This document shows positions 1 to 64,000 of a DNA stretch of 64,000 nt, in pieces. Position numbers and translations under genes: made by a program. A model generated the notes under the pieces. That model was given only the letters and a program-made list of their open reading frames with translations. It searched no databases and was not told the DNA's origin. How positions within the stretch are numbered: the first letter of the stretch is position 1; every line of letters starts with the position of its first letter. The stretch is from Gammaproteobacteria bacterium (GTDB taxonomy: Bacteria > Pseudomonadota > Gammaproteobacteria > JABCZS01): NCBI GenBank assembly GCA_044445605.1, contig JBIOEA010000002.1, positions 40,060-104,059 of the forward strand, in the 5' to 3' direction.

Positions 1-577
1 TGCCACCGGCCTCGTTATATAAGAAAATCAACGCGACCAACATGAAAATCGAGCCCAAGAAGGTATACAAGAAAAATTTAATCGTTGCATACACACGGCG
101 TGGGCCACCCCAAATACCGATGATCAAGAACATCGGAATCAACAACGCTTCCCAAAATACGTAAAACAACATCGCGTCCGTTGCTAAAAATGCACCGGTC
201 ATCAAGCCTTGTAAGATTAAAAAGGCACTGTAATAGTGTGCAACGCGTGTCTCGATGACCTTCCAAGCAGCCACAACCACAATCACCGTACAAAACGCAG
301 ATAAGATCACCAAAGGCAATGCAATCCCATCCACGCCCAAGGCATACATCATGTGAAATGATCTGACCCACGGCTCAAATTCTTGCAATTGCAATGCCGC
401 ACTTGATGCATCATATAAGCATCCAATCACACACGTGATGCCGAACGTGATGACGCTCATCACCAACGCAGCCCATTTCACGGGGGTCGCACATTTATCG
501 CGCCCGAACGCTAATAGAAACAGCCCACCCACAATAGGGACCCAAATTGACAGACTCAACCATGGCAACAAAGACAT
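1..577 (-). CDS. nuoM: NADH-quinone oxidoreductase subunit M (N-terminal part, truncated by window start)
   Basis: Reverse-complement translation from ATG at 577 gives MSLLPWLSLSIWVPIVGG...FLATDAMLFYVFWEALLIPMFLIIGIWGG, a typical NuoM N-terminus. It sits 12 bp downstream of the nuoL stop in nuo operon order. It is not in the ORF track because there is no stop within the window. Confidence 0.85.
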   Translation of the reverse strand, partial: MSLLPWLSLSIWVPIVGGLFLLAFGRDKCATPVKWAALVMSVITFGITCVIGCLYDASSAALQLQEFEPWVRSFHMMYALGVDGIALPLVILSAFCTVIVVVAAWKVIETRVAHYYSAFLILQGLMTGAFLATDAMLFYVFWEALLIPMFLIIGIWGGPRRVYATIKFFLYTFLGSIFMLVALIFLYNEAGG

Positions 578-589
578 GTATATACCTCA

Positions 590-2557
590 TCAAAAGAAAC
601 GGTAAGACACCCAGGTGATCAACACGAGAACACCAATGAGTAAAATAAACGCGTACTGATTCAATAACCCCGATTGCAAGTACCGTAAACGGCTGCCAAT
701 ACGCATCACTAAATGCGCACTGCCATTCACCATGCCTTCATCGATAACTTTTACGTCACCATATTTCCAGAAGGCTTCACCCACTTCACGTGAACCCTTG
801 GCAAAGAACCAATCATTAAACGCATCGAATCCATACTTATTCACCAGTATTGCGTAAATCCAGGAGAAGCGATGTGCGAACCACGCAGGAACGGCGGGAA
901 GCTTTTCATACAGTAGATACGCTACAGCAATACCTGAGATTGCAATCCAAAACGGCAATGTCATCGGGGCATGGAATGCGAATGACCAGGCGCCATGAAA
1001 ATGGTGCGCGAGTTCCGCCAAGACATCATGCGCAGGCATCACGTGGATGCTGTTCTCAAAAAATCCGTTGCTATTGAACAACAGGTTCTCAGCAAAAATA
1101 CCGCCAATCAATACGGATGGAATGGCTAACAAAATCAACGGAACTGTCACCACCTTGGGCGATTCATGTACATGTTCTGCTGTGTGATGGTCCATTCTCG
1201 GTTTCGTATGGAATACCAAGAACAGTAAACGAAATGAGTATAACGCTGTCACGAATACGCCCATCAAAACAGCCCATTTGGCATACGTCGCGCCAGGAAT
1301 CGTTGCCAATGACACCGCTTCAATGATCACGTCTTTAGAATAGAAACCGGAAAACGGTGGAATCCCTGCCAATGCCAACGAACCCAAGACCATCGTCACA
1401 TAGGTGATCGGCATCTTGCGCCATAATCCGCCCATCTTGCGAATGTCTTGTTCATGGTGCATGGCAATAATCACCGAACCAGCTCCCAAGAACAATAAGG
1501 CTTTGAAGAACGCGTGCGTCATTAAATGGAATACGCCGGCTGCGTAGGCAGAGGCGCCCAGTGCCACGACCATGTAACCCAATTGAGAAAGCGTTGAGTA
1601 AGCAATGATCCGTTTGATATCGTTTTGCACGAGACCCAAGAAACCCATGAACAATGCCGTGGTTGCGCCAATCACCAATATAAAAGACCGTGCGACGTCG
1701 CTCATTTCAAATATCGGTGCCAAACGCGATACCATGAAAATACCCGCGGTCACCATGGTGGCAGCATGGATCAATGCGGAAATAGGTGTCGGGCCTTCCA
1801 TCGAATCAGGCAGCCAAACATGCAATGGCACTTGCGCAGACTTACCCATCGCACCAATAAATAGCATGATGCCAATAAAGGTAACGAGAGGGACGCTATA
1901 AGACCCAAGATGCATCATTTTACCTTCCAGCAAGTGCAACTTGCCGAATATTTCCATGTAGTTAAGCGTGCCAAACACAGCGAAAAGGCCTGCTATACCG
2001 AGTAGAAACCCTAAATCGCCCACGCGGTTCACGAGAAATGCTTTCATGTTCGCATAGACGGCTGTCGGTTTCTTGAACCAGAACCCGATCAATAAATAAG
2101 ACACTAGACCTACCGCTTCCCATCCGAAAAATAATTGCAATAAATTATCGGACATCACCAATGTCAACATGGCGAACGTAAATAGGGAAATATAAGAGAA
2201 AAACCGCTGGTAGCCTGGGTCATCGTGCATGTACCCAATCGTGTAGATATGAACCATTAACGACACGAACGTCACGACGTTCATCATCATCAAACTTAAC
2301 CCATCAATTTGGAAACCGATGTGTATCGATACACCCGCGACGTTACCCCACTCATAGAGGTGATAAATGAACACGGTCGGCGTGGGCTCGCTTAAATACA
2401 TGAACAATGCGGCAAGACTGCATACGAAGGATATCCCAACGCCCAGGGTTGTCACCCAATGTGCTGCATCACGGCTGATCTTACGAACACCCAGCCCCGT
2501 TATCATGGCGCCCGCTAAGGGAAACAACACCACACAAAGACATAAAAGCTTTAGCAT
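590..2557 (-). CDS. nuoL: NADH-quinone oxidoreductase subunit L
   Basis: 655-aa polytopic membrane protein with NuoL/ND5 antiporter-like motifs; position in nuo operon order. Confidence 0.9.
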   Translation of the reverse strand: MLKLLCLCVVLFPLAGAMITGLGVRKISRDAAHWVTTLGVGISFVCSLAALFMYLSEPTPTVFIYHLYEWGNVAGVSIHIGFQIDGLSLMMMNVVTFVSLMVHIYTIGYMHDDPGYQRFFSYISLFTFAMLTLVMSDNLLQLFFGWEAVGLVSYLLIGFWFKKPTAVYANMKAFLVNRVGDLGFLLGIAGLFAVFGTLNYMEIFGKLHLLEGKMMHLGSYSVPLVTFIGIMLFIGAMGKSAQVPLHVWLPDSMEGPTPISALIHAATMVTAGIFMVSRLAPIFEMSDVARSFILVIGATTALFMGFLGLVQNDIKRIIAYSTLSQLGYMVVALGASAYAAGVFHLMTHAFFKALLFLGAGSVIIAMHHEQDIRKMGGLWRKMPITYVTMVLGSLALAGIPPFSGFYSKDVIIEAVSLATIPGATYAKWAVLMGVFVTALYSFRLLFLVFHTKPRMDHHTAEHVHESPKVVTVPLILLAIPSVLIGGIFAENLLFNSNGFFENSIHVMPAHDVLAELAHHFHGAWSFAFHAPMTLPFWIAISGIAVAYLLYEKLPAVPAWFAHRFSWIYAILVNKYGFDAFNDWFFAKGSREVGEAFWKYGDVKVIDEGMVNGSAHLVMRIGSRLRYLQSGLLNQYAFILLIGVLVLITWVSYRFF

Positions 2558-2560
2558 GCC

Positions 2561-2866
2561 CTACCCCTTTAACTGATTTAAGGCTTCAACATCGATGGTG
2601 CGTCTTTGTCTGAAGAGCACAACCAATATCGCTAACCCAATGGCGGCTTCAGCAGCAGCCACAGTGAGAATGAAAAATACAAATACTTCGCCCGTGGTTT
2701 GATTCAAAAACCGCGAGAAAGCCACAAAATTGGTGTTCACTGCCAATAACATCAGCTCAATGCACATCAATAAATGGATCAAGCTCTTACGGTTAATCGC
2801 AATCCCAAAGGCTGCAATGCCGAATAAGAGGCTGGAGATGATTAGATAGTCATGAATGCTCAGCAT
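2561..2866 (-). CDS. nuoK: NADH-quinone oxidoreductase subunit K
   Basis: 101-aa 3-TM protein; operon position between nuoJ and nuoL. Confidence 0.85.
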
Positions 2867-3498
2867 TATTTCACCTCAGTCAACGCCGAATCAGGCGTGA
2901 TGTCTTTTAATAGCGTCAATCTGTCGGAACCCTTCGTCTTGATTTGTTCCTCAATGTTTTGGCTCTTACGCTGACGTGGGCCGCGTGCCGTTAAACCAAT
3001 CGCTGCAATGATCGCGACGGTCAAAATCAGACCAGCCACTTCAAAGGGAAACAGATAGTCTGTGTACAATGACGTACCCAGCGCCGCAATATTACTGTAA
3101 TTGATGGGCATGATGGGCAGAATGTCGAGCTTTGCCATCAACGCATCTTTACCAAACAACCAAATGATCTGCCCCATCAAACATACAGCCAATAAAATAC
3201 CGATCGGCAAGTAACGTGCAAAACCTTCTGTAAAAGGCGCAACGTTCATGTTCAACATCATCACGACGAACAAGAACAAGACCATTACCGCTCCAACATA
3301 CACCAAAATCAGTGTCAAGGCTAAGAATTCGGATTGCAATAACATCCACAAACCTGCCATCGAAACGAAGGTCAGTACAAGCGATAATACAGCGCGAACA
3401 GGGTTACGTGAGAACACAACCATCCCCGCACCAAATAATGCCACCGCAGAGAATGCGTAAAACATTAGCTTGATAAAATCTATCTTAATATCCATCAC
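2866..3498 (-). CDS. nuoJ: NADH-quinone oxidoreductase subunit J
   Basis: 210-aa membrane protein, operon position. Confidence 0.8.
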
Positions 3499-3507
3499 TC
3501 ACCTCGA

Positions 3508-4011
3508 TTAGCGGTACGGCGCATCTTGTGCCCTGTCGGCAGCCAATTGCTTTTCGTATTTATCACCCATAGCCAACAATTGTGGCTTGGTCATGATTGA
3601 CTCTGCACGGCTCTCAAATGCATATTCAGAAATATTTGTTTCAACAATCGAATCTACGGGGCACGATTCTTCGCAGAACCCGCAGTAAATGCATTTGAAT
3701 AAATCAATGTCATAACGTGTCGTACGGCGTGTACCATCTTCGCGAGGCGCCGAATCAATCGTGATCGCCAATGCGGGGCAAACAGCTTCGCACAATTTGC
3801 AGGCGATACAACGTTCTTCACCATTAGGATAACGACGCAATGCGTGCAAACCACGAAAGCGCGGCGACTTCGGTGTTTTTTGCTCGGGATACATCAACGT
3901 GAGCTTACGGCTGAATAAATGCCGACCAGTCACACGCAAGCCTTGCAGCAGCTCCCAAAGTAAAAACGTTTTGAAAAAATGTTTTATGTGTTCCATATCA
4001 CCCTCAAGCAA
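3508..4011 (-). CDS. nuoI: NADH-quinone oxidoreductase subunit I (2x[4Fe-4S] ferredoxin-type)
   Basis: Two CxxCxxCxxxCP motifs ([24 protein letters not shown]); operon position. Confidence 0.9.
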
Positions 4012-5032
4012 ACCATGGCGGCAGTTTCATCGTGATCATCACGGCCAAGACAACAATCCAAACGAGTGTAACAGGAATGAATATCTTCCAGCCCAAACGC
4101 ATGAGTTGATCGTATCTAAACCGTGGGAATGTCGCGCGGAACCACAAATACAAGAATAAGAAAATACTTGTTTTGGCTAACAACCAGAAAATACCCGGTA
4201 TCCATGCCGTTGCCGTGGATAATACAGGAATACCGTCAAACGGTGAATGCCAACCACCCAAATAGAATATCGCGGCCAACACAGCCATCAAAATCATGTT
4301 CGCGTATTCTGCTAAGAAGAATACCGCAAACGCCATCCCCGAGTATTCAACATGGAACCCCGCCACAATTTCTGATTCACCTTCCGCTAAGTCAAAGGGC
4401 GCGCGGTTGGTTTCTGCCACCGCTGCAATCCAATGGACTACAAACAATGGGAACAAGGGAATAAAGAACCAATGCCATAATCCACCCGATTGCGCATTCA
4501 CAATCTCAGTGAGATTCAATGAGCCTGCGGCCATCAAAACACCGACCAAGGCAAACCCCATCGCAATTTCATATGAAATGATTTGTGCCGCAGAACGCAA
4601 TGCGCCTAATAACGCATATTTGGAATTGGATGCCCAACCGGCGATCACAATGCCATACACGCCCAGAGACGTCATGGCTAATATATAGAGTACGCCTGCG
4701 TTGACGTTCGCCAACACGGCATTGCCTTGAAACGGCACCACCGCCCAAGCAGCCAGTGACGAAGCCATCGTGATCATCGGGGCGATCAAGAATAAAAACC
4801 AGTTTGCTTTCGTAGGAAGAATGACTTCCTTCAGAAATAACTTGATACCGTCAGCAATCGGTTGCAATAATCCCAAAGGACCGACACGATTAGGACCGAC
4901 ACGATCTTGCATGTAACCAATGATCTTACGCTCCGCATACATTAAATATGCCACGCCCAAAATAACAGGCAGTACGATACATGCTGATTTCACCACGATC
5001 CAGAAAAGTGTTATCAATAATTCCATGCTCAT
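4004..5032 (-). CDS. nuoH: NADH-quinone oxidoreductase subunit H
   Basis: 342-aa membrane protein with ND1/NuoH signature; operon order. Confidence 0.9.
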
Positions 5033-7332
5033 TGCTCACCTCCTACTTGGATTTGGGCAAACCCAGCGCCTAATGTCGTTTGGTCTTTCAGCCCGTATGC
5101 AACAAAAACACTGTGCTCAGGTAAGCGTTTGTTCAATACCAACGGCAAATGCGCTTGGTTATCGCCTTGTGAAACACGCACTAACTCGCCTTCTTTCAAT
5201 CCCAATGAATCAAATAAGGATTGAGGCACATGAACACCTTGTACCCACTTCATGTCATTTGTCGCTTGCAAGGGCTCAGAACGACGCGTCAACATGTCGA
5301 CAGCGTAGATCGGCGTTTCGGCGAGACGTATATAGCCGCCGCTGTTCATGGATTTAGGCGAATGTGCAGGAGCGGTCCACTCGCCGCGCGAAGGACAAAT
5401 ATTCTTCGCCCCTACCACCTTATTTAAATTGTCCTGAACATCCTCTAGCGTATCATAGGCCATGTTTTCCAAACGATTCAAATCGGCCAATGCACGGAAA
5501 ATCTTCCATGCAGGACGTGCCTCATTTTTAGGCAAGACGGCCGCCTTGAAGGATTGAGAATCGCCTTGAACGTTCACAAACGATCCACTCATTTCAGAGA
5601 ACGGTGTGGCTGGCAATAATACATCAGCCCACTCGCGCATCGAAGCACTTGCATGACTTGTGATGCACACGACTGCTTCTGCAGAACGCAATGCTTTCTT
5701 CACAGGAGCACCGTAAGCGCAATCCAATGGCGGCTCAACATTCAATAGTACATAGGCTTTGCAAGGTTGTTCGAACATTTGCATCGCATTTTTGCCAACG
5801 GTCACGGATTGTGCACCCGGACCGCGATGTGGCACACATCCCGAAATCCAAGCACCCGCACTGTTCGCCCCTTCGGTCAATAAACCGAGATGCGCGTTGT
5901 ATTGTTTTGCCAATGCTTGTGCTGCATGGCGAATATGGGCCGCATGTGGGTGATGCAATGCTTGCGCACCCAACAAAATCGCCATCTTTTCGCCAGACTT
6001 CAATACGTCTGCGGCTTCACGGCTTGCTTGTGACAAAGCAGATAATAAATCACCGCGATCCGCCACGAATGATACGGCTCCCGGCAAGTTCATATCATGA
6101 TGCATCATGTCGACGACAATCACTTTCGCGCCATGATGTGCTGCTTTATAAGCACGATGCCACAATAAAGGTTGTTCTTTACGTAAATGCGAACCTATCA
6201 GCACGATCACATCCGCTTTTTCGAGCTCAGCAATCGTCATGCCTAAATTCGGATACAGCGGGAACGCATCTTCATCAGAAAAATCTTGGACTTTCAAACG
6301 GTGGTCAATGTTTGCCACACCCAAACCACGTAGGAAGGATTGCATCATGTGCATGTTTTCAGTCGTTTCACTCGGAGAGACTAAAGCACCCACTGCGTCA
6401 GCGCCGTCTTCATGTAATACTTTTTGTAATGCATTAACCGTGTGTTCCAATGCAGTTGCCCAGTCCGTCACGCGCCATTTGCCATCGATTTTAATCTCAG
6501 GCTTGGTGAGACGATCAGACGACGCAATACCATGAATGGCATAACGATCACGGTCCGACAACCAAACTTCGTTGATCGATTCGCATTCGCGTGGCACGGC
6601 ACGCATGACTTCGTTACGACGTTCGTGTAAAAACAGATGTGAACCCACGCAATCATGCGCGCTGATCATGGCTCGTTGGTTTAATTCCCAAGGACGTGCT
6701 TTGAATTGGAATGGCTTGTTCGTGAGCGCGCCCACAGGACAGATATCAATCACGTTACCGGATAATTCGGAATCCACGTTCTTTTTAACGAACGTTGTGA
6801 TCTTCGTGAACTCACCGCGGCCCACAGCACCTAATTCGCGGATGCCAGAGATTTCATCACCAAAGCGAACACAACGCGTGCAATGAATGCAACGGGTCAT
6901 GTAGGTTGCCACTAATGGGCCGAGATCAGGATCTTCAACGCTACGTTTGCCTTCGCTGTATTCAGAAATGCCTTCACCGTACCCCATCGATACGTCTTGC
7001 AATTCACACTCGCCGCCCTGATCGCACACCGGACAATCCAGCGGGTGGTTAATCAATAAAAATTCCATGACAATGCGCTGTGCTTCGAGTGCCATCGAAG
7101 AACGTGTGAAAACTTTCATGCCTTCTGTGATCGGCGTTGCGCATGCGGGCAGAGGCTTTGGCGCCTTTTCAACTTGCACCAAACACATCCGGCAGTTAGC
7201 CGCAATCGATAATTTTTTGTGATAGCAAAACCGTGGAATACGAATATTATTTTCGTCCGCGACTTCAATGATCATCTGGCCTTGTTCGGCTTCGACAGGC
7301 TTGCCGTTGATTTCAAATGTTACTTTGCTCAT
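5029..7332 (-). CDS. nuoG: NADH-quinone oxidoreductase subunit G (75-kDa Fe-S / molybdopterin-like subunit)
   Basis: N-terminal 2Fe-2S and 4Fe-4S cysteine clusters ([17 protein letters not shown]..., [20 protein letters not shown]); 767 aa; operon order. Confidence 0.9.
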
Positions 7333-7339
7333 CTATAAA

Positions 7340-7458
7340 CCCCTAGAGGGCGAAACATGTTTCGCCGCTACATACAAATCCCCCGCCTCGAAATACTCGG
7401 CCGCCCCCTTTTCAAAGGGGGCAAGAGGCTCCCCCGCCTCGGAATACTCGGCCGCCAT
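7340..7458. repeat. Composite REP-like intergenic repeat, copy 1 (between nuoG and nuoF). Modules: palindrome GGGCGAAACATGTTTCGCC, CCCCGCCTCGGAATACTCGGCCGCC (present twice) and CCCCTTTT..AAAGGGGG
   Basis: Direct comparison with copies at 38535-38632 and 53555-53630 (reverse orientation). Confidence 0.8.
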
Positions 7459-7466
7459 GACGCGTC

Positions 7467-8720
7467 CTACTTTTGCACCAGCGCATCAAATTCCGATCTA
7501 AAATGCTTGATAAAACTCAACACCGGCATCGCTGCCGCATCCGCCAATGCACAAATAGTGCGGCCCATCATTTTATTGGACACCGCTTGAAGCTTGTCCA
7601 AATCTTCTGATGTTCCTTCACCCTGCAGCACACGATGCAACATACGTGACAACCAACCCGTGCCTTCACGGCAAGGCGTGCATTGTCCGCAGGATTCTTC
7701 AAAATAAAATTCAGAGATGCGTGCCAACACTTTCACCATGTCTGTCGTATCGTCCATCACAATAACGGAGCCCGCGCCTAACATGCTGCCCGCTTTCGAC
7801 AAGGATTCATAATCCATGTTCACGTCCATCATGATGTGTGCCGGCAAAACAGGCACAGATGAACCACCTGGAATCACCGCCTTCAACGGACGATCAGTTA
7901 ACATGCCGCCTGCCATTTCTAGCAATGTTTTAAACGGTGTTCCCATCGGGACTTCATAATTACCAGGACGTTTCACGTGACCCGATACAGAAAATATCTT
8001 TGTACCACCGCTTTTTTCAGTGCCCATCTTGGCAAACCACTCTGCGCCCTTTTCCAAAATCACCGGCACAGATGCATAGCTTTCCGTGTTATTGATGATC
8101 GTAGGACGCCCATACAAACCAAAGTTTGCAGGAAAAGGTGGTTTGAAACGAGGTAAGCCCTTCTTCCCTTCGAGGGATTCGAGCAAGGCGGTTTCTTCTC
8201 CACAAATGTAAGCGCCAGCACCAATCGTATTGTGCAATTCGAAATCAACGCCACTACCCAAAATATTTTTGCCAATCAATCCAGCGTTGCGCGCTTCAGC
8301 CAGCGCTTTCTCGCATGCTTCAAATGGTTCAACATATTCACCACGAATATAGTTGTAGCCCAGCGTTGCGTTCAAGATGTACCCGGCGATGGCCATCCCT
8401 TCAATCAATTGATGTGGATTATAACGAAGAATATCCCGATCCTTAAATGTGCCTGGTTCGCCTTCGTCTGAATTGCACACCACAAATTTTTGCCCTTCGC
8501 GATGACGTGGCATAAAACTCCACTTCAATCCTGTCGGAAAGCCCGCGCCACCGCGGCCACGCAATCCAGACTTTTTGATTTCTTCAATCAATTCATCTGC
8601 AGAAGGTTTGTCTTTTAATATGCGACGCCAAACGGAATAGCCGCCGAGTGCTTCGTACGTTGCCAATGAAGCCGGATCTTGTTTATCCAGGGTGCGGAAA
8701 CAAACTTGGTTGATCAGCAT
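7467..8720 (-). CDS. nuoF: NADH-quinone oxidoreductase subunit F (NADH/FMN-binding, 4Fe-4S)
   Basis: 417 aa; [17 protein letters not shown] motif and Cys cluster ([12 protein letters not shown]); operon order. Confidence 0.9.
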
Positions 8721-9211
8721 GACCCCTCCCGTGTTTTCGCCAAAATCTCATCAATACGCTCTGGCGTTAAATTCTCATAATAAGTCTTGTCAACTTGCAT
8801 CGCCGGTGCGCCACCGCAAGCACCTAAACATTCCACGTGACGTAATGTGAATTGCTTGTCTTCGGTCGTTTCATTGAAATCGATCTTCAATGTTTTCTTT
8901 AGATGATCAACCACTTTCTCAGAACCACGCAACATGCAAGAAATGTTCGTGCAGACACAAATTTTATGCTGACCACGGGGTTTCAAATCGTACATGGAAT
9001 AGAATGTCGCGACTTCGTACACGCCAATAGGAGGCATGCCTAAATAATCAGCCACAGCATCCATCATTGGCGTGGATAAATACCCTTCTTTATCTTGCAC
9101 CCATGTCAACGCAGGAATCACCGCGGATCTTTTTTGATCAGCAGGAAACTTTGCTACCCACACATCAATCTCGTTTTTGAGAGCATCACTTAACAGATAT
9201 ACGTCACTCAT
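8714..9211 (-). CDS. nuoE: NADH-quinone oxidoreductase subunit E (2Fe-2S)
   Basis: 165 aa, thioredoxin-like 2Fe-2S protein with conserved Cys; operon order. Confidence 0.88.
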
Positions 9212-10461
9212 CAGCGATCTATCTCCCCAAATACTATGTCTTGCGTTCCGATAATAGTGACCACGTCAGATAACATGTGGCCTTTCACCATTTCATCCAA
9301 TGCCGCTAAATGCGAGAACCCTGCTGCGCGTACTTTCAAACGGTACGGTTTGTTCGCGCCGTCAGAGATTAAATACACGCCAAATTCGCCTTTCGGATGC
9401 TCGACTGCTGCGTACGCTTCGCCCGCTGGAATGCAGAACCCTTCCGAGAATAATTTAAAGTGGTGAATCATCGCTTCCATGTCATTTTTCATGACTTCAC
9501 GCTTCGGTGGCACCACTTTGACATCATCTGCCATCACAGGGCCAGGATTGATGCGTAACCAATCAATGCATTGACGAATAATGTGATTGGATTGACGCAT
9601 TTCGGCCATGCGGACCAAATAACGATCGTAACTGTCACCGGTTTTGCCGACAGGAATATCAAAATCAAGTTTGTCGTATACCGCGTAAGGTTGTTTTTTA
9701 CGTAAATCCCATGCAACACCAGAACCACGCAACATCGGGCCTGTAAACCCTAATGCAATCGCACGTTCTGCCGAAACAACACCAATGTTGACGGTACGCT
9801 GCTTCCAAATACGATTGTCGGTGAGCAATGTTTCATATTCATCGACACATTTAGGAAAACGATTCACAAAATCTTCAATGAAATCTAAAAATGAACCTTG
9901 ACGATTGGCATTGCGCCATTTCAACTCTTTTGCTTTGAATTCCGTGGGATTGTAAGGTGCCATGCGATCGGGCAAATCACGGTAAACACCACCAGGACGG
10001 TAATACGTGGCATGTAAACGTGCGCCGGATACAGCTTCATAGCAATCCATTAAATCTTCACGCTCACGGAATGCATACAAGAACATGGTCATTGCGCCCA
10101 CGTCGAGCGCATGCGCACCAATCCATAGGAGGTGATTCAAGATACGGGTGATTTCATCAAACATCACACGAATGTACTGAGCGCGGATCGGCGCTGTGAT
10201 GCCCAATAATTTTTCCATCGCTAATACGTAACCGTGTTCGTTACACATCATGGACACGTAATCTAAACGGTCCATGTAGCCAATGCTTTGATTGTAAGGT
10301 TTGGTTTCAGCCAATTTTTCAGTGGCGCGGTGCAATAACCCGACATGTGGATCGGCATGCACGACTGTTTCACCATCCAATTCAAGGATCAAGCGCAACA
10401 CACCGTGTGCCGCAGGATGTTGAGGACCAAAATTGAGGGTGTAATTCTTAATATCTGCCAT
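9211..10461 (-). CDS. nuoD: NADH-quinone oxidoreductase subunit D (49-kDa subunit, separate from NuoC)
   Basis: 416 aa; strong similarity to Nqo4/NuoD family (…[12 protein letters not shown]…); operon order. Confidence 0.9.
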
Positions 10462-11144
10462 TATTTACCCTCTTCTAGCAAGTAACGATTATCATCGCGG
10501 ATCACTTTTGGTACGAGTACACGCGGCTCAATGCTCACGGGCTGATACACCACACGTTGTTGTACTTCATCGTAACGTACTTCGACATAACCAGAGATGG
10601 GGAAATCTTTGCGGAATGGATGGCCAATAAAGCCATAATCCGTGAGAATACGACGCAAATCTGGATGCCCTTCGAACATAATGCCGAACAAATCATACGC
10701 TTCACGTTCAAACCAATTCGCAGAGGGCCAAATATCGTTCACGCTTTTGATGGTCAGGTCGTTATCGTCGACAAACGCTTTGACACGAATGCGATGGTTG
10801 TGGACTAAGGACAATAAATGATAGACAGCGGCAAAGCGCGGGCCGTTATCGCGTTTGACAACCATTACGCCACGGCTAAAACCCGTATTGGGCGCGGTGT
10901 CTGTTTTCCACTCATCTTGGCCGTAGGTGAGGTAATCCACGCCACAGACGTCGATAAGCTGTTCAAAGGCTAAATCAGCGGTATCGCGCAGTTTCAAACA
11001 AGCCGCATGGCAATCAGTGGCCTTGACTTCAACGGTCAGCTCACCGACGTGAACCGTCGTACTCACGACGGCATCGCCCAGTACTTTAATCACTCGTTCT
11101 TTTAATGTCTCGATGTTCATGCGTGAGCTCCCTTTACCGTGCAA
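10461..11144 (-). CDS. nuoC: NADH-quinone oxidoreductase subunit C (30-kDa subunit)
   Basis: 227 aa; operon position; not fused to nuoD. Confidence 0.85.
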
Positions 11145-11631
11145 TGGTTTCTGTACGTTTTATTTTATTTTGCAGCTGAATGATACCCCAAATAAGGGCT
11201 TCAGCGGTAGGAGGACAGCCAGGGACATAAATGTCTACGGGCACGATGCGGTCACATCCACGGACCACAGAATAGGAATAATGATAGTACCCGCCGCCAT
11301 TGGCACAGGAACCCATGGAAATCACCCAGCGAGGTTCGGCCATCTGGTCGTACACCTTGCGAAGCGCAGGCGCCATCTTGTTGCACAGCGTCCCGGCGAC
11401 AATCATCACGTCAGATTGACGAGGGCTGGGGCGGAACACCACGCCGAAACGATCGAGATCGTAGCGGGAAGCACCGGCATGCATCATCTCAACGGCGCAG
11501 CAGGCCAACCCGAAGGTCATCGGCCACATGGAGCCGGTCCGAGCCCAGTTGATCAGCGCATCAGCAGAGGTCGTGACAAAGCCTTTTTCTAAAATACCTT
11601 CTATTCCCATTCTAAGGCTCCCTTTTTCCAC
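11134..11631 (-). CDS. nuoB: NADH-quinone oxidoreductase subunit B (20-kDa, 4Fe-4S N2)
   Basis: 165 aa; CCAVEMM...[14 protein letters not shown]...GCPP motifs. Confidence 0.9.
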
Positions 11632-11969
11632 TCATATATAAAGCCAATGGTCAGTAAACCTAAAAATATGCCCATTGCGATGAGAGGTGGCCAACCCAGC
11701 TTAGGGAAAACGACCGCCCAGGGGAATAAAAAGGCAATTTCAAGATCGAAAATGATGAAAAGAATGGCAACGAGGTAATAACGGACATCAAATTGCATGC
11801 GCGCATCTTCGAAGGGTTCGAAACCACATTCGTAAGGAGCGTCCTTTTCAACGCCTGGACGCGAGGGGGCTAATATCATCCCCATGAGGACCGGCGCAAC
11901 ACCCACTACTGCGGCAATCGCGATGAATACAATGACAGGAAGATAGTTTTCTAACATTTTGCGCCTCAC
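11601..11969 (-). CDS. nuoA: NADH-quinone oxidoreductase subunit A
   Basis: 122-aa 3-TM protein (…[13 protein letters not shown]…ECGFEPF…); first gene of the operon; true start may be the internal Met at 11957. Confidence 0.85.
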
Positions 11970-11991
11970 CCACTCTTTATAGGTCCCGCGG

Positions 11992-12000
11992 ATTATACCA
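11992..12000 (-). promoter_or_regulatory. Candidate extended -10 promoter (TGGTATAAT on minus strand) for the nuo operon. It sits in the 37-bp gap between the upstream large gene and nuoA
   Basis: Minus-strand sequence ...AAACTTTGGTATAATCCGCGGGACC... followed by GAGG RBS and nuoA ATG; no clear -35. Confidence 0.35.
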
Positions 12001-12005
12001 AAGTT

Positions 12006-31995: not shown

Positions 31996-33194
31996 GCGGA
32001 ATCTTTTTCCCTTGTGTTCGACAATAATTGCAATGTCGGTAAATGCAATAACTGATTGGTTAATGTATGCGCTAACTGCGCTAAAACTTCGTGCACGGGC
32101 TGGCCATGAGACACACTGCGGATCGCTTTCGCTAATGCAGCATCACGTAATTGTTCATGGTGTTGACGGTATGCCACGACCGTTGCAATATGAGGTTGTA
32201 ATGCATACCAATGGCTATACGCGGCTACTTCTTTTTCGATAATCGCCGTCGCATCTTTTACCGCTGATTGGCGCGTCTCCATGCCCACTTTCACCACTTC
32301 TTTGAGTGCATCCATATCGTATAAATACACATCATCTAAATGTTTAATCTCAGGCTCAATGTCCCTGGGCACCGCTAAATCAATCATGACCATCGGCTTA
32401 TGACGACGCGCTTTCATCACGCCCTCAACACAGCCTTTTCCGATGATAGGCACATCGCTGGCTGTCGCGCTCACCACCATATCGACTTCATTTAATCGGT
32501 CGCGCAATTGCCCCAATGCGATGGCTTGTGCGCCATAAGTGTCTGCCAACGCTTGCGCCTTCGATAATGTCCGATTCGCAAAAATCATCCGCGTGACCCC
32601 TTCCGCATGCAAATGCTTTGCGGCGACCGTCACCATCTCGCCAGTGCCGATCAACAATACAGCCTTTTGAGATAAATCAGCAAAAATCTGTTTCGCCAAT
32701 TTGACAGCAGCGGAGGCCACTGAAACGGATTGTGTGCCTATGGCCGTTTCTGTTCGAATGATTTTGGCGGCTTTAAACGTCATTTGAAAAAGGCGGGAAA
32801 GTAATTTGCCCGTGGTTTGGGCTTCTTGTGCTTTTGCATAAGCAAACTTCATCTGGCCTAAAATCTGAGGCTCGCCCAATACCATTGAATCTAAACCCGC
32901 TGCCACAGCCATTAAATGGTATACCGCTTCTTCTTGTTCATAGCGATCAACCCTCGGCGCCCATTCCAGGGCAGATAACCCCATCCAATCCATGAAAGCA
33001 CCCAGTACTTGCTCAGGAACGTCCGTGTCACAGATGATTTCCAGCCGATTACAGGTCGATACCAAGATGACTTCGTTCGCATAACCCTTCAAAACAAGTA
33101 GAGCTTCTGACAAACGCGCAGGGGATATGGCCACTTGCTCTCTTAAGCCAACCGGAACACGACTGTGATGGATGCCATAAACGAAAAGCGCCAT
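31992..33194 (-). CDS. hemA: Glutamyl-tRNA reductase
   Basis: …STCNRLEI… catalytic Cys region and NAD(P)-binding GTGEM; start of conserved hemA-prfA-prmC operon. Confidence 0.9.
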
Positions 33195-33326
33195 AATAAT
33201 TTACTTTATTTATCAATAGGTTAATAGATTGCTGCATTAAACAAGGCAAGCACGATGACATTTTACCTGATTTTCACTCAAGATAACACGGGATCGACAG
33301 ATACATAGTGTACACCCACTGAATAA

Positions 33327-35075
33327 ATGAGTGACACCATGCGATACCTAAAGACAATAAGCCTGAGCCTTGCAGTTTCGCTCGTCCTCCTAACCTCTTG
33401 CTCCAAGAATGAGCAACCACGGCCTATGCCCAATAATGCTAATATCGGCGAAACCGATGTTATCAACCAAGAAGCTGAGCAAAGCGCTACCTACCATTTC
33501 CTCGCTGGCGAAGTGGCACTTGATCGCAATGCCTACCAAGAAGCGTTAAACCAATACCTTTGGTTAGCCAAGAACATGCATGACCCTGTTTTTGCAGCGC
33601 GTGCGACCAGCATTGCTTTAGAATTACAAAACTATAAAGCTGCTGCTGAAACAGGCAAAATCTGGGCTGATAAAACGCCCCATGATCTTCAAACACAAGC
33701 GATTGCAGCAAGCCTAATGCTTAAAAATGGCTGTATCGATTGCGCAAAACCTTATTTAAGTGTATTGCTCGTCCCTTCCGATATGGAAACGATGCAACAT
33801 TTAACACAAGTACAATCTGCCTTAGACGATACAACGTCACGTCAGCATTTGATTTCTGCACTTGATCAAGTGGGACATGAAAAGAAAGACGCGCGTGCTT
33901 TATTTATCGAAGCCGATTTACAATATCAACTCGGTGAAAACACCAATGCGAATAAAACGATTGATACTATTTTAGCGATCAAGCCTGATTGGATCCGCGC
34001 TCAAACGTTACGCATCCAAATATTGTATGAAGGAGGCCAAAAGAAAGAAGCCTGGGCCTATTTAAATAGCATGTTGGAAAAAGATCCTAAAAACAGCGGA
34101 TTAAAATGGTTATCCGCCAAAATGGCGATTGAAATGGGTGACACAAACTTGGGAATGTCGTTGCTCAAGTCGATTACAAATGATCCTACCTATGGCAATG
34201 AAGCATTACTCGAACTGGCCAAACAATCCATTGAACAAAATCAACTCTCCTTGGCTCAACAATACCTCACTCAATACCAAGCTAAAAAACCTGACTCTGA
34301 CGAGGGTAATTTCTTGATGGGGTTCCTTCAACAAGAACAAGGAAAATTAGATGCAGCGCTTCAAACGTACAACCGCGTAAAAGGTGGCGCCTATTATCTG
34401 AATGCGCATATCCAAATGATTTTAATTCAAACGAAACAGGGTAATCCTACCCTGGCATTGCAAGGTGTTGATCATCTCGCAGAACAATTCCCTGAAGAGA
34501 TTGCTCGGATTGACTTAGTACGTGCACAAGTATTGCTTGACAGCAAACAATACAAAGAAGCTTATGATACGTTGAGTCAAATCATCAAGGGCAGTCCCAA
34601 TGATAATTTGGAATTGCATTATGTGCGCGGCCTAGTGGCTGTGGAACTGGGGAATAAAAAAGCCGCTGAAGATGACTTTAAATTCGTCGTCAGCAAAAAC
34701 CCCAAACATTTGCAAGCGATCAATGCACTTTCACAAACACTGATCGATGAGGGCGCATTGGATGAAGCACAAACTTACAGTGAACAAGCCCTCAATATGG
34801 CACCCACCAACCCTGATGTCCTTGATAACATGGGCTGGTTAACCTTGAAACGTGGTGACGTTGATGGCGCGATTCCTTACTTAGCCAAAGCATTCAAGAC
34901 AGGCCATAGCCCTGAATATGCTGCCCACTTAGGTGAAGCGTTATGGCAACGTGGCGATCAAACCGAAGCGATTAATATCTGGAATGCTGGGCTGCAAATG
35001 GATCCCAATAATCCTGCCTTGGTCAATGCCATGAAAGCACATTCGGTTTATCCAACCGCTATGGATAAACACTGA
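33327..35075 (+). CDS. TPR-repeat lipoprotein
   Basis: Lipobox LLTSC after signal peptide; multiple 34-aa TPR-like repeats (…AYQEALNQYLWLAKN…, …GDVDGAIPYLAKAF…). Confidence 0.7.
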   Translation: MSDTMRYLKTISLSLAVSLVLLTSCSKNEQPRPMPNNANIGETDVINQEAEQSATYHFLAGEVALDRNAYQEALNQYLWLAKNMHDPVFAARATSIALELQNYKAAAETGKIWADKTPHDLQTQAIAASLMLKNGCIDCAKPYLSVLLVPSDMETMQHLTQVQSALDDTTSRQHLISALDQVGHEKKDARALFIEADLQYQLGENTNANKTIDTILAIKPDWIRAQTLRIQILYEGGQKKEAWAYLNSMLEKDPKNSGLKWLSAKMAIEMGDTNLGMSLLKSITNDPTYGNEALLELAKQSIEQNQLSLAQQYLTQYQAKKPDSDEGNFLMGFLQQEQGKLDAALQTYNRVKGGAYYLNAHIQMILIQTKQGNPTLALQGVDHLAEQFPEEIARIDLVRAQVLLDSKQYKEAYDTLSQIIKGSPNDNLELHYVRGLVAVELGNKKAAEDDFKFVVSKNPKHLQAINALSQTLIDEGALDEAQTYSEQALNMAPTNPDVLDNMGWLTLKRGDVDGAIPYLAKAFKTGHSPEYAAHLGEALWQRGDQTEAINIWNAGLQMDPNNPALVNAMKAHSVYPTAMDKH

Positions 35076-35125
35076 TCCCGTGCTACACTGTGGAAAGTTC
35101 GTCCACAAGGTAAGGGATTTTTTAA

Positions 35126-35752
35126 ATGCTCAACGTTAAACATCTGATCATGGTTTGCTGTGTGGCGCTGCTGGCTGCCGGTTGTACCAACACTCGCTCT
35201 TCAGCCGACATGATGCCTGCGATGGACCGTGAACAAACGTTCGATCGCAATCAAGACAAAATCTCCAATTTAAAATCATGGCAATTCGATGGCCGTTTTT
35301 CCATACGTTCACCCCATGGCGTTGATAGCGCCAACCTGACCTGGCTCCAAGAAAGCGCTCGCTATTTGCTGAAGATTTCAGGTCCGCTGCAACAAGGTAC
35401 CGTGTTCATTCGTGGCGATGCAACGGGTATCTCTTATAAAGACTCGAAAGGTGTGACCGATAAAGCCGGCTCTCCAGAAGAACTCCTGGCCCGCCACACC
35501 CAATATAACTTACCGATTTCCAGCCTACGTTACTGGGTATTAGGCCGTCCTGATCCAACCTATGCGTTCAATCTGAACATTGGGGCCAATGGCGATTTAC
35601 GTACATTAAGCCAAAATGGTTGGGAAATTCGTTATGACGCCTTTAAAACCACCGAACCTTACCGCTTGCCGACCAAGATTATCTTGAAGCATGAGTCCAT
35701 TGAGATTGTCATCAGTATTCATGATTGGAATCCTGATCTTGTTTCAGGTTAG
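35126..35752 (+). CDS. lolB: Outer-membrane lipoprotein LolB
   Basis: Lipobox LAAGC; ~200 aa; immediately upstream of ispE, the conserved lolB-ispE-prs arrangement. Confidence 0.8.
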   Translation: MLNVKHLIMVCCVALLAAGCTNTRSSADMMPAMDREQTFDRNQDKISNLKSWQFDGRFSIRSPHGVDSANLTWLQESARYLLKISGPLQQGTVFIRGDATGISYKDSKGVTDKAGSPEELLARHTQYNLPISSLRYWVLGRPDPTYAFNLNIGANGDLRTLSQNGWEIRYDAFKTTEPYRLPTKIILKHESIEIVISIHDWNPDLVSG

Positions 35753-35757
35753 TCCTT

Positions 35758-36612
35758 ATGAGCAGTGGTCGTATCGTTCTACACAGCCCCGCGAAGCTGA
35801 ATTTATTTCTGCATATCGTGGGGCGCCGTCCTGATGGATACCATCTCCTACAAACGGTTTTCCAACTGATCGATTATGGCGATACGTTGTCCTTTTCCTT
35901 ACGCCAAGACGATGCAGTCCATTTGACGGACAACACCCCAAGCATCCCCTCCTCCGATAATCTCATCATTAAAGCGGCCATGATGCTACGGGCGTTACAC
36001 CGCCATCTACCGGGCGTGGATATTCACCTTGATAAATGCATCCCCATGGGAGCGGGTATGGGTGGAGGCAGCTCCAATGCAGCCACAACCTTATTAGCCT
36101 TGAACCACCTGTGGGGGCTGGGGTTAAGCCAATCCGAGCTAATGAGATTAGGGCTCGCGCTGGGAGCAGATGTACCGGTGTTTGTGGCGGGTCATAGTGC
36201 TTTCGGGGAAGGTATCGGCGAAATACTGACACCGATCGACCTGCCAACGGTCTGGTATGCCATTGTCAAACCACCTGTCCATGCGGAGACTGCCAGCCTC
36301 TTTAAGAGTCCGGCCTTAAAACGAGATACCGCCTCGCTGACATTGGCCCAGTATCAAGCTGGAGCAGCGACTCACAATGATTTTCTGCCTGTGCTACTTT
36401 CCCTCTACCCAAGCCTGCAAGAAACGGTTACACTCATGTCGCATTTCGGCGAACCGAAATTGACGGGAACGGGCTCTGCATTCTTCATTGCATGCGAATC
36501 TCGTGAAAAAGCTGAAAAATGCATTGGACAAATGAATAAACAAGTGGTAGGATTTGTCGCGCAGGGCGTGAATGAGTCGCCTGTGCATAAAGCGCTGCAA
36601 AGCGTACGTTAG
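35758..36612 (+). CDS. ispE: 4-diphosphocytidyl-2-C-methyl-D-erythritol kinase
   Basis: GHMP kinase motifs (PMGAGMGGGSSNAA); 284 aa; synteny. Confidence 0.9.
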   Translation: MSSGRIVLHSPAKLNLFLHIVGRRPDGYHLLQTVFQLIDYGDTLSFSLRQDDAVHLTDNTPSIPSSDNLIIKAAMMLRALHRHLPGVDIHLDKCIPMGAGMGGGSSNAATTLLALNHLWGLGLSQSELMRLGLALGADVPVFVAGHSAFGEGIGEILTPIDLPTVWYAIVKPPVHAETASLFKSPALKRDTASLTLAQYQAGAATHNDFLPVLLSLYPSLQETVTLMSHFGEPKLTGTGSAFFIACESREKAEKCIGQMNKQVVGFVAQGVNESPVHKALQSVR

Positions 36613-36617
36613 TTTTT

Positions 36618-36692
36618 TGGGGTGTCGCCAAGCGGTAAGGCACGGGGTTTTGATCCCCGCATACCTAGGTTCGAATCCTAGCACCCCAGCCA
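36618..36692 (+). tRNA. tRNA-Gln (anticodon UUG)
   Basis: TGGGGTGTCGCCAAGCGGTAAGGCACGGGGTTTTGATCCCCGCATACCTAGGTTCGAATCCTAGCACCCCAGCCA. Cloverleaf with anticodon loop uuUUGau; near-identical to E. coli tRNA-Gln(UUG). Confidence 0.9.
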
Positions 36693-36724
36693 AATCACAA
36701 AATCTAAATTTCAGAGGTTAACCG

Positions 36725-37681
36725 GTGTCAAACGCAAATAATCTCATCATTTTTACCGGTAACGCCAATCCCTCATTGGCTCGTGGCATCTCACAACATT
36801 TAAAAGTGCCTCTTGGCAAAGCGACCGTAGGCCGTTTCAGCGATGGCGAAACACAAGTAGAAATCCTCGAAAACGTCCGCGGACAAGATGTCTTCATTAT
36901 TCAACCGACCAATGCCCCTGCCAATGAGTACCTGATGGAACTCGTTATCATGGCAGATGCGCTACGTCGGGCTTCAGCTCACAGCATCACAGCGGTTATC
37001 CCTTATTTCGGCTATGCTCGCCAAGACCGTCGGGTCCGTTCGGGCCGTGTGCCTATCACCGCGAAAGTGGTAGCCGACATGCTCGCTGCCGTTGGGATAT
37101 GCCGCGTGGTCACCGTCGACCTGCATGCTGAGCAAATTCAAGGCTTTTTTGATATGCCCGTGGATAACGTCTATGCCTCCCCTGTCCTATTGGCAGACTT
37201 GCATAGCCATCCTCAAGAGAATTTAGTGGTGGTTTCCCCGGACGTCGGGGGGGTTGTCAGGGCCCGAGCCATCGCCAAGCGTCTAAACGATGCTGACCTG
37301 GCCATTATCGATAAACGCCGGCCTCGCCCCAACGAGAGCCAGGTGATGAACATTATTGGTGACGTAAGCGGAAAATCCTGTATAATCGTCGACGACATTG
37401 TGGATACCGCTGGCACCCTGTGTACCGCCGCCGCTGTTTTGAAAGAAAAGGGCGCGACACGTGTATCTGCCTATTGCACCCATCCGGTGTTATCAGGTAA
37501 GGCCGTGGCCAACATCGAAGGTTCTGCCTTGGATGAACTGGTTGTCACCGATACCATCTTGTTGAAAAACGAGGCTTTGGGCTGCCCCAAGATTCGTCAA
37601 ATTAGCTTAATTGGGCTGTTGTCCGAAGCGATTCGACGGATTCATGAAGCAGAATCCTTAAGCAGTATGTTCCCAGAATAA
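36725..37681 (+). CDS. prs: Ribose-phosphate pyrophosphokinase (PRPP synthetase)
   Basis: High similarity across its length to E. coli Prs (…[13 protein letters not shown]…, …[19 protein letters not shown]…, …[12 protein letters not shown]…). Confidence 0.95.
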
Positions 37682-37787
37682 CCCATTTTCCTTGGTCGCG
37701 AGGCGGGTTATTTTAATCGTACGGGCATTGTGTGCCCGTGTATACCGTAGGGGCAGATAATATTTGCCCGTATATTTGGAGTCAAAA

Positions 37788-38519
37788 ATGAGTCATAATC
37801 ATACCTATGAAATTGAAGCGCAAGTACGCGCAGACGCTGGGAGGGGTGCGAGCCGCCGCCTACGTCACGAAGGCAGAATCCCTGCAATCGTTTACGGTGC
37901 AGATGTTGCTGCCGTATCGTTAACCCTCGAGCACAAAGAAGTGATGAAGCACTTAGAACATGAAGGCTTCTACTCACACATTTTGGCGTTGAAAATCAAC
38001 GGCAAAAAAGAAGACGTCGTATTGAAAGATGTGCAACGCCATCCCTTCAAACCACGTGTATTACACATGGACTTCTTACGCGTTAAAGCGAACGAGCCCA
38101 TCTTGTTGCACGTACCATTACACTTCGTTGGCGAAACAGATTCACCTGCAGCTAAGAACGGCGGTGTATTTACCCACGTGATGATGAACGTTGAAGTGAA
38201 GTGCTTACCACGTGACTTGCCTGAGTTCATCGAAGTAAACGTATCTGGTTTGGAAATAGATAAAGCCATTCACTTGTCAGAATTGAAGCTGCCTAAAGGC
38301 GTGACGATTCCTGAACTTGATTTGGGTGAAGCACATGACCGCCCTGTCGTTTCTGCACATGAAGTCAGAGAAGCGAAGGAAGATCTGGAAGCCGAAGCAG
38401 CTGAAGAAGCATTGAAAGCCGCTGAACATGAAGCTTACCTGAAAGAACATCCTGAAGCAGCAGCGCCAGGAACAGCAGCACCAGCCGCTGAAGGTGAGAC
38501 GAAGGAAGAGGGTAAATAA
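37788..38519 (+). CDS. rplY: 50S ribosomal protein L25 / general stress protein Ctc (long form)
   Basis: N-terminal L25 fold (…EGRIPAIVYGADVAAVSLTLEHKEV…) plus acidic C-terminal extension; between prs and pth. The ORF track start 37764 is upstream of a more plausible ATG at 37788. Confidence 0.85.
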   Translation: MSHNHTYEIEAQVRADAGRGASRRLRHEGRIPAIVYGADVAAVSLTLEHKEVMKHLEHEGFYSHILALKINGKKEDVVLKDVQRHPFKPRVLHMDFLRVKANEPILLHVPLHFVGETDSPAAKNGGVFTHVMMNVEVKCLPRDLPEFIEVNVSGLEIDKAIHLSELKLPKGVTIPELDLGEAHDRPVVSAHEVREAKEDLEAEAAEEALKAAEHEAYLKEHPEAAAPGTAAPAAEGETKEEGK

Positions 38520-38534
38520 GGACACCAGCGATGC

Positions 38535-38632
38535 TTGTAGGGGCGAAACATTTTTCGCCCTTACAAAAATCCCCCGCCTCGGAATACTCGGCTGCCCCCT
38601 TTTCCCAAAGAGGGCCTAAGACATAGAAGGGC
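38535..38632. repeat. Composite REP-like intergenic repeat, copy 2 (between rplY and pth)
   Basis: TGTAGGGGCGAAACATTTTTCGCCCTTACA + AATCCCCCGCCTCGGAATACTCGGCTGCC + CCCCTTTTTCCCAAAGAGGG + CTAAGACATAGAAG, matching modules of copies 1 and 3. Confidence 0.8.
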
Positions 38633-38639
38633 AAAAGCT

Positions 38640-39200
38640 ATGCCAATCCAACTCATCGTTGGCCTTGCAAACCCCGGCCCTGACTATGCCCCCACGCGGC
38701 ATAACGCAGGCGCATGGTTTGTCGACACATTACTGGCTAACACTTCACTGAAGCCTGAATCCAAATTATTCTGCCAAATGGCAAGCATTTCCATTCACGG
38801 GCACCCTTGTCGCGTGATGATTCCGATGACTTACATGAATGAAAGCGGGAAAGCCGTTCAAGCTGTCGCGCAATTTTACAAAATCCCACCTGAAAATATA
38901 TTGGTTGTTCATGACGAACTGGATCTCCCCGTTGGCACGGCGCGTTTAAAAACGGGTGGCGGTCATGGCGGGCACAATGGGTTACGCCACATTATTCAAG
39001 CGTTAGGCCCTAGTTTTCATCGATTACGGATTGGCATTGGCCATCCTGGCGATGCAAAAGCCGTGGTTGATTACGTCTTAAAAAAACCCAGCAGTGATGA
39101 TAAGCGAGCGATCGATGATGCGATCATTCAAGCCTTACAAGCGATGCCTGACGTCATGGACGATCGCATGCAAGCTGCGATGAAAAAGTTACACACATGA
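38640..39200 (+). CDS. pth: Peptidyl-tRNA hydrolase
   Basis: …[20 protein letters not shown]…; 186 aa. Confidence 0.92.
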
Positions 39201-40375
39201 ACCCTGACGTGATTATCATCGGCGCAGGCGCTGCCGGCTTGATGTGCGCGATTGAAGCAGGCAAGCGCGGGCGTCGTGTTTTAGTCCTCGACCATGCCAA
39301 TAAAATCGGCAAAAAAATATTGATGTCTGGTGGCGGGCGCTGCAATTTCACGAATCTTGACATTCATCCCGATCGTTACATTTCTCATAATCCCCATTTT
39401 TGCAAATCGGCATTGAGCCGCTACACACAGTGGGATTTTATTGAGCTGGTCAAAAAGCATCGTATCCCCTTCCATGAAAAAACACTCGGTCAATTATTTT
39501 GCGATGATAGCGCGAAAGACATTGTCAACATGTTACTGTCTGAAGCTAATGAAGCGCGTGTCACGATTCAACCACACACATCCATAGACAAAGTCATTCA
39601 ACAACTGGATAAAACATTCACGGTAGAAACCTCAAAGGGACATTATCATTGCGAATCGTTGGTGATTGCCACGGGCGGGCTTTCGATCCCTACGATGGGC
39701 GCAACCCCATTTGGTTATAAAATTGCGGAACAATTTGGCATGCATGTCTGGCCCACTCGCGCGGGTTTAGTGCCGGTGACATTACATGTACATGACAAAG
39801 AACGACTCGCGCCATTATCTGGCATCTCAACCGAAGCCCGTGTGTTTAATGAACGGATCAGTTTCCGTGAAGATATTTTATTAACGCACCGCGGACTCAG
39901 TGGCCCTTCTATCCTTCAAATTTCTTCTTATTGGGAACCGGGCGAAGAGATTCGCATTCAATTATTACCCGATATTGATTTGGCAGATTTATTCATCACG
40001 GCGAAAAAGAATCATCCCAAGCGCAGTTTAATGCATGTGCTGAGTGAACATTTACCCAAACGTCTGCTCGAAGTATTTGTAGATGAAGCGACATTAACAA
40101 CAACGATGGCGACGTTCACAGATGCTGCACTGGAAAAATTGGCTTTATTATTTCAAGACTGGACGATCAAACCCAATGCAACGGAAGGCTACAGGACTGC
40201 AGAAGTCACCTTAGGTGGGATCGATTGTGATGCGATTTCATCGAAAACGATGGAGGCGCAAGATGTTCCAGGGTTGTATTTTATCGGCGAAGTGTTAGAT
40301 GTATCAGGGTGGCTCGGCGGATATAATTTCCAATGGGCCTGGTCATCAGGTTGGGCTGCGGGGCAGGTTGTTTAG
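39197..40375 (+). CDS. HI0933/YhiN-family FAD-binding flavoprotein (aminoacetone-oxidase-like)
   Basis: N-terminal dinucleotide-binding [12 protein letters not shown] and [10 protein letters not shown] signature of the HI0933 family; 392 aa. Confidence 0.8.
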
Positions 40376-40425
40376 CCTGTAATGAGATTATTCTTCACCT
40401 TCGCTATATAACCGCTCGGGGTCCC

Positions 40426-40552
40426 GGCATCTACGCGGGGAGGTCTTTATTTCACCATCGAACAAGCATCGGCTTGTCGTTCGCCCCAACAGCAGGGGCT
40501 CACTCGAGCAGATTTGTCGCGGTTCAATAAAGACCTCCCCGCGCAGATGCCA
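40426..40552. repeat. Structured element bounded by 26-bp inverted repeats (GGCATCTACGCGGGGAGGTCTTTATT / AATAAAGACCTCCCCGCGCAGATGCC, 1 mismatch) with nested internal hairpins. MITE-like or structured-RNA candidate
   Basis: Seen directly; ~75-nt interior itself contains the GAACAAGC/GCTTGTCGTTC and GCCCC/GGGGC hairpins. Confidence 0.6.
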
Positions 40553-40620
40553 CCCCTCACTCTTATGCGTGCGGCTTGAATAATGCTTATTTAATTTGTC
40601 ATAAAATATCCTAGCCTGAC

Positions 40621-40852
40621 TTTTAAATTCAAGTATTGTTCAAGCAAACGACAATGAAGCGAGTGTCGGTGCCAATGCGGGGTTGTTCTTATCGTGCCGG
40701 GACATATCTTGTCTGGCGAGCCTCCGATGCTGGAGCTTGCCCATGAGTTCCGCGTGAGCCCAACCACAATGCCAGCTACCTAATGGCATCGATAAGAATG
40801 ACACCGTGTTGGCAAACCAGACACGAGCGTTAAATAGAGTGCAGCGCAGAAC
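40621..40852. repeat. Left copy of a degenerate inverted repeat flanking the hydrolase island; split by a ~150-bp insertion relative to the right copy
   Basis: Reverse complement of 40801-40852 (GATTGTTCTGCGCTGCACTCTATTTAACGCTCG) and of 40621-40650 (GTTTGCTTGAACAATACTTGAATTTAAAAG) match contiguous sequence at 45911-45975. Confidence 0.5.
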
Positions 40853-40926
40853 AATCGCAAACCGCAGGAAAATTCAGATTGCCACGCTGCGTTGGAAAGC
40901 ACTGTCAAGCCTTACCTGGCCAAAAT

Positions 40927-42255
40927 TCATTTCTTCTCTTTCTTCTCACAAGGCTTAACTGCCGTTGTTCTATCAAAATGAATAATACTGTCAAACTGAT
41001 AAGGAAGTTGCGTATAGAAATAGTGACTATCCCTCTCAGTGCCGGGTGAATAAATCACACCAATGGCACGTTGCAGTCTTGGAATTTTCAATAAATGTTC
41101 GAGATTTTTATTTCCACGAAGTTCCAGTAAAAAGTTGTCATAAGGAATGTCATGAAATAATTTTTCATAACTCCCTGCTAAACCAGGTTTAATGTTTCGC
41201 ACCATACCAGGCATGTCCCAAGAAGTGGCGGCAGTCACGGTACCATCATAAGTGGAAAAACCAATCGAATAAACCTCTTCATCATGTCTTTCTCGAACAA
41301 GTTGTCCAATATTGAATTCGCCGCGGAACCCCATTTCTGTGGCTCTTGCATCGCCCACATGAGAATTGTGTGCCCAAATAATTATTTTGGCGGGTTTATT
41401 TAAACGTTTTTCAAGATGGTCTAAAATAGACTCCACGGTTTCAGCCATGTGTTTATCGCGATTATTCCACGATAAAACATGCCCATCAAACATAGAACGA
41501 TAATAATTTTCCGCATTTTTTACTATCTTTGCGTTTTGCAAGGCAAAGAAATATTCTTCTTCTGCTAACAGCCCATCTTTTTTTATATACTTTAAAGCAT
41601 CCTTTTGCAACTCCATGATTTCCATCACTGCTTCTTTAATACAGGGTTTCTTCAACCCTTCCGACGTCAGGAAACCGTATTCTTGAGCATCATCCAACAT
41701 ATGATCAAAACAGCCATACCGTTTTATTGCGCGCTCTGCTGCAGCTGGATCTGCTTTCACCAGATAATCAATCACAGCTTTCATCGAAGCATAAAAACTA
41801 TATAAATCTAATCCATAAAATCCAACTTTATTTTTCTGATCACATTTATCGTTGAAACAACGCATCCATTTCAACAAGTCTGGCATTGTTTTATTGCACC
41901 ACATCCATGTTGGAAATCGTTTAAACGCAGATAATGCTTCCTCAGCATTATTAACATCGCCAATACCTTGCACATACCGATGGAGTGAATAGACATCCGG
42001 CCAATCGCCCTCAATCGCAATAGCCATAAACCCCTTTTCTTCAATAAGTCTTTTCGATATATCAATGCGAGCTTGATAAAACTCTTCCGTCCCATGTGTC
42101 GCTTCACCCATCAATACAATGCGTGAGTCTCCAATTTTTTCTATCAAAGAGGAATATTTGTCTGCATTTTCTAATAGTGGTTCAGATTCTCCAGCAATAA
42201 CGCTGACAAGATGGTCATAGGCTGATTTCAACTCTTTATTCATTTTAAAATGCAC
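40927..42255 (-). CDS. Erythromycin-esterase-family (Ere/Bcr136-like) protein
   Basis: 442 aa; N-terminal …VLMGEATHGTEEF… motif of the erythromycin esterase family (PF05139-like); no signal peptide. Confidence 0.65.
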   Translation of the reverse strand: MHFKMNKELKSAYDHLVSVIAGESEPLLENADKYSSLIEKIGDSRIVLMGEATHGTEEFYQARIDISKRLIEEKGFMAIAIEGDWPDVYSLHRYVQGIGDVNNAEEALSAFKRFPTWMWCNKTMPDLLKWMRCFNDKCDQKNKVGFYGLDLYSFYASMKAVIDYLVKADPAAAERAIKRYGCFDHMLDDAQEYGFLTSEGLKKPCIKEAVMEIMELQKDALKYIKKDGLLAEEEYFFALQNAKIVKNAENYYRSMFDGHVLSWNNRDKHMAETVESILDHLEKRLNKPAKIIIWAHNSHVGDARATEMGFRGEFNIGQLVRERHDEEVYSIGFSTYDGTVTAATSWDMPGMVRNIKPGLAGSYEKLFHDIPYDNFLLELRGNKNLEHLLKIPRLQRAIGVIYSPGTERDSHYFYTQLPYQFDSIIHFDRTTAVKPCEKKEKK

Positions 42256-42335
42256 CCTGGTAGATTAACTGATTTCCTATGCTAACATTATAGAGTTAAT
42301 TTTGAAAAACAGTTAATCGACAAGGGGATTTAGAT

Positions 42336-43439
42336 ATGAGAGATTATACGCTGACTGCCATTGGCACGATAATCCTTTCATTGATGGGTATCTCCAGTTC
42401 TTTGGCTTGTACTGATTTTCGGCTCACGGCTCAAGACGGAACCGTTCTGATCACACGCACGATGGAACATTCTGATTTGCATTCTAACCTTCGAAGCTCC
42501 ACTCGCGGCAGAATTTTTCAAACGACGGCGCCAGACGGCAAACCTGGATTAACGTGGAAAGCAACATATGGTTATGTATTTATGGATGGTTTGAATGTAG
42601 ACGCATCCCTCGATGGAATGAATGAAGCAGGCCTCTCATTTGAGGCACTCTACCTCCCTGACTATGCGCAATATCAAGAAGTTCCTTCAGGTCATGACGA
42701 TGAAGCACTTCCATACTTATACATAGGTGATTGGATCCTCAGCAACTTTAAAACGGTTGATGAGGTAAAAGAAGCACTCAATCATATATTCCTTTATGGG
42801 AATAAAATACCCGGCATGGGCGATATGATTTACCCCCTGCATTATGCAGTATATGATGCTTCTGGGAAAGGTCTCGTGATTGAATATGTTAATGGCAAGT
42901 TAAATCTTCATGACAACGCTATTGGCGTACTGACCAATTCTCCGCCTTACGATTGGCATCTTACCAATCTGAAAAATTATATTCACCTTCGCCCCGTTAA
43001 TCCTACACCGGTGCAAGCAAGCGGTATTACCTTTGCTGCAGCAGGCGTTGGTTATGGCATGGTCGGTTTACCTGGAGATATTAGCCCTCCTTCGCGTTTT
43101 GTTAAAATGGCGGTGCTGAAAGATGTAGCATTACCCGCAAAAAATTCTGATGAGGTACTCACGCTTGCCCAACATATCATTAATAACGTGGATATCCCGT
43201 TAGGGCTGGTTCGCATCCCCGAAAACAATACATTTACCACGGAGACAACAGAATGGACTGTCTTCAAAGATTTAACGCACAAAGTGCTTTATTACCGTAG
43301 CTATGAGGATTTCACAATACATGCAGTGAATCTTTCTCAGGTTGATTTTTCAGAAAAAGCACAGCGCTTGAAAATGCCCATGGCGAGTAAAGCACATATT
43401 GAAGACGTGACAAATCAATTTTTGAAATCTATTCCGTGA
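42336..43439 (+). CDS. Choloylglycine-hydrolase-family Ntn hydrolase (penicillin V acylase / bile-salt hydrolase-like), secreted
   Basis: Signal peptide ending …SSLA|CTDFRL, placing Cys at the mature N-terminus as in the CBAH family; 367 aa. Confidence 0.7.
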   Translation: MRDYTLTAIGTIILSLMGISSSLACTDFRLTAQDGTVLITRTMEHSDLHSNLRSSTRGRIFQTTAPDGKPGLTWKATYGYVFMDGLNVDASLDGMNEAGLSFEALYLPDYAQYQEVPSGHDDEALPYLYIGDWILSNFKTVDEVKEALNHIFLYGNKIPGMGDMIYPLHYAVYDASGKGLVIEYVNGKLNLHDNAIGVLTNSPPYDWHLTNLKNYIHLRPVNPTPVQASGITFAAAGVGYGMVGLPGDISPPSRFVKMAVLKDVALPAKNSDEVLTLAQHIINNVDIPLGLVRIPENNTFTTETTEWTVFKDLTHKVLYYRSYEDFTIHAVNLSQVDFSEKAQRLKMPMASKAHIEDVTNQFLKSIP

Positions 43440-43462
43440 CTCGGGGGATCTGAAAAAATGAT

Positions 43463-44665
43463 TTATGAGCCACAAGTTGACTTTGCTTTCTTTCCTGAAA
43501 AACGATCGGAAATCCATGCTAAAAAGTCTTTTTGAGCATACGCAGAAAGTCCAATGTGATCAACACCTTTATAAAGGTGATATTCAATAGTGGCGCCTTG
43601 TTTACAAACTTTTTCCACATAAGCCGTTGTTGTCTCGGGAAATATGGCCAAATCCGCATCACCCTGATACACAGCAAGTGGAACTTTTGCGGGAATATTG
43701 CCGAGTGAATTTTCGGCAATACGCTTGTCCCACTTATCTTGATTTTTTCTATCCACGCGAATAGCAGGCCCGACATACTCTTCAAAATAACCCAGCGAAT
43801 CACTCATATGGTGACTGCATTGTGATTTGATTGATTCAGTCAAAAACTTAATGCCATTATCTGTCAACATATCATTCAATTTTAACTCGGGGAACACGAG
43901 CGTCATGGCATACCATGCCATGACCATTTCAGTGGCAGTAACAGGCCGAAGTTTTTTACCTTCCGATGTTATCTTATGCATAATCCTGATTTGCTCATCA
44001 GCATTAACAGGCGCTAAAGACACAGCACCAACAAGATTTGCATGACCGCTTAAGTAATCTGCCAATTGCGCTGCCCAGACAGACGCTTGCCCACCTTGTG
44101 ACCAACCGATAGCAACCACTTCGTTTCCAGCGTGGATTTCTGGCATCTGTTGCACAGCAATCGCTGCATCCATCATATTCCGTGCCTCAGTCGAACCAAT
44201 CAAATATTGATGTATGCCAGGCGAACCTAAGCCGTTGTAGTCTGTTGCCACCACCACATATCCTGCAGCAATCATCTCGGATAAACCTGGAATGCCATAA
44301 TCAAAATCCTCATCGCTATTGGGATGATAGTAAAACACTGCATCACGTGCAGGGTGTTTTGCCAGTGAAGGGGCGCAATGATTTGATATACCAGACGTTC
44401 CGTGCCCCCAGGTGACAATGTGCAACATTTTTTTTGAATCAGACGTTGCTGGCGCAATGACAATACCTGAAACAGGTACCACTTCGTCGTTAATGGTGGT
44501 AGACCAATATGAAATTCTCCACGCTTTGGCATTTGAAACAGAGGTATTGATCTCTTTTGTCGATATGACCTTGCCATGCTGTGGCAAAGAAGCATTATCT
44601 TGCGCCATTGCTGAAATGCAGACGCACGTTAAAAACAGTGAACGAGCAAAAAATGAATGTGTCAT
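43463..44665 (-). CDS. Secretory lipase (LIP family alpha/beta hydrolase) with signal peptide
   Basis: Signal peptide …CISAMA|QD; GWSQGG nucleophile-elbow motif; 400 aa; overall LIP (PF03583-like) architecture. Confidence 0.65.
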   Translation of the reverse strand: MTHSFFARSLFLTCVCISAMAQDNASLPQHGKVISTKEINTSVSNAKAWRISYWSTTINDEVVPVSGIVIAPATSDSKKMLHIVTWGHGTSGISNHCAPSLAKHPARDAVFYYHPNSDEDFDYGIPGLSEMIAAGYVVVATDYNGLGSPGIHQYLIGSTEARNMMDAAIAVQQMPEIHAGNEVVAIGWSQGGQASVWAAQLADYLSGHANLVGAVSLAPVNADEQIRIMHKITSEGKKLRPVTATEMVMAWYAMTLVFPELKLNDMLTDNGIKFLTESIKSQCSHHMSDSLGYFEEYVGPAIRVDRKNQDKWDKRIAENSLGNIPAKVPLAVYQGDADLAIFPETTTAYVEKVCKQGATIEYHLYKGVDHIGLSAYAQKDFLAWISDRFSGKKAKSTCGS

Positions 44666-44746
44666 TTATTTTCTTCCTTAACACAAGGTTTAACCGTTGT
44701 TGCTCTATCGAAATGAATAATACTGTCAAACCAACTCTTTATTCAT
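44666..44746 (-). pseudogene. Remnant of a second ere-like gene: ~65 bp of the 3' end fused to ~15 bp of the 5' end, consistent with an internal ~1.2-kb deletion
   Basis: 44669-44730 matches 40933-40995 (3' end of the ere-like gene) and 44731-44746 matches 42226-42255 (5' end including the start codon). Junction TCAAAC^CAACTC lies in a short direct repeat (TCAAAC/TTCAAC). Confidence 0.7.
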
Positions 44747-44822
44747 TTTAAAATGCACCCTGGTAGATTAACTGATTTCCTATGCTAACATTATAGAGTC
44801 AATTTTGAAAAACAGTTAATCG
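44747..44822. repeat. Near-identical duplicate of the ere/hydrolase intergenic (promoter) region 42256-42331
   Basis: …TGGTAGATTAACTGATTTCCTATGCTAACATTATAGAGT(T/C)AATTTTGAAAAACAGTTAATCG… present at both sites. Confidence 0.85.
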
Positions 44823-44911
44823 CCAACAATGCTGATGAGGCACTCAAGCTCGCTCAACACATCATTAATAACAATGTCCTATATAACGCATCGGGCTTGG
44901 CTATACATTGA
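44823..44911 (+). pseudogene. Internal fragment of a diverged choloylglycine-hydrolase paralog (corresponds to residues ~270-300 of the intact gene), 5' ~800 bp missing
   Basis: Translates to NADEALKLAQHIINNNVLYNASGLAIH* versus intact KNSDEVLTLAQHIINNVDIPLGLV…; joined directly to the duplicated promoter region. Confidence 0.6.
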
Positions 44912-44998
44912 ACCACTTGACAACCCTCATAAATCCGTGTAGCTTAACTAAATTGATCATACAGAATGAACCAGCCGTAAAAACAACAGGTATTACCC

Positions 44999-45886
44999 AT
45001 GGACAAATTACATTATGCTACCGCAGCAAATGAAGATACCGCACAGGTAGTCATCTTTGGTGCCAATTCAAATCGCGCAAGTCATGCGCCAAGCCACCAA
45101 ACAACCACAGGCGTTGATCGCTCTCTTTTTTCAGGCGATTTTGCGCGCGATGCGGAAAATGAAAGCCCTTCTTTGTCTGAAAAAATGGTTCCGGGTGACC
45201 ATGTCTATGATGCAGGCAATCTATCGATGCCAGATAAAAAACTGGCGCAAGTCAAAACGATGTTTAATTATTTCGATAATCTTTTTAATGATAAAAAAAT
45301 CCCCATTTGTTTAGGAGGTGATCATCTCGTCAAATACGCAGGGCTAAGCGCGTTGTTTAAGCATCATCCCGATGCTTATGTCATCTATTTAGATGCGCAC
45401 CCTGATTGCCACATGACAGAGAGGTTATATTATGGCTCAATATTACATCACGTTCTGAATGATAAAAAAGCGAATGCAGATCAAATTGTATTAACAGGCC
45501 TGAGGCAATCTAATGCAAAAGAAAAAATAGGTTATGAATTTTATGCGATGCCGACGATTTTTGGCATTGAATTTTCATTGTATACGCTGAAAGAAATTTT
45601 TGAAAGAATCCAATTGATTATCCCAGCAGGAAAACATGTTTATTTTTCAGTAGACTTAGATGGATTTGATCCCGCTGATACACCCGGGGTGGAACAACCT
45701 TGCCCAGGTGGCCCAAAGGTCAATGATTTTCTAGCGCTCATGCATTTAATGGCATCGAAGTATTATTTTGCAGGCATGGACATCACAGAGTTTTTACCGT
45801 CTATCGACAAACAAAAATTAACCGGGTTGGCTATGATGCGTATTGTGAAAGAATTTGCTGCGCTATCCCTGAACCGAACTGCCTGA
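44999..45886 (+). CDS. Arginase/agmatinase/formiminoglutamase-family ureohydrolase
   Basis: Metal-binding motifs GGDHL, DAHPD, SVDLDGFDP characteristic of the arginase fold; 295 aa. Confidence 0.7.
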   Translation: MDKLHYATAANEDTAQVVIFGANSNRASHAPSHQTTTGVDRSLFSGDFARDAENESPSLSEKMVPGDHVYDAGNLSMPDKKLAQVKTMFNYFDNLFNDKKIPICLGGDHLVKYAGLSALFKHHPDAYVIYLDAHPDCHMTERLYYGSILHHVLNDKKANADQIVLTGLRQSNAKEKIGYEFYAMPTIFGIEFSLYTLKEIFERIQLIIPAGKHVYFSVDLDGFDPADTPGVEQPCPGGPKVNDFLALMHLMASKYYFAGMDITEFLPSIDKQKLTGLAMMRIVKEFAALSLNRTA

Positions 45887-45910
45887 AAATGCAACTTTTT
45901 GGTACGCATT

Positions 45911-45975
45911 GGTGATTGTTCTGCGCTGCACGCTATTTAACGTTCGCGTTTGCTTGAACAATGCTGATTTAAATG
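45911..45975. repeat. Right (compact) copy of the degenerate inverted repeat flanking the hydrolase island
   Basis: GATTGTTCTGCGCTGCACGCTATTTAACGTTCGCGTTTGCTTGAACAATGCTGATTTAAATGAT matches reverse complement of segments in 40621-40852. Confidence 0.5.
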
Positions 45976-46150
45976 ATATAAATTAGCCCGTTGCATCAAA
46001 TAGAATTGAATGATGAATTTGGAAGAAGCATTAAAGAAAGCGATATCAAATTCATTCGCTTCGCTAGCAGGACGCCGACGATAAGCGCCCAAGAACAGTC
46101 GATTCCTTCGGTATGTGAATTCAGGTTATGAAGCGAAGGTGAGAAAAATC

Positions 46151-46216
46151 CCCATGGCGAGTAAAGCACCTATTGAAGACGTGACAAATCAATTTTTGAA
46201 ATCTACCCTTCCCTAG
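46151..46216 (+). pseudogene. 3'-terminal fragment (~20 codons) of a choloylglycine hydrolase gene copy
   Basis: CCCATGGCGAGTAAAGCACCTATTGAAGACGTGACAAATCAATTTTTGAAATCTA… is ~95% identical to 43380-43433, the 3' end of the intact gene. Confidence 0.7.
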
Positions 46217-46566
46217 TGTCCAAATGGATGTCTTTCTATGCCTTCTGCCAACAAAATGCTGGCTAATGCATTGAGGCTTACACCTTCAAGTTTGGCCCGT
46301 CTAGCAAGTGCTGCATGCAGGCTTTTAGGCACACGCATACGCCATTGGCCACTATATTGCTCAGGGCTAGGTAATTCGTCATTAAATTCCTTAGCAGTGA
46401 GCAACCACGATTTCAAGGCATCCTCGGCAGCAGCCAAGGCTTCCTCAATCGTTTCCCCATCTGCCATGCAACCAGGCAAGTCTGGAAATTCTACTAGATA
46501 ACCATCGCCCTCTGACTTACTGAGGTGTCTAATGGTGACTGGGTATTTTAATTCAATCATTGCCAT
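46213..46566 (-). CDS. hicB: HicB-family antitoxin
   Basis: …YPVTIRHLSKSEGDGYLVEFPDLPGCMADGETIEEALAAAEDAL… RNase H-like HicB fold plus C-terminal RHH-like region; overlaps the upstream hicA by 14 bp. Confidence 0.8.
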   Translation of the reverse strand: MAMIELKYPVTIRHLSKSEGDGYLVEFPDLPGCMADGETIEEALAAAEDALKSWLLTAKEFNDELPSPEQYSGQWRMRVPKSLHAALARRAKLEGVSLNALASILLAEGIERHPFGH

Positions 46567-46798
46567 CCTCCATCATCTCTTCAATCAACATTACGAATTG
46601 CTTTATATAAATAGGTTTAATCGGTTTTCTTGCTGGTACTGTCAATTTCTTTCCTGCAGGCGTACGAAACGTCACATGGCTTGTGCCAGGCTGCCGATAA
46701 TCAATGCCAAAGCTATCGGCGATACTTTTTAAGTCTTCAATGCGCCAATCCGTTGGATTTTGTTTTAGCTTTAAAAGCCGTTTTATTGTTTTACTCAT
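46553..46798 (-). CDS. hicA: HicA-family mRNA interferase toxin
   Basis: 81-aa YcfA/HicA-like protein (…GTSHVTFRTPAGKKLTVPARKPIKPIYIKQFVMLIEEM). Confidence 0.75.
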   Translation of the reverse strand: MSKTIKRLLKLKQNPTDWRIEDLKSIADSFGIDYRQPGTSHVTFRTPAGKKLTVPARKPIKPIYIKQFVMLIEEMMEDGND

Positions 46799-46807
46799 AT
46801 TGTTATA

Positions 46808-46836
46808 ATGGTACCACAGGCGGTACCATATTGCAA
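46808..46836 (-). promoter_or_regulatory. hicAB promoter/operator: 8-bp inverted repeat ATGGTACC-N6-GGTACCAT overlapping TTGCAA(-35)/TACCAT(-10) elements; ATG ~10 nt downstream (near-leaderless)
   Basis: Seen directly on the minus strand upstream of the hicA ATG at 46798. Confidence 0.4.
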
Positions 46837-46948
46837 ACGCATTAGGAGAAAATTTTATCTTATTGAAATATATGGATTCACAGACTTATCATTAGGCCGA
46901 CCATAGTGTCAAGTTAACTCGATAATTTCTGGGCTGGCCTTTAGAAGG

Positions 46949-49531
46949 CTACTTTCCACCGCTTTCATCTAGCAGCCATTTTAACATCAGCCTTTTTTTC
47001 AACACTTCCATCAGTGACAAATAGGTCAGCGTAGCTAGAACAAGAAAAATGAAATAACCCATAGGCAACGGCACAAAACCAAAAAGTGTCGCGAGAGGAC
47101 TAAATGGTAGCAAAACAGCGATCAAGACAATGGTGACCACACTGATGCTGAGTGCCATACTCGGTTTACTGCGCCAACAACGTTGAGCGGTTCTCACCAC
47201 AAAAATAACCAATACTTGCGTAGCAAGCGACTCAACAAACCAGCCGGTTTGAAATAAACTATCTGAAGCATGAAAAACCTTGATCATGACAAAAAATGTC
47301 AGCAAATCAAACACCGTTGTTATTGGACCCAAATAGAGCATAAACTTTCGCACAATATCAATACTCCATTGCCGAGGTTTCTGTATAAACACATCATCGA
47401 CATTGTCTGTTGCAAGCGAAATTTGTGAAATATCATAAAGTAAATTATTTAAAAGCAGCTGCGTCGCGGTAGCCGGCAAAAAGGGTAAGAAAAAAATGGA
47501 ACTTGTCATGCTGAGGGTGTTTCCAAAATTTGAACTGGTCCCAACAATGAGGTATTTCATCACATTGACGAGTGACTTCCTCCCCTCGGTGATGCCATTC
47601 AATATGACTTTTAGACTCTGTTCCAGCAGGATAATGTCAGCCGCTTCGCGTGCCACATCTACGGCATCGGACACAGAAATACCCACATCTGCGCATTTCA
47701 GTGCCGGAGCATCATTAATCCCATCCCCCATGTACCCAACAACGTACCCACGCGCACGTAATAACGTGATAATACGTTGCTTCTGTGCCGGTGTCACTCG
47801 GGCGAACACTTGAATTTCTTCGGCTAATTTCCCCAGTGCACTGTCTGAAATGTTGTCGAGATCGCCACCCATCAAAATAGTTGTCGCATCAATGCCTACC
47901 GCATTTGAAACATAACGCGCCACTAAATCATTATCGCCCGTCAAAATCTTGATGCTGACGCCCCGCGAATACAGTTCCTGTATCACTTCTGCAACATCAT
48001 TTAACGGAGGATCCATAAATGTTACCAAACCTGCAATGATCAGATTGTTTTCATCGTCTGCATGATAATCAGATTGCGGCGGCATTTCTCGGTACGCTAC
48101 GGCAAGCACGCGGTAACCTTGAGCACTTTCAGTCTGAAATAACTGATTAAATTGTCGCAACGCTTCGTCATTAATCACTTCAGGTTTTCCGTCGACAAGG
48201 TAGTGCGTGCATATGGGAAGAATCAGTTCAGGTGCGCCTTTCGTGATCAGCAAGTGTGTTCCGCTTTTATCAACCACCACGCTGGCTCTGCGTCGAATAA
48301 AGTCAAAAGGGATTTCATCCATCTTGATATAAGATTGCATGTCAGGATGATGATGCCTTAAAATGGCAGCATCGAGCGGATTAATATCCACCCTGTTCAA
48401 CACAGCCGTATCCGCGGGATTATTGATCCCCGTTCCATAAAGGCTATTCAGATACGCAAGCAATAAAACGTATTCTGAATGCTCCCCGGACAAACTGATT
48501 GATTCTCCGAGTTCCATTTTCCCTGCGGTTAAGGTTCCCGTTTTATCACTGCATAAAATATTTATACTGCCAATATTTTGAATAGCAGATAAATTTTTAA
48601 CGATAACTTTTCCCTTGGCCATTTTTAACGCACCTTTGGCAAGCGTCACCGTCGTGATCATGGGTAACAATTCGGGAGTCATCCCTACGGCCAAAGCTAA
48701 CGCAAAAAGCAAAGATTCAATGGCACTTCGTTCCAAATACAGGTTGATGATAAATACAAACAGCACGACAAAAAACACAAGCTTCATGATAAAAAGACCA
48801 AACCGCACCATGCCTTTATCAAATTCAGTCGGCGGTGGCGTCATATTGATACGCGAGGCAATCGCTCCAAATTCTGTACGGGATCCCGTGCACATGACCA
48901 CCGCCATCCCAGTGCCACTCACAATGGATGTGCCGGCAAAAACAGCATATTTACATTCAACAATATTATTGGGAATGACTCTGTTTGTCGGAATTTCCTT
49001 TTCCACAGGTAATGACTCACCCGTTAACGCCGCTTCTTGAACATGCAGATCCCTTGCTTTGAGCAGATATGCATCTGCAGGCACCATATTTCCGGCCACC
49101 AGTCCAATAATGTCGCCGGGAACCAGTGCCGTGGCAGGAATGTCAACCCAGGTACCCTCCCGTAATACATGGCATGTGGCCGCCACTTGTTCTTGCAGCC
49201 GTTTGGCGGCAACCAAAGAACGGTGGCTTTGAATATAATCCAGGCCAACACTGAGCATCACAATGATGATAATGATTAAAGCATTACTCATGCCGCCCGT
49301 TACTGCCGACACGAAGGCAGCAATCAATAATATGGCGACTAAAGGATTCGCTGCATGCGAAAGAGCAATCAGCACATGTGAACGGTTTCTTTTAGGAATT
49401 ATTTCGTTTGGACCATAGGATACCCGTCTATTCTGAACCTCTTGATCACTGAGGCCCATTTCGGACGTACCCAATGCCGCCAAGGCTTGTTGGGGGTTTA
49501 ACGATAAGATTTTTTGGCTGGATTCTGGCAT
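46949..49531 (-). CDS. mgtA: Magnesium-translocating P-type ATPase (MgtA/MgtB type)
   Basis: 860 aa; P-type ATPase motifs TGES, CSDKTGTLT, MTGDNDLVA, GDGINDAPAL; overall similarity pattern to MgtA. Confidence 0.8.
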   Translation of the reverse strand: MPESSQKILSLNPQQALAALGTSEMGLSDQEVQNRRVSYGPNEIIPKRNRSHVLIALSHAANPLVAILLIAAFVSAVTGGMSNALIIIIIVMLSVGLDYIQSHRSLVAAKRLQEQVAATCHVLREGTWVDIPATALVPGDIIGLVAGNMVPADAYLLKARDLHVQEAALTGESLPVEKEIPTNRVIPNNIVECKYAVFAGTSIVSGTGMAVVMCTGSRTEFGAIASRINMTPPPTEFDKGMVRFGLFIMKLVFFVVLFVFIINLYLERSAIESLLFALALAVGMTPELLPMITTVTLAKGALKMAKGKVIVKNLSAIQNIGSINILCSDKTGTLTAGKMELGESISLSGEHSEYVLLLAYLNSLYGTGINNPADTAVLNRVDINPLDAAILRHHHPDMQSYIKMDEIPFDFIRRRASVVVDKSGTHLLITKGAPELILPICTHYLVDGKPEVINDEALRQFNQLFQTESAQGYRVLAVAYREMPPQSDYHADDENNLIIAGLVTFMDPPLNDVAEVIQELYSRGVSIKILTGDNDLVARYVSNAVGIDATTILMGGDLDNISDSALGKLAEEIQVFARVTPAQKQRIITLLRARGYVVGYMGDGINDAPALKCADVGISVSDAVDVAREAADIILLEQSLKVILNGITEGRKSLVNVMKYLIVGTSSNFGNTLSMTSSIFFLPFLPATATQLLLNNLLYDISQISLATDNVDDVFIQKPRQWSIDIVRKFMLYLGPITTVFDLLTFFVMIKVFHASDSLFQTGWFVESLATQVLVIFVVRTAQRCWRSKPSMALSISVVTIVLIAVLLPFSPLATLFGFVPLPMGYFIFLVLATLTYLSLMEVLKKRLMLKWLLDESGGK

Positions 49532-49627
49532 ATATACCCTGTATCATTTGTCGTGCCGCTATATCAATATAGCCTCTCTTGATCCAATCTCATTTTGGCG
49601 GGCTACAATGGGCACAACTTCTTTCTA

Positions 49628-49720
49628 CATTTGGCTGGGATTACAAACTTTATAACCAGCCAAATCTCATTCGTCAATCACGATTTGGCTGGGTATAACA
49701 ACACGCTATTCAGCCAAATC
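49628..49720 (-). promoter_or_regulatory. Structured 5' leader of mgtA: two tandem hairpins with identical stems (GAUUUGGCUGG / CCAGCCAAAUC) that allow a mutually exclusive middle pairing; TATAAT-like -10 at ~49730-49735
   Basis: Arms at 49629-49638, 49656-49666, 49682-49692, 49711-49720. A 6-codon ORF AUG-AGA-UUU-GGC-UGG-UUA-UAA (minus strand 49670-49650) spans the 5' arm of the proximal hairpin. Confidence 0.45.
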
Positions 49721-49819
49721 TTTTTGCGCATTATAACCCGTTGTTTATGAAGATATTTTCATCGTCATTCTCTTTGGGCAGGGCATTTAAACATGTATCA
49801 TCAAGAAAATCCTGATTGT

Positions 49820-49848
49820 TTGACTCAAAACAGGATTTTAGGTTAAAT
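49820..49848 (+). promoter_or_regulatory. Candidate sigma70 promoter for the ankyrin gene (TTGACT-17-TTAAAT) embedded in a 9-bp inverted repeat AAAATCCTG…CAGGATTTT (49808-49841)
   Basis: Seen directly; ATG of downstream gene at 49878. Confidence 0.4.
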
Positions 49849-49877
49849 TTAAAGCCCTTATCTGACATGAGTCTCAC

Positions 49878-51383
49878 ATGAAGTTCCAAAAGATAATCAA
49901 TACGCTACTCGAACTCAATGCAAAAATGAATAGACCAAAATTAGTCATGACTCCTGCTCAAGCTGAAGATATGATCACCACGAAAGCCGAGCTCAAAGCC
50001 CTCGCCAAGGATGAGCATACGAACTCAATAGCGATAAAGGTTTTTTTATATGAACGTTGGGAACGCATCAAAAATCAGTCATCTAATTATCATCGTTGGC
50101 CGTTAAGCCCCATGAATGAGATTTGCATCGAACTGGCAAATGCGATTAACCCTTACGCATTAACGGCACTTATCATGCCAAAAAAGCACCCACGGCAGAC
50201 GCGCAAGGGGCTCACGAAACGCGACCTGTACACGCATGACGAAAAGGGTTTTACACCTTTCTATTATGTCGTTATACAAAATGATATCGATTCGCTGGAA
50301 GACATGGTTCATGTGGCAGGCAAAGACATTTTAAAATATAAATTTGGCCCTGAAGAATTTCATACGCCACTGACAACAGCGGCGCTTCACAGCAATGAAA
50401 CAATGCTTAAAAAAATAATTGAAATGTTAGGGCCGGATGCATTTGCTCCTCTCGGAGAGCAGCCTCTTCATTGGCTTGCTTATCAAGAATATAGCGTGAA
50501 TACATGTAAAATGGCAGACATATTGATTGAGGAGGCCGCGGCTGCAGGAGCTGATTGTTTTTTGAATACTCAAGGCGCTCATCGCAATTTCTGGGGGAAA
50601 ACCCCGTTCGAGATTGCCTTGTATACCAATAACTGGACGTTCTTCGCTGGCTTTTTAATTCGTAGGGGAGCGGATGTCAACATCAATGACGAGCTGCATC
50701 AAGCCTGGAAAAAAAATAGTTGCCTACTCCCCGCTCTTATCGAGCGAAAAGATATTGGCACCTTGGCAAAGAAAAATGACAAAAATTCAATCATGCTTGA
50801 CCATCTCCTCCGTGATACGCTGAATCATTATAGAAATAGTCATTCTTTTTCCGTCTCAGGCATTAGAAACCTGGTTGAAGCCGGCGCCCAGATTAAACCG
50901 AGTGATTGCGATTTAACTTGCGGCCTACTCAAATGGCAGGGAGGCATTAGCCTTGCAGCACTTCTCTCACAAAATGACATATTTGATCAATGCGAATTTA
51001 AAGAACTGTGCGAGATTCTAAGACCAGATGAACACACTACATCACGTTTAATTATTCTGTACGCCCGCGGCCTTGTCAGCAGACTCTCCCTCTTTGATCC
51101 ATCAACACTTCCCACCATGAGCAGCGAACTTCAACTTGAATTAAAAGATGTAGACACGGCCATTGAAACCATCGAAAAAGTGGATAGACTTCGGATTGAA
51201 ATACTCAAGGTCCAAAAAATCAATCGCGAAAAACCGAACTTTTCCTTTTCCATTTTCAGCTTCTCAAGCAAATTAACCGGCGACTATGCCAGGCTTCCAG
51301 AGAATTTGAGGGGGCCGTTGATAGGGTCGTCTCATCCCGACTTCAACATGAACGGCGACAAAAAAATCACCGCAACTCTGTAA
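49878..51383 (+). CDS. Ankyrin-repeat protein (501 aa), effector-like
   Basis: Several ANK repeats (…GFTPFYYVVIQNDIDSLEDMVHVAG…, …TPLTTAALHSNETMLKKIIEMLG…, …KTPFEIALYTNNWTFFAGFLIRRGADVN…); eukaryote-like domain in a bacterial genome. Confidence 0.75.
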   Translation: MKFQKIINTLLELNAKMNRPKLVMTPAQAEDMITTKAELKALAKDEHTNSIAIKVFLYERWERIKNQSSNYHRWPLSPMNEICIELANAINPYALTALIMPKKHPRQTRKGLTKRDLYTHDEKGFTPFYYVVIQNDIDSLEDMVHVAGKDILKYKFGPEEFHTPLTTAALHSNETMLKKIIEMLGPDAFAPLGEQPLHWLAYQEYSVNTCKMADILIEEAAAAGADCFLNTQGAHRNFWGKTPFEIALYTNNWTFFAGFLIRRGADVNINDELHQAWKKNSCLLPALIERKDIGTLAKKNDKNSIMLDHLLRDTLNHYRNSHSFSVSGIRNLVEAGAQIKPSDCDLTCGLLKWQGGISLAALLSQNDIFDQCEFKELCEILRPDEHTTSRLIILYARGLVSRLSLFDPSTLPTMSSELQLELKDVDTAIETIEKVDRLRIEILKVQKINREKPNFSFSIFSFSSKLTGDYARLPENLRGPLIGSSHPDFNMNGDKKITATL

Positions 51384-51394
51384 ATCATCTCAAA

Positions 51395-51826
51395 TCAGTC
51401 CACCCAATTTTCTACTTTAAGCCCGGGAAATCGTTTAAACTCGCGCACGTTATTTGTAATCAGTGTGCACTTTAAACTCAAGGCATGAGAGCCGATCATT
51501 AAATCTTCTGATCCAATCACCTGCCCTTTTGCTTCAAGATATGCGCGTATCTCTCCGTATACAGCCGCAGCCTCATAACCAAATGGCTCAATGCATAATC
51601 GAGAAATAAATGAATTTATTATTGTCTCATTGATATTGGGTTCGCCCGTGTTTTTGCTTTTTTTATGGTGCCAATGATTTCTTGCAACCCAATACCGTAA
51701 CTCTGCCAGGCTCACGCTAGAAATCATACAAGCATCTGCAGGAATGCTTTGGAAATGCTTTAATACTTTTTCCGGCCTGTGCTTGATAATATAGCTACAA
51801 ATATTCGTATCTAACATATACTGCAT
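51395..51826 (-). CDS. vapC: VapC toxin (PIN-domain ribonuclease)
   Basis: MQYMLDTNICSYIIK… N-terminal PIN acidic residues; 143 aa; immediately downstream of vapB. Confidence 0.85.
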   Translation of the reverse strand: MQYMLDTNICSYIIKHRPEKVLKHFQSIPADACMISSVSLAELRYWVARNHWHHKKSKNTGEPNINETIINSFISRLCIEPFGYEAAAVYGEIRAYLEAKGQVIGSEDLMIGSHALSLKCTLITNNVREFKRFPGLKVENWVD

Positions 51827-51828
51827 TT

Positions 51829-52059
51829 TTAGAAATCTTCCCTTTTTTGTGGTAATTGTTGGTGACGGTCCAATGAAAAATCATCGGTAAGCCGTGGCGT
51901 TTTATGAAAAAAATCGTCCCAGGAAGCAGGCTTTGGCCTGATGAGCAACCCATCGGCTACCCTTTCAATCCATACCTCTTGCGTATCAAAGCGATACTCT
52001 TTTGGAATACGCACGGCTTGCGTGCTCGGCCCATTGGTGAATACTGTGCTTGCTTTCAT
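51829..52059 (-). CDS. vapB: VapB antitoxin (AbrB/SpoVT/MazE-type)
   Basis: MKASTVFTNGPSTQAVRIPKEYRFDTQEVWIERVADGLLIRPKP…; start at the internal ATG (52059) rather than the longer track ORF. Confidence 0.8.
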   Translation of the reverse strand: MKASTVFTNGPSTQAVRIPKEYRFDTQEVWIERVADGLLIRPKPASWDDFFHKTPRLTDDFSLDRHQQLPQKREDF

Positions 52060-52172
52060 AAGCCCTCCTGCATATATATTAATTATATATACTATACAAG
52101 CCCAGGTCAAGTCATTAGTACTCACGCTCTTATAGAAAAGAGGCATTTACGCAACAAAGGCAAAAAACCACT

Positions 52173-52190
52173 GGATTTTTCGAAAAATCC
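52173..52190. promoter_or_regulatory. 18-bp perfect palindrome GGATTTTTCGAAAAATCC in the divergent vapBC/rho control region
   Basis: Seen directly; lies ~85 nt upstream of the rho ATG and ~115 nt upstream of the vapB ATG. Confidence 0.35.
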
Positions 52191-52274
52191 ATGATATTGT
52201 TAGGAAAGTCCCCCCTCCTATGGGTGCGGCAAAAAAACAGCTTATCTCCTCCTAGTATATGTGAAGAAATCCAA

Positions 52275-53543
52275 ACCATGACAACTCATCTTAATGATTT
52301 ACAAAGCAAATCTGTCCAAGAACTTATTACCATTGCCAATAAAGGCCATGCCGATAACATTGGACGAGTACGTAAACAAGACCTCATTTTTAGCATCCTG
52401 AAAGACTACGCCCAGAACGGCGAAGAAGTCATCGGTGATGGCGTATTGGAAGTCCTGCAAGACGGCTACGGCTTCTTGCGCTCCCCTGAAGCCTCCTATT
52501 TGGCAGGTTCAGATGACATCTACGTCTCCCCTGCTCAAATCAGACGGCTAGGCCTCCAAACAGGCGACAACGTCATGGGCCCCATCCGTATGCCTAAAGA
52601 AGGCGAACGCTATTTCGCTCTCCTCAAAGTGGACCAAGTCAATTTTGAGCCTGCAGAAAACTGCCGCAATAAAGTATTGTTCGAAAACCTTACCCCATTG
52701 TTCCCGAACCAACGTTTACGCATGGAACGTGGCAATGGCTCGACAGAAGACATTACTTCTCGGATCATTGACCTGATTGCCCCCTGCGGCAAGGGCCAAC
52801 GTGCATTGATCGTATCGCCGCCGAAGGCCGGTAAGACAATGATGCTGCAAAATATCGCGCAATCGATCGCAGAAAATCATCCCGAATGCTACCTCATCGT
52901 ATTGTTGATCGACGAACGTCCTGAAGAAGTGACGGAAATGGAACGCTCAGTACGCGGCGAAGTCGTTGCATCCACGTTTGATGAACCACCTGCTCGTCAC
53001 GTTCAAATCGCTGAAATGGTTATCGAAAAAGCTAAACGCTTGGTCGAACATAAACATGACGTCGTGATTCTTCTGGATTCGATTACCCGCTTGGCACGTG
53101 CCTACAATGCGGTCGCACCATCATCAGGTAAAGTCCTCACCGGCGGTGTGGATGCTAATGCATTACAACGTCCCAAACGCTTCTTCGGTGCTGCACGTAA
53201 TATCGAAGAAGGCGGCAGCTTGACCATTATCGCCACTTGCCTCGTCGATACGGGATCCAAAATGGACGAAGTTATTTACGAAGAGTTTAAAGGTACCGGT
53301 AACATGGAATTGCATTTAGAACGCCGTATTTCTGAAAAAGGCGTGTTCCCTGCGGCGAATATTAATTCGAGCAGTACCCGTCGTGCAGACTTGATTGCCA
53401 AACCCGAAGAATTGCAAAAAATTACGATCCTTCGTAAATTGCTGCATTCAATGGAACCCTTGGCTGCCATTGAGTTCTTGATCGAGCGCTTGCGCAATAC
53501 CAAGACCAATGACGAGTTCTTTGACTCGATGAAACGGCAATAG
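52275..53543 (+). CDS. rho: Transcription termination factor Rho
   Basis: Collinear with E. coli Rho from Met1 (…VSELITLGEN… / …[10 protein letters not shown]…, RNA-binding and P-loop [13 protein letters not shown] regions highly conserved); the track ORF extends 28 codons upstream. Confidence 0.95.
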
Positions 53544-53554
53544 GGATACCAGCC

Positions 53555-53630
53555 TTCTATGTCTTAGGCCCCCTTTGGTAAAAGGGGGCAGCCTGTAGGG
53601 ACGAAACATGTTTCGCCCCTACAATAGAGG
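53555..53630. repeat. Composite REP-like intergenic repeat, copy 3 (reverse orientation; downstream of rho)
   Basis: Reverse complement TGTAGGGGCGAAACATGTTTCGTCCCTACA + GCCCCCTTTTACCAAAGGGGGC + CTAAGACATAGAAG matches modules of copies 1 and 2. Confidence 0.8.
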
Positions 53631-53640
53631 TTAAATTTTT

Positions 53641-55407
53641 ATGCCAATACAACTCCCAAAAACCGTCTGGGCCTTTATCTGGCACTATGTACGCGACAAA
53701 AAATGTATATTAGCCGGGTTTGTGCTAATTGCATTGGTCTGGGCCATTGAATTATCACTATCACCTTACCTCATCAAAGATATTGTGGATACCGTGGTCA
53801 TGCATCACCAAGACCATGCGATGCTTATCCAAGCCGTCATGTGGCCTGCATCCATTTATGCCAGCATGACATTACTCCTCAATCTAAACTTTCGACTTTA
53901 TGATTATCTAGGGTTAAAGATGTACCCGGCGATCAAATCCAGAATGACGCAAGATATGTTTGACTATTTATTAAAGCATTCTCATGGTTATTTCCAAAAT
54001 CATTTCGCAGGGTCTCTGACCAAAAAAATCTTTGACATGATCACCGATTCAGAGCGCATTATACTCATTCTGAATGAATTTTTTTACGCACGCGCATTCG
54101 CATTGATCATTGCCAGCGCGATGTTATGGAAAGTCGTTCATCCAACGCTGGGTATTATTCTGTTTGTATGGACATCCGCATTCATTTATTGCTCCTACCT
54201 TTCTGCCAAATACGCAGCGAAACATGCAAAATTTGTCTCTGAATGCTATTCAAACATGTCTGGCGTGATATCAGATTCTGTCTCGAACGTCATGAGCACC
54301 AAATTGTTTTACAATTTATCTCATGAAAGTAATCGAGTATGGCACTCACTGACAGCGTTGGTGAATGCTGATCGCACACTCTTATGGTTCAATTTGAAAG
54401 CGCAGTTTTTGCAGGGATTATCTGTCTTCCTTCTCGTCATCATCATGTTATACAACCTGCTCGAAGGCGTTGGCAAAGGTTGGGTCACACCAGGCGATTT
54501 TGCGATGGTATTAACCCTGATTGCCTGGATGACATCCGCTGTATGGGAAATGGGCGAAAAAATGTTAGACCTCTCTCGAGCGACAGGCTCATGCCAACAA
54601 GCATTAAGTTTCATCATGGAGCCACATGAGATTGTCGACGCGCCCAATGCAAAATCCCTCGTTATCAACGAAGGCAAGATTGTGTTTGACCACGTATCTC
54701 ACGCCTACCCTGGCAGCAAAATTATTTTCAATGAGTTATCGGTTGAGATCAAGTCCGGTGAAAAAGTTGGATTGGTCGGCTATTCCGGTGGCGGCAAATC
54801 CACCTTCACTCGCCTTATTTTGCGTCTGATGGATATTAAGTCCGGTCAAATACTGATTGATGGTCAAGATATTTCGAAAGTCACCCATGAATCACTCACC
54901 AAAAACATTGGCACGATTCCCCAAGAAACGGAATTATTCCATCGCTCCATCATGGAAAACATTCGTTTTGCCAAACCCGAGGCCACTGACGCCCAAGTCC
55001 TGGAAGCCGCCGAAAAAGCCTGTTGCGACGAATTCATTAAAGAATTGCCTGAGGGCTATCAATCATTGGTAGGCGAACGCGGTGTTAAATTATCGGGCGG
55101 CCAGCGTCAACGGATTGCCATCGCGCGGGCCTTCCTGAAAAACGCTCCTATCTTATTACTGGATGAAGCAACTTCTGCGTTAGACACCATGACGGAACGC
55201 CTGATTCAGCGCAGCCTTCATGCCGTCATGGAAGGCAAAACCACCATTGTGATCGCTCACCGATTATCCACCTTGAAAGACATGGACCGCATCTTATTTT
55301 TTGATCAAGGTGTCATCGTAGAGCAAGGATCGCTGAGCGAATTGCTAGCCAACCCTAGTGGTAAGTTTTACCAACTATGGCATATGCAAGCAGAGGGAGT
55401 TATTTAA
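53641..55407 (+). CDS. ABC transporter, fused permease/ATP-binding exporter (MsbA/PrtD-like, 588 aa)
   Basis: N-terminal 6-TM domain; C-terminal NBD with Walker A GYSGGGKST, signature LSGGQRQR, Walker B ILLLDEATSALD. Confidence 0.8.
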   Translation: MPIQLPKTVWAFIWHYVRDKKCILAGFVLIALVWAIELSLSPYLIKDIVDTVVMHHQDHAMLIQAVMWPASIYASMTLLLNLNFRLYDYLGLKMYPAIKSRMTQDMFDYLLKHSHGYFQNHFAGSLTKKIFDMITDSERIILILNEFFYARAFALIIASAMLWKVVHPTLGIILFVWTSAFIYCSYLSAKYAAKHAKFVSECYSNMSGVISDSVSNVMSTKLFYNLSHESNRVWHSLTALVNADRTLLWFNLKAQFLQGLSVFLLVIIMLYNLLEGVGKGWVTPGDFAMVLTLIAWMTSAVWEMGEKMLDLSRATGSCQQALSFIMEPHEIVDAPNAKSLVINEGKIVFDHVSHAYPGSKIIFNELSVEIKSGEKVGLVGYSGGGKSTFTRLILRLMDIKSGQILIDGQDISKVTHESLTKNIGTIPQETELFHRSIMENIRFAKPEATDAQVLEAAEKACCDEFIKELPEGYQSLVGERGVKLSGGQRQRIAIARAFLKNAPILLLDEATSALDTMTERLIQRSLHAVMEGKTTIVIAHRLSTLKDMDRILFFDQGVIVEQGSLSELLANPSGKFYQLWHMQAEGVI

Positions 55408-55482
55408 ATAATCAAAGGTCGCTTTTTTCCAAATAAGTGATAGACTTATAGGGTTGTTTATCGTCATCGAAGGGAACTCGTT

Positions 55483-56619
55483 GTGAATGGACTCTACATC
55501 ATCGCCCTGAAACTGCTTGCCAATGATAAGGGTAAATTTTTTACCTTGATCGTGGGTGTTTCGTTCGCTGTTTTTTTGATGATGCAAATGACCTGTATGT
55601 TTTCCGGGCTGATGCGCCGCACAGGTTCAGACATTCTGAATATCAATGCAAAAATGTGGGTCATGGACCCATCGCTTAATTCTCAATCCGATAATATACC
55701 CATGCCCGATTACATTCTCGATGCTGTCCGCAGTATTAAAGGCGTTAAATATGCCGTCCCACTCTATACAGGCGGCGGTTTAGCGAAGCTAAGCGATGGG
55801 CGCTATCAAGCTGTCAATATCCGCGGGCTTGATGATGCGACCTTATTTGGTCGCCCCCAAATGCTCAGCGGCGACATCATCAATATTTATAATGATGATG
55901 CGTATATCGCCATTAAAGACTCTGAGTTCGAAAAACTTGATAATGCCAAAGTGGGTACAACGTTTGAAGTGAATGACCATCGCGGCGTGATTGTCGGCAT
56001 TGGTAAGGCACTGGTCGGAGGCCTCTTCGGAACACCTACCTTGTACACCACTTATCGACGTGCCATAGCCGTTTTACCTCACACGCGCTTCACGCTTTCG
56101 TTTATATTGGTTGAACCTAAATCTGAAGCCGATGTTAAGTATATTCAAAAAGAAGTAAAAAAACTTAACTACGTCGCCCTTACCAAAGATGAATTTTTCA
56201 ACAAAAATAGGGATTATTATTTATATAAAACTGGGCTCGGCACCAATGTGATGATCATGACGATCATCAGTTTTATCGTTGGCCTATCGATTGCTGGCCA
56301 GACATTTTATACATTCGTGATCGAAAATTTACAAGAATTTGGCGCACTGAAAGCAATCGGGGCTAAAAAAAAGGAATTGATTTCCATTATTCTCTTTCAA
56401 TCGGCGGTAGTCGGTTTTTTAGGCTATGGATTTGGCATCTTTTTATCATCAACCGTCATTGCATTGGCAAAGTTGAGACTACACAATTACGCCGCCCAGG
56501 TTACTCTTGAAAACATGTTTCTGACCTTTTTAATGGTATTGGTCATTGTCGCGTTTTCCAGCTATCTAGGCGTTCGTAAAGTCATTACCATTGATCCATT
56601 TGATATATTCAGGGGCTAA
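55483..56619 (+). CDS. ABC transporter permease, FtsX/MacB-DevC-like
   Basis: 378 aa; N-terminal TM, large periplasmic domain, C-terminal FtsX-like 3-TM bundle. Confidence 0.7.
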   Translation: MNGLYIIALKLLANDKGKFFTLIVGVSFAVFLMMQMTCMFSGLMRRTGSDILNINAKMWVMDPSLNSQSDNIPMPDYILDAVRSIKGVKYAVPLYTGGGLAKLSDGRYQAVNIRGLDDATLFGRPQMLSGDIINIYNDDAYIAIKDSEFEKLDNAKVGTTFEVNDHRGVIVGIGKALVGGLFGTPTLYTTYRRAIAVLPHTRFTLSFILVEPKSEADVKYIQKEVKKLNYVALTKDEFFNKNRDYYLYKTGLGTNVMIMTIISFIVGLSIAGQTFYTFVIENLQEFGALKAIGAKKKELISIILFQSAVVGFLGYGFGIFLSSTVIALAKLRLHNYAAQVTLENMFLTFLMVLVIVAFSSYLGVRKVITIDPFDIFRG

Positions 56620-56621
56620 GC

Positions 56622-57305
56622 ATGATACTCGAGGCTAGGCATATCAGAAAATGGTTTGGTACGGAGGACAGCAAAACGTATGCGCTTAATGACATCAGCT
56701 TCGATGTCGACTACGGTGAAATGCTTTATATTGTCGGACAATCTGGATCAGGTAAGACTACACTGCTCAGTATTATTTCAGGTATTCTCAGGCCCAATGA
56801 AGGGGAAATAACAGTTGAAGGGAAAAACATCTGGCATTTAAATGATAATGAGCTATCCGAATTTCGTTCGAAAACGATCGGATTTGTTTTTCAAGATTTT
56901 CATTTATTCAATACATTAACATCGAAAGAAAATGTGGCTGTTCCCCTTATTCTTCAAAAAAAGCCGATGGACATCGCACTCCTAGAAGCAGAAAAACGTC
57001 TTGAAATCGTTGGCCTAAAACATCGTATGGATCTGATGCCAAATCGACTCAGCATAGGCGAGCAACAACGCGTAGCCATAGCGAGAGCCATCATCACAGA
57101 ACCGGATTTATTGATCTTTGATGAACCCACTGCCTCATTGGATGGAGAAACAGGAAAGCGAATCATCTCGTTCATCAAAGAACAAATTTTAACACCCAAA
57201 AGGGCTATCATCATTGTCACACATGATAATCGTATTTATAATTTTGCGACACGCATTATTAAAGTGGAAGATGGAAGAATAGTTGATGCAGCGGGGATCC
57301 AATGA
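56622..57305 (+). CDS. ABC transporter ATP-binding protein (MacB/DevA/LolD-like)
   Basis: Walker A GQSGSGKTT, signature LSIGEQQRVAIARA, Walker B LLIFDEPT; 227 aa. Confidence 0.85.
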   Translation: MILEARHIRKWFGTEDSKTYALNDISFDVDYGEMLYIVGQSGSGKTTLLSIISGILRPNEGEITVEGKNIWHLNDNELSEFRSKTIGFVFQDFHLFNTLTSKENVAVPLILQKKPMDIALLEAEKRLEIVGLKHRMDLMPNRLSIGEQQRVAIARAIITEPDLLIFDEPTASLDGETGKRIISFIKEQILTPKRAIIIVTHDNRIYNFATRIIKVEDGRIVDAAGIQ

Positions 57306-58237
57306 ATACTCGGAAATTATTTATGTTAGCAACAGGAGGCATTATCGCCGGACTGTTCAGCGTTTTCTTTTACAATGAAAATTTAAAAGCACAAGAACCC
57401 TTATCTGTCAGTTATAACCCATATGATAAGGGCATTTATGCATCTGGCATTATTGAAAGTTTTCAACTCAATGGTTCAAATATTAATATATTCCCAGAAG
57501 TATCGGGTAGAGTCTCAAGCATCATGGTTTCAGACGGACAGCAAGTCAAAAAGGAGGATGTGCTATTAGTGATTCATCATTCCGTACAAACAGCCATTGT
57601 AGAAAAAGACAAAGCGAATGTTAAGTTGGCACAAGATAATTTGATCACAGTTCAAGATCAATATGACAAACTTAAGAAAGCTTATGATATTAATCCTAAA
57701 TCAGTCAGTAAAAATGCCCTAGACAATGCCAACAATGCAGTCATTTCGGCCAAACAAAACATCTCAGTGGCTCAAGCACAACAAGATTCTGATCAAGCAT
57801 TGCTGGATGAATACACGATCACCTCACCTGTTGATGGCGTCGTTTTGCGGGTTGTCCCTGCTGTGGGTGATTATGCATCTCCTGTCGTCGGAACTTATGA
57901 CACTTATACGCAAGGTAGTCTACCCATTATTCAAATAGGGCAAGTCACACCTTATTTGCAAGTCAGAGTGTATGTTGACGAAATCTTGACACCACAACTA
58001 CCCGAATCGTCCAAACTTGAAGCAACACTGTTTGTACGCGGGATGGACAATAAATCGATTCCTTTAAAATATGTCAACATGCAACCCTATACTATTCCCA
58101 ATATACAATTATCTGATCAACGCAGCGAACGTGTAGATGTCAGGGTATTGCCGATCATTTTCCAATTTGAAAAACCGACGGATATTAATTTATATCCTGG
58201 GCAATTAGTGGATGTTTATATCAAAGGTAAACCATGA
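57302..58237 (+). CDS. Periplasmic adaptor / membrane-fusion protein (HlyD/DevB-like)
   Basis: 311 aa; N-terminal TM anchor, coiled-coil segment, beta-barrel-like C-terminus; translationally coupled to flanking genes. Confidence 0.7.
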   Translation: MNTRKLFMLATGGIIAGLFSVFFYNENLKAQEPLSVSYNPYDKGIYASGIIESFQLNGSNINIFPEVSGRVSSIMVSDGQQVKKEDVLLVIHHSVQTAIVEKDKANVKLAQDNLITVQDQYDKLKKAYDINPKSVSKNALDNANNAVISAKQNISVAQAQQDSDQALLDEYTITSPVDGVVLRVVPAVGDYASPVVGTYDTYTQGSLPIIQIGQVTPYLQVRVYVDEILTPQLPESSKLEATLFVRGMDNKSIPLKYVNMQPYTIPNIQLSDQRSERVDVRVLPIIFQFEKPTDINLYPGQLVDVYIKGKP

Positions 58238-59703
58238 ATTATTCTACACGATTAATGCTCATACTGTGCACTGGGGTAATCATACTCCCCGGCTGCACGC
58301 TCTATCAAAAACCAGAGGTGCCGGTAATCAATCACCCTGAGGAATTCAAAGTAAACATAAAGAAAGACGAATTCCCAGAGCTCAATGATCGTTGGTGGGA
58401 AAATTTTAACAATCCACAGCTCAATAAACTAGTCGAACAATCCATCAAGCATAATTATAGCTACCAAGTGGCACTGACAAACATTGATATTGCCCAAACC
58501 TACGTTGATATCAGTATGACAGGTCTTTTCCCCCTGGTAGGCGGGGATTTTTCATCTTCGCGAAACAAACGCATTGTTAACGTTGGGACAGATATTTCAT
58601 CAGCGCCGCAGTTAACGACGGGTGGTGCTGGCTTACCGTTTAACTTGAATCTGATCACTGCCACGGCAGCTTACGAAATCGATGTCTGGAATTCCGTTCA
58701 CAATGCGGTTGATCAAGCTAAATCAAACAAACTGAGCGTTGAAGGCAATACAAATGTCGTTAGGTTAACCCTTATCAGTTCCGTCGTTAATACGTATTAT
58801 GAGATCATGGCACTGTCTCAAGATATCCAAAACTTAAAAAAGCAGCTCAAAGCGGCCCGTGAAATGTTAGCGTTATTTAAAATTCAGTATCAGTCAGGCC
58901 TCATTGATGAGAGCCAAGTTTATCTGGCAAGCACGGAATTAGAAAACATTTCGAACACGCTCAATCTCAATAAAAAACAAAAAGAAATCCTTGAATATGG
59001 CCTGGCGTATTTGATCGGGGAATACCCCGAAAATTTCTCTATCAAGCCTGAAGGCCATATCAATGAACTTCACTTTGCTCAGTTAATTCCTGAAGGGATC
59101 CCTTCACATGTCATTGGAATGCGCCCAGATGTTCAGTCTGATTTAGGTCAAATTTTAGCGTTCGGTTATTTGCAAAAACAAGATATCGCGGCCTTTTTAC
59201 CTAATTTTACAATGACAAGCAGTTATGGTTATGCCAGCAACGTTTTGTCTCAATTGATCAAAAATAGCAACGTATTATGGAACTATGGCATCAACGTTGC
59301 GCAAACGTTTTTTAATTACCCTGCTTTGATCAGTCAATATCAACAGGCAAAACTCCAATACCAGTCGGCCGTCTATGCCTATCAAAACACAGTACAGAAT
59401 GCGTTTTTTGAGGTGGACAGTGCGTTGGTTTCTTATCAAAAAGATAGCATGATCATGCACTCCCTCCGTACAGAACAAGAGAACGCGAATGAACTTTTCA
59501 AGATTGCCAAAGCGAAGTATCATGCAGGATTAACGGATTACACAGATTATTTAACGAATAATATCAATGAGTTACAGAGCACATACAATCTAACCAATCA
59601 ACAGTTAGTCGTGGTGCAGGATATTATCCAAGCGTATAAATCGATGGGATTAGGGGTTCAACCCACCAAGCCTGTTGAATCCGATGTAGCGAGCGCCTCA
59701 TGA
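58234..59703 (+). CDS. Outer-membrane efflux lipoprotein (TolC/NodT-family OMF)
   Basis: Lipobox ILPGC; two OEP-type repeats; 489 aa; last gene of the export operon. Confidence 0.75.
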   Translation: MNYSTRLMLILCTGVIILPGCTLYQKPEVPVINHPEEFKVNIKKDEFPELNDRWWENFNNPQLNKLVEQSIKHNYSYQVALTNIDIAQTYVDISMTGLFPLVGGDFSSSRNKRIVNVGTDISSAPQLTTGGAGLPFNLNLITATAAYEIDVWNSVHNAVDQAKSNKLSVEGNTNVVRLTLISSVVNTYYEIMALSQDIQNLKKQLKAAREMLALFKIQYQSGLIDESQVYLASTELENISNTLNLNKKQKEILEYGLAYLIGEYPENFSIKPEGHINELHFAQLIPEGIPSHVIGMRPDVQSDLGQILAFGYLQKQDIAAFLPNFTMTSSYGYASNVLSQLIKNSNVLWNYGINVAQTFFNYPALISQYQQAKLQYQSAVYAYQNTVQNAFFEVDSALVSYQKDSMIMHSLRTEQENANELFKIAKAKYHAGLTDYTDYLTNNINELQSTYNLTNQQLVVVQDIIQAYKSMGLGVQPTKPVESDVASAS

Positions 59704-59791
59704 GTCGCCCTCTTTGCCTTGCTTTAACGACCCCACCCATGTTAAGCTAACCTCCTTAAATCAAGCATTTTCTGATGAAGGGGTATTGAAT

Positions 59792-62700
59792 ATGGGTATT
59801 AATGCACAACAGCTCAAAACTAACTTTATTACTCTAGATTACAAAAATGAGATCCTGAAATACCCTCAACTCTGGATAGAGCTCTTAGAAATCTCTTCAC
59901 GGAAGGCATATGAGTACATAGACTTATTTAGCGATAATGAATCATTACAGCTTATACAAAATTCACAAACACAAGCAACCCTTCGCGCAACACTCTTCAC
60001 AAAATATCTAAACTATATTGTCGACTTTTCCGACCCATTTGATTCAAGTACAATCATCACCGAAGCACACATGAAAAAAATGGTAGAAAGATGTTTGAAA
60101 GACGAAGTCTGGGATAACGATAGAGTAGAAATCCATTATCTAAACCATCACACCTCGTTTTTTTATGAAGAAACGGGTCAATATATTATGCAAAAATCTA
60201 CCCAAGGTTCTAACCAAGTCGAACTTAATCTCGGCCACACAAACATACATAAACATCTGAAATATAATAGTCAAGAAATTCGCAAAAGCGACACCAAAAC
60301 AGATTTTTTCTCCGCCTATAACATTGAGCATGAAAGAGCCGAAGCTATGGCCAGTAAATGCATAGCAATATTAGATAAATCAAATGAAGGGTTTTTGGAT
60401 GCTGAATTTCAACGATTCATAAATGGTGACATCCGCCGTGCCATGACCCAGTTAGCAAAACTTGGACAATATGATCTCTTGATGGCGATTTTCAAGAAGC
60501 TATCCCCTGCCGTTGCAGTAGATGAACTTACCCGTGGGGGCACTGACAGCGTCTTTGCCATTCTCGTTAATGCACTGCCAGAAACGCGTGTCATTCTTGG
60601 CAACCTTATAAATCATGCCATAGGCATAGAAAATATGACAATGAAGGAATTTAATCATAAGATTCTGCCGGTAACGCTCAATACTATTAAAGAACGTTCC
60701 GAATCGTTATATCAAAAACTAACAGACTCTTCATCCTCAAAACCAACATCCACACAAAAAGATGAAAATGAGTTGGAATTAAATAATATAAAAGTCTATG
60801 AGAATGGCAGCACGTTCTGGGATGGCATGGATTTAGATGAATTCTGTAAAGTGCCTTACCTTATTCCAGAGTTCATCAAGCACGATCTGATCAAAAATCC
60901 CGAAAAACTATGCTCGATTGCAAAAAAGAATAAATATCTAGCATGCAATTATATCAGCGCACTCAGCGACGAGCAGGCAAAAATACTCGCCAACAATGCA
61001 TCCGACAACGTGTTGATTGATCTTTTTAATCACACAGTAAAACATACAGTAATGATTCATCAAAAAGTTAATGACATGTACAAGTTGCTGAAACATGCGA
61101 ACAATTCGGTTTGTGAGGCAGTGTTCGGCGAGCTAACTCATCATGACTGGACAAGAATTTTAAAAAACAAAGCATGTCCACTTGTAAACAAATTAGTAGA
61201 GACGGTAACCAATGATAATGCATCTCGCCTTCTTGGTAAGCTAGACTTTAATTTATTAAATTTATTGTCAGGCGATTCCTTTTTCAGTGGTGAGGAAATA
61301 CATCTTTATCTAAAAGCACCTTCTTTTTATGGTATCAATTACGACAATTTGAACGATAAGTCGTCTATTAACTTTTTTATTCATCATATACTCACGGCAG
61401 CAGAAAGGGATAATAAACTTACCCCTGGCAAGCAAGATGTCGTATGCACCCTCATCACTCAATTGCTTGCAGGCGACGCCTCAATCTTTAACCTATTTGT
61501 TAATAAGGAGGCAAACTCATTAGGACTTATATTTTCTGCTTTCAAATTTCATCAGCTCATGACTAATCAGCTTCCTGAAAGAACATTTCAGGCTTTGCAA
61601 TTAGACACATGGTTAGCGCTGCCCAAAAAAGCTATTGGCAACTCTTATAATACAGCCATTCAATTACTCAATTTTGTTTCAACTGAAAATGCTGCATCGC
61701 TTTTGGGTGGGCTTCAATTTGATTTGCTTAACGCCCTGACGGAACAAGATTTATATGATGAAGCACAAAATCTTTTTGTAAAACTACCCAGTCAAAACAT
61801 TCCACCGAAGCTAATCAAATGGGTTGAAGACAAAATCAAAGCATCCCCTAAAGCAACGATTGAAAGCCTCGGCATTGAAAAAATACTCATGGATGCCATT
61901 AGCGCTTCAAAGGCAGCAAAAATAGATGCTAGGAAGTTTTTAGCTGAAGCTCAGGAAAACCCCGCTGCTGCCTGCAAATTCTTACAGTTACAAAGCGATA
62001 GAATCATTGAAGCACTCGTCGGTAGCATCCATTCCATCCAGGATAAGTATTTTTTCGAACGCATTATCCTTGCTTTTGACGAACACATGCCGATTAAATT
62101 AATGATGAAAATTGATTCAAACATTATTTTTTCGTTTTCACAATTTCACGATTCAGATACTACGACCCCTGCGATAGAAAGTCTCTGCATGAATTATTTA
62201 AAAAATGATCGGTTCGACATGATCTGTGCATTATTGAAACATGCCTCTCAAGTTGATCTATGGCATCTTCATTTTACTGTACTTTCTCAAGCTTCTTTTA
62301 TCAAGAAATCAATCGAAATGAATTGGGAGCGTAACATCATCGATGCGTTGCGTATGCATACTGATAAGGATACAAATCAAATATTGCTTACCTATATTGA
62401 GAATGTTATTGAGCACTTTTCTGCTGATTATCCCTATAGCCCAAAGAGTTTCGAAGTCTTTCTGCAAAGTTTGGATCCAGAATGCGTTCCCTTATTAAAA
62501 CCGATTAACAGTTTTAATGACCTCATGTCAAAGAATAAACTGCTACATGCTAAAGTGCTTTATCAAATGAATCCAACGTATTTTAACGATAATGCTGAGC
62601 GCCCAGCCATCATTAAACTCAAGGCACTGTACCCCGATCTGAATAGCGATGCTAAACCCATTCAACAGTCGACCAGTGAAATGGATATTCTTAGGGCAGA

Positions 62701-64000: not shown

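Follow-up and report, generated by a model that had tools for sequence, protein, structure and literature searches.

Three intergenic repeat sites in a Legionellales-like gammaproteobacterium are probably mosaics of a GTAG-tagged REP hairpin and a second short repeat

Introduction

What kind of sequence separates nuoF from nuoG in this genome, and do the similar sequences that follow the stop codons of rplY and rho belong to the same element? We address these questions in a 64,000-nucleotide stretch of gammaproteobacterial DNA (hereafter the window). The original prediction, made from its sequence, described one modular, REP/BIME-like element shared by the three intergenic sites, and suggested a REP/BIME- or Correia-like role as a terminator, mRNA stabiliser or protein-binding site. 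Its NuoF and one of its ABC transporters match proteins of a metagenome-assembled genome labelled 'Gammaproteobacteria bacterium' at 100% identity, which led us to reject an origin in Coxiella burnetii. The nearest named homologues of NuoF are those of Berkiella and Kangiella (about 72% identity) and those of the ABC transporter belong to Legionella, Tatlockia and Coxiellaceae (54-58%), from which we infer that the source is an uncultured Legionellales-like lineage.

Several kinds of short bacterial repeat bear on the question. E. coli REPs protect the upstream cistron from 3' exonucleases and alter the translation of genes that have a stop codon near the REP, and binding by gyrase, IHF and nucleoid proteins has been proposed for E. 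coli BIMEs. Correia elements, which are Neisseria MITEs, have 26-bp terminal inverted repeats (TIRs), a TA duplication and an IHF site. GTAG-tagged REPs and REPINs are mobilised by RAYT transposases (Di Nocera et al, 2013, PMC3733652; Bertels and Rainey, 2011, PMC3116915), and QMITE2 of Coxiella burnetii is a repeat of 150-190 bp with 17-31-bp TIRs and 7-11-nt direct repeats that serves as a target of IS1111 (Wachter et al, 2018, PMC5896051).

Results

Three gene junctions share four sequence modules

A direct sequence check located the described modules at all three predicted sites, 7340-7458, 38535-38632 and 53555-53630 (copies 1, 2 and 3; exact module positions in Table 1), and NCBIfam matches to the flanking genes confirmed the predicted junctions. 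NuoF (7467-8720) and NuoG (5029-7332) are both encoded on the minus strand, and copy 1 therefore lies between the nuoF stop and the nuoG start. Copy 2 lies between the end of rplY (38519; encoding L25/Ctc, with its true start at the ATG at 37789) and the start of pth (38640), and copy 3 between the end of rho (53543) and the start of a gene for an MsbA-like ABC transporter (53641). The high expression that the original prediction ascribed to the genes before these copies was an assumption.

The sharing of modules across the three sites held up, with shuffled sequence yielding essentially none of them. The 30-mer palindrome of module A, with up to three mismatches allowed, gave two matches in the window, and the 25-mer of module B gave three, each against 0.00 expected; the D tail gave two exact matches against 0.15, an expectation that allows up to two mismatches. 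An unaided repeat search of the window recovered the same families (D7, D8, I2 and I3).

The composition of the element needed some correction. Modules A, B and C were present as claimed, and the tail D was found only in copies 2 and 3. Copy 1 does contain two copies of B, as predicted, which are really part of a tandem of the whole B+C unit with a 51-nt period, 1.5 units long (nhmmer E-values of 1.6e-15 and 9.9e-6); on the nuo mRNA (minus strand) this array reads B'-C'-B'. The GAAGGG motif within tail D of copy 2 is likely the Shine-Dalgarno sequence of pth. In copy 3 the BC part is a 41-nt segment that the repeat search found to be 95% complementary to 38590-38630; it lacks the B core, and A occupies the place of B.

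We also identified related hairpins beyond the three predicted sites: a decayed fourth module A within prmC, hairpins in the prs-rplY spacer, and a further hairpin at a gene end. Altogether the 64-kb window holds three intergenic copies of A, one intragenic copy and three variant hairpins, and the relatives described below hold sister variants.

Table 1. Positions of the repeat modules and related hairpins in the window
Feature	Position	Strand	Description
Copy 1, module A (GTAG-type REP hairpin)	7343-7372		Six mismatches to the consensus palindrome; left GTAG decayed to CTAG
Copy 1, 1.5 tandem BC units	7373-7456	+	AAATC, B 7381-7405, C hairpin 7403-7422, AAGAGGCTC, second B 7432-7456
Short GTAG hairpin	17447-17465	+	GTAGGGGCGAaaaTCGCCC; inside the last codons of a GNAT acetyltransferase ORF
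Decayed fourth module A, in prmC	30584-30608	-	GTAGGGGAGAAACATCTTTCGACC on the minus strand; 84% match to the A family (repeat search)
Two REP-like hairpins, prs-rplY spacer	37719-37769	+	GTACGGGCAttgtgTGCCCGT and GTAGGGGCAGATaatATTTGCCC
Copy 2, module A (REP hairpin)	38536-38565		Tagged GTAG...(T)TAC at both ends; two mismatches; 16 nt past the rplY stop
Copy 2, BC unit	38566-38630	+	AAAATC, B 38572-38596, C hairpin 38594-38615, D 38616-38630; nhmmer E 5.2e-15
Copy 3, inverted part of a BC unit	53553-53593	-	D' 53553-53567 and C' 53568-53589, plus AGCC; nhmmer E 0.0026
Copy 3, module A (GTAG REP hairpin)	53594-53623		Tagged at both ends; one mismatch to the consensus

Module A belongs to the GTAG-tagged REP hairpins

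Module A (TGTAGGGGCGAAACATGTTTCGCCCCTACA) is a palindrome of 28-30 bp with a 9-bp stem and a 2-nt loop. GTAG occurs in all three window copies, and copies 2 and 3 are tagged at both ends (GTAG...CTAC), which is atypical and looks like a collapsed REPIN; the window copies themselves are single hairpins, where a REPIN has two REPs. GTAG hairpins across the clade have different stems (GGGCGAAAC/GTTTCGCCC, GGGCGCCTC/GAGGCGCCC, GGGCGCGTC/GACGCGCCC, GGGCGAAT/ATTCGCCC and GGGCGCAT/ATGCGCCC). In an alignment of eight A-type copies, 94% of stem cells are paired, compared with 43-58% when the partner strand is slid, a percentage that is inflated because the aligned hairpins had been pre-selected for forming a stem. 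Three of the nine pairs have changed on both sides, and none of 500 shuffles reached the covariation score. Module A is thus a genuine GTAG-tagged REP hairpin of the superfamily described by Di Nocera et al (PMC3733652).

The palindrome is widespread. Scanning one genome per species with the pattern GTAGNGNCGAAACATNTTTCGCC, we found it in at least 107 genome stretches from many phyla, where about one would be expected by chance as estimated from pattern length and database size; the stretches listed come from Bacteroidota, Chloroflexota, Planctomycetota, Desulfobacterota, Pasteurellaceae and other groups. Among the 119 matches listed, 32 are doubly tagged like those of the window, and 21 are REPIN-like, with a second, inverted REP ending in CCCCTAC within 130 nt in head-to-head arrangement. 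A literature search with the palindrome as a text string found no paper.

Clustering of all open reading frames within 2.5 kb of the listed A palindromes revealed at seven loci a RAYT-like family of about 190 residues, whose ORFs lie a median of 193 nt from the palindrome; it tied with one other cluster for the most loci. These proteins carry an HUH motif (MPNHIH) and a tyrosine motif (NYYEH), and three representatives match the NCBIfam model NF047646, 'REP-associated tyrosine transposase', with E-values of 6e-16 to 2e-14 and scores of 54-59 bits, below the curated cut-off of 80. By tblastn, the family occurs in about 8 of the at least 107 listed A-palindrome loci, near or containing the palindrome. 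No RAYT or other transposase was detected among the scanned ORFs of the window, nor by tblastn in the window plus about 370 kb of DNA from relatives. By analogy, and given both the association in other phyla and what is established for REPs and RAYTs, module A probably owes its spread to an HUH transposase of RAYT type that acts on it as a hairpin of single-stranded DNA and whose gene would lie elsewhere in the genome. Copying of A as a single-stranded hairpin by such an HUH/Y1 enzyme would leave no target-site duplication.

Modules B and C form a single unit with a nearly invariant core

Modules B and C and the start of D together make up one unit of about 55 nt, in which a 21-mer that hardly varies is followed by a GC hairpin and then an AAGA tail; the unit reads (AACAAC or AAATC) CCCCGCCTCG(G/A)AATACTCGGC (T/C)GCCCCCTT..AAGGGGGC nAAGA. 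The D tail of copies 2 and 3 is a window-specific continuation of this AAGA-type tail. Every genuine copy of B is directly followed by the C hairpin and an AAGA-type tail. We rejected B as a stand-alone hairpin, as it is not self-complementary.

A metagenome scan for B returned 18 stretches, 13 of them from Ga0206795 and two from Ga0182016. Five GC-rich matches (L115, L119, L121, L122 and L126) have no C hairpin and are probably due to chance. The Ga0206795 sample also yielded a relative whose NuoF is 95% identical to that of the window. With an nhmmer profile we counted 18 full-length BC copies at E-values of 1.6e-14 or lower, distributed over the window, Ga0206795, Ga0182016 and L136, a relative whose Pth is 81% identical to the window's. 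Every BC copy that we checked lies between genes, and several are followed by three tandem copies of a hairpin unit of 40-54 nt. In L128 two inverted BC copies lie 5.9 kb apart; we considered them as ends of a composite transposon and rejected this on the layout of the intervening ORFs, which are long, lie in mixed orientation and give no hint of an IS.

B and D are absent from the at least 107 listed cross-phylum loci of the A palindrome. Searches of plasmid, E. coli and viral collections (72,556 plasmid records and 5,426 E. coli genomes, by blastn for these two) gave no match to the composites, to A or to B. To judge from the sequences searched, the BC unit is specific to this uncultured gammaproteobacterial clade.

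The two repeats keep company more often than spacing alone would give: by eye, a GTAG REP lies no more than about 31 nt away from five of the roughly 16 BC units. The BC unit is also oriented, with about 9 of 10-11 copies between co-directional genes reading C' then B' on the sense strand, according to crude ORF-based gene calls; the exception is the rplY-pth site. In the orthologous rplY-pth spacers of the window and L136, B is identical at 21 of 21 positions, while four-fold degenerate sites of pth are 47% identical, so that the neutral expectation for this identity is 0.47^21, or about 1e-7. This fits purifying selection or homogenisation better than passive junk. Different assemblies share the same G/A polymorphism at position 11 of B. 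All these signs of constraint are equally compatible with recent spread, gene conversion among copies, or strand-specific single-strand transposition.

A and BC come and go independently at orthologous junctions

We compared the three junctions with those of relatives: L110/L111 from metagenome Ga0206795 (NuoF 95% identical to the window's), L108/L134 from GCA_964383495.1 (NuoF 92%), L112 from GCA_021773275.1 (NuoF 83%), L132/L137 from Ga0480561 (Pth 90%, ABC transporter 85%) and L139 (ABC transporter 88%), together with L136.

The gap between nuoF and nuoG is 134 nt in the window, 8 nt in L108 and a 4-nt overlap in L112. In L110/L111 it is 36 nt and contains a decayed C'-B' remnant (CCTCCCTTTGAAAAAGGGAGG TGCCCGAAGGGCGGAGGG ATTTGTAT) followed by the ATG, with no module A; the nuoF stop codon of L110 falls in the loop of the remnant's hairpin, and the C stem carries a compensatory change, with CCTCCC/GGGAGG in place of CCCCCC/GGGGGG. 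In the window module A lies between the BC unit and the nuoG start codon, and at this junction it is absent from L110, L108 and L112 alike. Since the window also has ATTTGTAT, followed there by A and then the ATG, A arrived beside a BC unit that was already in place. Copy 1 is a lineage-specific insertion inside the nuo operon.

At the rplY-pth junction, L136 has B and C in the same orientation as the window, again with no A. In L132 and L134 the unit is inverted and other palindromes (of CGTC type in L132) replace the B core, within a preserved frame of ...GGGGGC-AG-[x]-GGCGGGGGTTGT; some version of BC is thus found in this spacer in all four genomes compared. The rho-ABC gap is empty in L136 (63 nt, no repeat), holds a different GTAG REP in L134, and carries REPIN-type doublets in L139 and L137, the latter with a partial duplication of the 3' end of rho as well. 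A and BC occur separately at these orthologous sites, and the three sites therefore do not carry one unitary element: the predicted modules are present, and the single shared element that they were thought to compose is not.

Turnover also extends into a coding sequence. The decayed A in prmC encodes CRGETSFDR in frame, within a block that amounts to a 13-residue insertion in the window and nine residues in L132, and is missing from the PrmC of L134 and L136. In L132 the same place is taken by another GTAG REP variant, which encodes VGAPHEAP.

The spacers form hairpins and lack terminator and promoter signals

RNA folding, which the original prediction had proposed as a check, produced the expected A and C hairpins in the spacers. 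The whole spacer of copy 3 is clearly more stable than its shuffles (z about -4.3), and the sense-strand folds of copies 1 and 2 (z of -1.1 and -2.3) are less stable relative to shuffles than copy 3. None of the three elements has a T-run after a hairpin on the sense strand or any other terminator-like site there, which argues against the suggested terminator role, and none contains a promoter consensus. In a search of the whole window against Rfam, only a tRNA passed the gathering threshold; at permissive thresholds the best E-value was 0.13 or worse, far under gathering scores.

Discussion

We consider it probable that each of the three sites is a mosaic built from two distinct small non-coding repeats, the GTAG REP hairpin A and the BC unit, which gather in short spacers past stop codons. 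This reading builds on the repetition of the modules, their insertion polymorphism among relatives, the covariation of the hairpins, the independence of the modules from one another, and the absence of terminator and promoter signals. The REP/BIME-like character proposed at the outset is borne out by the GTAG hairpin with its compensatory stems, its mosaic arrangement with another repeat, and the RAYT-like genes near the palindrome elsewhere; the further copies anticipated beyond the window also exist, with A in at least 107 stretches and the 18 full-length BC copies spread over at least four assemblies.

Such mosaics could arise in a few steps. BC would disperse to intergenic spacers and expand locally by tandem duplication; REP hairpins would tend to land beside or inside BC, giving composites; and both would persist in the short spacers that follow stop codons. 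Host effects, if any, would then most likely be incidental to the presence in the transcript of stable hairpins that lack a U-tail and could shield the upstream cistron from 3' exonucleases. At the nuo site, copy 1 replaces a tight nuoF-nuoG junction with a 134-nt structured spacer and could uncouple the translation of the two genes. The originally suggested parts in mRNA stabilisation and protein binding are speculative, and so is the reasonable idea that copy 1 modulates the stoichiometry of nuoG versus nuoF.

The strongest competing explanation, which we regard as possible though doubtful, is that selection maintains BC, alone or together with A, as a cis-acting element controlling how strongly neighbouring cistrons (nuoF/nuoG and rplY/pth) are expressed relative to each other. 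It would do so either as a motif between cistrons, in RNA or DNA, to which a conserved protein binds, or by determining processing or stability. Several of the observations above point this way: B hardly varies among 18 copies drawn from at least four assemblies, with the position-11 G/A variant recurring across assemblies; it is fully conserved at rplY-pth despite the 47% four-fold identity; a version of BC occupies that spacer in each of the four genomes; the orientation bias of about 9:1-2 between co-directional genes hints at strand-specific constraint; and the C stem of L110 shows a compensatory change. Against these stand the flipped orientation in L132 and L134 at that very spacer, where unrelated palindromes have replaced the B core, as well as the two relatives whose nuoF-nuoG junction has no element, the absence of B from copy 3 and the lack of an Rfam match. 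Moreover, recent spread or gene conversion would explain the identity of the copies equally well, and the orientation bias could reflect strand-specific transposition relative to replication.

A version of this idea to which we likewise give a minor share of credence is that BC is an undescribed conserved cis-element whose 21-mer (CCCCGCCTCGGAATACTCGGC, with the form CTCGG-N4-CTCGG) next to the GC hairpin is a putative recognition site for a dedicated protein, kept by purifying selection and attractive to REPs. On the same tentative footing, that protein might be a regulator that binds RNA or DNA, or else a recombinase or transposase of some uncharacterised kind.

Much less credible is the proposal that the composite is an IS-derived MITE moved in trans by a DDE transposase, Correia-like or related to C. 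burnetii QMITE2. The source of the window gives it some appeal, as a Legionellales-like gammaproteobacterium whose best named matches lie in Legionella, Tatlockia, Coxiellaceae and Berkiella, and QMITE2 too contains a GTAG REP, is found mostly in 3' UTRs and intergenic regions, and in its small versions is essentially a REP (PMC5896051). Inspection of the copies, their folds and their junctions, however, revealed no terminal inverted repeats, flanking direct repeats or target-site duplications, a result that also speaks against the Correia- or MITE-like reading in the original prediction. The modules separate at orthologous sites, and the units span about 55-119 nt and the composites 71-114 nt, whereas QMITE2 has 150-190 bp. 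Among the subset of window ORFs scanned we saw no transposase, whether IS110/IS1111 or other, and blastn gave no match in the 72,556 plasmid records. The C. burnetii REP is assigned to family GTAG-3, and the peptide reported for a REP dimer in CBU_1229 (SPYEAQRNTGTESSLPPVFHGTSYRR) is unlike any translation of module A.

Equally improbable is a role as DNA sites for chromosome-organising proteins (gyrase, IHF or other nucleoid proteins), in which the elements would be retained for their part in supercoiling or domain structure and not for effects on RNA: B does hold the direct repeat CTCGG-N4-CTCGG, the A and C palindromes work in either orientation and copies occur in both orientations relative to transcription, but no IHF consensus match was seen by inspection, the density is low (three composites in 64 kb), and the elements are missing at orthologous sites of close relatives.

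The interpretation as mosaics of A and BC adds an uncultured Legionellales-like lineage to those in which REP/BIME-type mosaic repeats have been catalogued. It also provides a clean natural example of REP turnover, with junctions that are empty, hold a remnant or carry other repeats while the neighbouring proteins are 56-99% identical; one insertion splits the normally tight nuoF-nuoG junction, and another lies in frame in prmC. For annotation, the sites should be labelled as repeat elements, not as terminators or sRNAs. The almost invariant 21-mer of BC is the sole part that could repay experimental work.

Comparison with known repeat systems

Module A shares with GTAG REPs and REPINs a GC-rich hairpin of 28-30 bp, terminal GTAG and complementary stem variation. 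It lies after stop codons, with one copy within a gene, and elsewhere the palindrome forms head-to-head doublets and adjoins RAYT-like genes. It differs in that the window copies are doubly tagged single hairpins and that no RAYT was seen in the 64-kb window.

QMITE2 is likewise a small repeat with a GTAG REP. It resides in a Legionellales-type genome, for the most part between genes or in 3' UTRs, and at times overlaps the end of a gene, as the remnant in L110 overlaps the nuoF stop. We rejected identity with QMITE2, whose size, TIRs and direct repeats were not seen here by inspection; the organism is not C. burnetii, and the window REP appears to belong to another GTAG family. Correia elements are also short intergenic repeats that can be co-transcribed with flanking genes, but their TIRs, TA duplication and IHF site were not seen on inspection of the window copies. 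The decayed A in prmC, an in-frame insertion that leaves the gene intact, recalls Rickettsia palindromic elements and intragenic REPs; unlike the Rickettsia elements, the insert is much shorter (about 10 residues) and of the GTAG REP type, not the RPE type.

In organisation the sites parallel E. coli BIMEs and the intergenic mosaic elements of Neisseria, in which a REP is joined to further short conserved motifs in more than one arrangement, just as A and BC combine in three arrangements here, and which likewise occupy spacers within and after operons and expand locally in tandem. Unlike E. coli BIMEs, each composite has one REP instead of alternating Y and Z REPs, and blastn found no similarity to the composites in 5,426 E. 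coli genomes. The three sites represent a familiar type of intergenic repeat in bacteria and no new system, although the BC partner motif is a new sequence.

Repeats within genes and spacers

The PrmC methyltransferase gene of the window contains a decayed GTAG REP (the tagged hairpin, module A) that is inserted in frame and encodes the peptide CRGETSFDR. Among relatives of the window organism, prmC of L132 carries a different REP variant at the matching alignment position, and prmC of L134 and L136 lacks a REP insert. Three further hairpins were found in the window: GTACGGGCAttgtgTGCCCGT and GTAGGGGCAGATaatATTTGCCC, both REP-like, and GTAGGGGCGAaaaTCGCCC, a short GTAG hairpin. Next to the first two, the real start of rplY is the ATG at 37789, the mechanical ORF start at 37764 being too far upstream.

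In two relatives, the spacer between rho and the ABC transporter gene holds REPIN-type (head-to-head) doublets with extra hairpins nested within the REP loops, and L137 also shows a partly duplicated rho 3' end. This pattern suggests a hot-spot of repeat activity at the rho-ABC junction. The relative Ga0206795 carries short tandem arrays headed by BC units (the clade-specific repeat), with 3-10 copies of hairpin-containing, 36-54-nt repeat units.

Other repeats and gene pairs in the window

A 550-nt non-coding stretch adjoining an erythromycin-esterase-like gene contains a 31-nt inverted repeat pair (90% complementary), and a longer inverted pair encloses ~5 kb. Several hydrolase genes (Ere-like, choloylglycine hydrolase-like, secretory lipase-like and arginase-family) have short, near-identical direct repeats (84-98%) over their starts and upstream sequences, which suggests recent segmental duplication or common regulatory regions. 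Direct repeats of ~1.1 kb (76-81% identical, 3.09 kb apart) fit a tandem arrangement of large, paralogous genes of efflux type, namely a 1052-residue ORF (59714-62872) and the next gene. The window also encodes three toxin-antitoxin-like pairs.

Coordinates of repeats and associated genes (window unless a locus is named)
Feature	Coordinates	Context
Decayed GTAG REP	30584-30608, minus	prmC 30090-30917
GTACGGGCAttgtgTGCCCGT, GTAGGGGCAGATaatATTTGCCC	37719-37769	prs-rplY spacer
GTAGGGGCGAaaaTCGCCC	17447-17465	final codons, GNAT acetyltransferase ORF 16673-17497
REPIN-type doublets	L137 9730-10000; L139 1221-1326	rho-ABC spacer
Tandem arrays	L120 7734-7854, 8958-9334; L127 13916-14059; L124 2184-2348	Ga0206795
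Non-coding stretch	40376-40926	
31-nt inverted pair	40426-40456 / 40521-40551	non-coding stretch
Longer inverted pair	40815-40861 / 45909-45955	
Hydrolase-start direct repeats	42229-42323 vs 44732-44826; 40927-40996 vs 44662-44731; 43371-43431 vs 46145-46205	
~1.1-kb direct repeats	59799-60906 vs 62890-64000	
Toxin-antitoxin-like pair	21778-22416	HigB-like + HTH antitoxin
Toxin-antitoxin-like pair	46213-46798	HicB-like + small ORF
Toxin-antitoxin-like pair	51395-52146	PIN + MazE-like antitoxin, directly upstream of rho
RAYT-like ORFs with palindrome	L074 609-1214; L105 1719-2312; L099 4094-4420; L002 6654-7178	other phyla

The REP palindrome in RAYT-like genes

In other phyla, ORFs for Y1 transposases resembling RAYTs (REP-associated tyrosine transposases) contain the same palindrome, GTAGGGGCGAAACATnTTTCGCCCCTAC, or a variant; it lies in frame just after the HUH motif and encodes the peptide VGAKH(L/F)SPL. 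These transposase-like genes appear to contain a copy of their cognate REP.

Follow-up and report, generated by a model that had tools for sequence, protein, structure and literature searches.

Sequence evidence for the remnant of a second divergent ere/CBAH gene pair beside a lipase gene

Short pseudogene remnants are known from the intergenic spacers of host-associated Rickettsia, Coxiella and Mycobacterium leprae. The locus described here resembles them in that it consists of short non-coding leftovers of internal deletions, which are recognisable only by way of an intact homologue. Unlike those remnants, it has its intact homologue only 2.5 kb away in the same genome, appears to be a mosaic of two ages, and retains a complete putative promoter. 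Gene conversion between dispersed bacterial paralogues is also well known, for example between tufA and tufB and among rRNA operons. As in those systems, near-identical patches occur here within diverged duplicates, and identity changes abruptly from one stretch to the next. Unlike in those systems, one of the two partners is now a dead fragment, and conversion is suggested by approximately 280 nt, within which its direction and tract ends are indeterminable.

Two protein families are involved. One is the erythromycin esterase family (PF05139), represented by EreA, EreB, and Bcr135 and Bcr136 of Bacillus cereus. The intact ere gene of this locus is a full-length member of the family, and part of the relic derives from a close paralogue (ere'). 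Unlike the erythromycin esterases, this relic keeps only 27 of 438 codons, is frame-shifted to yield MNKELV and a stop, and cannot encode an esterase. Nothing at this locus shows macrolide resistance. The second family is PF02275, to which the intact CBAH gene belongs, and the fragments that we call C' and D' come from a paralogue (CBAH') that now lacks a start codon, the first 267 codons and the middle of the gene.

Our preferred reading, to which we assign a probability of about 0.65, is that the fragments are the remnant of an older second divergent ere'/CBAH' pair that was patched by gene conversion and then cut down, with the promoter for the lipase gene retained. The feature is ordinary gene decay of a familiar kind, with little significance beyond this genome. 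It nevertheless offers a clean example of a paralogous gene pair whittled down in a Legionellales-like accessory region. It also illustrates that the part of a dead gene that survives can be the part a neighbour needs, which here would be a promoter, a leader and a ribosome-binding site.

The locus and its relic fragments

The window, by which we mean the whole 64-kb stretch of DNA that was analysed, comes from a 105-kb contig of a single Legionellales-like metagenome-assembled genome, and the genes neighbouring the locus have their best matches in genomes of Coxiellaceae and Legionellales. Pfam assignments and the G+C profile of the window place the remnant within an accessory stretch that is bordered by two sets of core genes. 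One set comprises lolB, a GHMP-kinase gene (likely ispE), tRNA-Gln, prs (coding for ribose-phosphate pyrophosphokinase), the gene for ribosomal protein L25, pth and an HI0933-like flavoprotein gene, and rho lies on the opposite side of the stretch. The G+C content of the accessory stretch is 0.37-0.44 (approximately 0.40), compared with 0.45-0.55 upstream. Toxin-antitoxin genes are also carried by this stretch.

The intact reference genes are arranged divergently. On the minus strand, ere (40927-42243) encodes 438 amino acids and matches PF05139 over its full length (E=4.8e-127); it is the reference for fragment A' and for the first 15 nt of fragment B'. An intergenic region (42244-42335), which contains an imperfect palindrome with a sigma-70-like promoter on the minus strand, separates ere from the plus-strand CBAH gene (42336-43439). 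The latter encodes a choloylglycine-hydrolase-family protein (linear amide C-N hydrolase; PF02275, E=3.7e-63) with a Cys after a signal-like N-terminus, and it is the reference for C' and D'. Next comes an intact secretory-lipase-family gene on the minus strand (43463-44665; 400 amino acids; PF03583, E=2.8e-19), followed by a spacer of 333 nt (44666-44998), the site of the remnant, and by an intact arginase-family gene on the plus strand (44999-45886; PF00491, E=1e-39). The ere, lipase and arginase-family proteins of the window are identical to NCBI entries, ere corresponding to MFI4955798.1 and the lipase to MFI4955800.1, in which the same start codon is used. Farther along, Pfam confirms the hicB antitoxin gene that a first-pass annotation of this DNA had named (46213-46566, minus strand; PF15919, E=2.4e-11, and PF05534). 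Past hicB, a small ORF without a Pfam match occupies the position of a hicA toxin gene and precedes a gene for a P-type cation-transporting ATPase.

Comparison of positions 44600-46300 with 40700-43500 by BLASTN, complemented by a repeat finder, yielded four direct and collinear matches, all of them significant (E values from 3e-43 to 8e-12). Fragment A' (44662-44731, minus strand) corresponds to the 3' end of ere including its stop codon (40927-40996; 70 nt, 84% identity, E=3e-17). Fragment B' (44732-44826) corresponds to the first 15 nt of ere together with the intergenic region (42229-42323; 95 nt, 98%, E=3e-43). Fragment C' (44821-44872, plus strand) matches nucleotides 801-852 of CBAH (43136-43187; 52 nt, 85%, E=8e-12), and fragment D' (46145-46205, plus strand) matches the CBAH 3' end (43371-43431; 61 nt, 97%, E=8e-25). 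The order and orientation of the four fragments are those of the intact ere/CBAH pair, and self-comparison of the whole 64-kb window revealed no further copies of them. All told, the evidence from the relic amounts to approximately 280 nt of one metagenome-assembled contig.

These alignments bear out the core of the first-pass annotation, which had described a 3' end and a 15-nt 5' end of an ere-like gene joined just upstream of the lipase start, and they correct it in several details. The relic ere' stop (TCA, 44662-44664) does overlap the lipase start (CAT, 44663-44665), and the interval missing from ere' (40997-42228) measures 1,232 bp, in agreement with the proposed deletion of ~1.23 kb. 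A copy of the intergenic region is present at 44747-44822 within B', including promoter and palindrome, but its partner is 42244-42319 rather than 42256-42331, a register that was 12 nt off. The identity of approximately 95% given for B' and D' was too low. An internal hydrolase fragment lacking its first ~800 bp exists as well, C' starting at CBAH nucleotide 801, but its similarity ends at 44872 and not at 44911. Positions 44873-44911 align with a score of 17, compared with a mean of 16.0 (sd 2.4) for shuffled sequences, 33% of which score as well. Likewise, the 3' fragment of the hydrolase that had been placed at 46151-46216 is real and abuts hicB, but the match spans 46145-46205, and its reading frame continues to a stop codon at 46214-46216. 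Although a tblastn alignment of D' reaches upstream to 46106, similarity at the DNA level is at chance there, and we did not adopt this extension.

A', C' and D' can also be recognised in translation. A' comprises the last 22 codons and the stop of the lost ere', and its frame remains open, reading FDSIIHFDRATTVKPCVKEENK and a stop where the intact gene reads FDSIIHFDRTTAVKPCEKKEKK and a stop; at the protein level it matches the ere C-terminus with 77% identity over 22 amino acids (tblastn, E=8e-6). Among the 17 closest ere homologues that were read, the C-terminal motif VKPC is common only to ere and the relic. C' is in frame without a start codon and corresponds to residues 267-284 of the intact CBAH protein (ANNADEALKLAQHIINN versus intact AKNSDEVLTLAQHIINN). 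The tblastn matches to CBAH have E values of 0.004 for C' and 4e-6 for D', and C' is also recognised by CBAH orthologues from other species. At the DNA level, the only long match of C' and D' is the intact copy in this window, which is far better than any orthologue. The extended frame of D' (46145-46216, plus strand) holds the last 20 CBAH' codons at 97% identity and then a divergent end, STLP and a stop where the intact gene has SIP and a stop; the D' stop codon (46214-46216) overlaps that of hicB (46213-46215). The differences of A' and C' from the intact copy are a mixture of synonymous and conservative changes, which would fit divergence while the genes were still coding, in stretches too short for proof.

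Both halves of the relic are therefore recognisable as gene remnants on the usual grounds. The ere' part combines significant similarity with a disrupted frame from which codons 6-416 are absent, and the CBAH' part combines significant similarity with a truncated ORF that has no start codon and a replaced middle. Judged by these comparisons, positions 44662-44872 and 46145-46216 are supported as the remnant of a second ere'/CBAH' pair, once arranged divergently like the intact one.

Two identity classes and the ere' deletion junction

The fragments differ markedly in their similarity to the intact pair. Mismatches amount to 19 of 122 positions in A' and C' but only 4 of 156 in B' and D' (Fisher p=1e-4), and tracts at 97-99% identity are interspersed with others at 78-85%. 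The 11 mismatches of A' are all confined to 44668-44710, and the 21 nt beside the deletion junction (44711-44731) are identical to ere, an outcome with a probability of 0.005-0.03 at 78-85% identity. These nucleotides belong to a near-identical tract (44711-44822) with one mismatch in 112 nt (p=1e-7 at the background rate), which crosses the junction. On this alignment evidence, the copy is a mosaic rather than a recent duplicate in uniform decay. Since the young tract extends across the junction, the deletion of 1,232 bp is probably recent and later than the presumed conversion.

The first-pass annotation had offered a different account, in which a duplicated cassette undergoes reductive decay and its ere copy lost its interior by slippage between the motifs TCAAAC and TTCAAC. 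Spelled out, this would be a recent segmental duplication in neutral decay. The notion of a decaying duplicated cassette is correct inasmuch as a second ere/CBAH pair has been reduced to fragments, which are collinear, and the 97-98% identity of B' and D' speaks for recent duplication. We nevertheless consider this account improbable for several reasons. First, divergence is non-uniform, the left part of A' and all of C' standing at 78-85% identity while neutral D' stands at 97%. Second, homology does not run into flanking DNA. Its left limit is exactly the ere' stop codon that overlaps the lipase ATG, no second lipase fragment occurs anywhere in the window, and its right limit falls 8 nt short of the stop codon of intact CBAH. 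The position of the left limit is what an old paralogue coupled to the lipase gene would show, whereas a recent segmental duplication would not be expected to end there. Third, the middle of CBAH' has been replaced and not merely deleted, 183 nt having given way to 1,272 nt with an intact arginase-family gene, which plain reductive decay does not explain.

The high identity of B' could, on the other hand, come from selection on an operator shared by the two sites and not from conversion. The equally conserved and apparently functionless D' counts against this explanation. Since D' is 97% identical without an evident function, selection on the promoter is not the general cause of high identity, and recency is the simpler explanation.

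The proposed slippage mechanism can be evaluated at the junction itself, which lies between 44731 and 44732. There, ACTGTCAAAC of the relic is joined directly to CAACTCTTTATTCAT, whereas in the intact gene GTCAAAC is followed by TGATAAGG at the left breakpoint and CAACTC is preceded by GCTGATTT at the right one. As a result of the fusion, the first five codons of ere' (MNKEL; 44732-44746, minus strand) are joined out of frame to A', creating a 6-codon mini-ORF that reads MNKELV and a stop. A deletion that arises from slippage, or from recombination between short direct repeats, calls for the same repeat at both parental breakpoints, exactly one copy of it in the product, and a junction whose position is ambiguous. 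The motifs named in the first-pass annotation do lie at the breakpoints (40991-40996 and 42227-42232), but only four of their six positions agree without gaps. Furthermore, no base at the junction is ambiguous between the two sides, which corresponds to zero microhomology in comparison with the intact copy. This comparison was made with intact ere in place of the true parent, ere', which was evidently almost identical to ere at this position.

Slippage is thus unsupported, because its product would keep one copy of the repeat, and the relic (GTCAAAC joined to CAACTC) retains both TCAAAC and CAAC. The resemblance of the two motifs is itself at chance level, given that hexamers matching at five or more of six positions within 8 nt of both ends occur for 41% of 5,000 random breakpoint pairs with the same spacing.

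The same junctions help to assess whether the arrangement might be an assembly artefact, through repeat-induced chimerism or strain mixing. The source is a metagenome-assembled genome, and repeats of 61-95 nt with 97-98% identity can confuse short-read assemblers. Nevertheless, the junctions of A' with B' and of B' with C' are unique sequences that must occur in reads, and the flanking genes are intact and agree with NCBI gene calls. If the sequence of B were traversed twice, no linear path other than the observed order would include each segment exactly once. An artefact is accordingly very improbable.

Relatives of the locus provide a further perspective on its origin. A search of genome contigs for CBAH yielded 74 loci, among them orthologues from Coxiellaceae and Legionellales that are 50-60% identical (best 60%), and in none of the 74 is an ere, lipase or arginase-family gene nearby. 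The ere/CBAH 'module' is peculiar to this genome on that count. In one Coxiellaceae genome (L005), CBAH and the HI0933 gene are 2 kb apart and flank a photolyase gene. For ere, the lipase gene and the arginase-family gene, the nearest relatives all stand in unrelated contexts. Members of the ere family with 62-69% identity are common among Legionellales, and the nearest protein among 5.8 billion searched is 69% identical to ere. Exact look-ups of the window's own CBAH and ere hit no contig, a metagenome search with the lipase protein found nothing, and the collections searched hold no relative with an intact second copy or with this gene arrangement.

Some of these data bear on the possibility that the second pair is a xenologue from a related lineage, which recombined with the resident pair to produce the near-identical patches before decay set in. 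The locus sits in an accessory stretch of lower G+C between core genes, together with toxin-antitoxin genes, its identity pattern is a mosaic, and nearest-relative identities are uneven (82% for the arginase-family protein, 69% for ere, 61% for the lipase and 60% for CBAH), all of which a foreign origin could produce. We regard this origin as unlikely, in that no donor-like sequence was found (nothing among the 5.8 billion proteins exceeds 69% identity to ere) and the C-terminal motif of ere' is common to the resident ere alone. The data cannot separate a xenologue from the old internal duplication that we favour.

A probable promoter and leader of the lipase gene

The intergenic region of the intact pair holds an imperfect palindrome composed of GATTAACTG, 38 nt and CAGTTAATC. 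As DNA it folds with a z-score of -4.0, and none of 200 shuffled sequences folds as well. Apart from its two copies, the palindrome/promoter pattern was found neither in the window nor in the metagenome collection searched. The duplicated region has no Rfam match at the gathering threshold, and the sole hit with E<1 is a chance resemblance to mir-29, at 21 bits compared with the 46.7 required.

A promoter scan identified a sigma-70-like site in this region, TTAACT-18-TATAAT on the minus strand, which agrees at 10 of 12 positions. In the intact pair its -35 hexamer is at 42316-42311 and its -10 hexamer at 42292-42287. An identical site is present in B' (-35 at 44819-44814, -10 at 44795-44790), where it faces the lipase gene, and the near-identical tract reaches 3 nt past the -35 hexamer. 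Across 6.6 kb the site ranks among the four top-scoring sigma-70-like sites, although the scan returned 18 sites in total when 16.5 are expected in shuffled sequence, such that a match alone proves nothing. The relic site lies 125 nt upstream of the lipase ATG and has the sequence characteristics of a sigma-70-type promoter.

Other features of the spacer are compatible with transcription of the lipase gene from this site. No terminator-like site is present on the minus strand between the relic promoter and the lipase ATG, and the spacer contains no other promoter-like site on that strand. A Shine-Dalgarno-like sequence, AAGGAAG, is located inside A', 7 nt before the lipase ATG, and this start codon overlaps the relic ere' stop as ATGA. 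From this layout, it appears that the surviving ere' promoter probably now drives the lipase gene and that the relic serves as its promoter and 5' leader. In functional terms, the simplest view is that what survives is exactly what the lipase gene would need (promoter, leader and ribosome-binding site), and that deletions sparing these parts were tolerated. An annotation should label positions 44666-44998 and 46145-46216 as remnants of ere and CBAH and record the former ere' promoter as the probable source of lipase transcription.

A more far-reaching proposal is that the 112-nt palindrome is a bidirectional control module that has been kept alike at both sites by conversion or selection. The lipase gene on the minus strand and the arginase-family gene on the plus strand would then be under the same regulator as ere and CBAH. 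We find this doubtful, but if it were true, gene decay would have rewired a small regulon made up of four enzymes, secreted or hydrolytic.

CBAH' losses and the proposed history

A second deletion joins CAGTTAATCG to CCAACAATGCTGATGAGG; it took away the first 800 nt of CBAH' along with the start codon and the ribosome-binding site. Beyond C', a segment of 1,272 nt (44873-46144, plus strand) stands where 183 nt of CBAH' would be expected, and it holds the arginase-family gene. The closest relatives of this gene, with 82% amino acid identity, lie beside VapBC modules in two metagenomic contigs, and DNA homology of the segment to these relatives is confined to the coding region (44978-45864). An integron-cassette interpretation of the segment was considered and set aside: inspection by eye identified no convincing attC cores, the fold is weak (z=-1.8), and there is no integrase among the ORFs examined.

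From the homologies, junctions, reading frames, two identity classes and promoter match described above, we infer an order of events that involves gene conversion and leaves an active promoter. Two paralogous pairs would have existed at approximately 80-85% DNA identity, with ere' translationally coupled to the downstream lipase gene through the ATGA overlap. Patches of the second pair would then have become near-identical to the first, with gene conversion as the most likely cause. One of them would have covered most of ere' and the intergenic region, and another the 3' end of CBAH'. A 1,232-bp deletion without microhomology would have removed ere' codons 6-416, and a second one, of ~812 bp, would have taken away the first 800 bp of CBAH' together with its start codon and ribosome-binding site. 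In addition, 183 bp of the CBAH' middle would have been exchanged for the 1.27-kb segment with the arginase-family gene. In the resulting arrangement, the lipase gene would be served by the ere' promoter (44819-44790), by a leader of ~120 nt that includes the 6-codon leftover ORF, and by the 3' end of ere' with its ribosome-binding site. The relic may also be a source of plus-strand transcription that reaches the arginase-family gene. Counting against an old ere'-lipase operon is the observation that the closest relatives of the lipase gene (61% identical) stand alone, with no ere upstream. The direct repeats that remain, of 95 and 61 nt at 97-98% identity, would make the locus prone to further deletions of 2.5-2.8 kb.

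Other duplicated material was sought in the surrounding DNA. With the ORFs of related loci as queries, including the photolyase of L005, no other gene relics were detected in the non-coding stretches 40376-40926 and 45887-46144, and no lost second copy of the lipase or arginase-family gene was found. One additional repeat is present within the arginase segment, where the sequence just downstream of intact ere recurs as an inverted copy (45887-45968, minus strand), 23 nt after the arginase stop. By BLASTN, 45914-45955 matches 40856-40815 in inverted orientation (88%, E=3e-10), and a gapped alignment of the copy scores 65.6, compared with a mean of 20.6 and a maximum of 35 for shuffled sequences. 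The two arms do not delimit a recognisable transposon or IS-bounded unit: the ORFs between them all encode enzymes with Pfam assignments, none is a transposase, and the repeat occurs only twice in 64 kb. The left partner (40624-40861, plus strand) is split into 40624-40651 and 40824-40861 by an interruption of ~170 nt (40652-40823), which has 25-nt inverted ends of its own.

Repeats within and around the enzyme cluster

Two pairs of direct repeats, one of 95 nt (42229-42323 and 44732-44826) and one of 61 nt (43371-43431 and 46145-46205), are 97-98% identical and could give rise to additional deletions. If the members of the 95-nt pair recombined, 2,503 bp would be lost, and with it the intact choloylglycine-hydrolase-family gene (42336-43439, plus strand) and the lipase gene (43463-44665, minus strand). 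Loss of 2,774 bp through the 61-nt pair would eliminate the lipase gene, the relic of the second gene pair (44662-44872), and the arginase-family gene (44999-45886, plus strand), and would restore a full-length choloylglycine-hydrolase-family gene with an altered C-terminus.

The entire 5-kb enzyme cluster is flanked by the copies of an inverted repeat of approximately 66 nt, one residing downstream of the intact erythromycin-esterase-family gene (40927-42243, minus strand) at 40624-40861 and the other downstream of the arginase-family gene at 45887-45968. The left copy is split by approximately 170 nt (40652-40823), an interruption that looks like a miniature inverted-repeat element and carries a separate pair of inverted ends, 25 nt in length (40670-40694 and 40790-40814). 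Immediately after the HI0933-like gene lies a 126-nt palindromic element (40426-40551), composed of 31-nt arms with 90% complementarity surrounding a 64-nt centre, for which no Rfam match was found.

Genomic context of the arginase-family gene

The two closest relatives of the arginase-family gene, which reside on metagenomic contigs (L078, 1616-3336; L079, 3886-5561), are both found in synteny with a divergent VapBC (MazE/PIN) toxin-antitoxin pair. The gene in the window adjoins HicAB rather than VapBC. The arginase-family gene appears to move within variable regions rich in toxin-antitoxin modules.

Other elements of the window

Three far-apart sites (7348-7456, 38535-38630 and 53553-53624) have short intergenic repeats in common, and these may form a small family of dispersed repeats in the vicinity of pth and rho. 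Positions 38541-38615 match 7348-7422 at 86%, 53553-53593 match 38590-38630 in inverted orientation at 95%, and 53594-53623 form a 30-nt palindrome.

An ankyrin-repeat protein gene (49878-51383) adjoins a P-type ATPase gene, consistent with a source organism that lives inside cells in the manner of Legionellales. At the window end, two tandem paralogous ORFs (59714-62872, encoding 1,052 amino acids, and 62868-64000, continuing past the window end) share approximately 77% DNA identity across 1.1 kb, and neither contains a Pfam domain. They are directly preceded by genes for an ABC transporter and an outer-membrane efflux protein, themselves separated by three ORFs, and the tandem products may be type I secretion system substrates.

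Follow-up and report, generated by a model that had tools for sequence, protein, structure and literature searches.

The genes at 55483–59703 of the window (the whole stretch of 64,000 nucleotides of gammaproteobacterial DNA analyzed here) very likely encode a self-contained tripartite efflux pump with the type VII ABC (MacB/FtsX) fold, which belongs to a widespread, so far unnamed subfamily. A preliminary description had grouped these four genes with the ABC exporter gene upstream into one tightly coupled export operon (Table 1). ORF reading and domain searches confirmed the five reading frames, their domains and the ATGA overlaps between the ATPase and adaptor genes (57302–57305) and between the adaptor and channel genes (58234–58237), which were read directly from the sequence, as was the start of the ATPase gene 2 bp past the permease stop codon. 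The tight coupling, however, holds for the last four genes and not for the exporter gene, which is separated from the permease gene by 75 bp. The permease, ATPase, adaptor and channel genes are translationally coupled, and they alone make up the conserved unit, with the 588-aa exporter outside.

Table 1. Genes and intergenic regions in and around the pump cassette
Feature	Position	Strand	Domains or remarks
rho	52191-53543		Upstream of exporter
rho-exporter spacer	53544-53640	+	Two GC-rich hairpins
ABC exporter gene, 588 aa	53641-55407	+	ABC_membrane + ABC_tran (Pfam)
Exporter-pump spacer	55408-55482	+	Candidate promoter motif
Permease gene, 378 aa, GTG start	55483-56619	+	MacB_PCD + FtsX (Pfam)
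ATPase gene, 227 aa	56622-57305	+	ABC_tran (Pfam)
Adaptor gene, 311 aa	57302-58237	+	Biotin_lipoyl_2 + HlyD_D23 (Pfam)
Channel gene, 489 aa	58234-59703	+	OEP (Pfam), NodT model TIGR01845
Orphan 1, 1026 aa	59792-62872	+	Outside pump; probable start ATG 59792
Orphan 2, tandem paralogue	62886-64000	+	Outside pump; cut by window end; probable start ATG 62886

Components of the pump

The permease is a type VII ABC (FtsX/MacB-fold) subunit in which TM1 is followed by a periplasmic domain of ~200 aa and then by TM2–4. Its MacB_PCD and FtsX domains span residues 21–227 and 257–372, respectively, and its AF2 model (pLDDT 75) has four long helices (18–48, 252–281, 296–332, and 342–369), the first two of which are separated by a mixed alpha/beta periplasmic domain. 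A set of four transmembrane helices, the first two flanking a large periplasmic domain, is the hallmark of this class. In Foldseek searches the model matched LolE, MacB, Spr0695, HrtB, and YbbP at 11–16% identity, with E-values of 1e-12 to 1e-15 for the first four. Scores against curated models were low: the best was DevC (TIGR01185; 62.3 bits, cut-off 290), and those for MacB (NF007826; 32 bits, cut-off 966) and LolCE (TIGR02212; 28 bits, cut-off 362) were lower still. A profile search gave 31 bits for MacB in the PDB. The sequence is 100% identical to one MAG protein and shares 57–86% identity with orthologues in many phyla.

The 227-aa protein is the separate, DevA/LolD-like ABC ATPase of the pump. 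It matches ABC_tran with E = 3e-37 and, as expected of a cognate type VII ATPase, has an intact Walker A motif (GQSGSGKTT), signature (LSIGEQQR), and Walker B motif (LLIFDEPT). DevA (TIGR02982) was its best curated match (212.2 bits, cut-off 295.8), and LolD (TIGR02211) scored 208 bits (cut-off 308).

The 311-aa protein serves as the periplasmic adaptor (membrane fusion protein) and is anchored in the membrane by its N-terminus. It stayed below the cut-offs of RND_mfp (TIGR01730; 77 bits, cut-off 95), HlyD (TIGR01843; 25 bits, cut-off 209), DevB (TIGR02971; 24.6 bits, cut-off 129), and MacA (NF008606; 24.5 bits, cut-off 342), and its best PDB match was MacA (34 bits), over residues 41–187 only. 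The single-sequence model (pLDDT 47) is confident only at the hairpin helices (88–130 and 137–170), which makes the domain make-up, including any membrane-proximal domain, tentative. Within the adaptor family the hairpin segment measures 75, 89, 113, or 127 aa; with 75 aa, the alpha-hairpin falls into the shortest class.

The 489-aa protein is a NodT-type lipoprotein OMF, i.e., an outer-membrane channel. Two stretches match the OEP domain, the NodT model TIGR01845 is matched above its cut-off (241.1 bits against 210.05), and the N-terminus (...VIILPG-C21) contains a lipobox, L18-P-G-C21, whose cysteine together with the model score marks the protein as a lipoprotein of this type. Domain searches therefore bear out the earlier view of a MacB/DevCAB-style tripartite pump in which the ATPase is split off, the adaptor is short and the NodT lipoprotein channel belongs to the pump itself.

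Conservation and distribution of the cassette

A genome scan for the cassette gave 80 loci, of which 78 non-redundant ones were used for neighborhood counts. The order permease-ATPase-adaptor-channel is kept in ~65–68 of the 78, with the ATPase gene immediately 3' of the permease gene in ~65. The lineages include Legionellales, Nitrospirota, Chlorobiaceae, Desulfurella, Acidithiobacillus, Geobacteraceae, and Burkholderiaceae. Identity to the proteins of the window decreases from the permease (57–86%; 57–63% across phyla) and the ATPase (56–86%) to the adaptor (40–74%) and the channel (20–70%). Orthologues from the genus Legionella keep the gene order and sizes, as illustrated by F. dumoffii with 379, 225, 310, and 497 aa for permease, ATPase, adaptor, and channel. 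When 1.84 billion representatives were searched with a profile, 338 hits were obtained at E <= 1e-30 and a single full-length representative scored >310 bits, so that the core family nearly coincides with a single cluster at 50% identity.

No further gene is conserved next to the cassette: every other gene family occurs in at most 9 of the 78 loci, and no Pfam family among the immediate neighbors exceeds 5/130. Even in a relative whose permease is 85% identical, the flanks are wholly different. Orthologues with 57–60% identity on Ralstonia and Burkholderia replicons have genes for Usp, BON, Hsp20, BCAM0308-family, FtsH, nitroreductase, PAS-kinase, and MgtA proteins as neighbors, and the Burkholderiaceae cassette sits in low-oxygen stress islands, often close to MgtA-type ATPases. 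The Legionellales copy lies outside any such island. Together these data define a widespread, highly conserved, so far unnamed pump subfamily, ordinary but uncharacterized, which scores below the curated cut-offs for MacB, DevCAB, and LolCDE.

Proposed mechanism and substrate

Judged by the fold of the family, the permease, with its four helices, would work as a dimer driven by a pair of ATPase subunits. As ATP is bound and hydrolyzed, the large periplasmic domains would shift, and by this mechanotransmission the substrate would be picked up in the periplasm or at the outer face of the inner membrane, passed through a ring of the membrane-anchored adaptor, and released via the trimeric lipoprotein channel. 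Since the cassette travels without biosynthetic genes, we infer that the substrate is most likely a small amphipathic, envelope-derived or stress-related compound and not a dedicated product.

Export of a glycolipid or another envelope lipid, as by DevBCA-HgdD of heterocystous cyanobacteria, would be an alternative. The cassette resembles that system in its split ATPase, its ~380-aa permease, its adaptor and its use of an OMF, and DevC and DevA were the best curated matches of permease and ATPase. However, all three Dev models remained far under their cut-offs, the gene order differs, the lineages that carry the cassette are not cyanobacteria, and no glycolipid or polyketide synthesis or glycosyltransferase genes were found among the conserved neighbors in the 78 loci. 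We therefore regard a Dev-like function as unlikely.

Relationship to the upstream exporter

With its type IV fold, the 588-aa exporter belongs to the generic ABCB-type half-transporters; it presumably acts as a homodimer and has ABCB1/ABCB19, TM288, Atm1, and Sav1866 as relatives in the PDB. The previous label "MsbA/PrtD-like" could not be upheld, because its best NCBIfam matches, MsbA_rel (346 bits, cut-off 780), MsbA TIGR02203 (338 bits, cut-off 602), and PrtD TIGR01842 (196 bits, cut-off 510), were all under the curated cut-offs. As the second MsbA model, NF008381, was likewise missed (252 bits, cut-off 867), a role as the lipid A flippase MsbA was rejected; the HlyB-type model TIGR01846 gave 308 bits (cut-off 726).

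On its upstream side lie rho and a REP-like repeat, as had been noted before. The rho-exporter spacer folds into two strong hairpins (MFE -39.1 kcal/mol, z = -4.3), which form a probable terminator or insulator after rho; the second is the REP-like palindrome (53595–53622), which recurs at 38537–38564 (0 matches expected by chance). In the exporter-pump spacer no terminator-like hairpin was found, and its fold is no more stable than that of shuffled sequence (z = -0.6). It contains a candidate extended -10 promoter (TG at 55438–55439, TAGACT at 55441–55446), and its first ~55 nt are near-identical in L086, an 85%-identical relative. If the motif acts as a promoter, as its sequence suggests, the pump genes probably have their own promoter within this spacer. 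Because the exporter and pump genes are on the same strand with no terminator between them, exporter transcription may also read through into the pump genes.

Such an arrangement could reflect a relay in two steps, in which the ABCB exporter delivers a cytoplasmic compound into the periplasm, from where the MacB-type pump carries it across the outer membrane. A precedent exists in Pseudomonas, where pyoverdine is exported by the ABCB-type exporter PvdE and then by PvdRT-OpmQ, a MacB-type pump that comes with a dedicated OMF. Its PvdT is a MacB of the fused type, and the pvd genes lie inside the siderophore biosynthesis locus. The window resembles this system in having an ABCB-type inner-membrane exporter in addition to a tripartite pump of MacB type with an OMF of its own, and the strand, the short gap without a terminator and the conserved adjacency in the closest relatives would fit: in L086 the gene order matches that of the window all the way from rho to the orphan, and a 6.1-kb contig has both an exporter (88% identity) and a permease (84% identity), which are probably adjacent there too. 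Yet biosynthetic genes are absent nearby, the promoter-like motif stands in a conserved spacer, and the adjacency is limited to this narrow lineage. All 80 loci of the genome scan lack an ABCB-type exporter beside the cassette, and the relative with the 85%-identical permease and wholly different flanks has asd upstream instead. Exporter orthologues occur elsewhere, in a different gene context in a 69%-identical relative and at two places in L. pneumophila, one among acetyltransferase, APH, and beta-lactamase genes and the other beside a Tn3-family transposase. These contexts and the entirely different flanks mentioned above speak against the five-gene unit. The relay is thus improbable; the 588-aa protein works as an inner-membrane exporter in its own right and neighbors the pump in a narrow lineage only, and the "unusual five-gene combination" is the local gene order of that lineage. 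A lineage-specific functional link may nevertheless exist, given the synteny of the rho-to-orphan block in one close relative.

Downstream orphan proteins

Two tandem paralogous orphans were indeed found downstream. Orphan 1 begins ~90 bp past the channel gene on the same strand; orphan 2 is 773 aa in full length according to the MAG record and shares 62% identity with orphan 1 over 374 aa, and both have the leader 'TGAAGGGGTATTGAATATGG' in common. In a search of 5.8 billion proteins orphan 1 matched only itself and its tandem paralogue. L086 has a homologue at the same position with 43% identity to orphan 1, compared with 70–97% for the adjacent genes. The orphans diverge fast and are confined to this MAG and one close relative.

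Their position, which a homologue also occupies in L086, would suit secretion by exporter and/or pump along a type-I-like route, as had been suggested. This is very improbable. Neither a signal peptide, which would be required for periplasmic entry into a MacB-type pump, nor a membrane segment nor RTX repeats (GGxGxD) were detected in the orphans (pI 5.9 for orphan 1), although a C-terminal signal of non-RTX type may have escaped an analysis of the sequence alone. A type I secretion system (HlyB/PrtD-HlyD-TolC) was rejected, with TIGR01846, TIGR01842, and TIGR01843 all below cut-off, no HlyB/HlyD-type pair and no RTX substrate. Moreover, hundreds of genomes carry the cassette without these orphans. 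They are unrelated, fast-evolving, lineage-specific proteins outside the pump and poor candidates for export through it; their rapid divergence and an ankyrin-repeat neighbor would fit effector-like proteins of Legionellales.

Comparison with known systems

A housekeeping LolCDE-type lipoprotein sorter, to which the FtsX/MacB_PCD architecture, the LolD-like ATPase and the Foldseek match to LolE would point, is effectively refuted by the failed LolCE and LolD cut-offs and by separate Lol genes: a related Legionellales genome, which also appears to carry the cassette (79%-identical permease on record), has a genuine LolCE (508 bits)/LolD (316 bits) pair at another locus. Lol systems also lack adaptor and OMF, whereas here both genes are coupled to the ATPase gene, and the cassette is patchy across phyla and not universal in Gammaproteobacteria. 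It is thus not orthologous to lolCDE, an outcome that the preliminary description had named as speaking against its reading.

MacAB-TolC of E. coli, Aggregatibacter, and Acinetobacter shares with the cassette the type VII fold (four helices, large periplasmic domain), the membrane-anchored adaptor and the tripartite assembly with an OMF, and probably also mechanotransmission and periplasmic substrate entry. In contrast to MacB, which has a fused N-terminal ATPase domain, the ATPase of the cassette is a separate polypeptide. The permeases are only 13–16% identical in structural alignments, the adaptor is 60 aa shorter, and a dedicated NodT lipoprotein channel is encoded instead of reliance on the shared TolC. 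An assignment to MacB proper was rejected on account of the unfused ATPase and the scores far under the cut-offs of NF007826 and the MacA model NF008606.

As it stands, a correctly recognized efflux cassette is a finding of little weight. Its wider value lies in a widespread, highly conserved subfamily that no curated model matches, whose nearest solved structures are at about 15% identity, and whose Burkholderiaceae members occupy loci with apparently strong low-oxygen induction. The cassette is repeatedly met close to MgtA-type P-type ATPases and to Usp/BON islands of the low-oxygen kind. On this basis one may speculate, though we consider it rather doubtful, that the unstudied one-cluster family has an invariant periplasmic domain for a universal envelope-derived or stress-linked substrate and serves persistence under hypoxia or cation stress, maybe fed by the exporter in this Legionellales lineage. 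Knowing the substrate would bring a pump of defined function into the small group of characterized type VII ABC pumps, and it might be relevant to how intracellular or hypoxic bacteria survive.

In Burkholderia, low-oxygen-activated (lxa) loci list four-gene ABC/adaptor/outer-membrane sets, namely BCAM0302-0305, whose low-oxygen induction is 4- to 80-fold, and WR30_RS16710-16725 (PMC3721108, PMC4981469). Judged by annotations and neighboring genes, they may be counterparts of the cassette; unlike them, the Legionellales copy lies outside a low-oxygen island. Within the Legionellales, LitOPAI of L. pneumophila (lpg2925-lpg2922) likewise comprises four genes and forms a MacB-type pump in which the ATPase is a separate protein and the OMF a dedicated one; its substrate is unknown, it leaves sensitivity to erythromycin and LL-37 unchanged, and it bears on the survival of L. 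pneumophila (PMC11559062). Its genes are arranged in the reverse order, channel-adaptor-ATPase-permease, and its channel, adaptor, and permease have 542, 381, and 415 aa compared with 489, 311, and 378 aa in the cassette (PMC11559062). In the genus Legionella the cassette orthologues have the order and sizes seen in the window, so Lit is probably a paralogous system, set apart by its published gene order and protein sizes.

Gene Content and Genomic Setting

The export locus is a type VII ABC efflux cassette: four genes that form an autonomous unit and include one for a dedicated NodT channel. The surrounding DNA is chromosomal and comes from an uncultured representative of the Legionellales; among named organisms, Fluoribacter dumoffii, Legionella steigerwaltii, Tatlockia, and Coxiellaceae are the closest. 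The permease, the exporter, and the first of two downstream orphan proteins each match a protein of one and the same MAG at 100% identity; exact-sequence look-ups of the permease and the ATPase returned no record. Domain content of the five proteins from the upstream exporter to the channel was assigned with Pfam and NCBIfam models, and all five ORFs, which lie on the plus strand, were confirmed at the positions and with the domains that the preliminary description had given them. The channel scores 241 bits against the NodT model (cut-off 210) and has a lipobox at its N-terminus (…ILPG-C21), and the adaptor begins with one hydrophobic anchor. Tight coupling had been proposed for all five genes. 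The two ATGA overlaps are real and the ATPase starts 2 bp from the permease stop, but the exporter is set apart from the permease by 75 bp, which limits tight coupling to the last four genes. Elsewhere the window encodes an ankyrin-repeat protein and an MgtA-type ATPase, along with the nuo operon and several large proteins that match no family. One stretch (7467-11144), which by size was a candidate for lolCDE, is nuoC-F.

Features of the export locus and its surroundings, with protein identities to the window proteins
Feature	Position	Strand	Length	Remarks	Identity outside Legionellales	Identity in L086 (closest relative)
Large protein	12006-16583	-	1525 aa	No NCBIfam match		
Large protein	22450-24600	+	716 aa	No NCBIfam match		
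Palindrome, copy 1	38537-38564		28 nt	Intergenic		
MgtA-type P-type ATPase	46949-49531	-				
Ankyrin-repeat protein	49878-51383	+	501 aa			40%
rho	52191-53543	+	450 aa	Length from first ATG		97%
Palindrome, copy 2	53595-53622		28 nt	Intergenic		
Exporter	53641-55407	+	588 aa	Pfam ABC_membrane + ABC_tran		85%
Near-identical spacer stretch	55408-55462			L086 11756-11815		
Extended -10-like motif	55438-55446			TGaTAGACT		
Permease	55483-56619	+	378 aa	GTG start; MacB_PCD + FtsX	57-63%	86%
ATPase	56622-57305	+	227 aa	Stand-alone ABC ATPase	56-65%	86%
Adaptor	57302-58237	+	311 aa	Lipoyl/HlyD-type	40-57%	74%
Channel	58234-59703	+	489 aa	OEP family; passes NodT model	20-26%; ~40% in Desulfurella	70%
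Orphan 1	59792-62872	+	1026 aa	Likely start ATG 59792		43%
Orphan 2	62886-64000	+	773 aa	Likely start ATG 62886; tandem paralogue, truncated by the window end		

Conservation of the Cassette

Genomes were scanned with a permease profile, one genome per species, the best 80 loci were retained, and the window proteins were run against these by tblastn. The order permease-ATPase-adaptor-channel is kept in approximately 65-68 of the 78 non-redundant loci. Lineages with the cassette include the Legionellales, Nitrospirota/Thermodesulfovibrionia, Chlorobiaceae, Desulfurella, Acidithiobacillus, Gallionellaceae/Ferrovaceae, Geobacteraceae, Syntrophales, Steroidobacteraceae, Ralstonia, and Caballeronia. 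A HMMER search among 1.84 billion 50%-identity representatives gave 338 matches at E ≤ 1e-30, with one full-length representative at 587 bits and the next full-length ones at 308 bits or below; the core family therefore corresponds roughly to a single 50%-identity cluster that extends across phyla.

The cassette stands as an autonomous unit of four genes. Clustering of all ORFs in the 78 loci revealed no conserved partner, the next largest neighbor family occurring in 9 of them, and Pfam searches found no family in more than five of the 130 immediate neighbors and no conserved partner among ten tightly adjacent genes. The neighbors are unrelated housekeeping or mobile genes, for instance for Kup, PurB, endonuclease V, Usp, kinases, and transposases. 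At six loci (L031, L022, L042, L047, L048, and L064), a 60%-identical permease copy stands by itself, and the search downstream of it revealed neither ATPase nor adaptor nor channel; L047 has only a weak ATPase-like match, about 3 kb away and on the opposite strand. Desulfurella acetivorans has a complete cassette (L052) plus such a solitary permease (L031, CP007051 59540-76673).

Paired insertions in the two arms give the alpha-hairpin segment of the adaptor four discrete lengths across the family: 75, 89, 113, and 127 residues. The window adaptor belongs to the shortest class; in the longest, each arm is extended by an insertion of about 26 residues. A single-sequence model of this adaptor (pLDDT 47) is confident only in the hairpin helices (88-130 and 137-170), and Pfam hits that bear on a membrane-proximal domain, which the adaptor may lack, are weak. 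No clear relation between hairpin length and channel type was apparent; both extreme classes (75 and 127 aa) exist in Legionellales with the same channel type, and by implication the pump can accommodate a large change in adaptor reach.

The Upstream Exporter and Intergenic Spacers

According to the preliminary description, the exporter and the pump form a five-gene export operon. This arrangement turned out to be local synteny in one narrow lineage: no exporter stands beside the cassette in the 80 scanned loci, where its sole match near the cassette is its ATPase domain cross-hitting the cassette ATPase. Adjacency was seen only in the closest relative, L086, and it probably also exists on a 6.1-kb contig. 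Another relative, whose permease is 85% identical, has asd upstream and a glycosyltransferase gene downstream of the cassette.

The exporter is a generic ABCB-type half-transporter. It fails every curated model, with scores of 346 for MsbA_rel (cut-off 780), 338 for MsbA (602), 308 for HlyB (726), and 196 for PrtD (510), and its closest solved relatives are ABCB1/ABCB19, TM288, Atm1, and Sav1866. Orthologs with 54-58% identity are found in other contexts in L. pneumophila and Coxiellaceae. One L. pneumophila genome has the gene among MerR/TipAS regulators, acetyltransferases, APH kinases, and beta-lactamases, and in a second it adjoins a Tn3-family transposase; a 69%-identical exporter in a relative adjoins a large helicase-like gene. 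The contexts of the orthologs suggest a role in xenobiotic efflux.

No terminator was found in the spacer between exporter and permease, so that read-through from the exporter is possible. The first ~55 nt past the exporter stop are almost identical in L086, whereas the proteins are only about 85% identical, which suggests that this stretch may be a conserved regulatory element. The extended -10-like motif within it would fit a candidate promoter for the pump. Promoter and terminator scans across the region yielded counts no higher than in shuffled sequence. Upstream of the exporter lies rho, and the 97-nt spacer between the two contains two strong hairpins (-39.1 kcal/mol, z = -4.3). One involves a 28-nt GC-rich palindrome, GTAGGGACGAAACATGTTTCGCCCCTAC, a REP-like element present in two intergenic copies in the window where none is expected by chance; the second, GGCCCCCTTTGGTAAAAGGGGGC, is directly upstream of the copy at 53595. 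From its first ATG, a candidate start, the rho ORF measures 450 aa, against 421 aa for the gene as called in L086; at the protein level, the alignment still takes in the 29 additional N-terminal codons, with 97% identity over 450 aa.

The Downstream Orphan Proteins

The two large orphan proteins are 62% identical over the part inside the window, and an identical 20-nt leader with a ribosome-binding site, TGAAGGGGTATTGAATATGG, precedes each start. Searched against 5.8 billion proteins, orphan 1 matched only itself and its 773-aa tandem paralog. Using tblastn, a homolog was detected at the same position in L086 (16155-16985), and at 43% identity it indicates that the family exists in a narrow clade and evolves much faster than its neighbors.

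Secretion of these proteins by the adjacent transporters had also been proposed, and this link did not hold up: it is local synteny. Orphan 1 (pI 5.9) has no signal peptide, membrane segment, or GGxGxD repeats in its sequence, and its C-terminus is rich in Ser, Thr, and Asn. Because MacB-type pumps draw their substrates from the periplasm, proteins that lack a Sec signal are unlikely to be among them. Moreover, curated models identified no HlyB/HlyD pair at the locus. The most economical guess, drawn from the ankyrin-repeat neighbor and the Legionellales setting, is that the orphans may be effectors. Eukaryote-like or orphan genes, such as those in the window for the ankyrin-repeat protein and the two large proteins without an NCBIfam match, are typical of Legionellales effector repertoires.

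Clues to Function

Members of the cassette family, 57-60% identical, are also carried by megaplasmids and chromids in Ralstonia, Paraburkholderia, Burkholderia, and Cupriavidus. In R. wenshanensis (p56D2), genes for universal stress proteins, BON-domain proteins, flavodoxin, TraR/DksA, and a PAS kinase/regulator pair lie upstream of the cassette, and mgtA follows it. In Burkholderia sp. JP2-270 (L095, p2), the cassette adjoins BON, "BCAM0308 family," FtsH, Hsp20, Usp, and nitroreductase genes, and four more Burkholderiaceae loci feature Usp, PAS kinases, P-type ATPases, and PhaC. Low oxygen induces the ABC/adaptor/outer membrane set BCAM0302-0305 of the Burkholderia low-oxygen-activated (lxa) locus by a factor of 4 to 80 (PMC3721108), and a second set in B. 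contaminans and B. multivorans is annotated as outer membrane lipoprotein, HlyD, "antimicrobial peptide" ATPase, and permease (PMC4981469). We infer that the lxa sets are orthologous to the cassette, these candidates being matched by annotation only.

An MgtA-type ATPase is encoded about 6 kb upstream of the pump. Orthologs with 40-45% identity to it lie less than 8 kb from the cassette in R. wenshanensis (L093) and in seven of the scanned loci, among them L036, L058, L067, L069, L081, and L082; the hosts are Acidithiobacillus, Chlorobiaceae, Ralstonia, Caballeronia, and a further proteobacterial MAG. Three more loci (L008, L026, and L027) have a different type III ATPase within this distance. 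For a roughly single-copy gene, such proximity seems commoner than chance, and the association is recurrent but loose. The low-oxygen-island and MgtA contexts suggest a stress-related role. On a more speculative reading, to which we give little credence, the pump would export a universal envelope compound in connection with stress and might in this lineage receive it from the adjacent ABCB exporter.

Classification and Relation to Known Pumps

In an AlphaFold2 model of the permease (pLDDT 75), an amphipathic helix at the N-terminus is followed by TM1, a periplasmic domain of mixed alpha/beta structure and roughly 200 aa, and then TM2-4. Using Foldseek, all type VII ABC structures match it at 11-16% identity (LolE, MacB, Spr0695, HrtB, YbbP, YtrF, BceB, and FtsX), and class assignment by fold cannot separate MacB, LolE, HrtB, Spr0695, and YbbP, each within this range. 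By sequence, the best PDB match of the family profile is MacB, at 31 bits. The curated models for the known systems score below their cut-offs: DevC (62 vs. 290 bits), MacB (32 vs. 966), LolCE (28 vs. 362), DevA (212 vs. 296), LolD (208 vs. 308), DevB (25 vs. 129), and MacA (24.5 vs. 342). The related genome L088 has true Lol genes, a LolCE (508 bits) paired with a LolD (316 bits). It probably also carries the cassette, a 79%-identical permease being recorded on a contig of the same length, and the cassette therefore is not Lol. The tripartite pump had been recognized correctly from the start, as the domains and models confirm; within the type VII ABC tripartite efflux pumps, it is most aptly regarded as a separate subfamily that has no name yet. 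Because it is conserved and widespread and has so far gone unstudied, this subfamily has some value outside the present locus as well.

The cassette probably works like MacAB-TolC and DevBCA-HgdD but is a member of neither. A literature search turned up no work devoted to this very cassette; LitOPAI, a pump described from Legionella pneumophila (lpg2925-lpg2922, PMC11559062), is probably a paralog. It is the same kind of machine, but as published its genes run in the reverse order and its proteins are larger, whereas orthologs of the cassette in the genus Legionella have the same order and sizes as in the window, and it is by this published order and these sizes that Lit is set apart.
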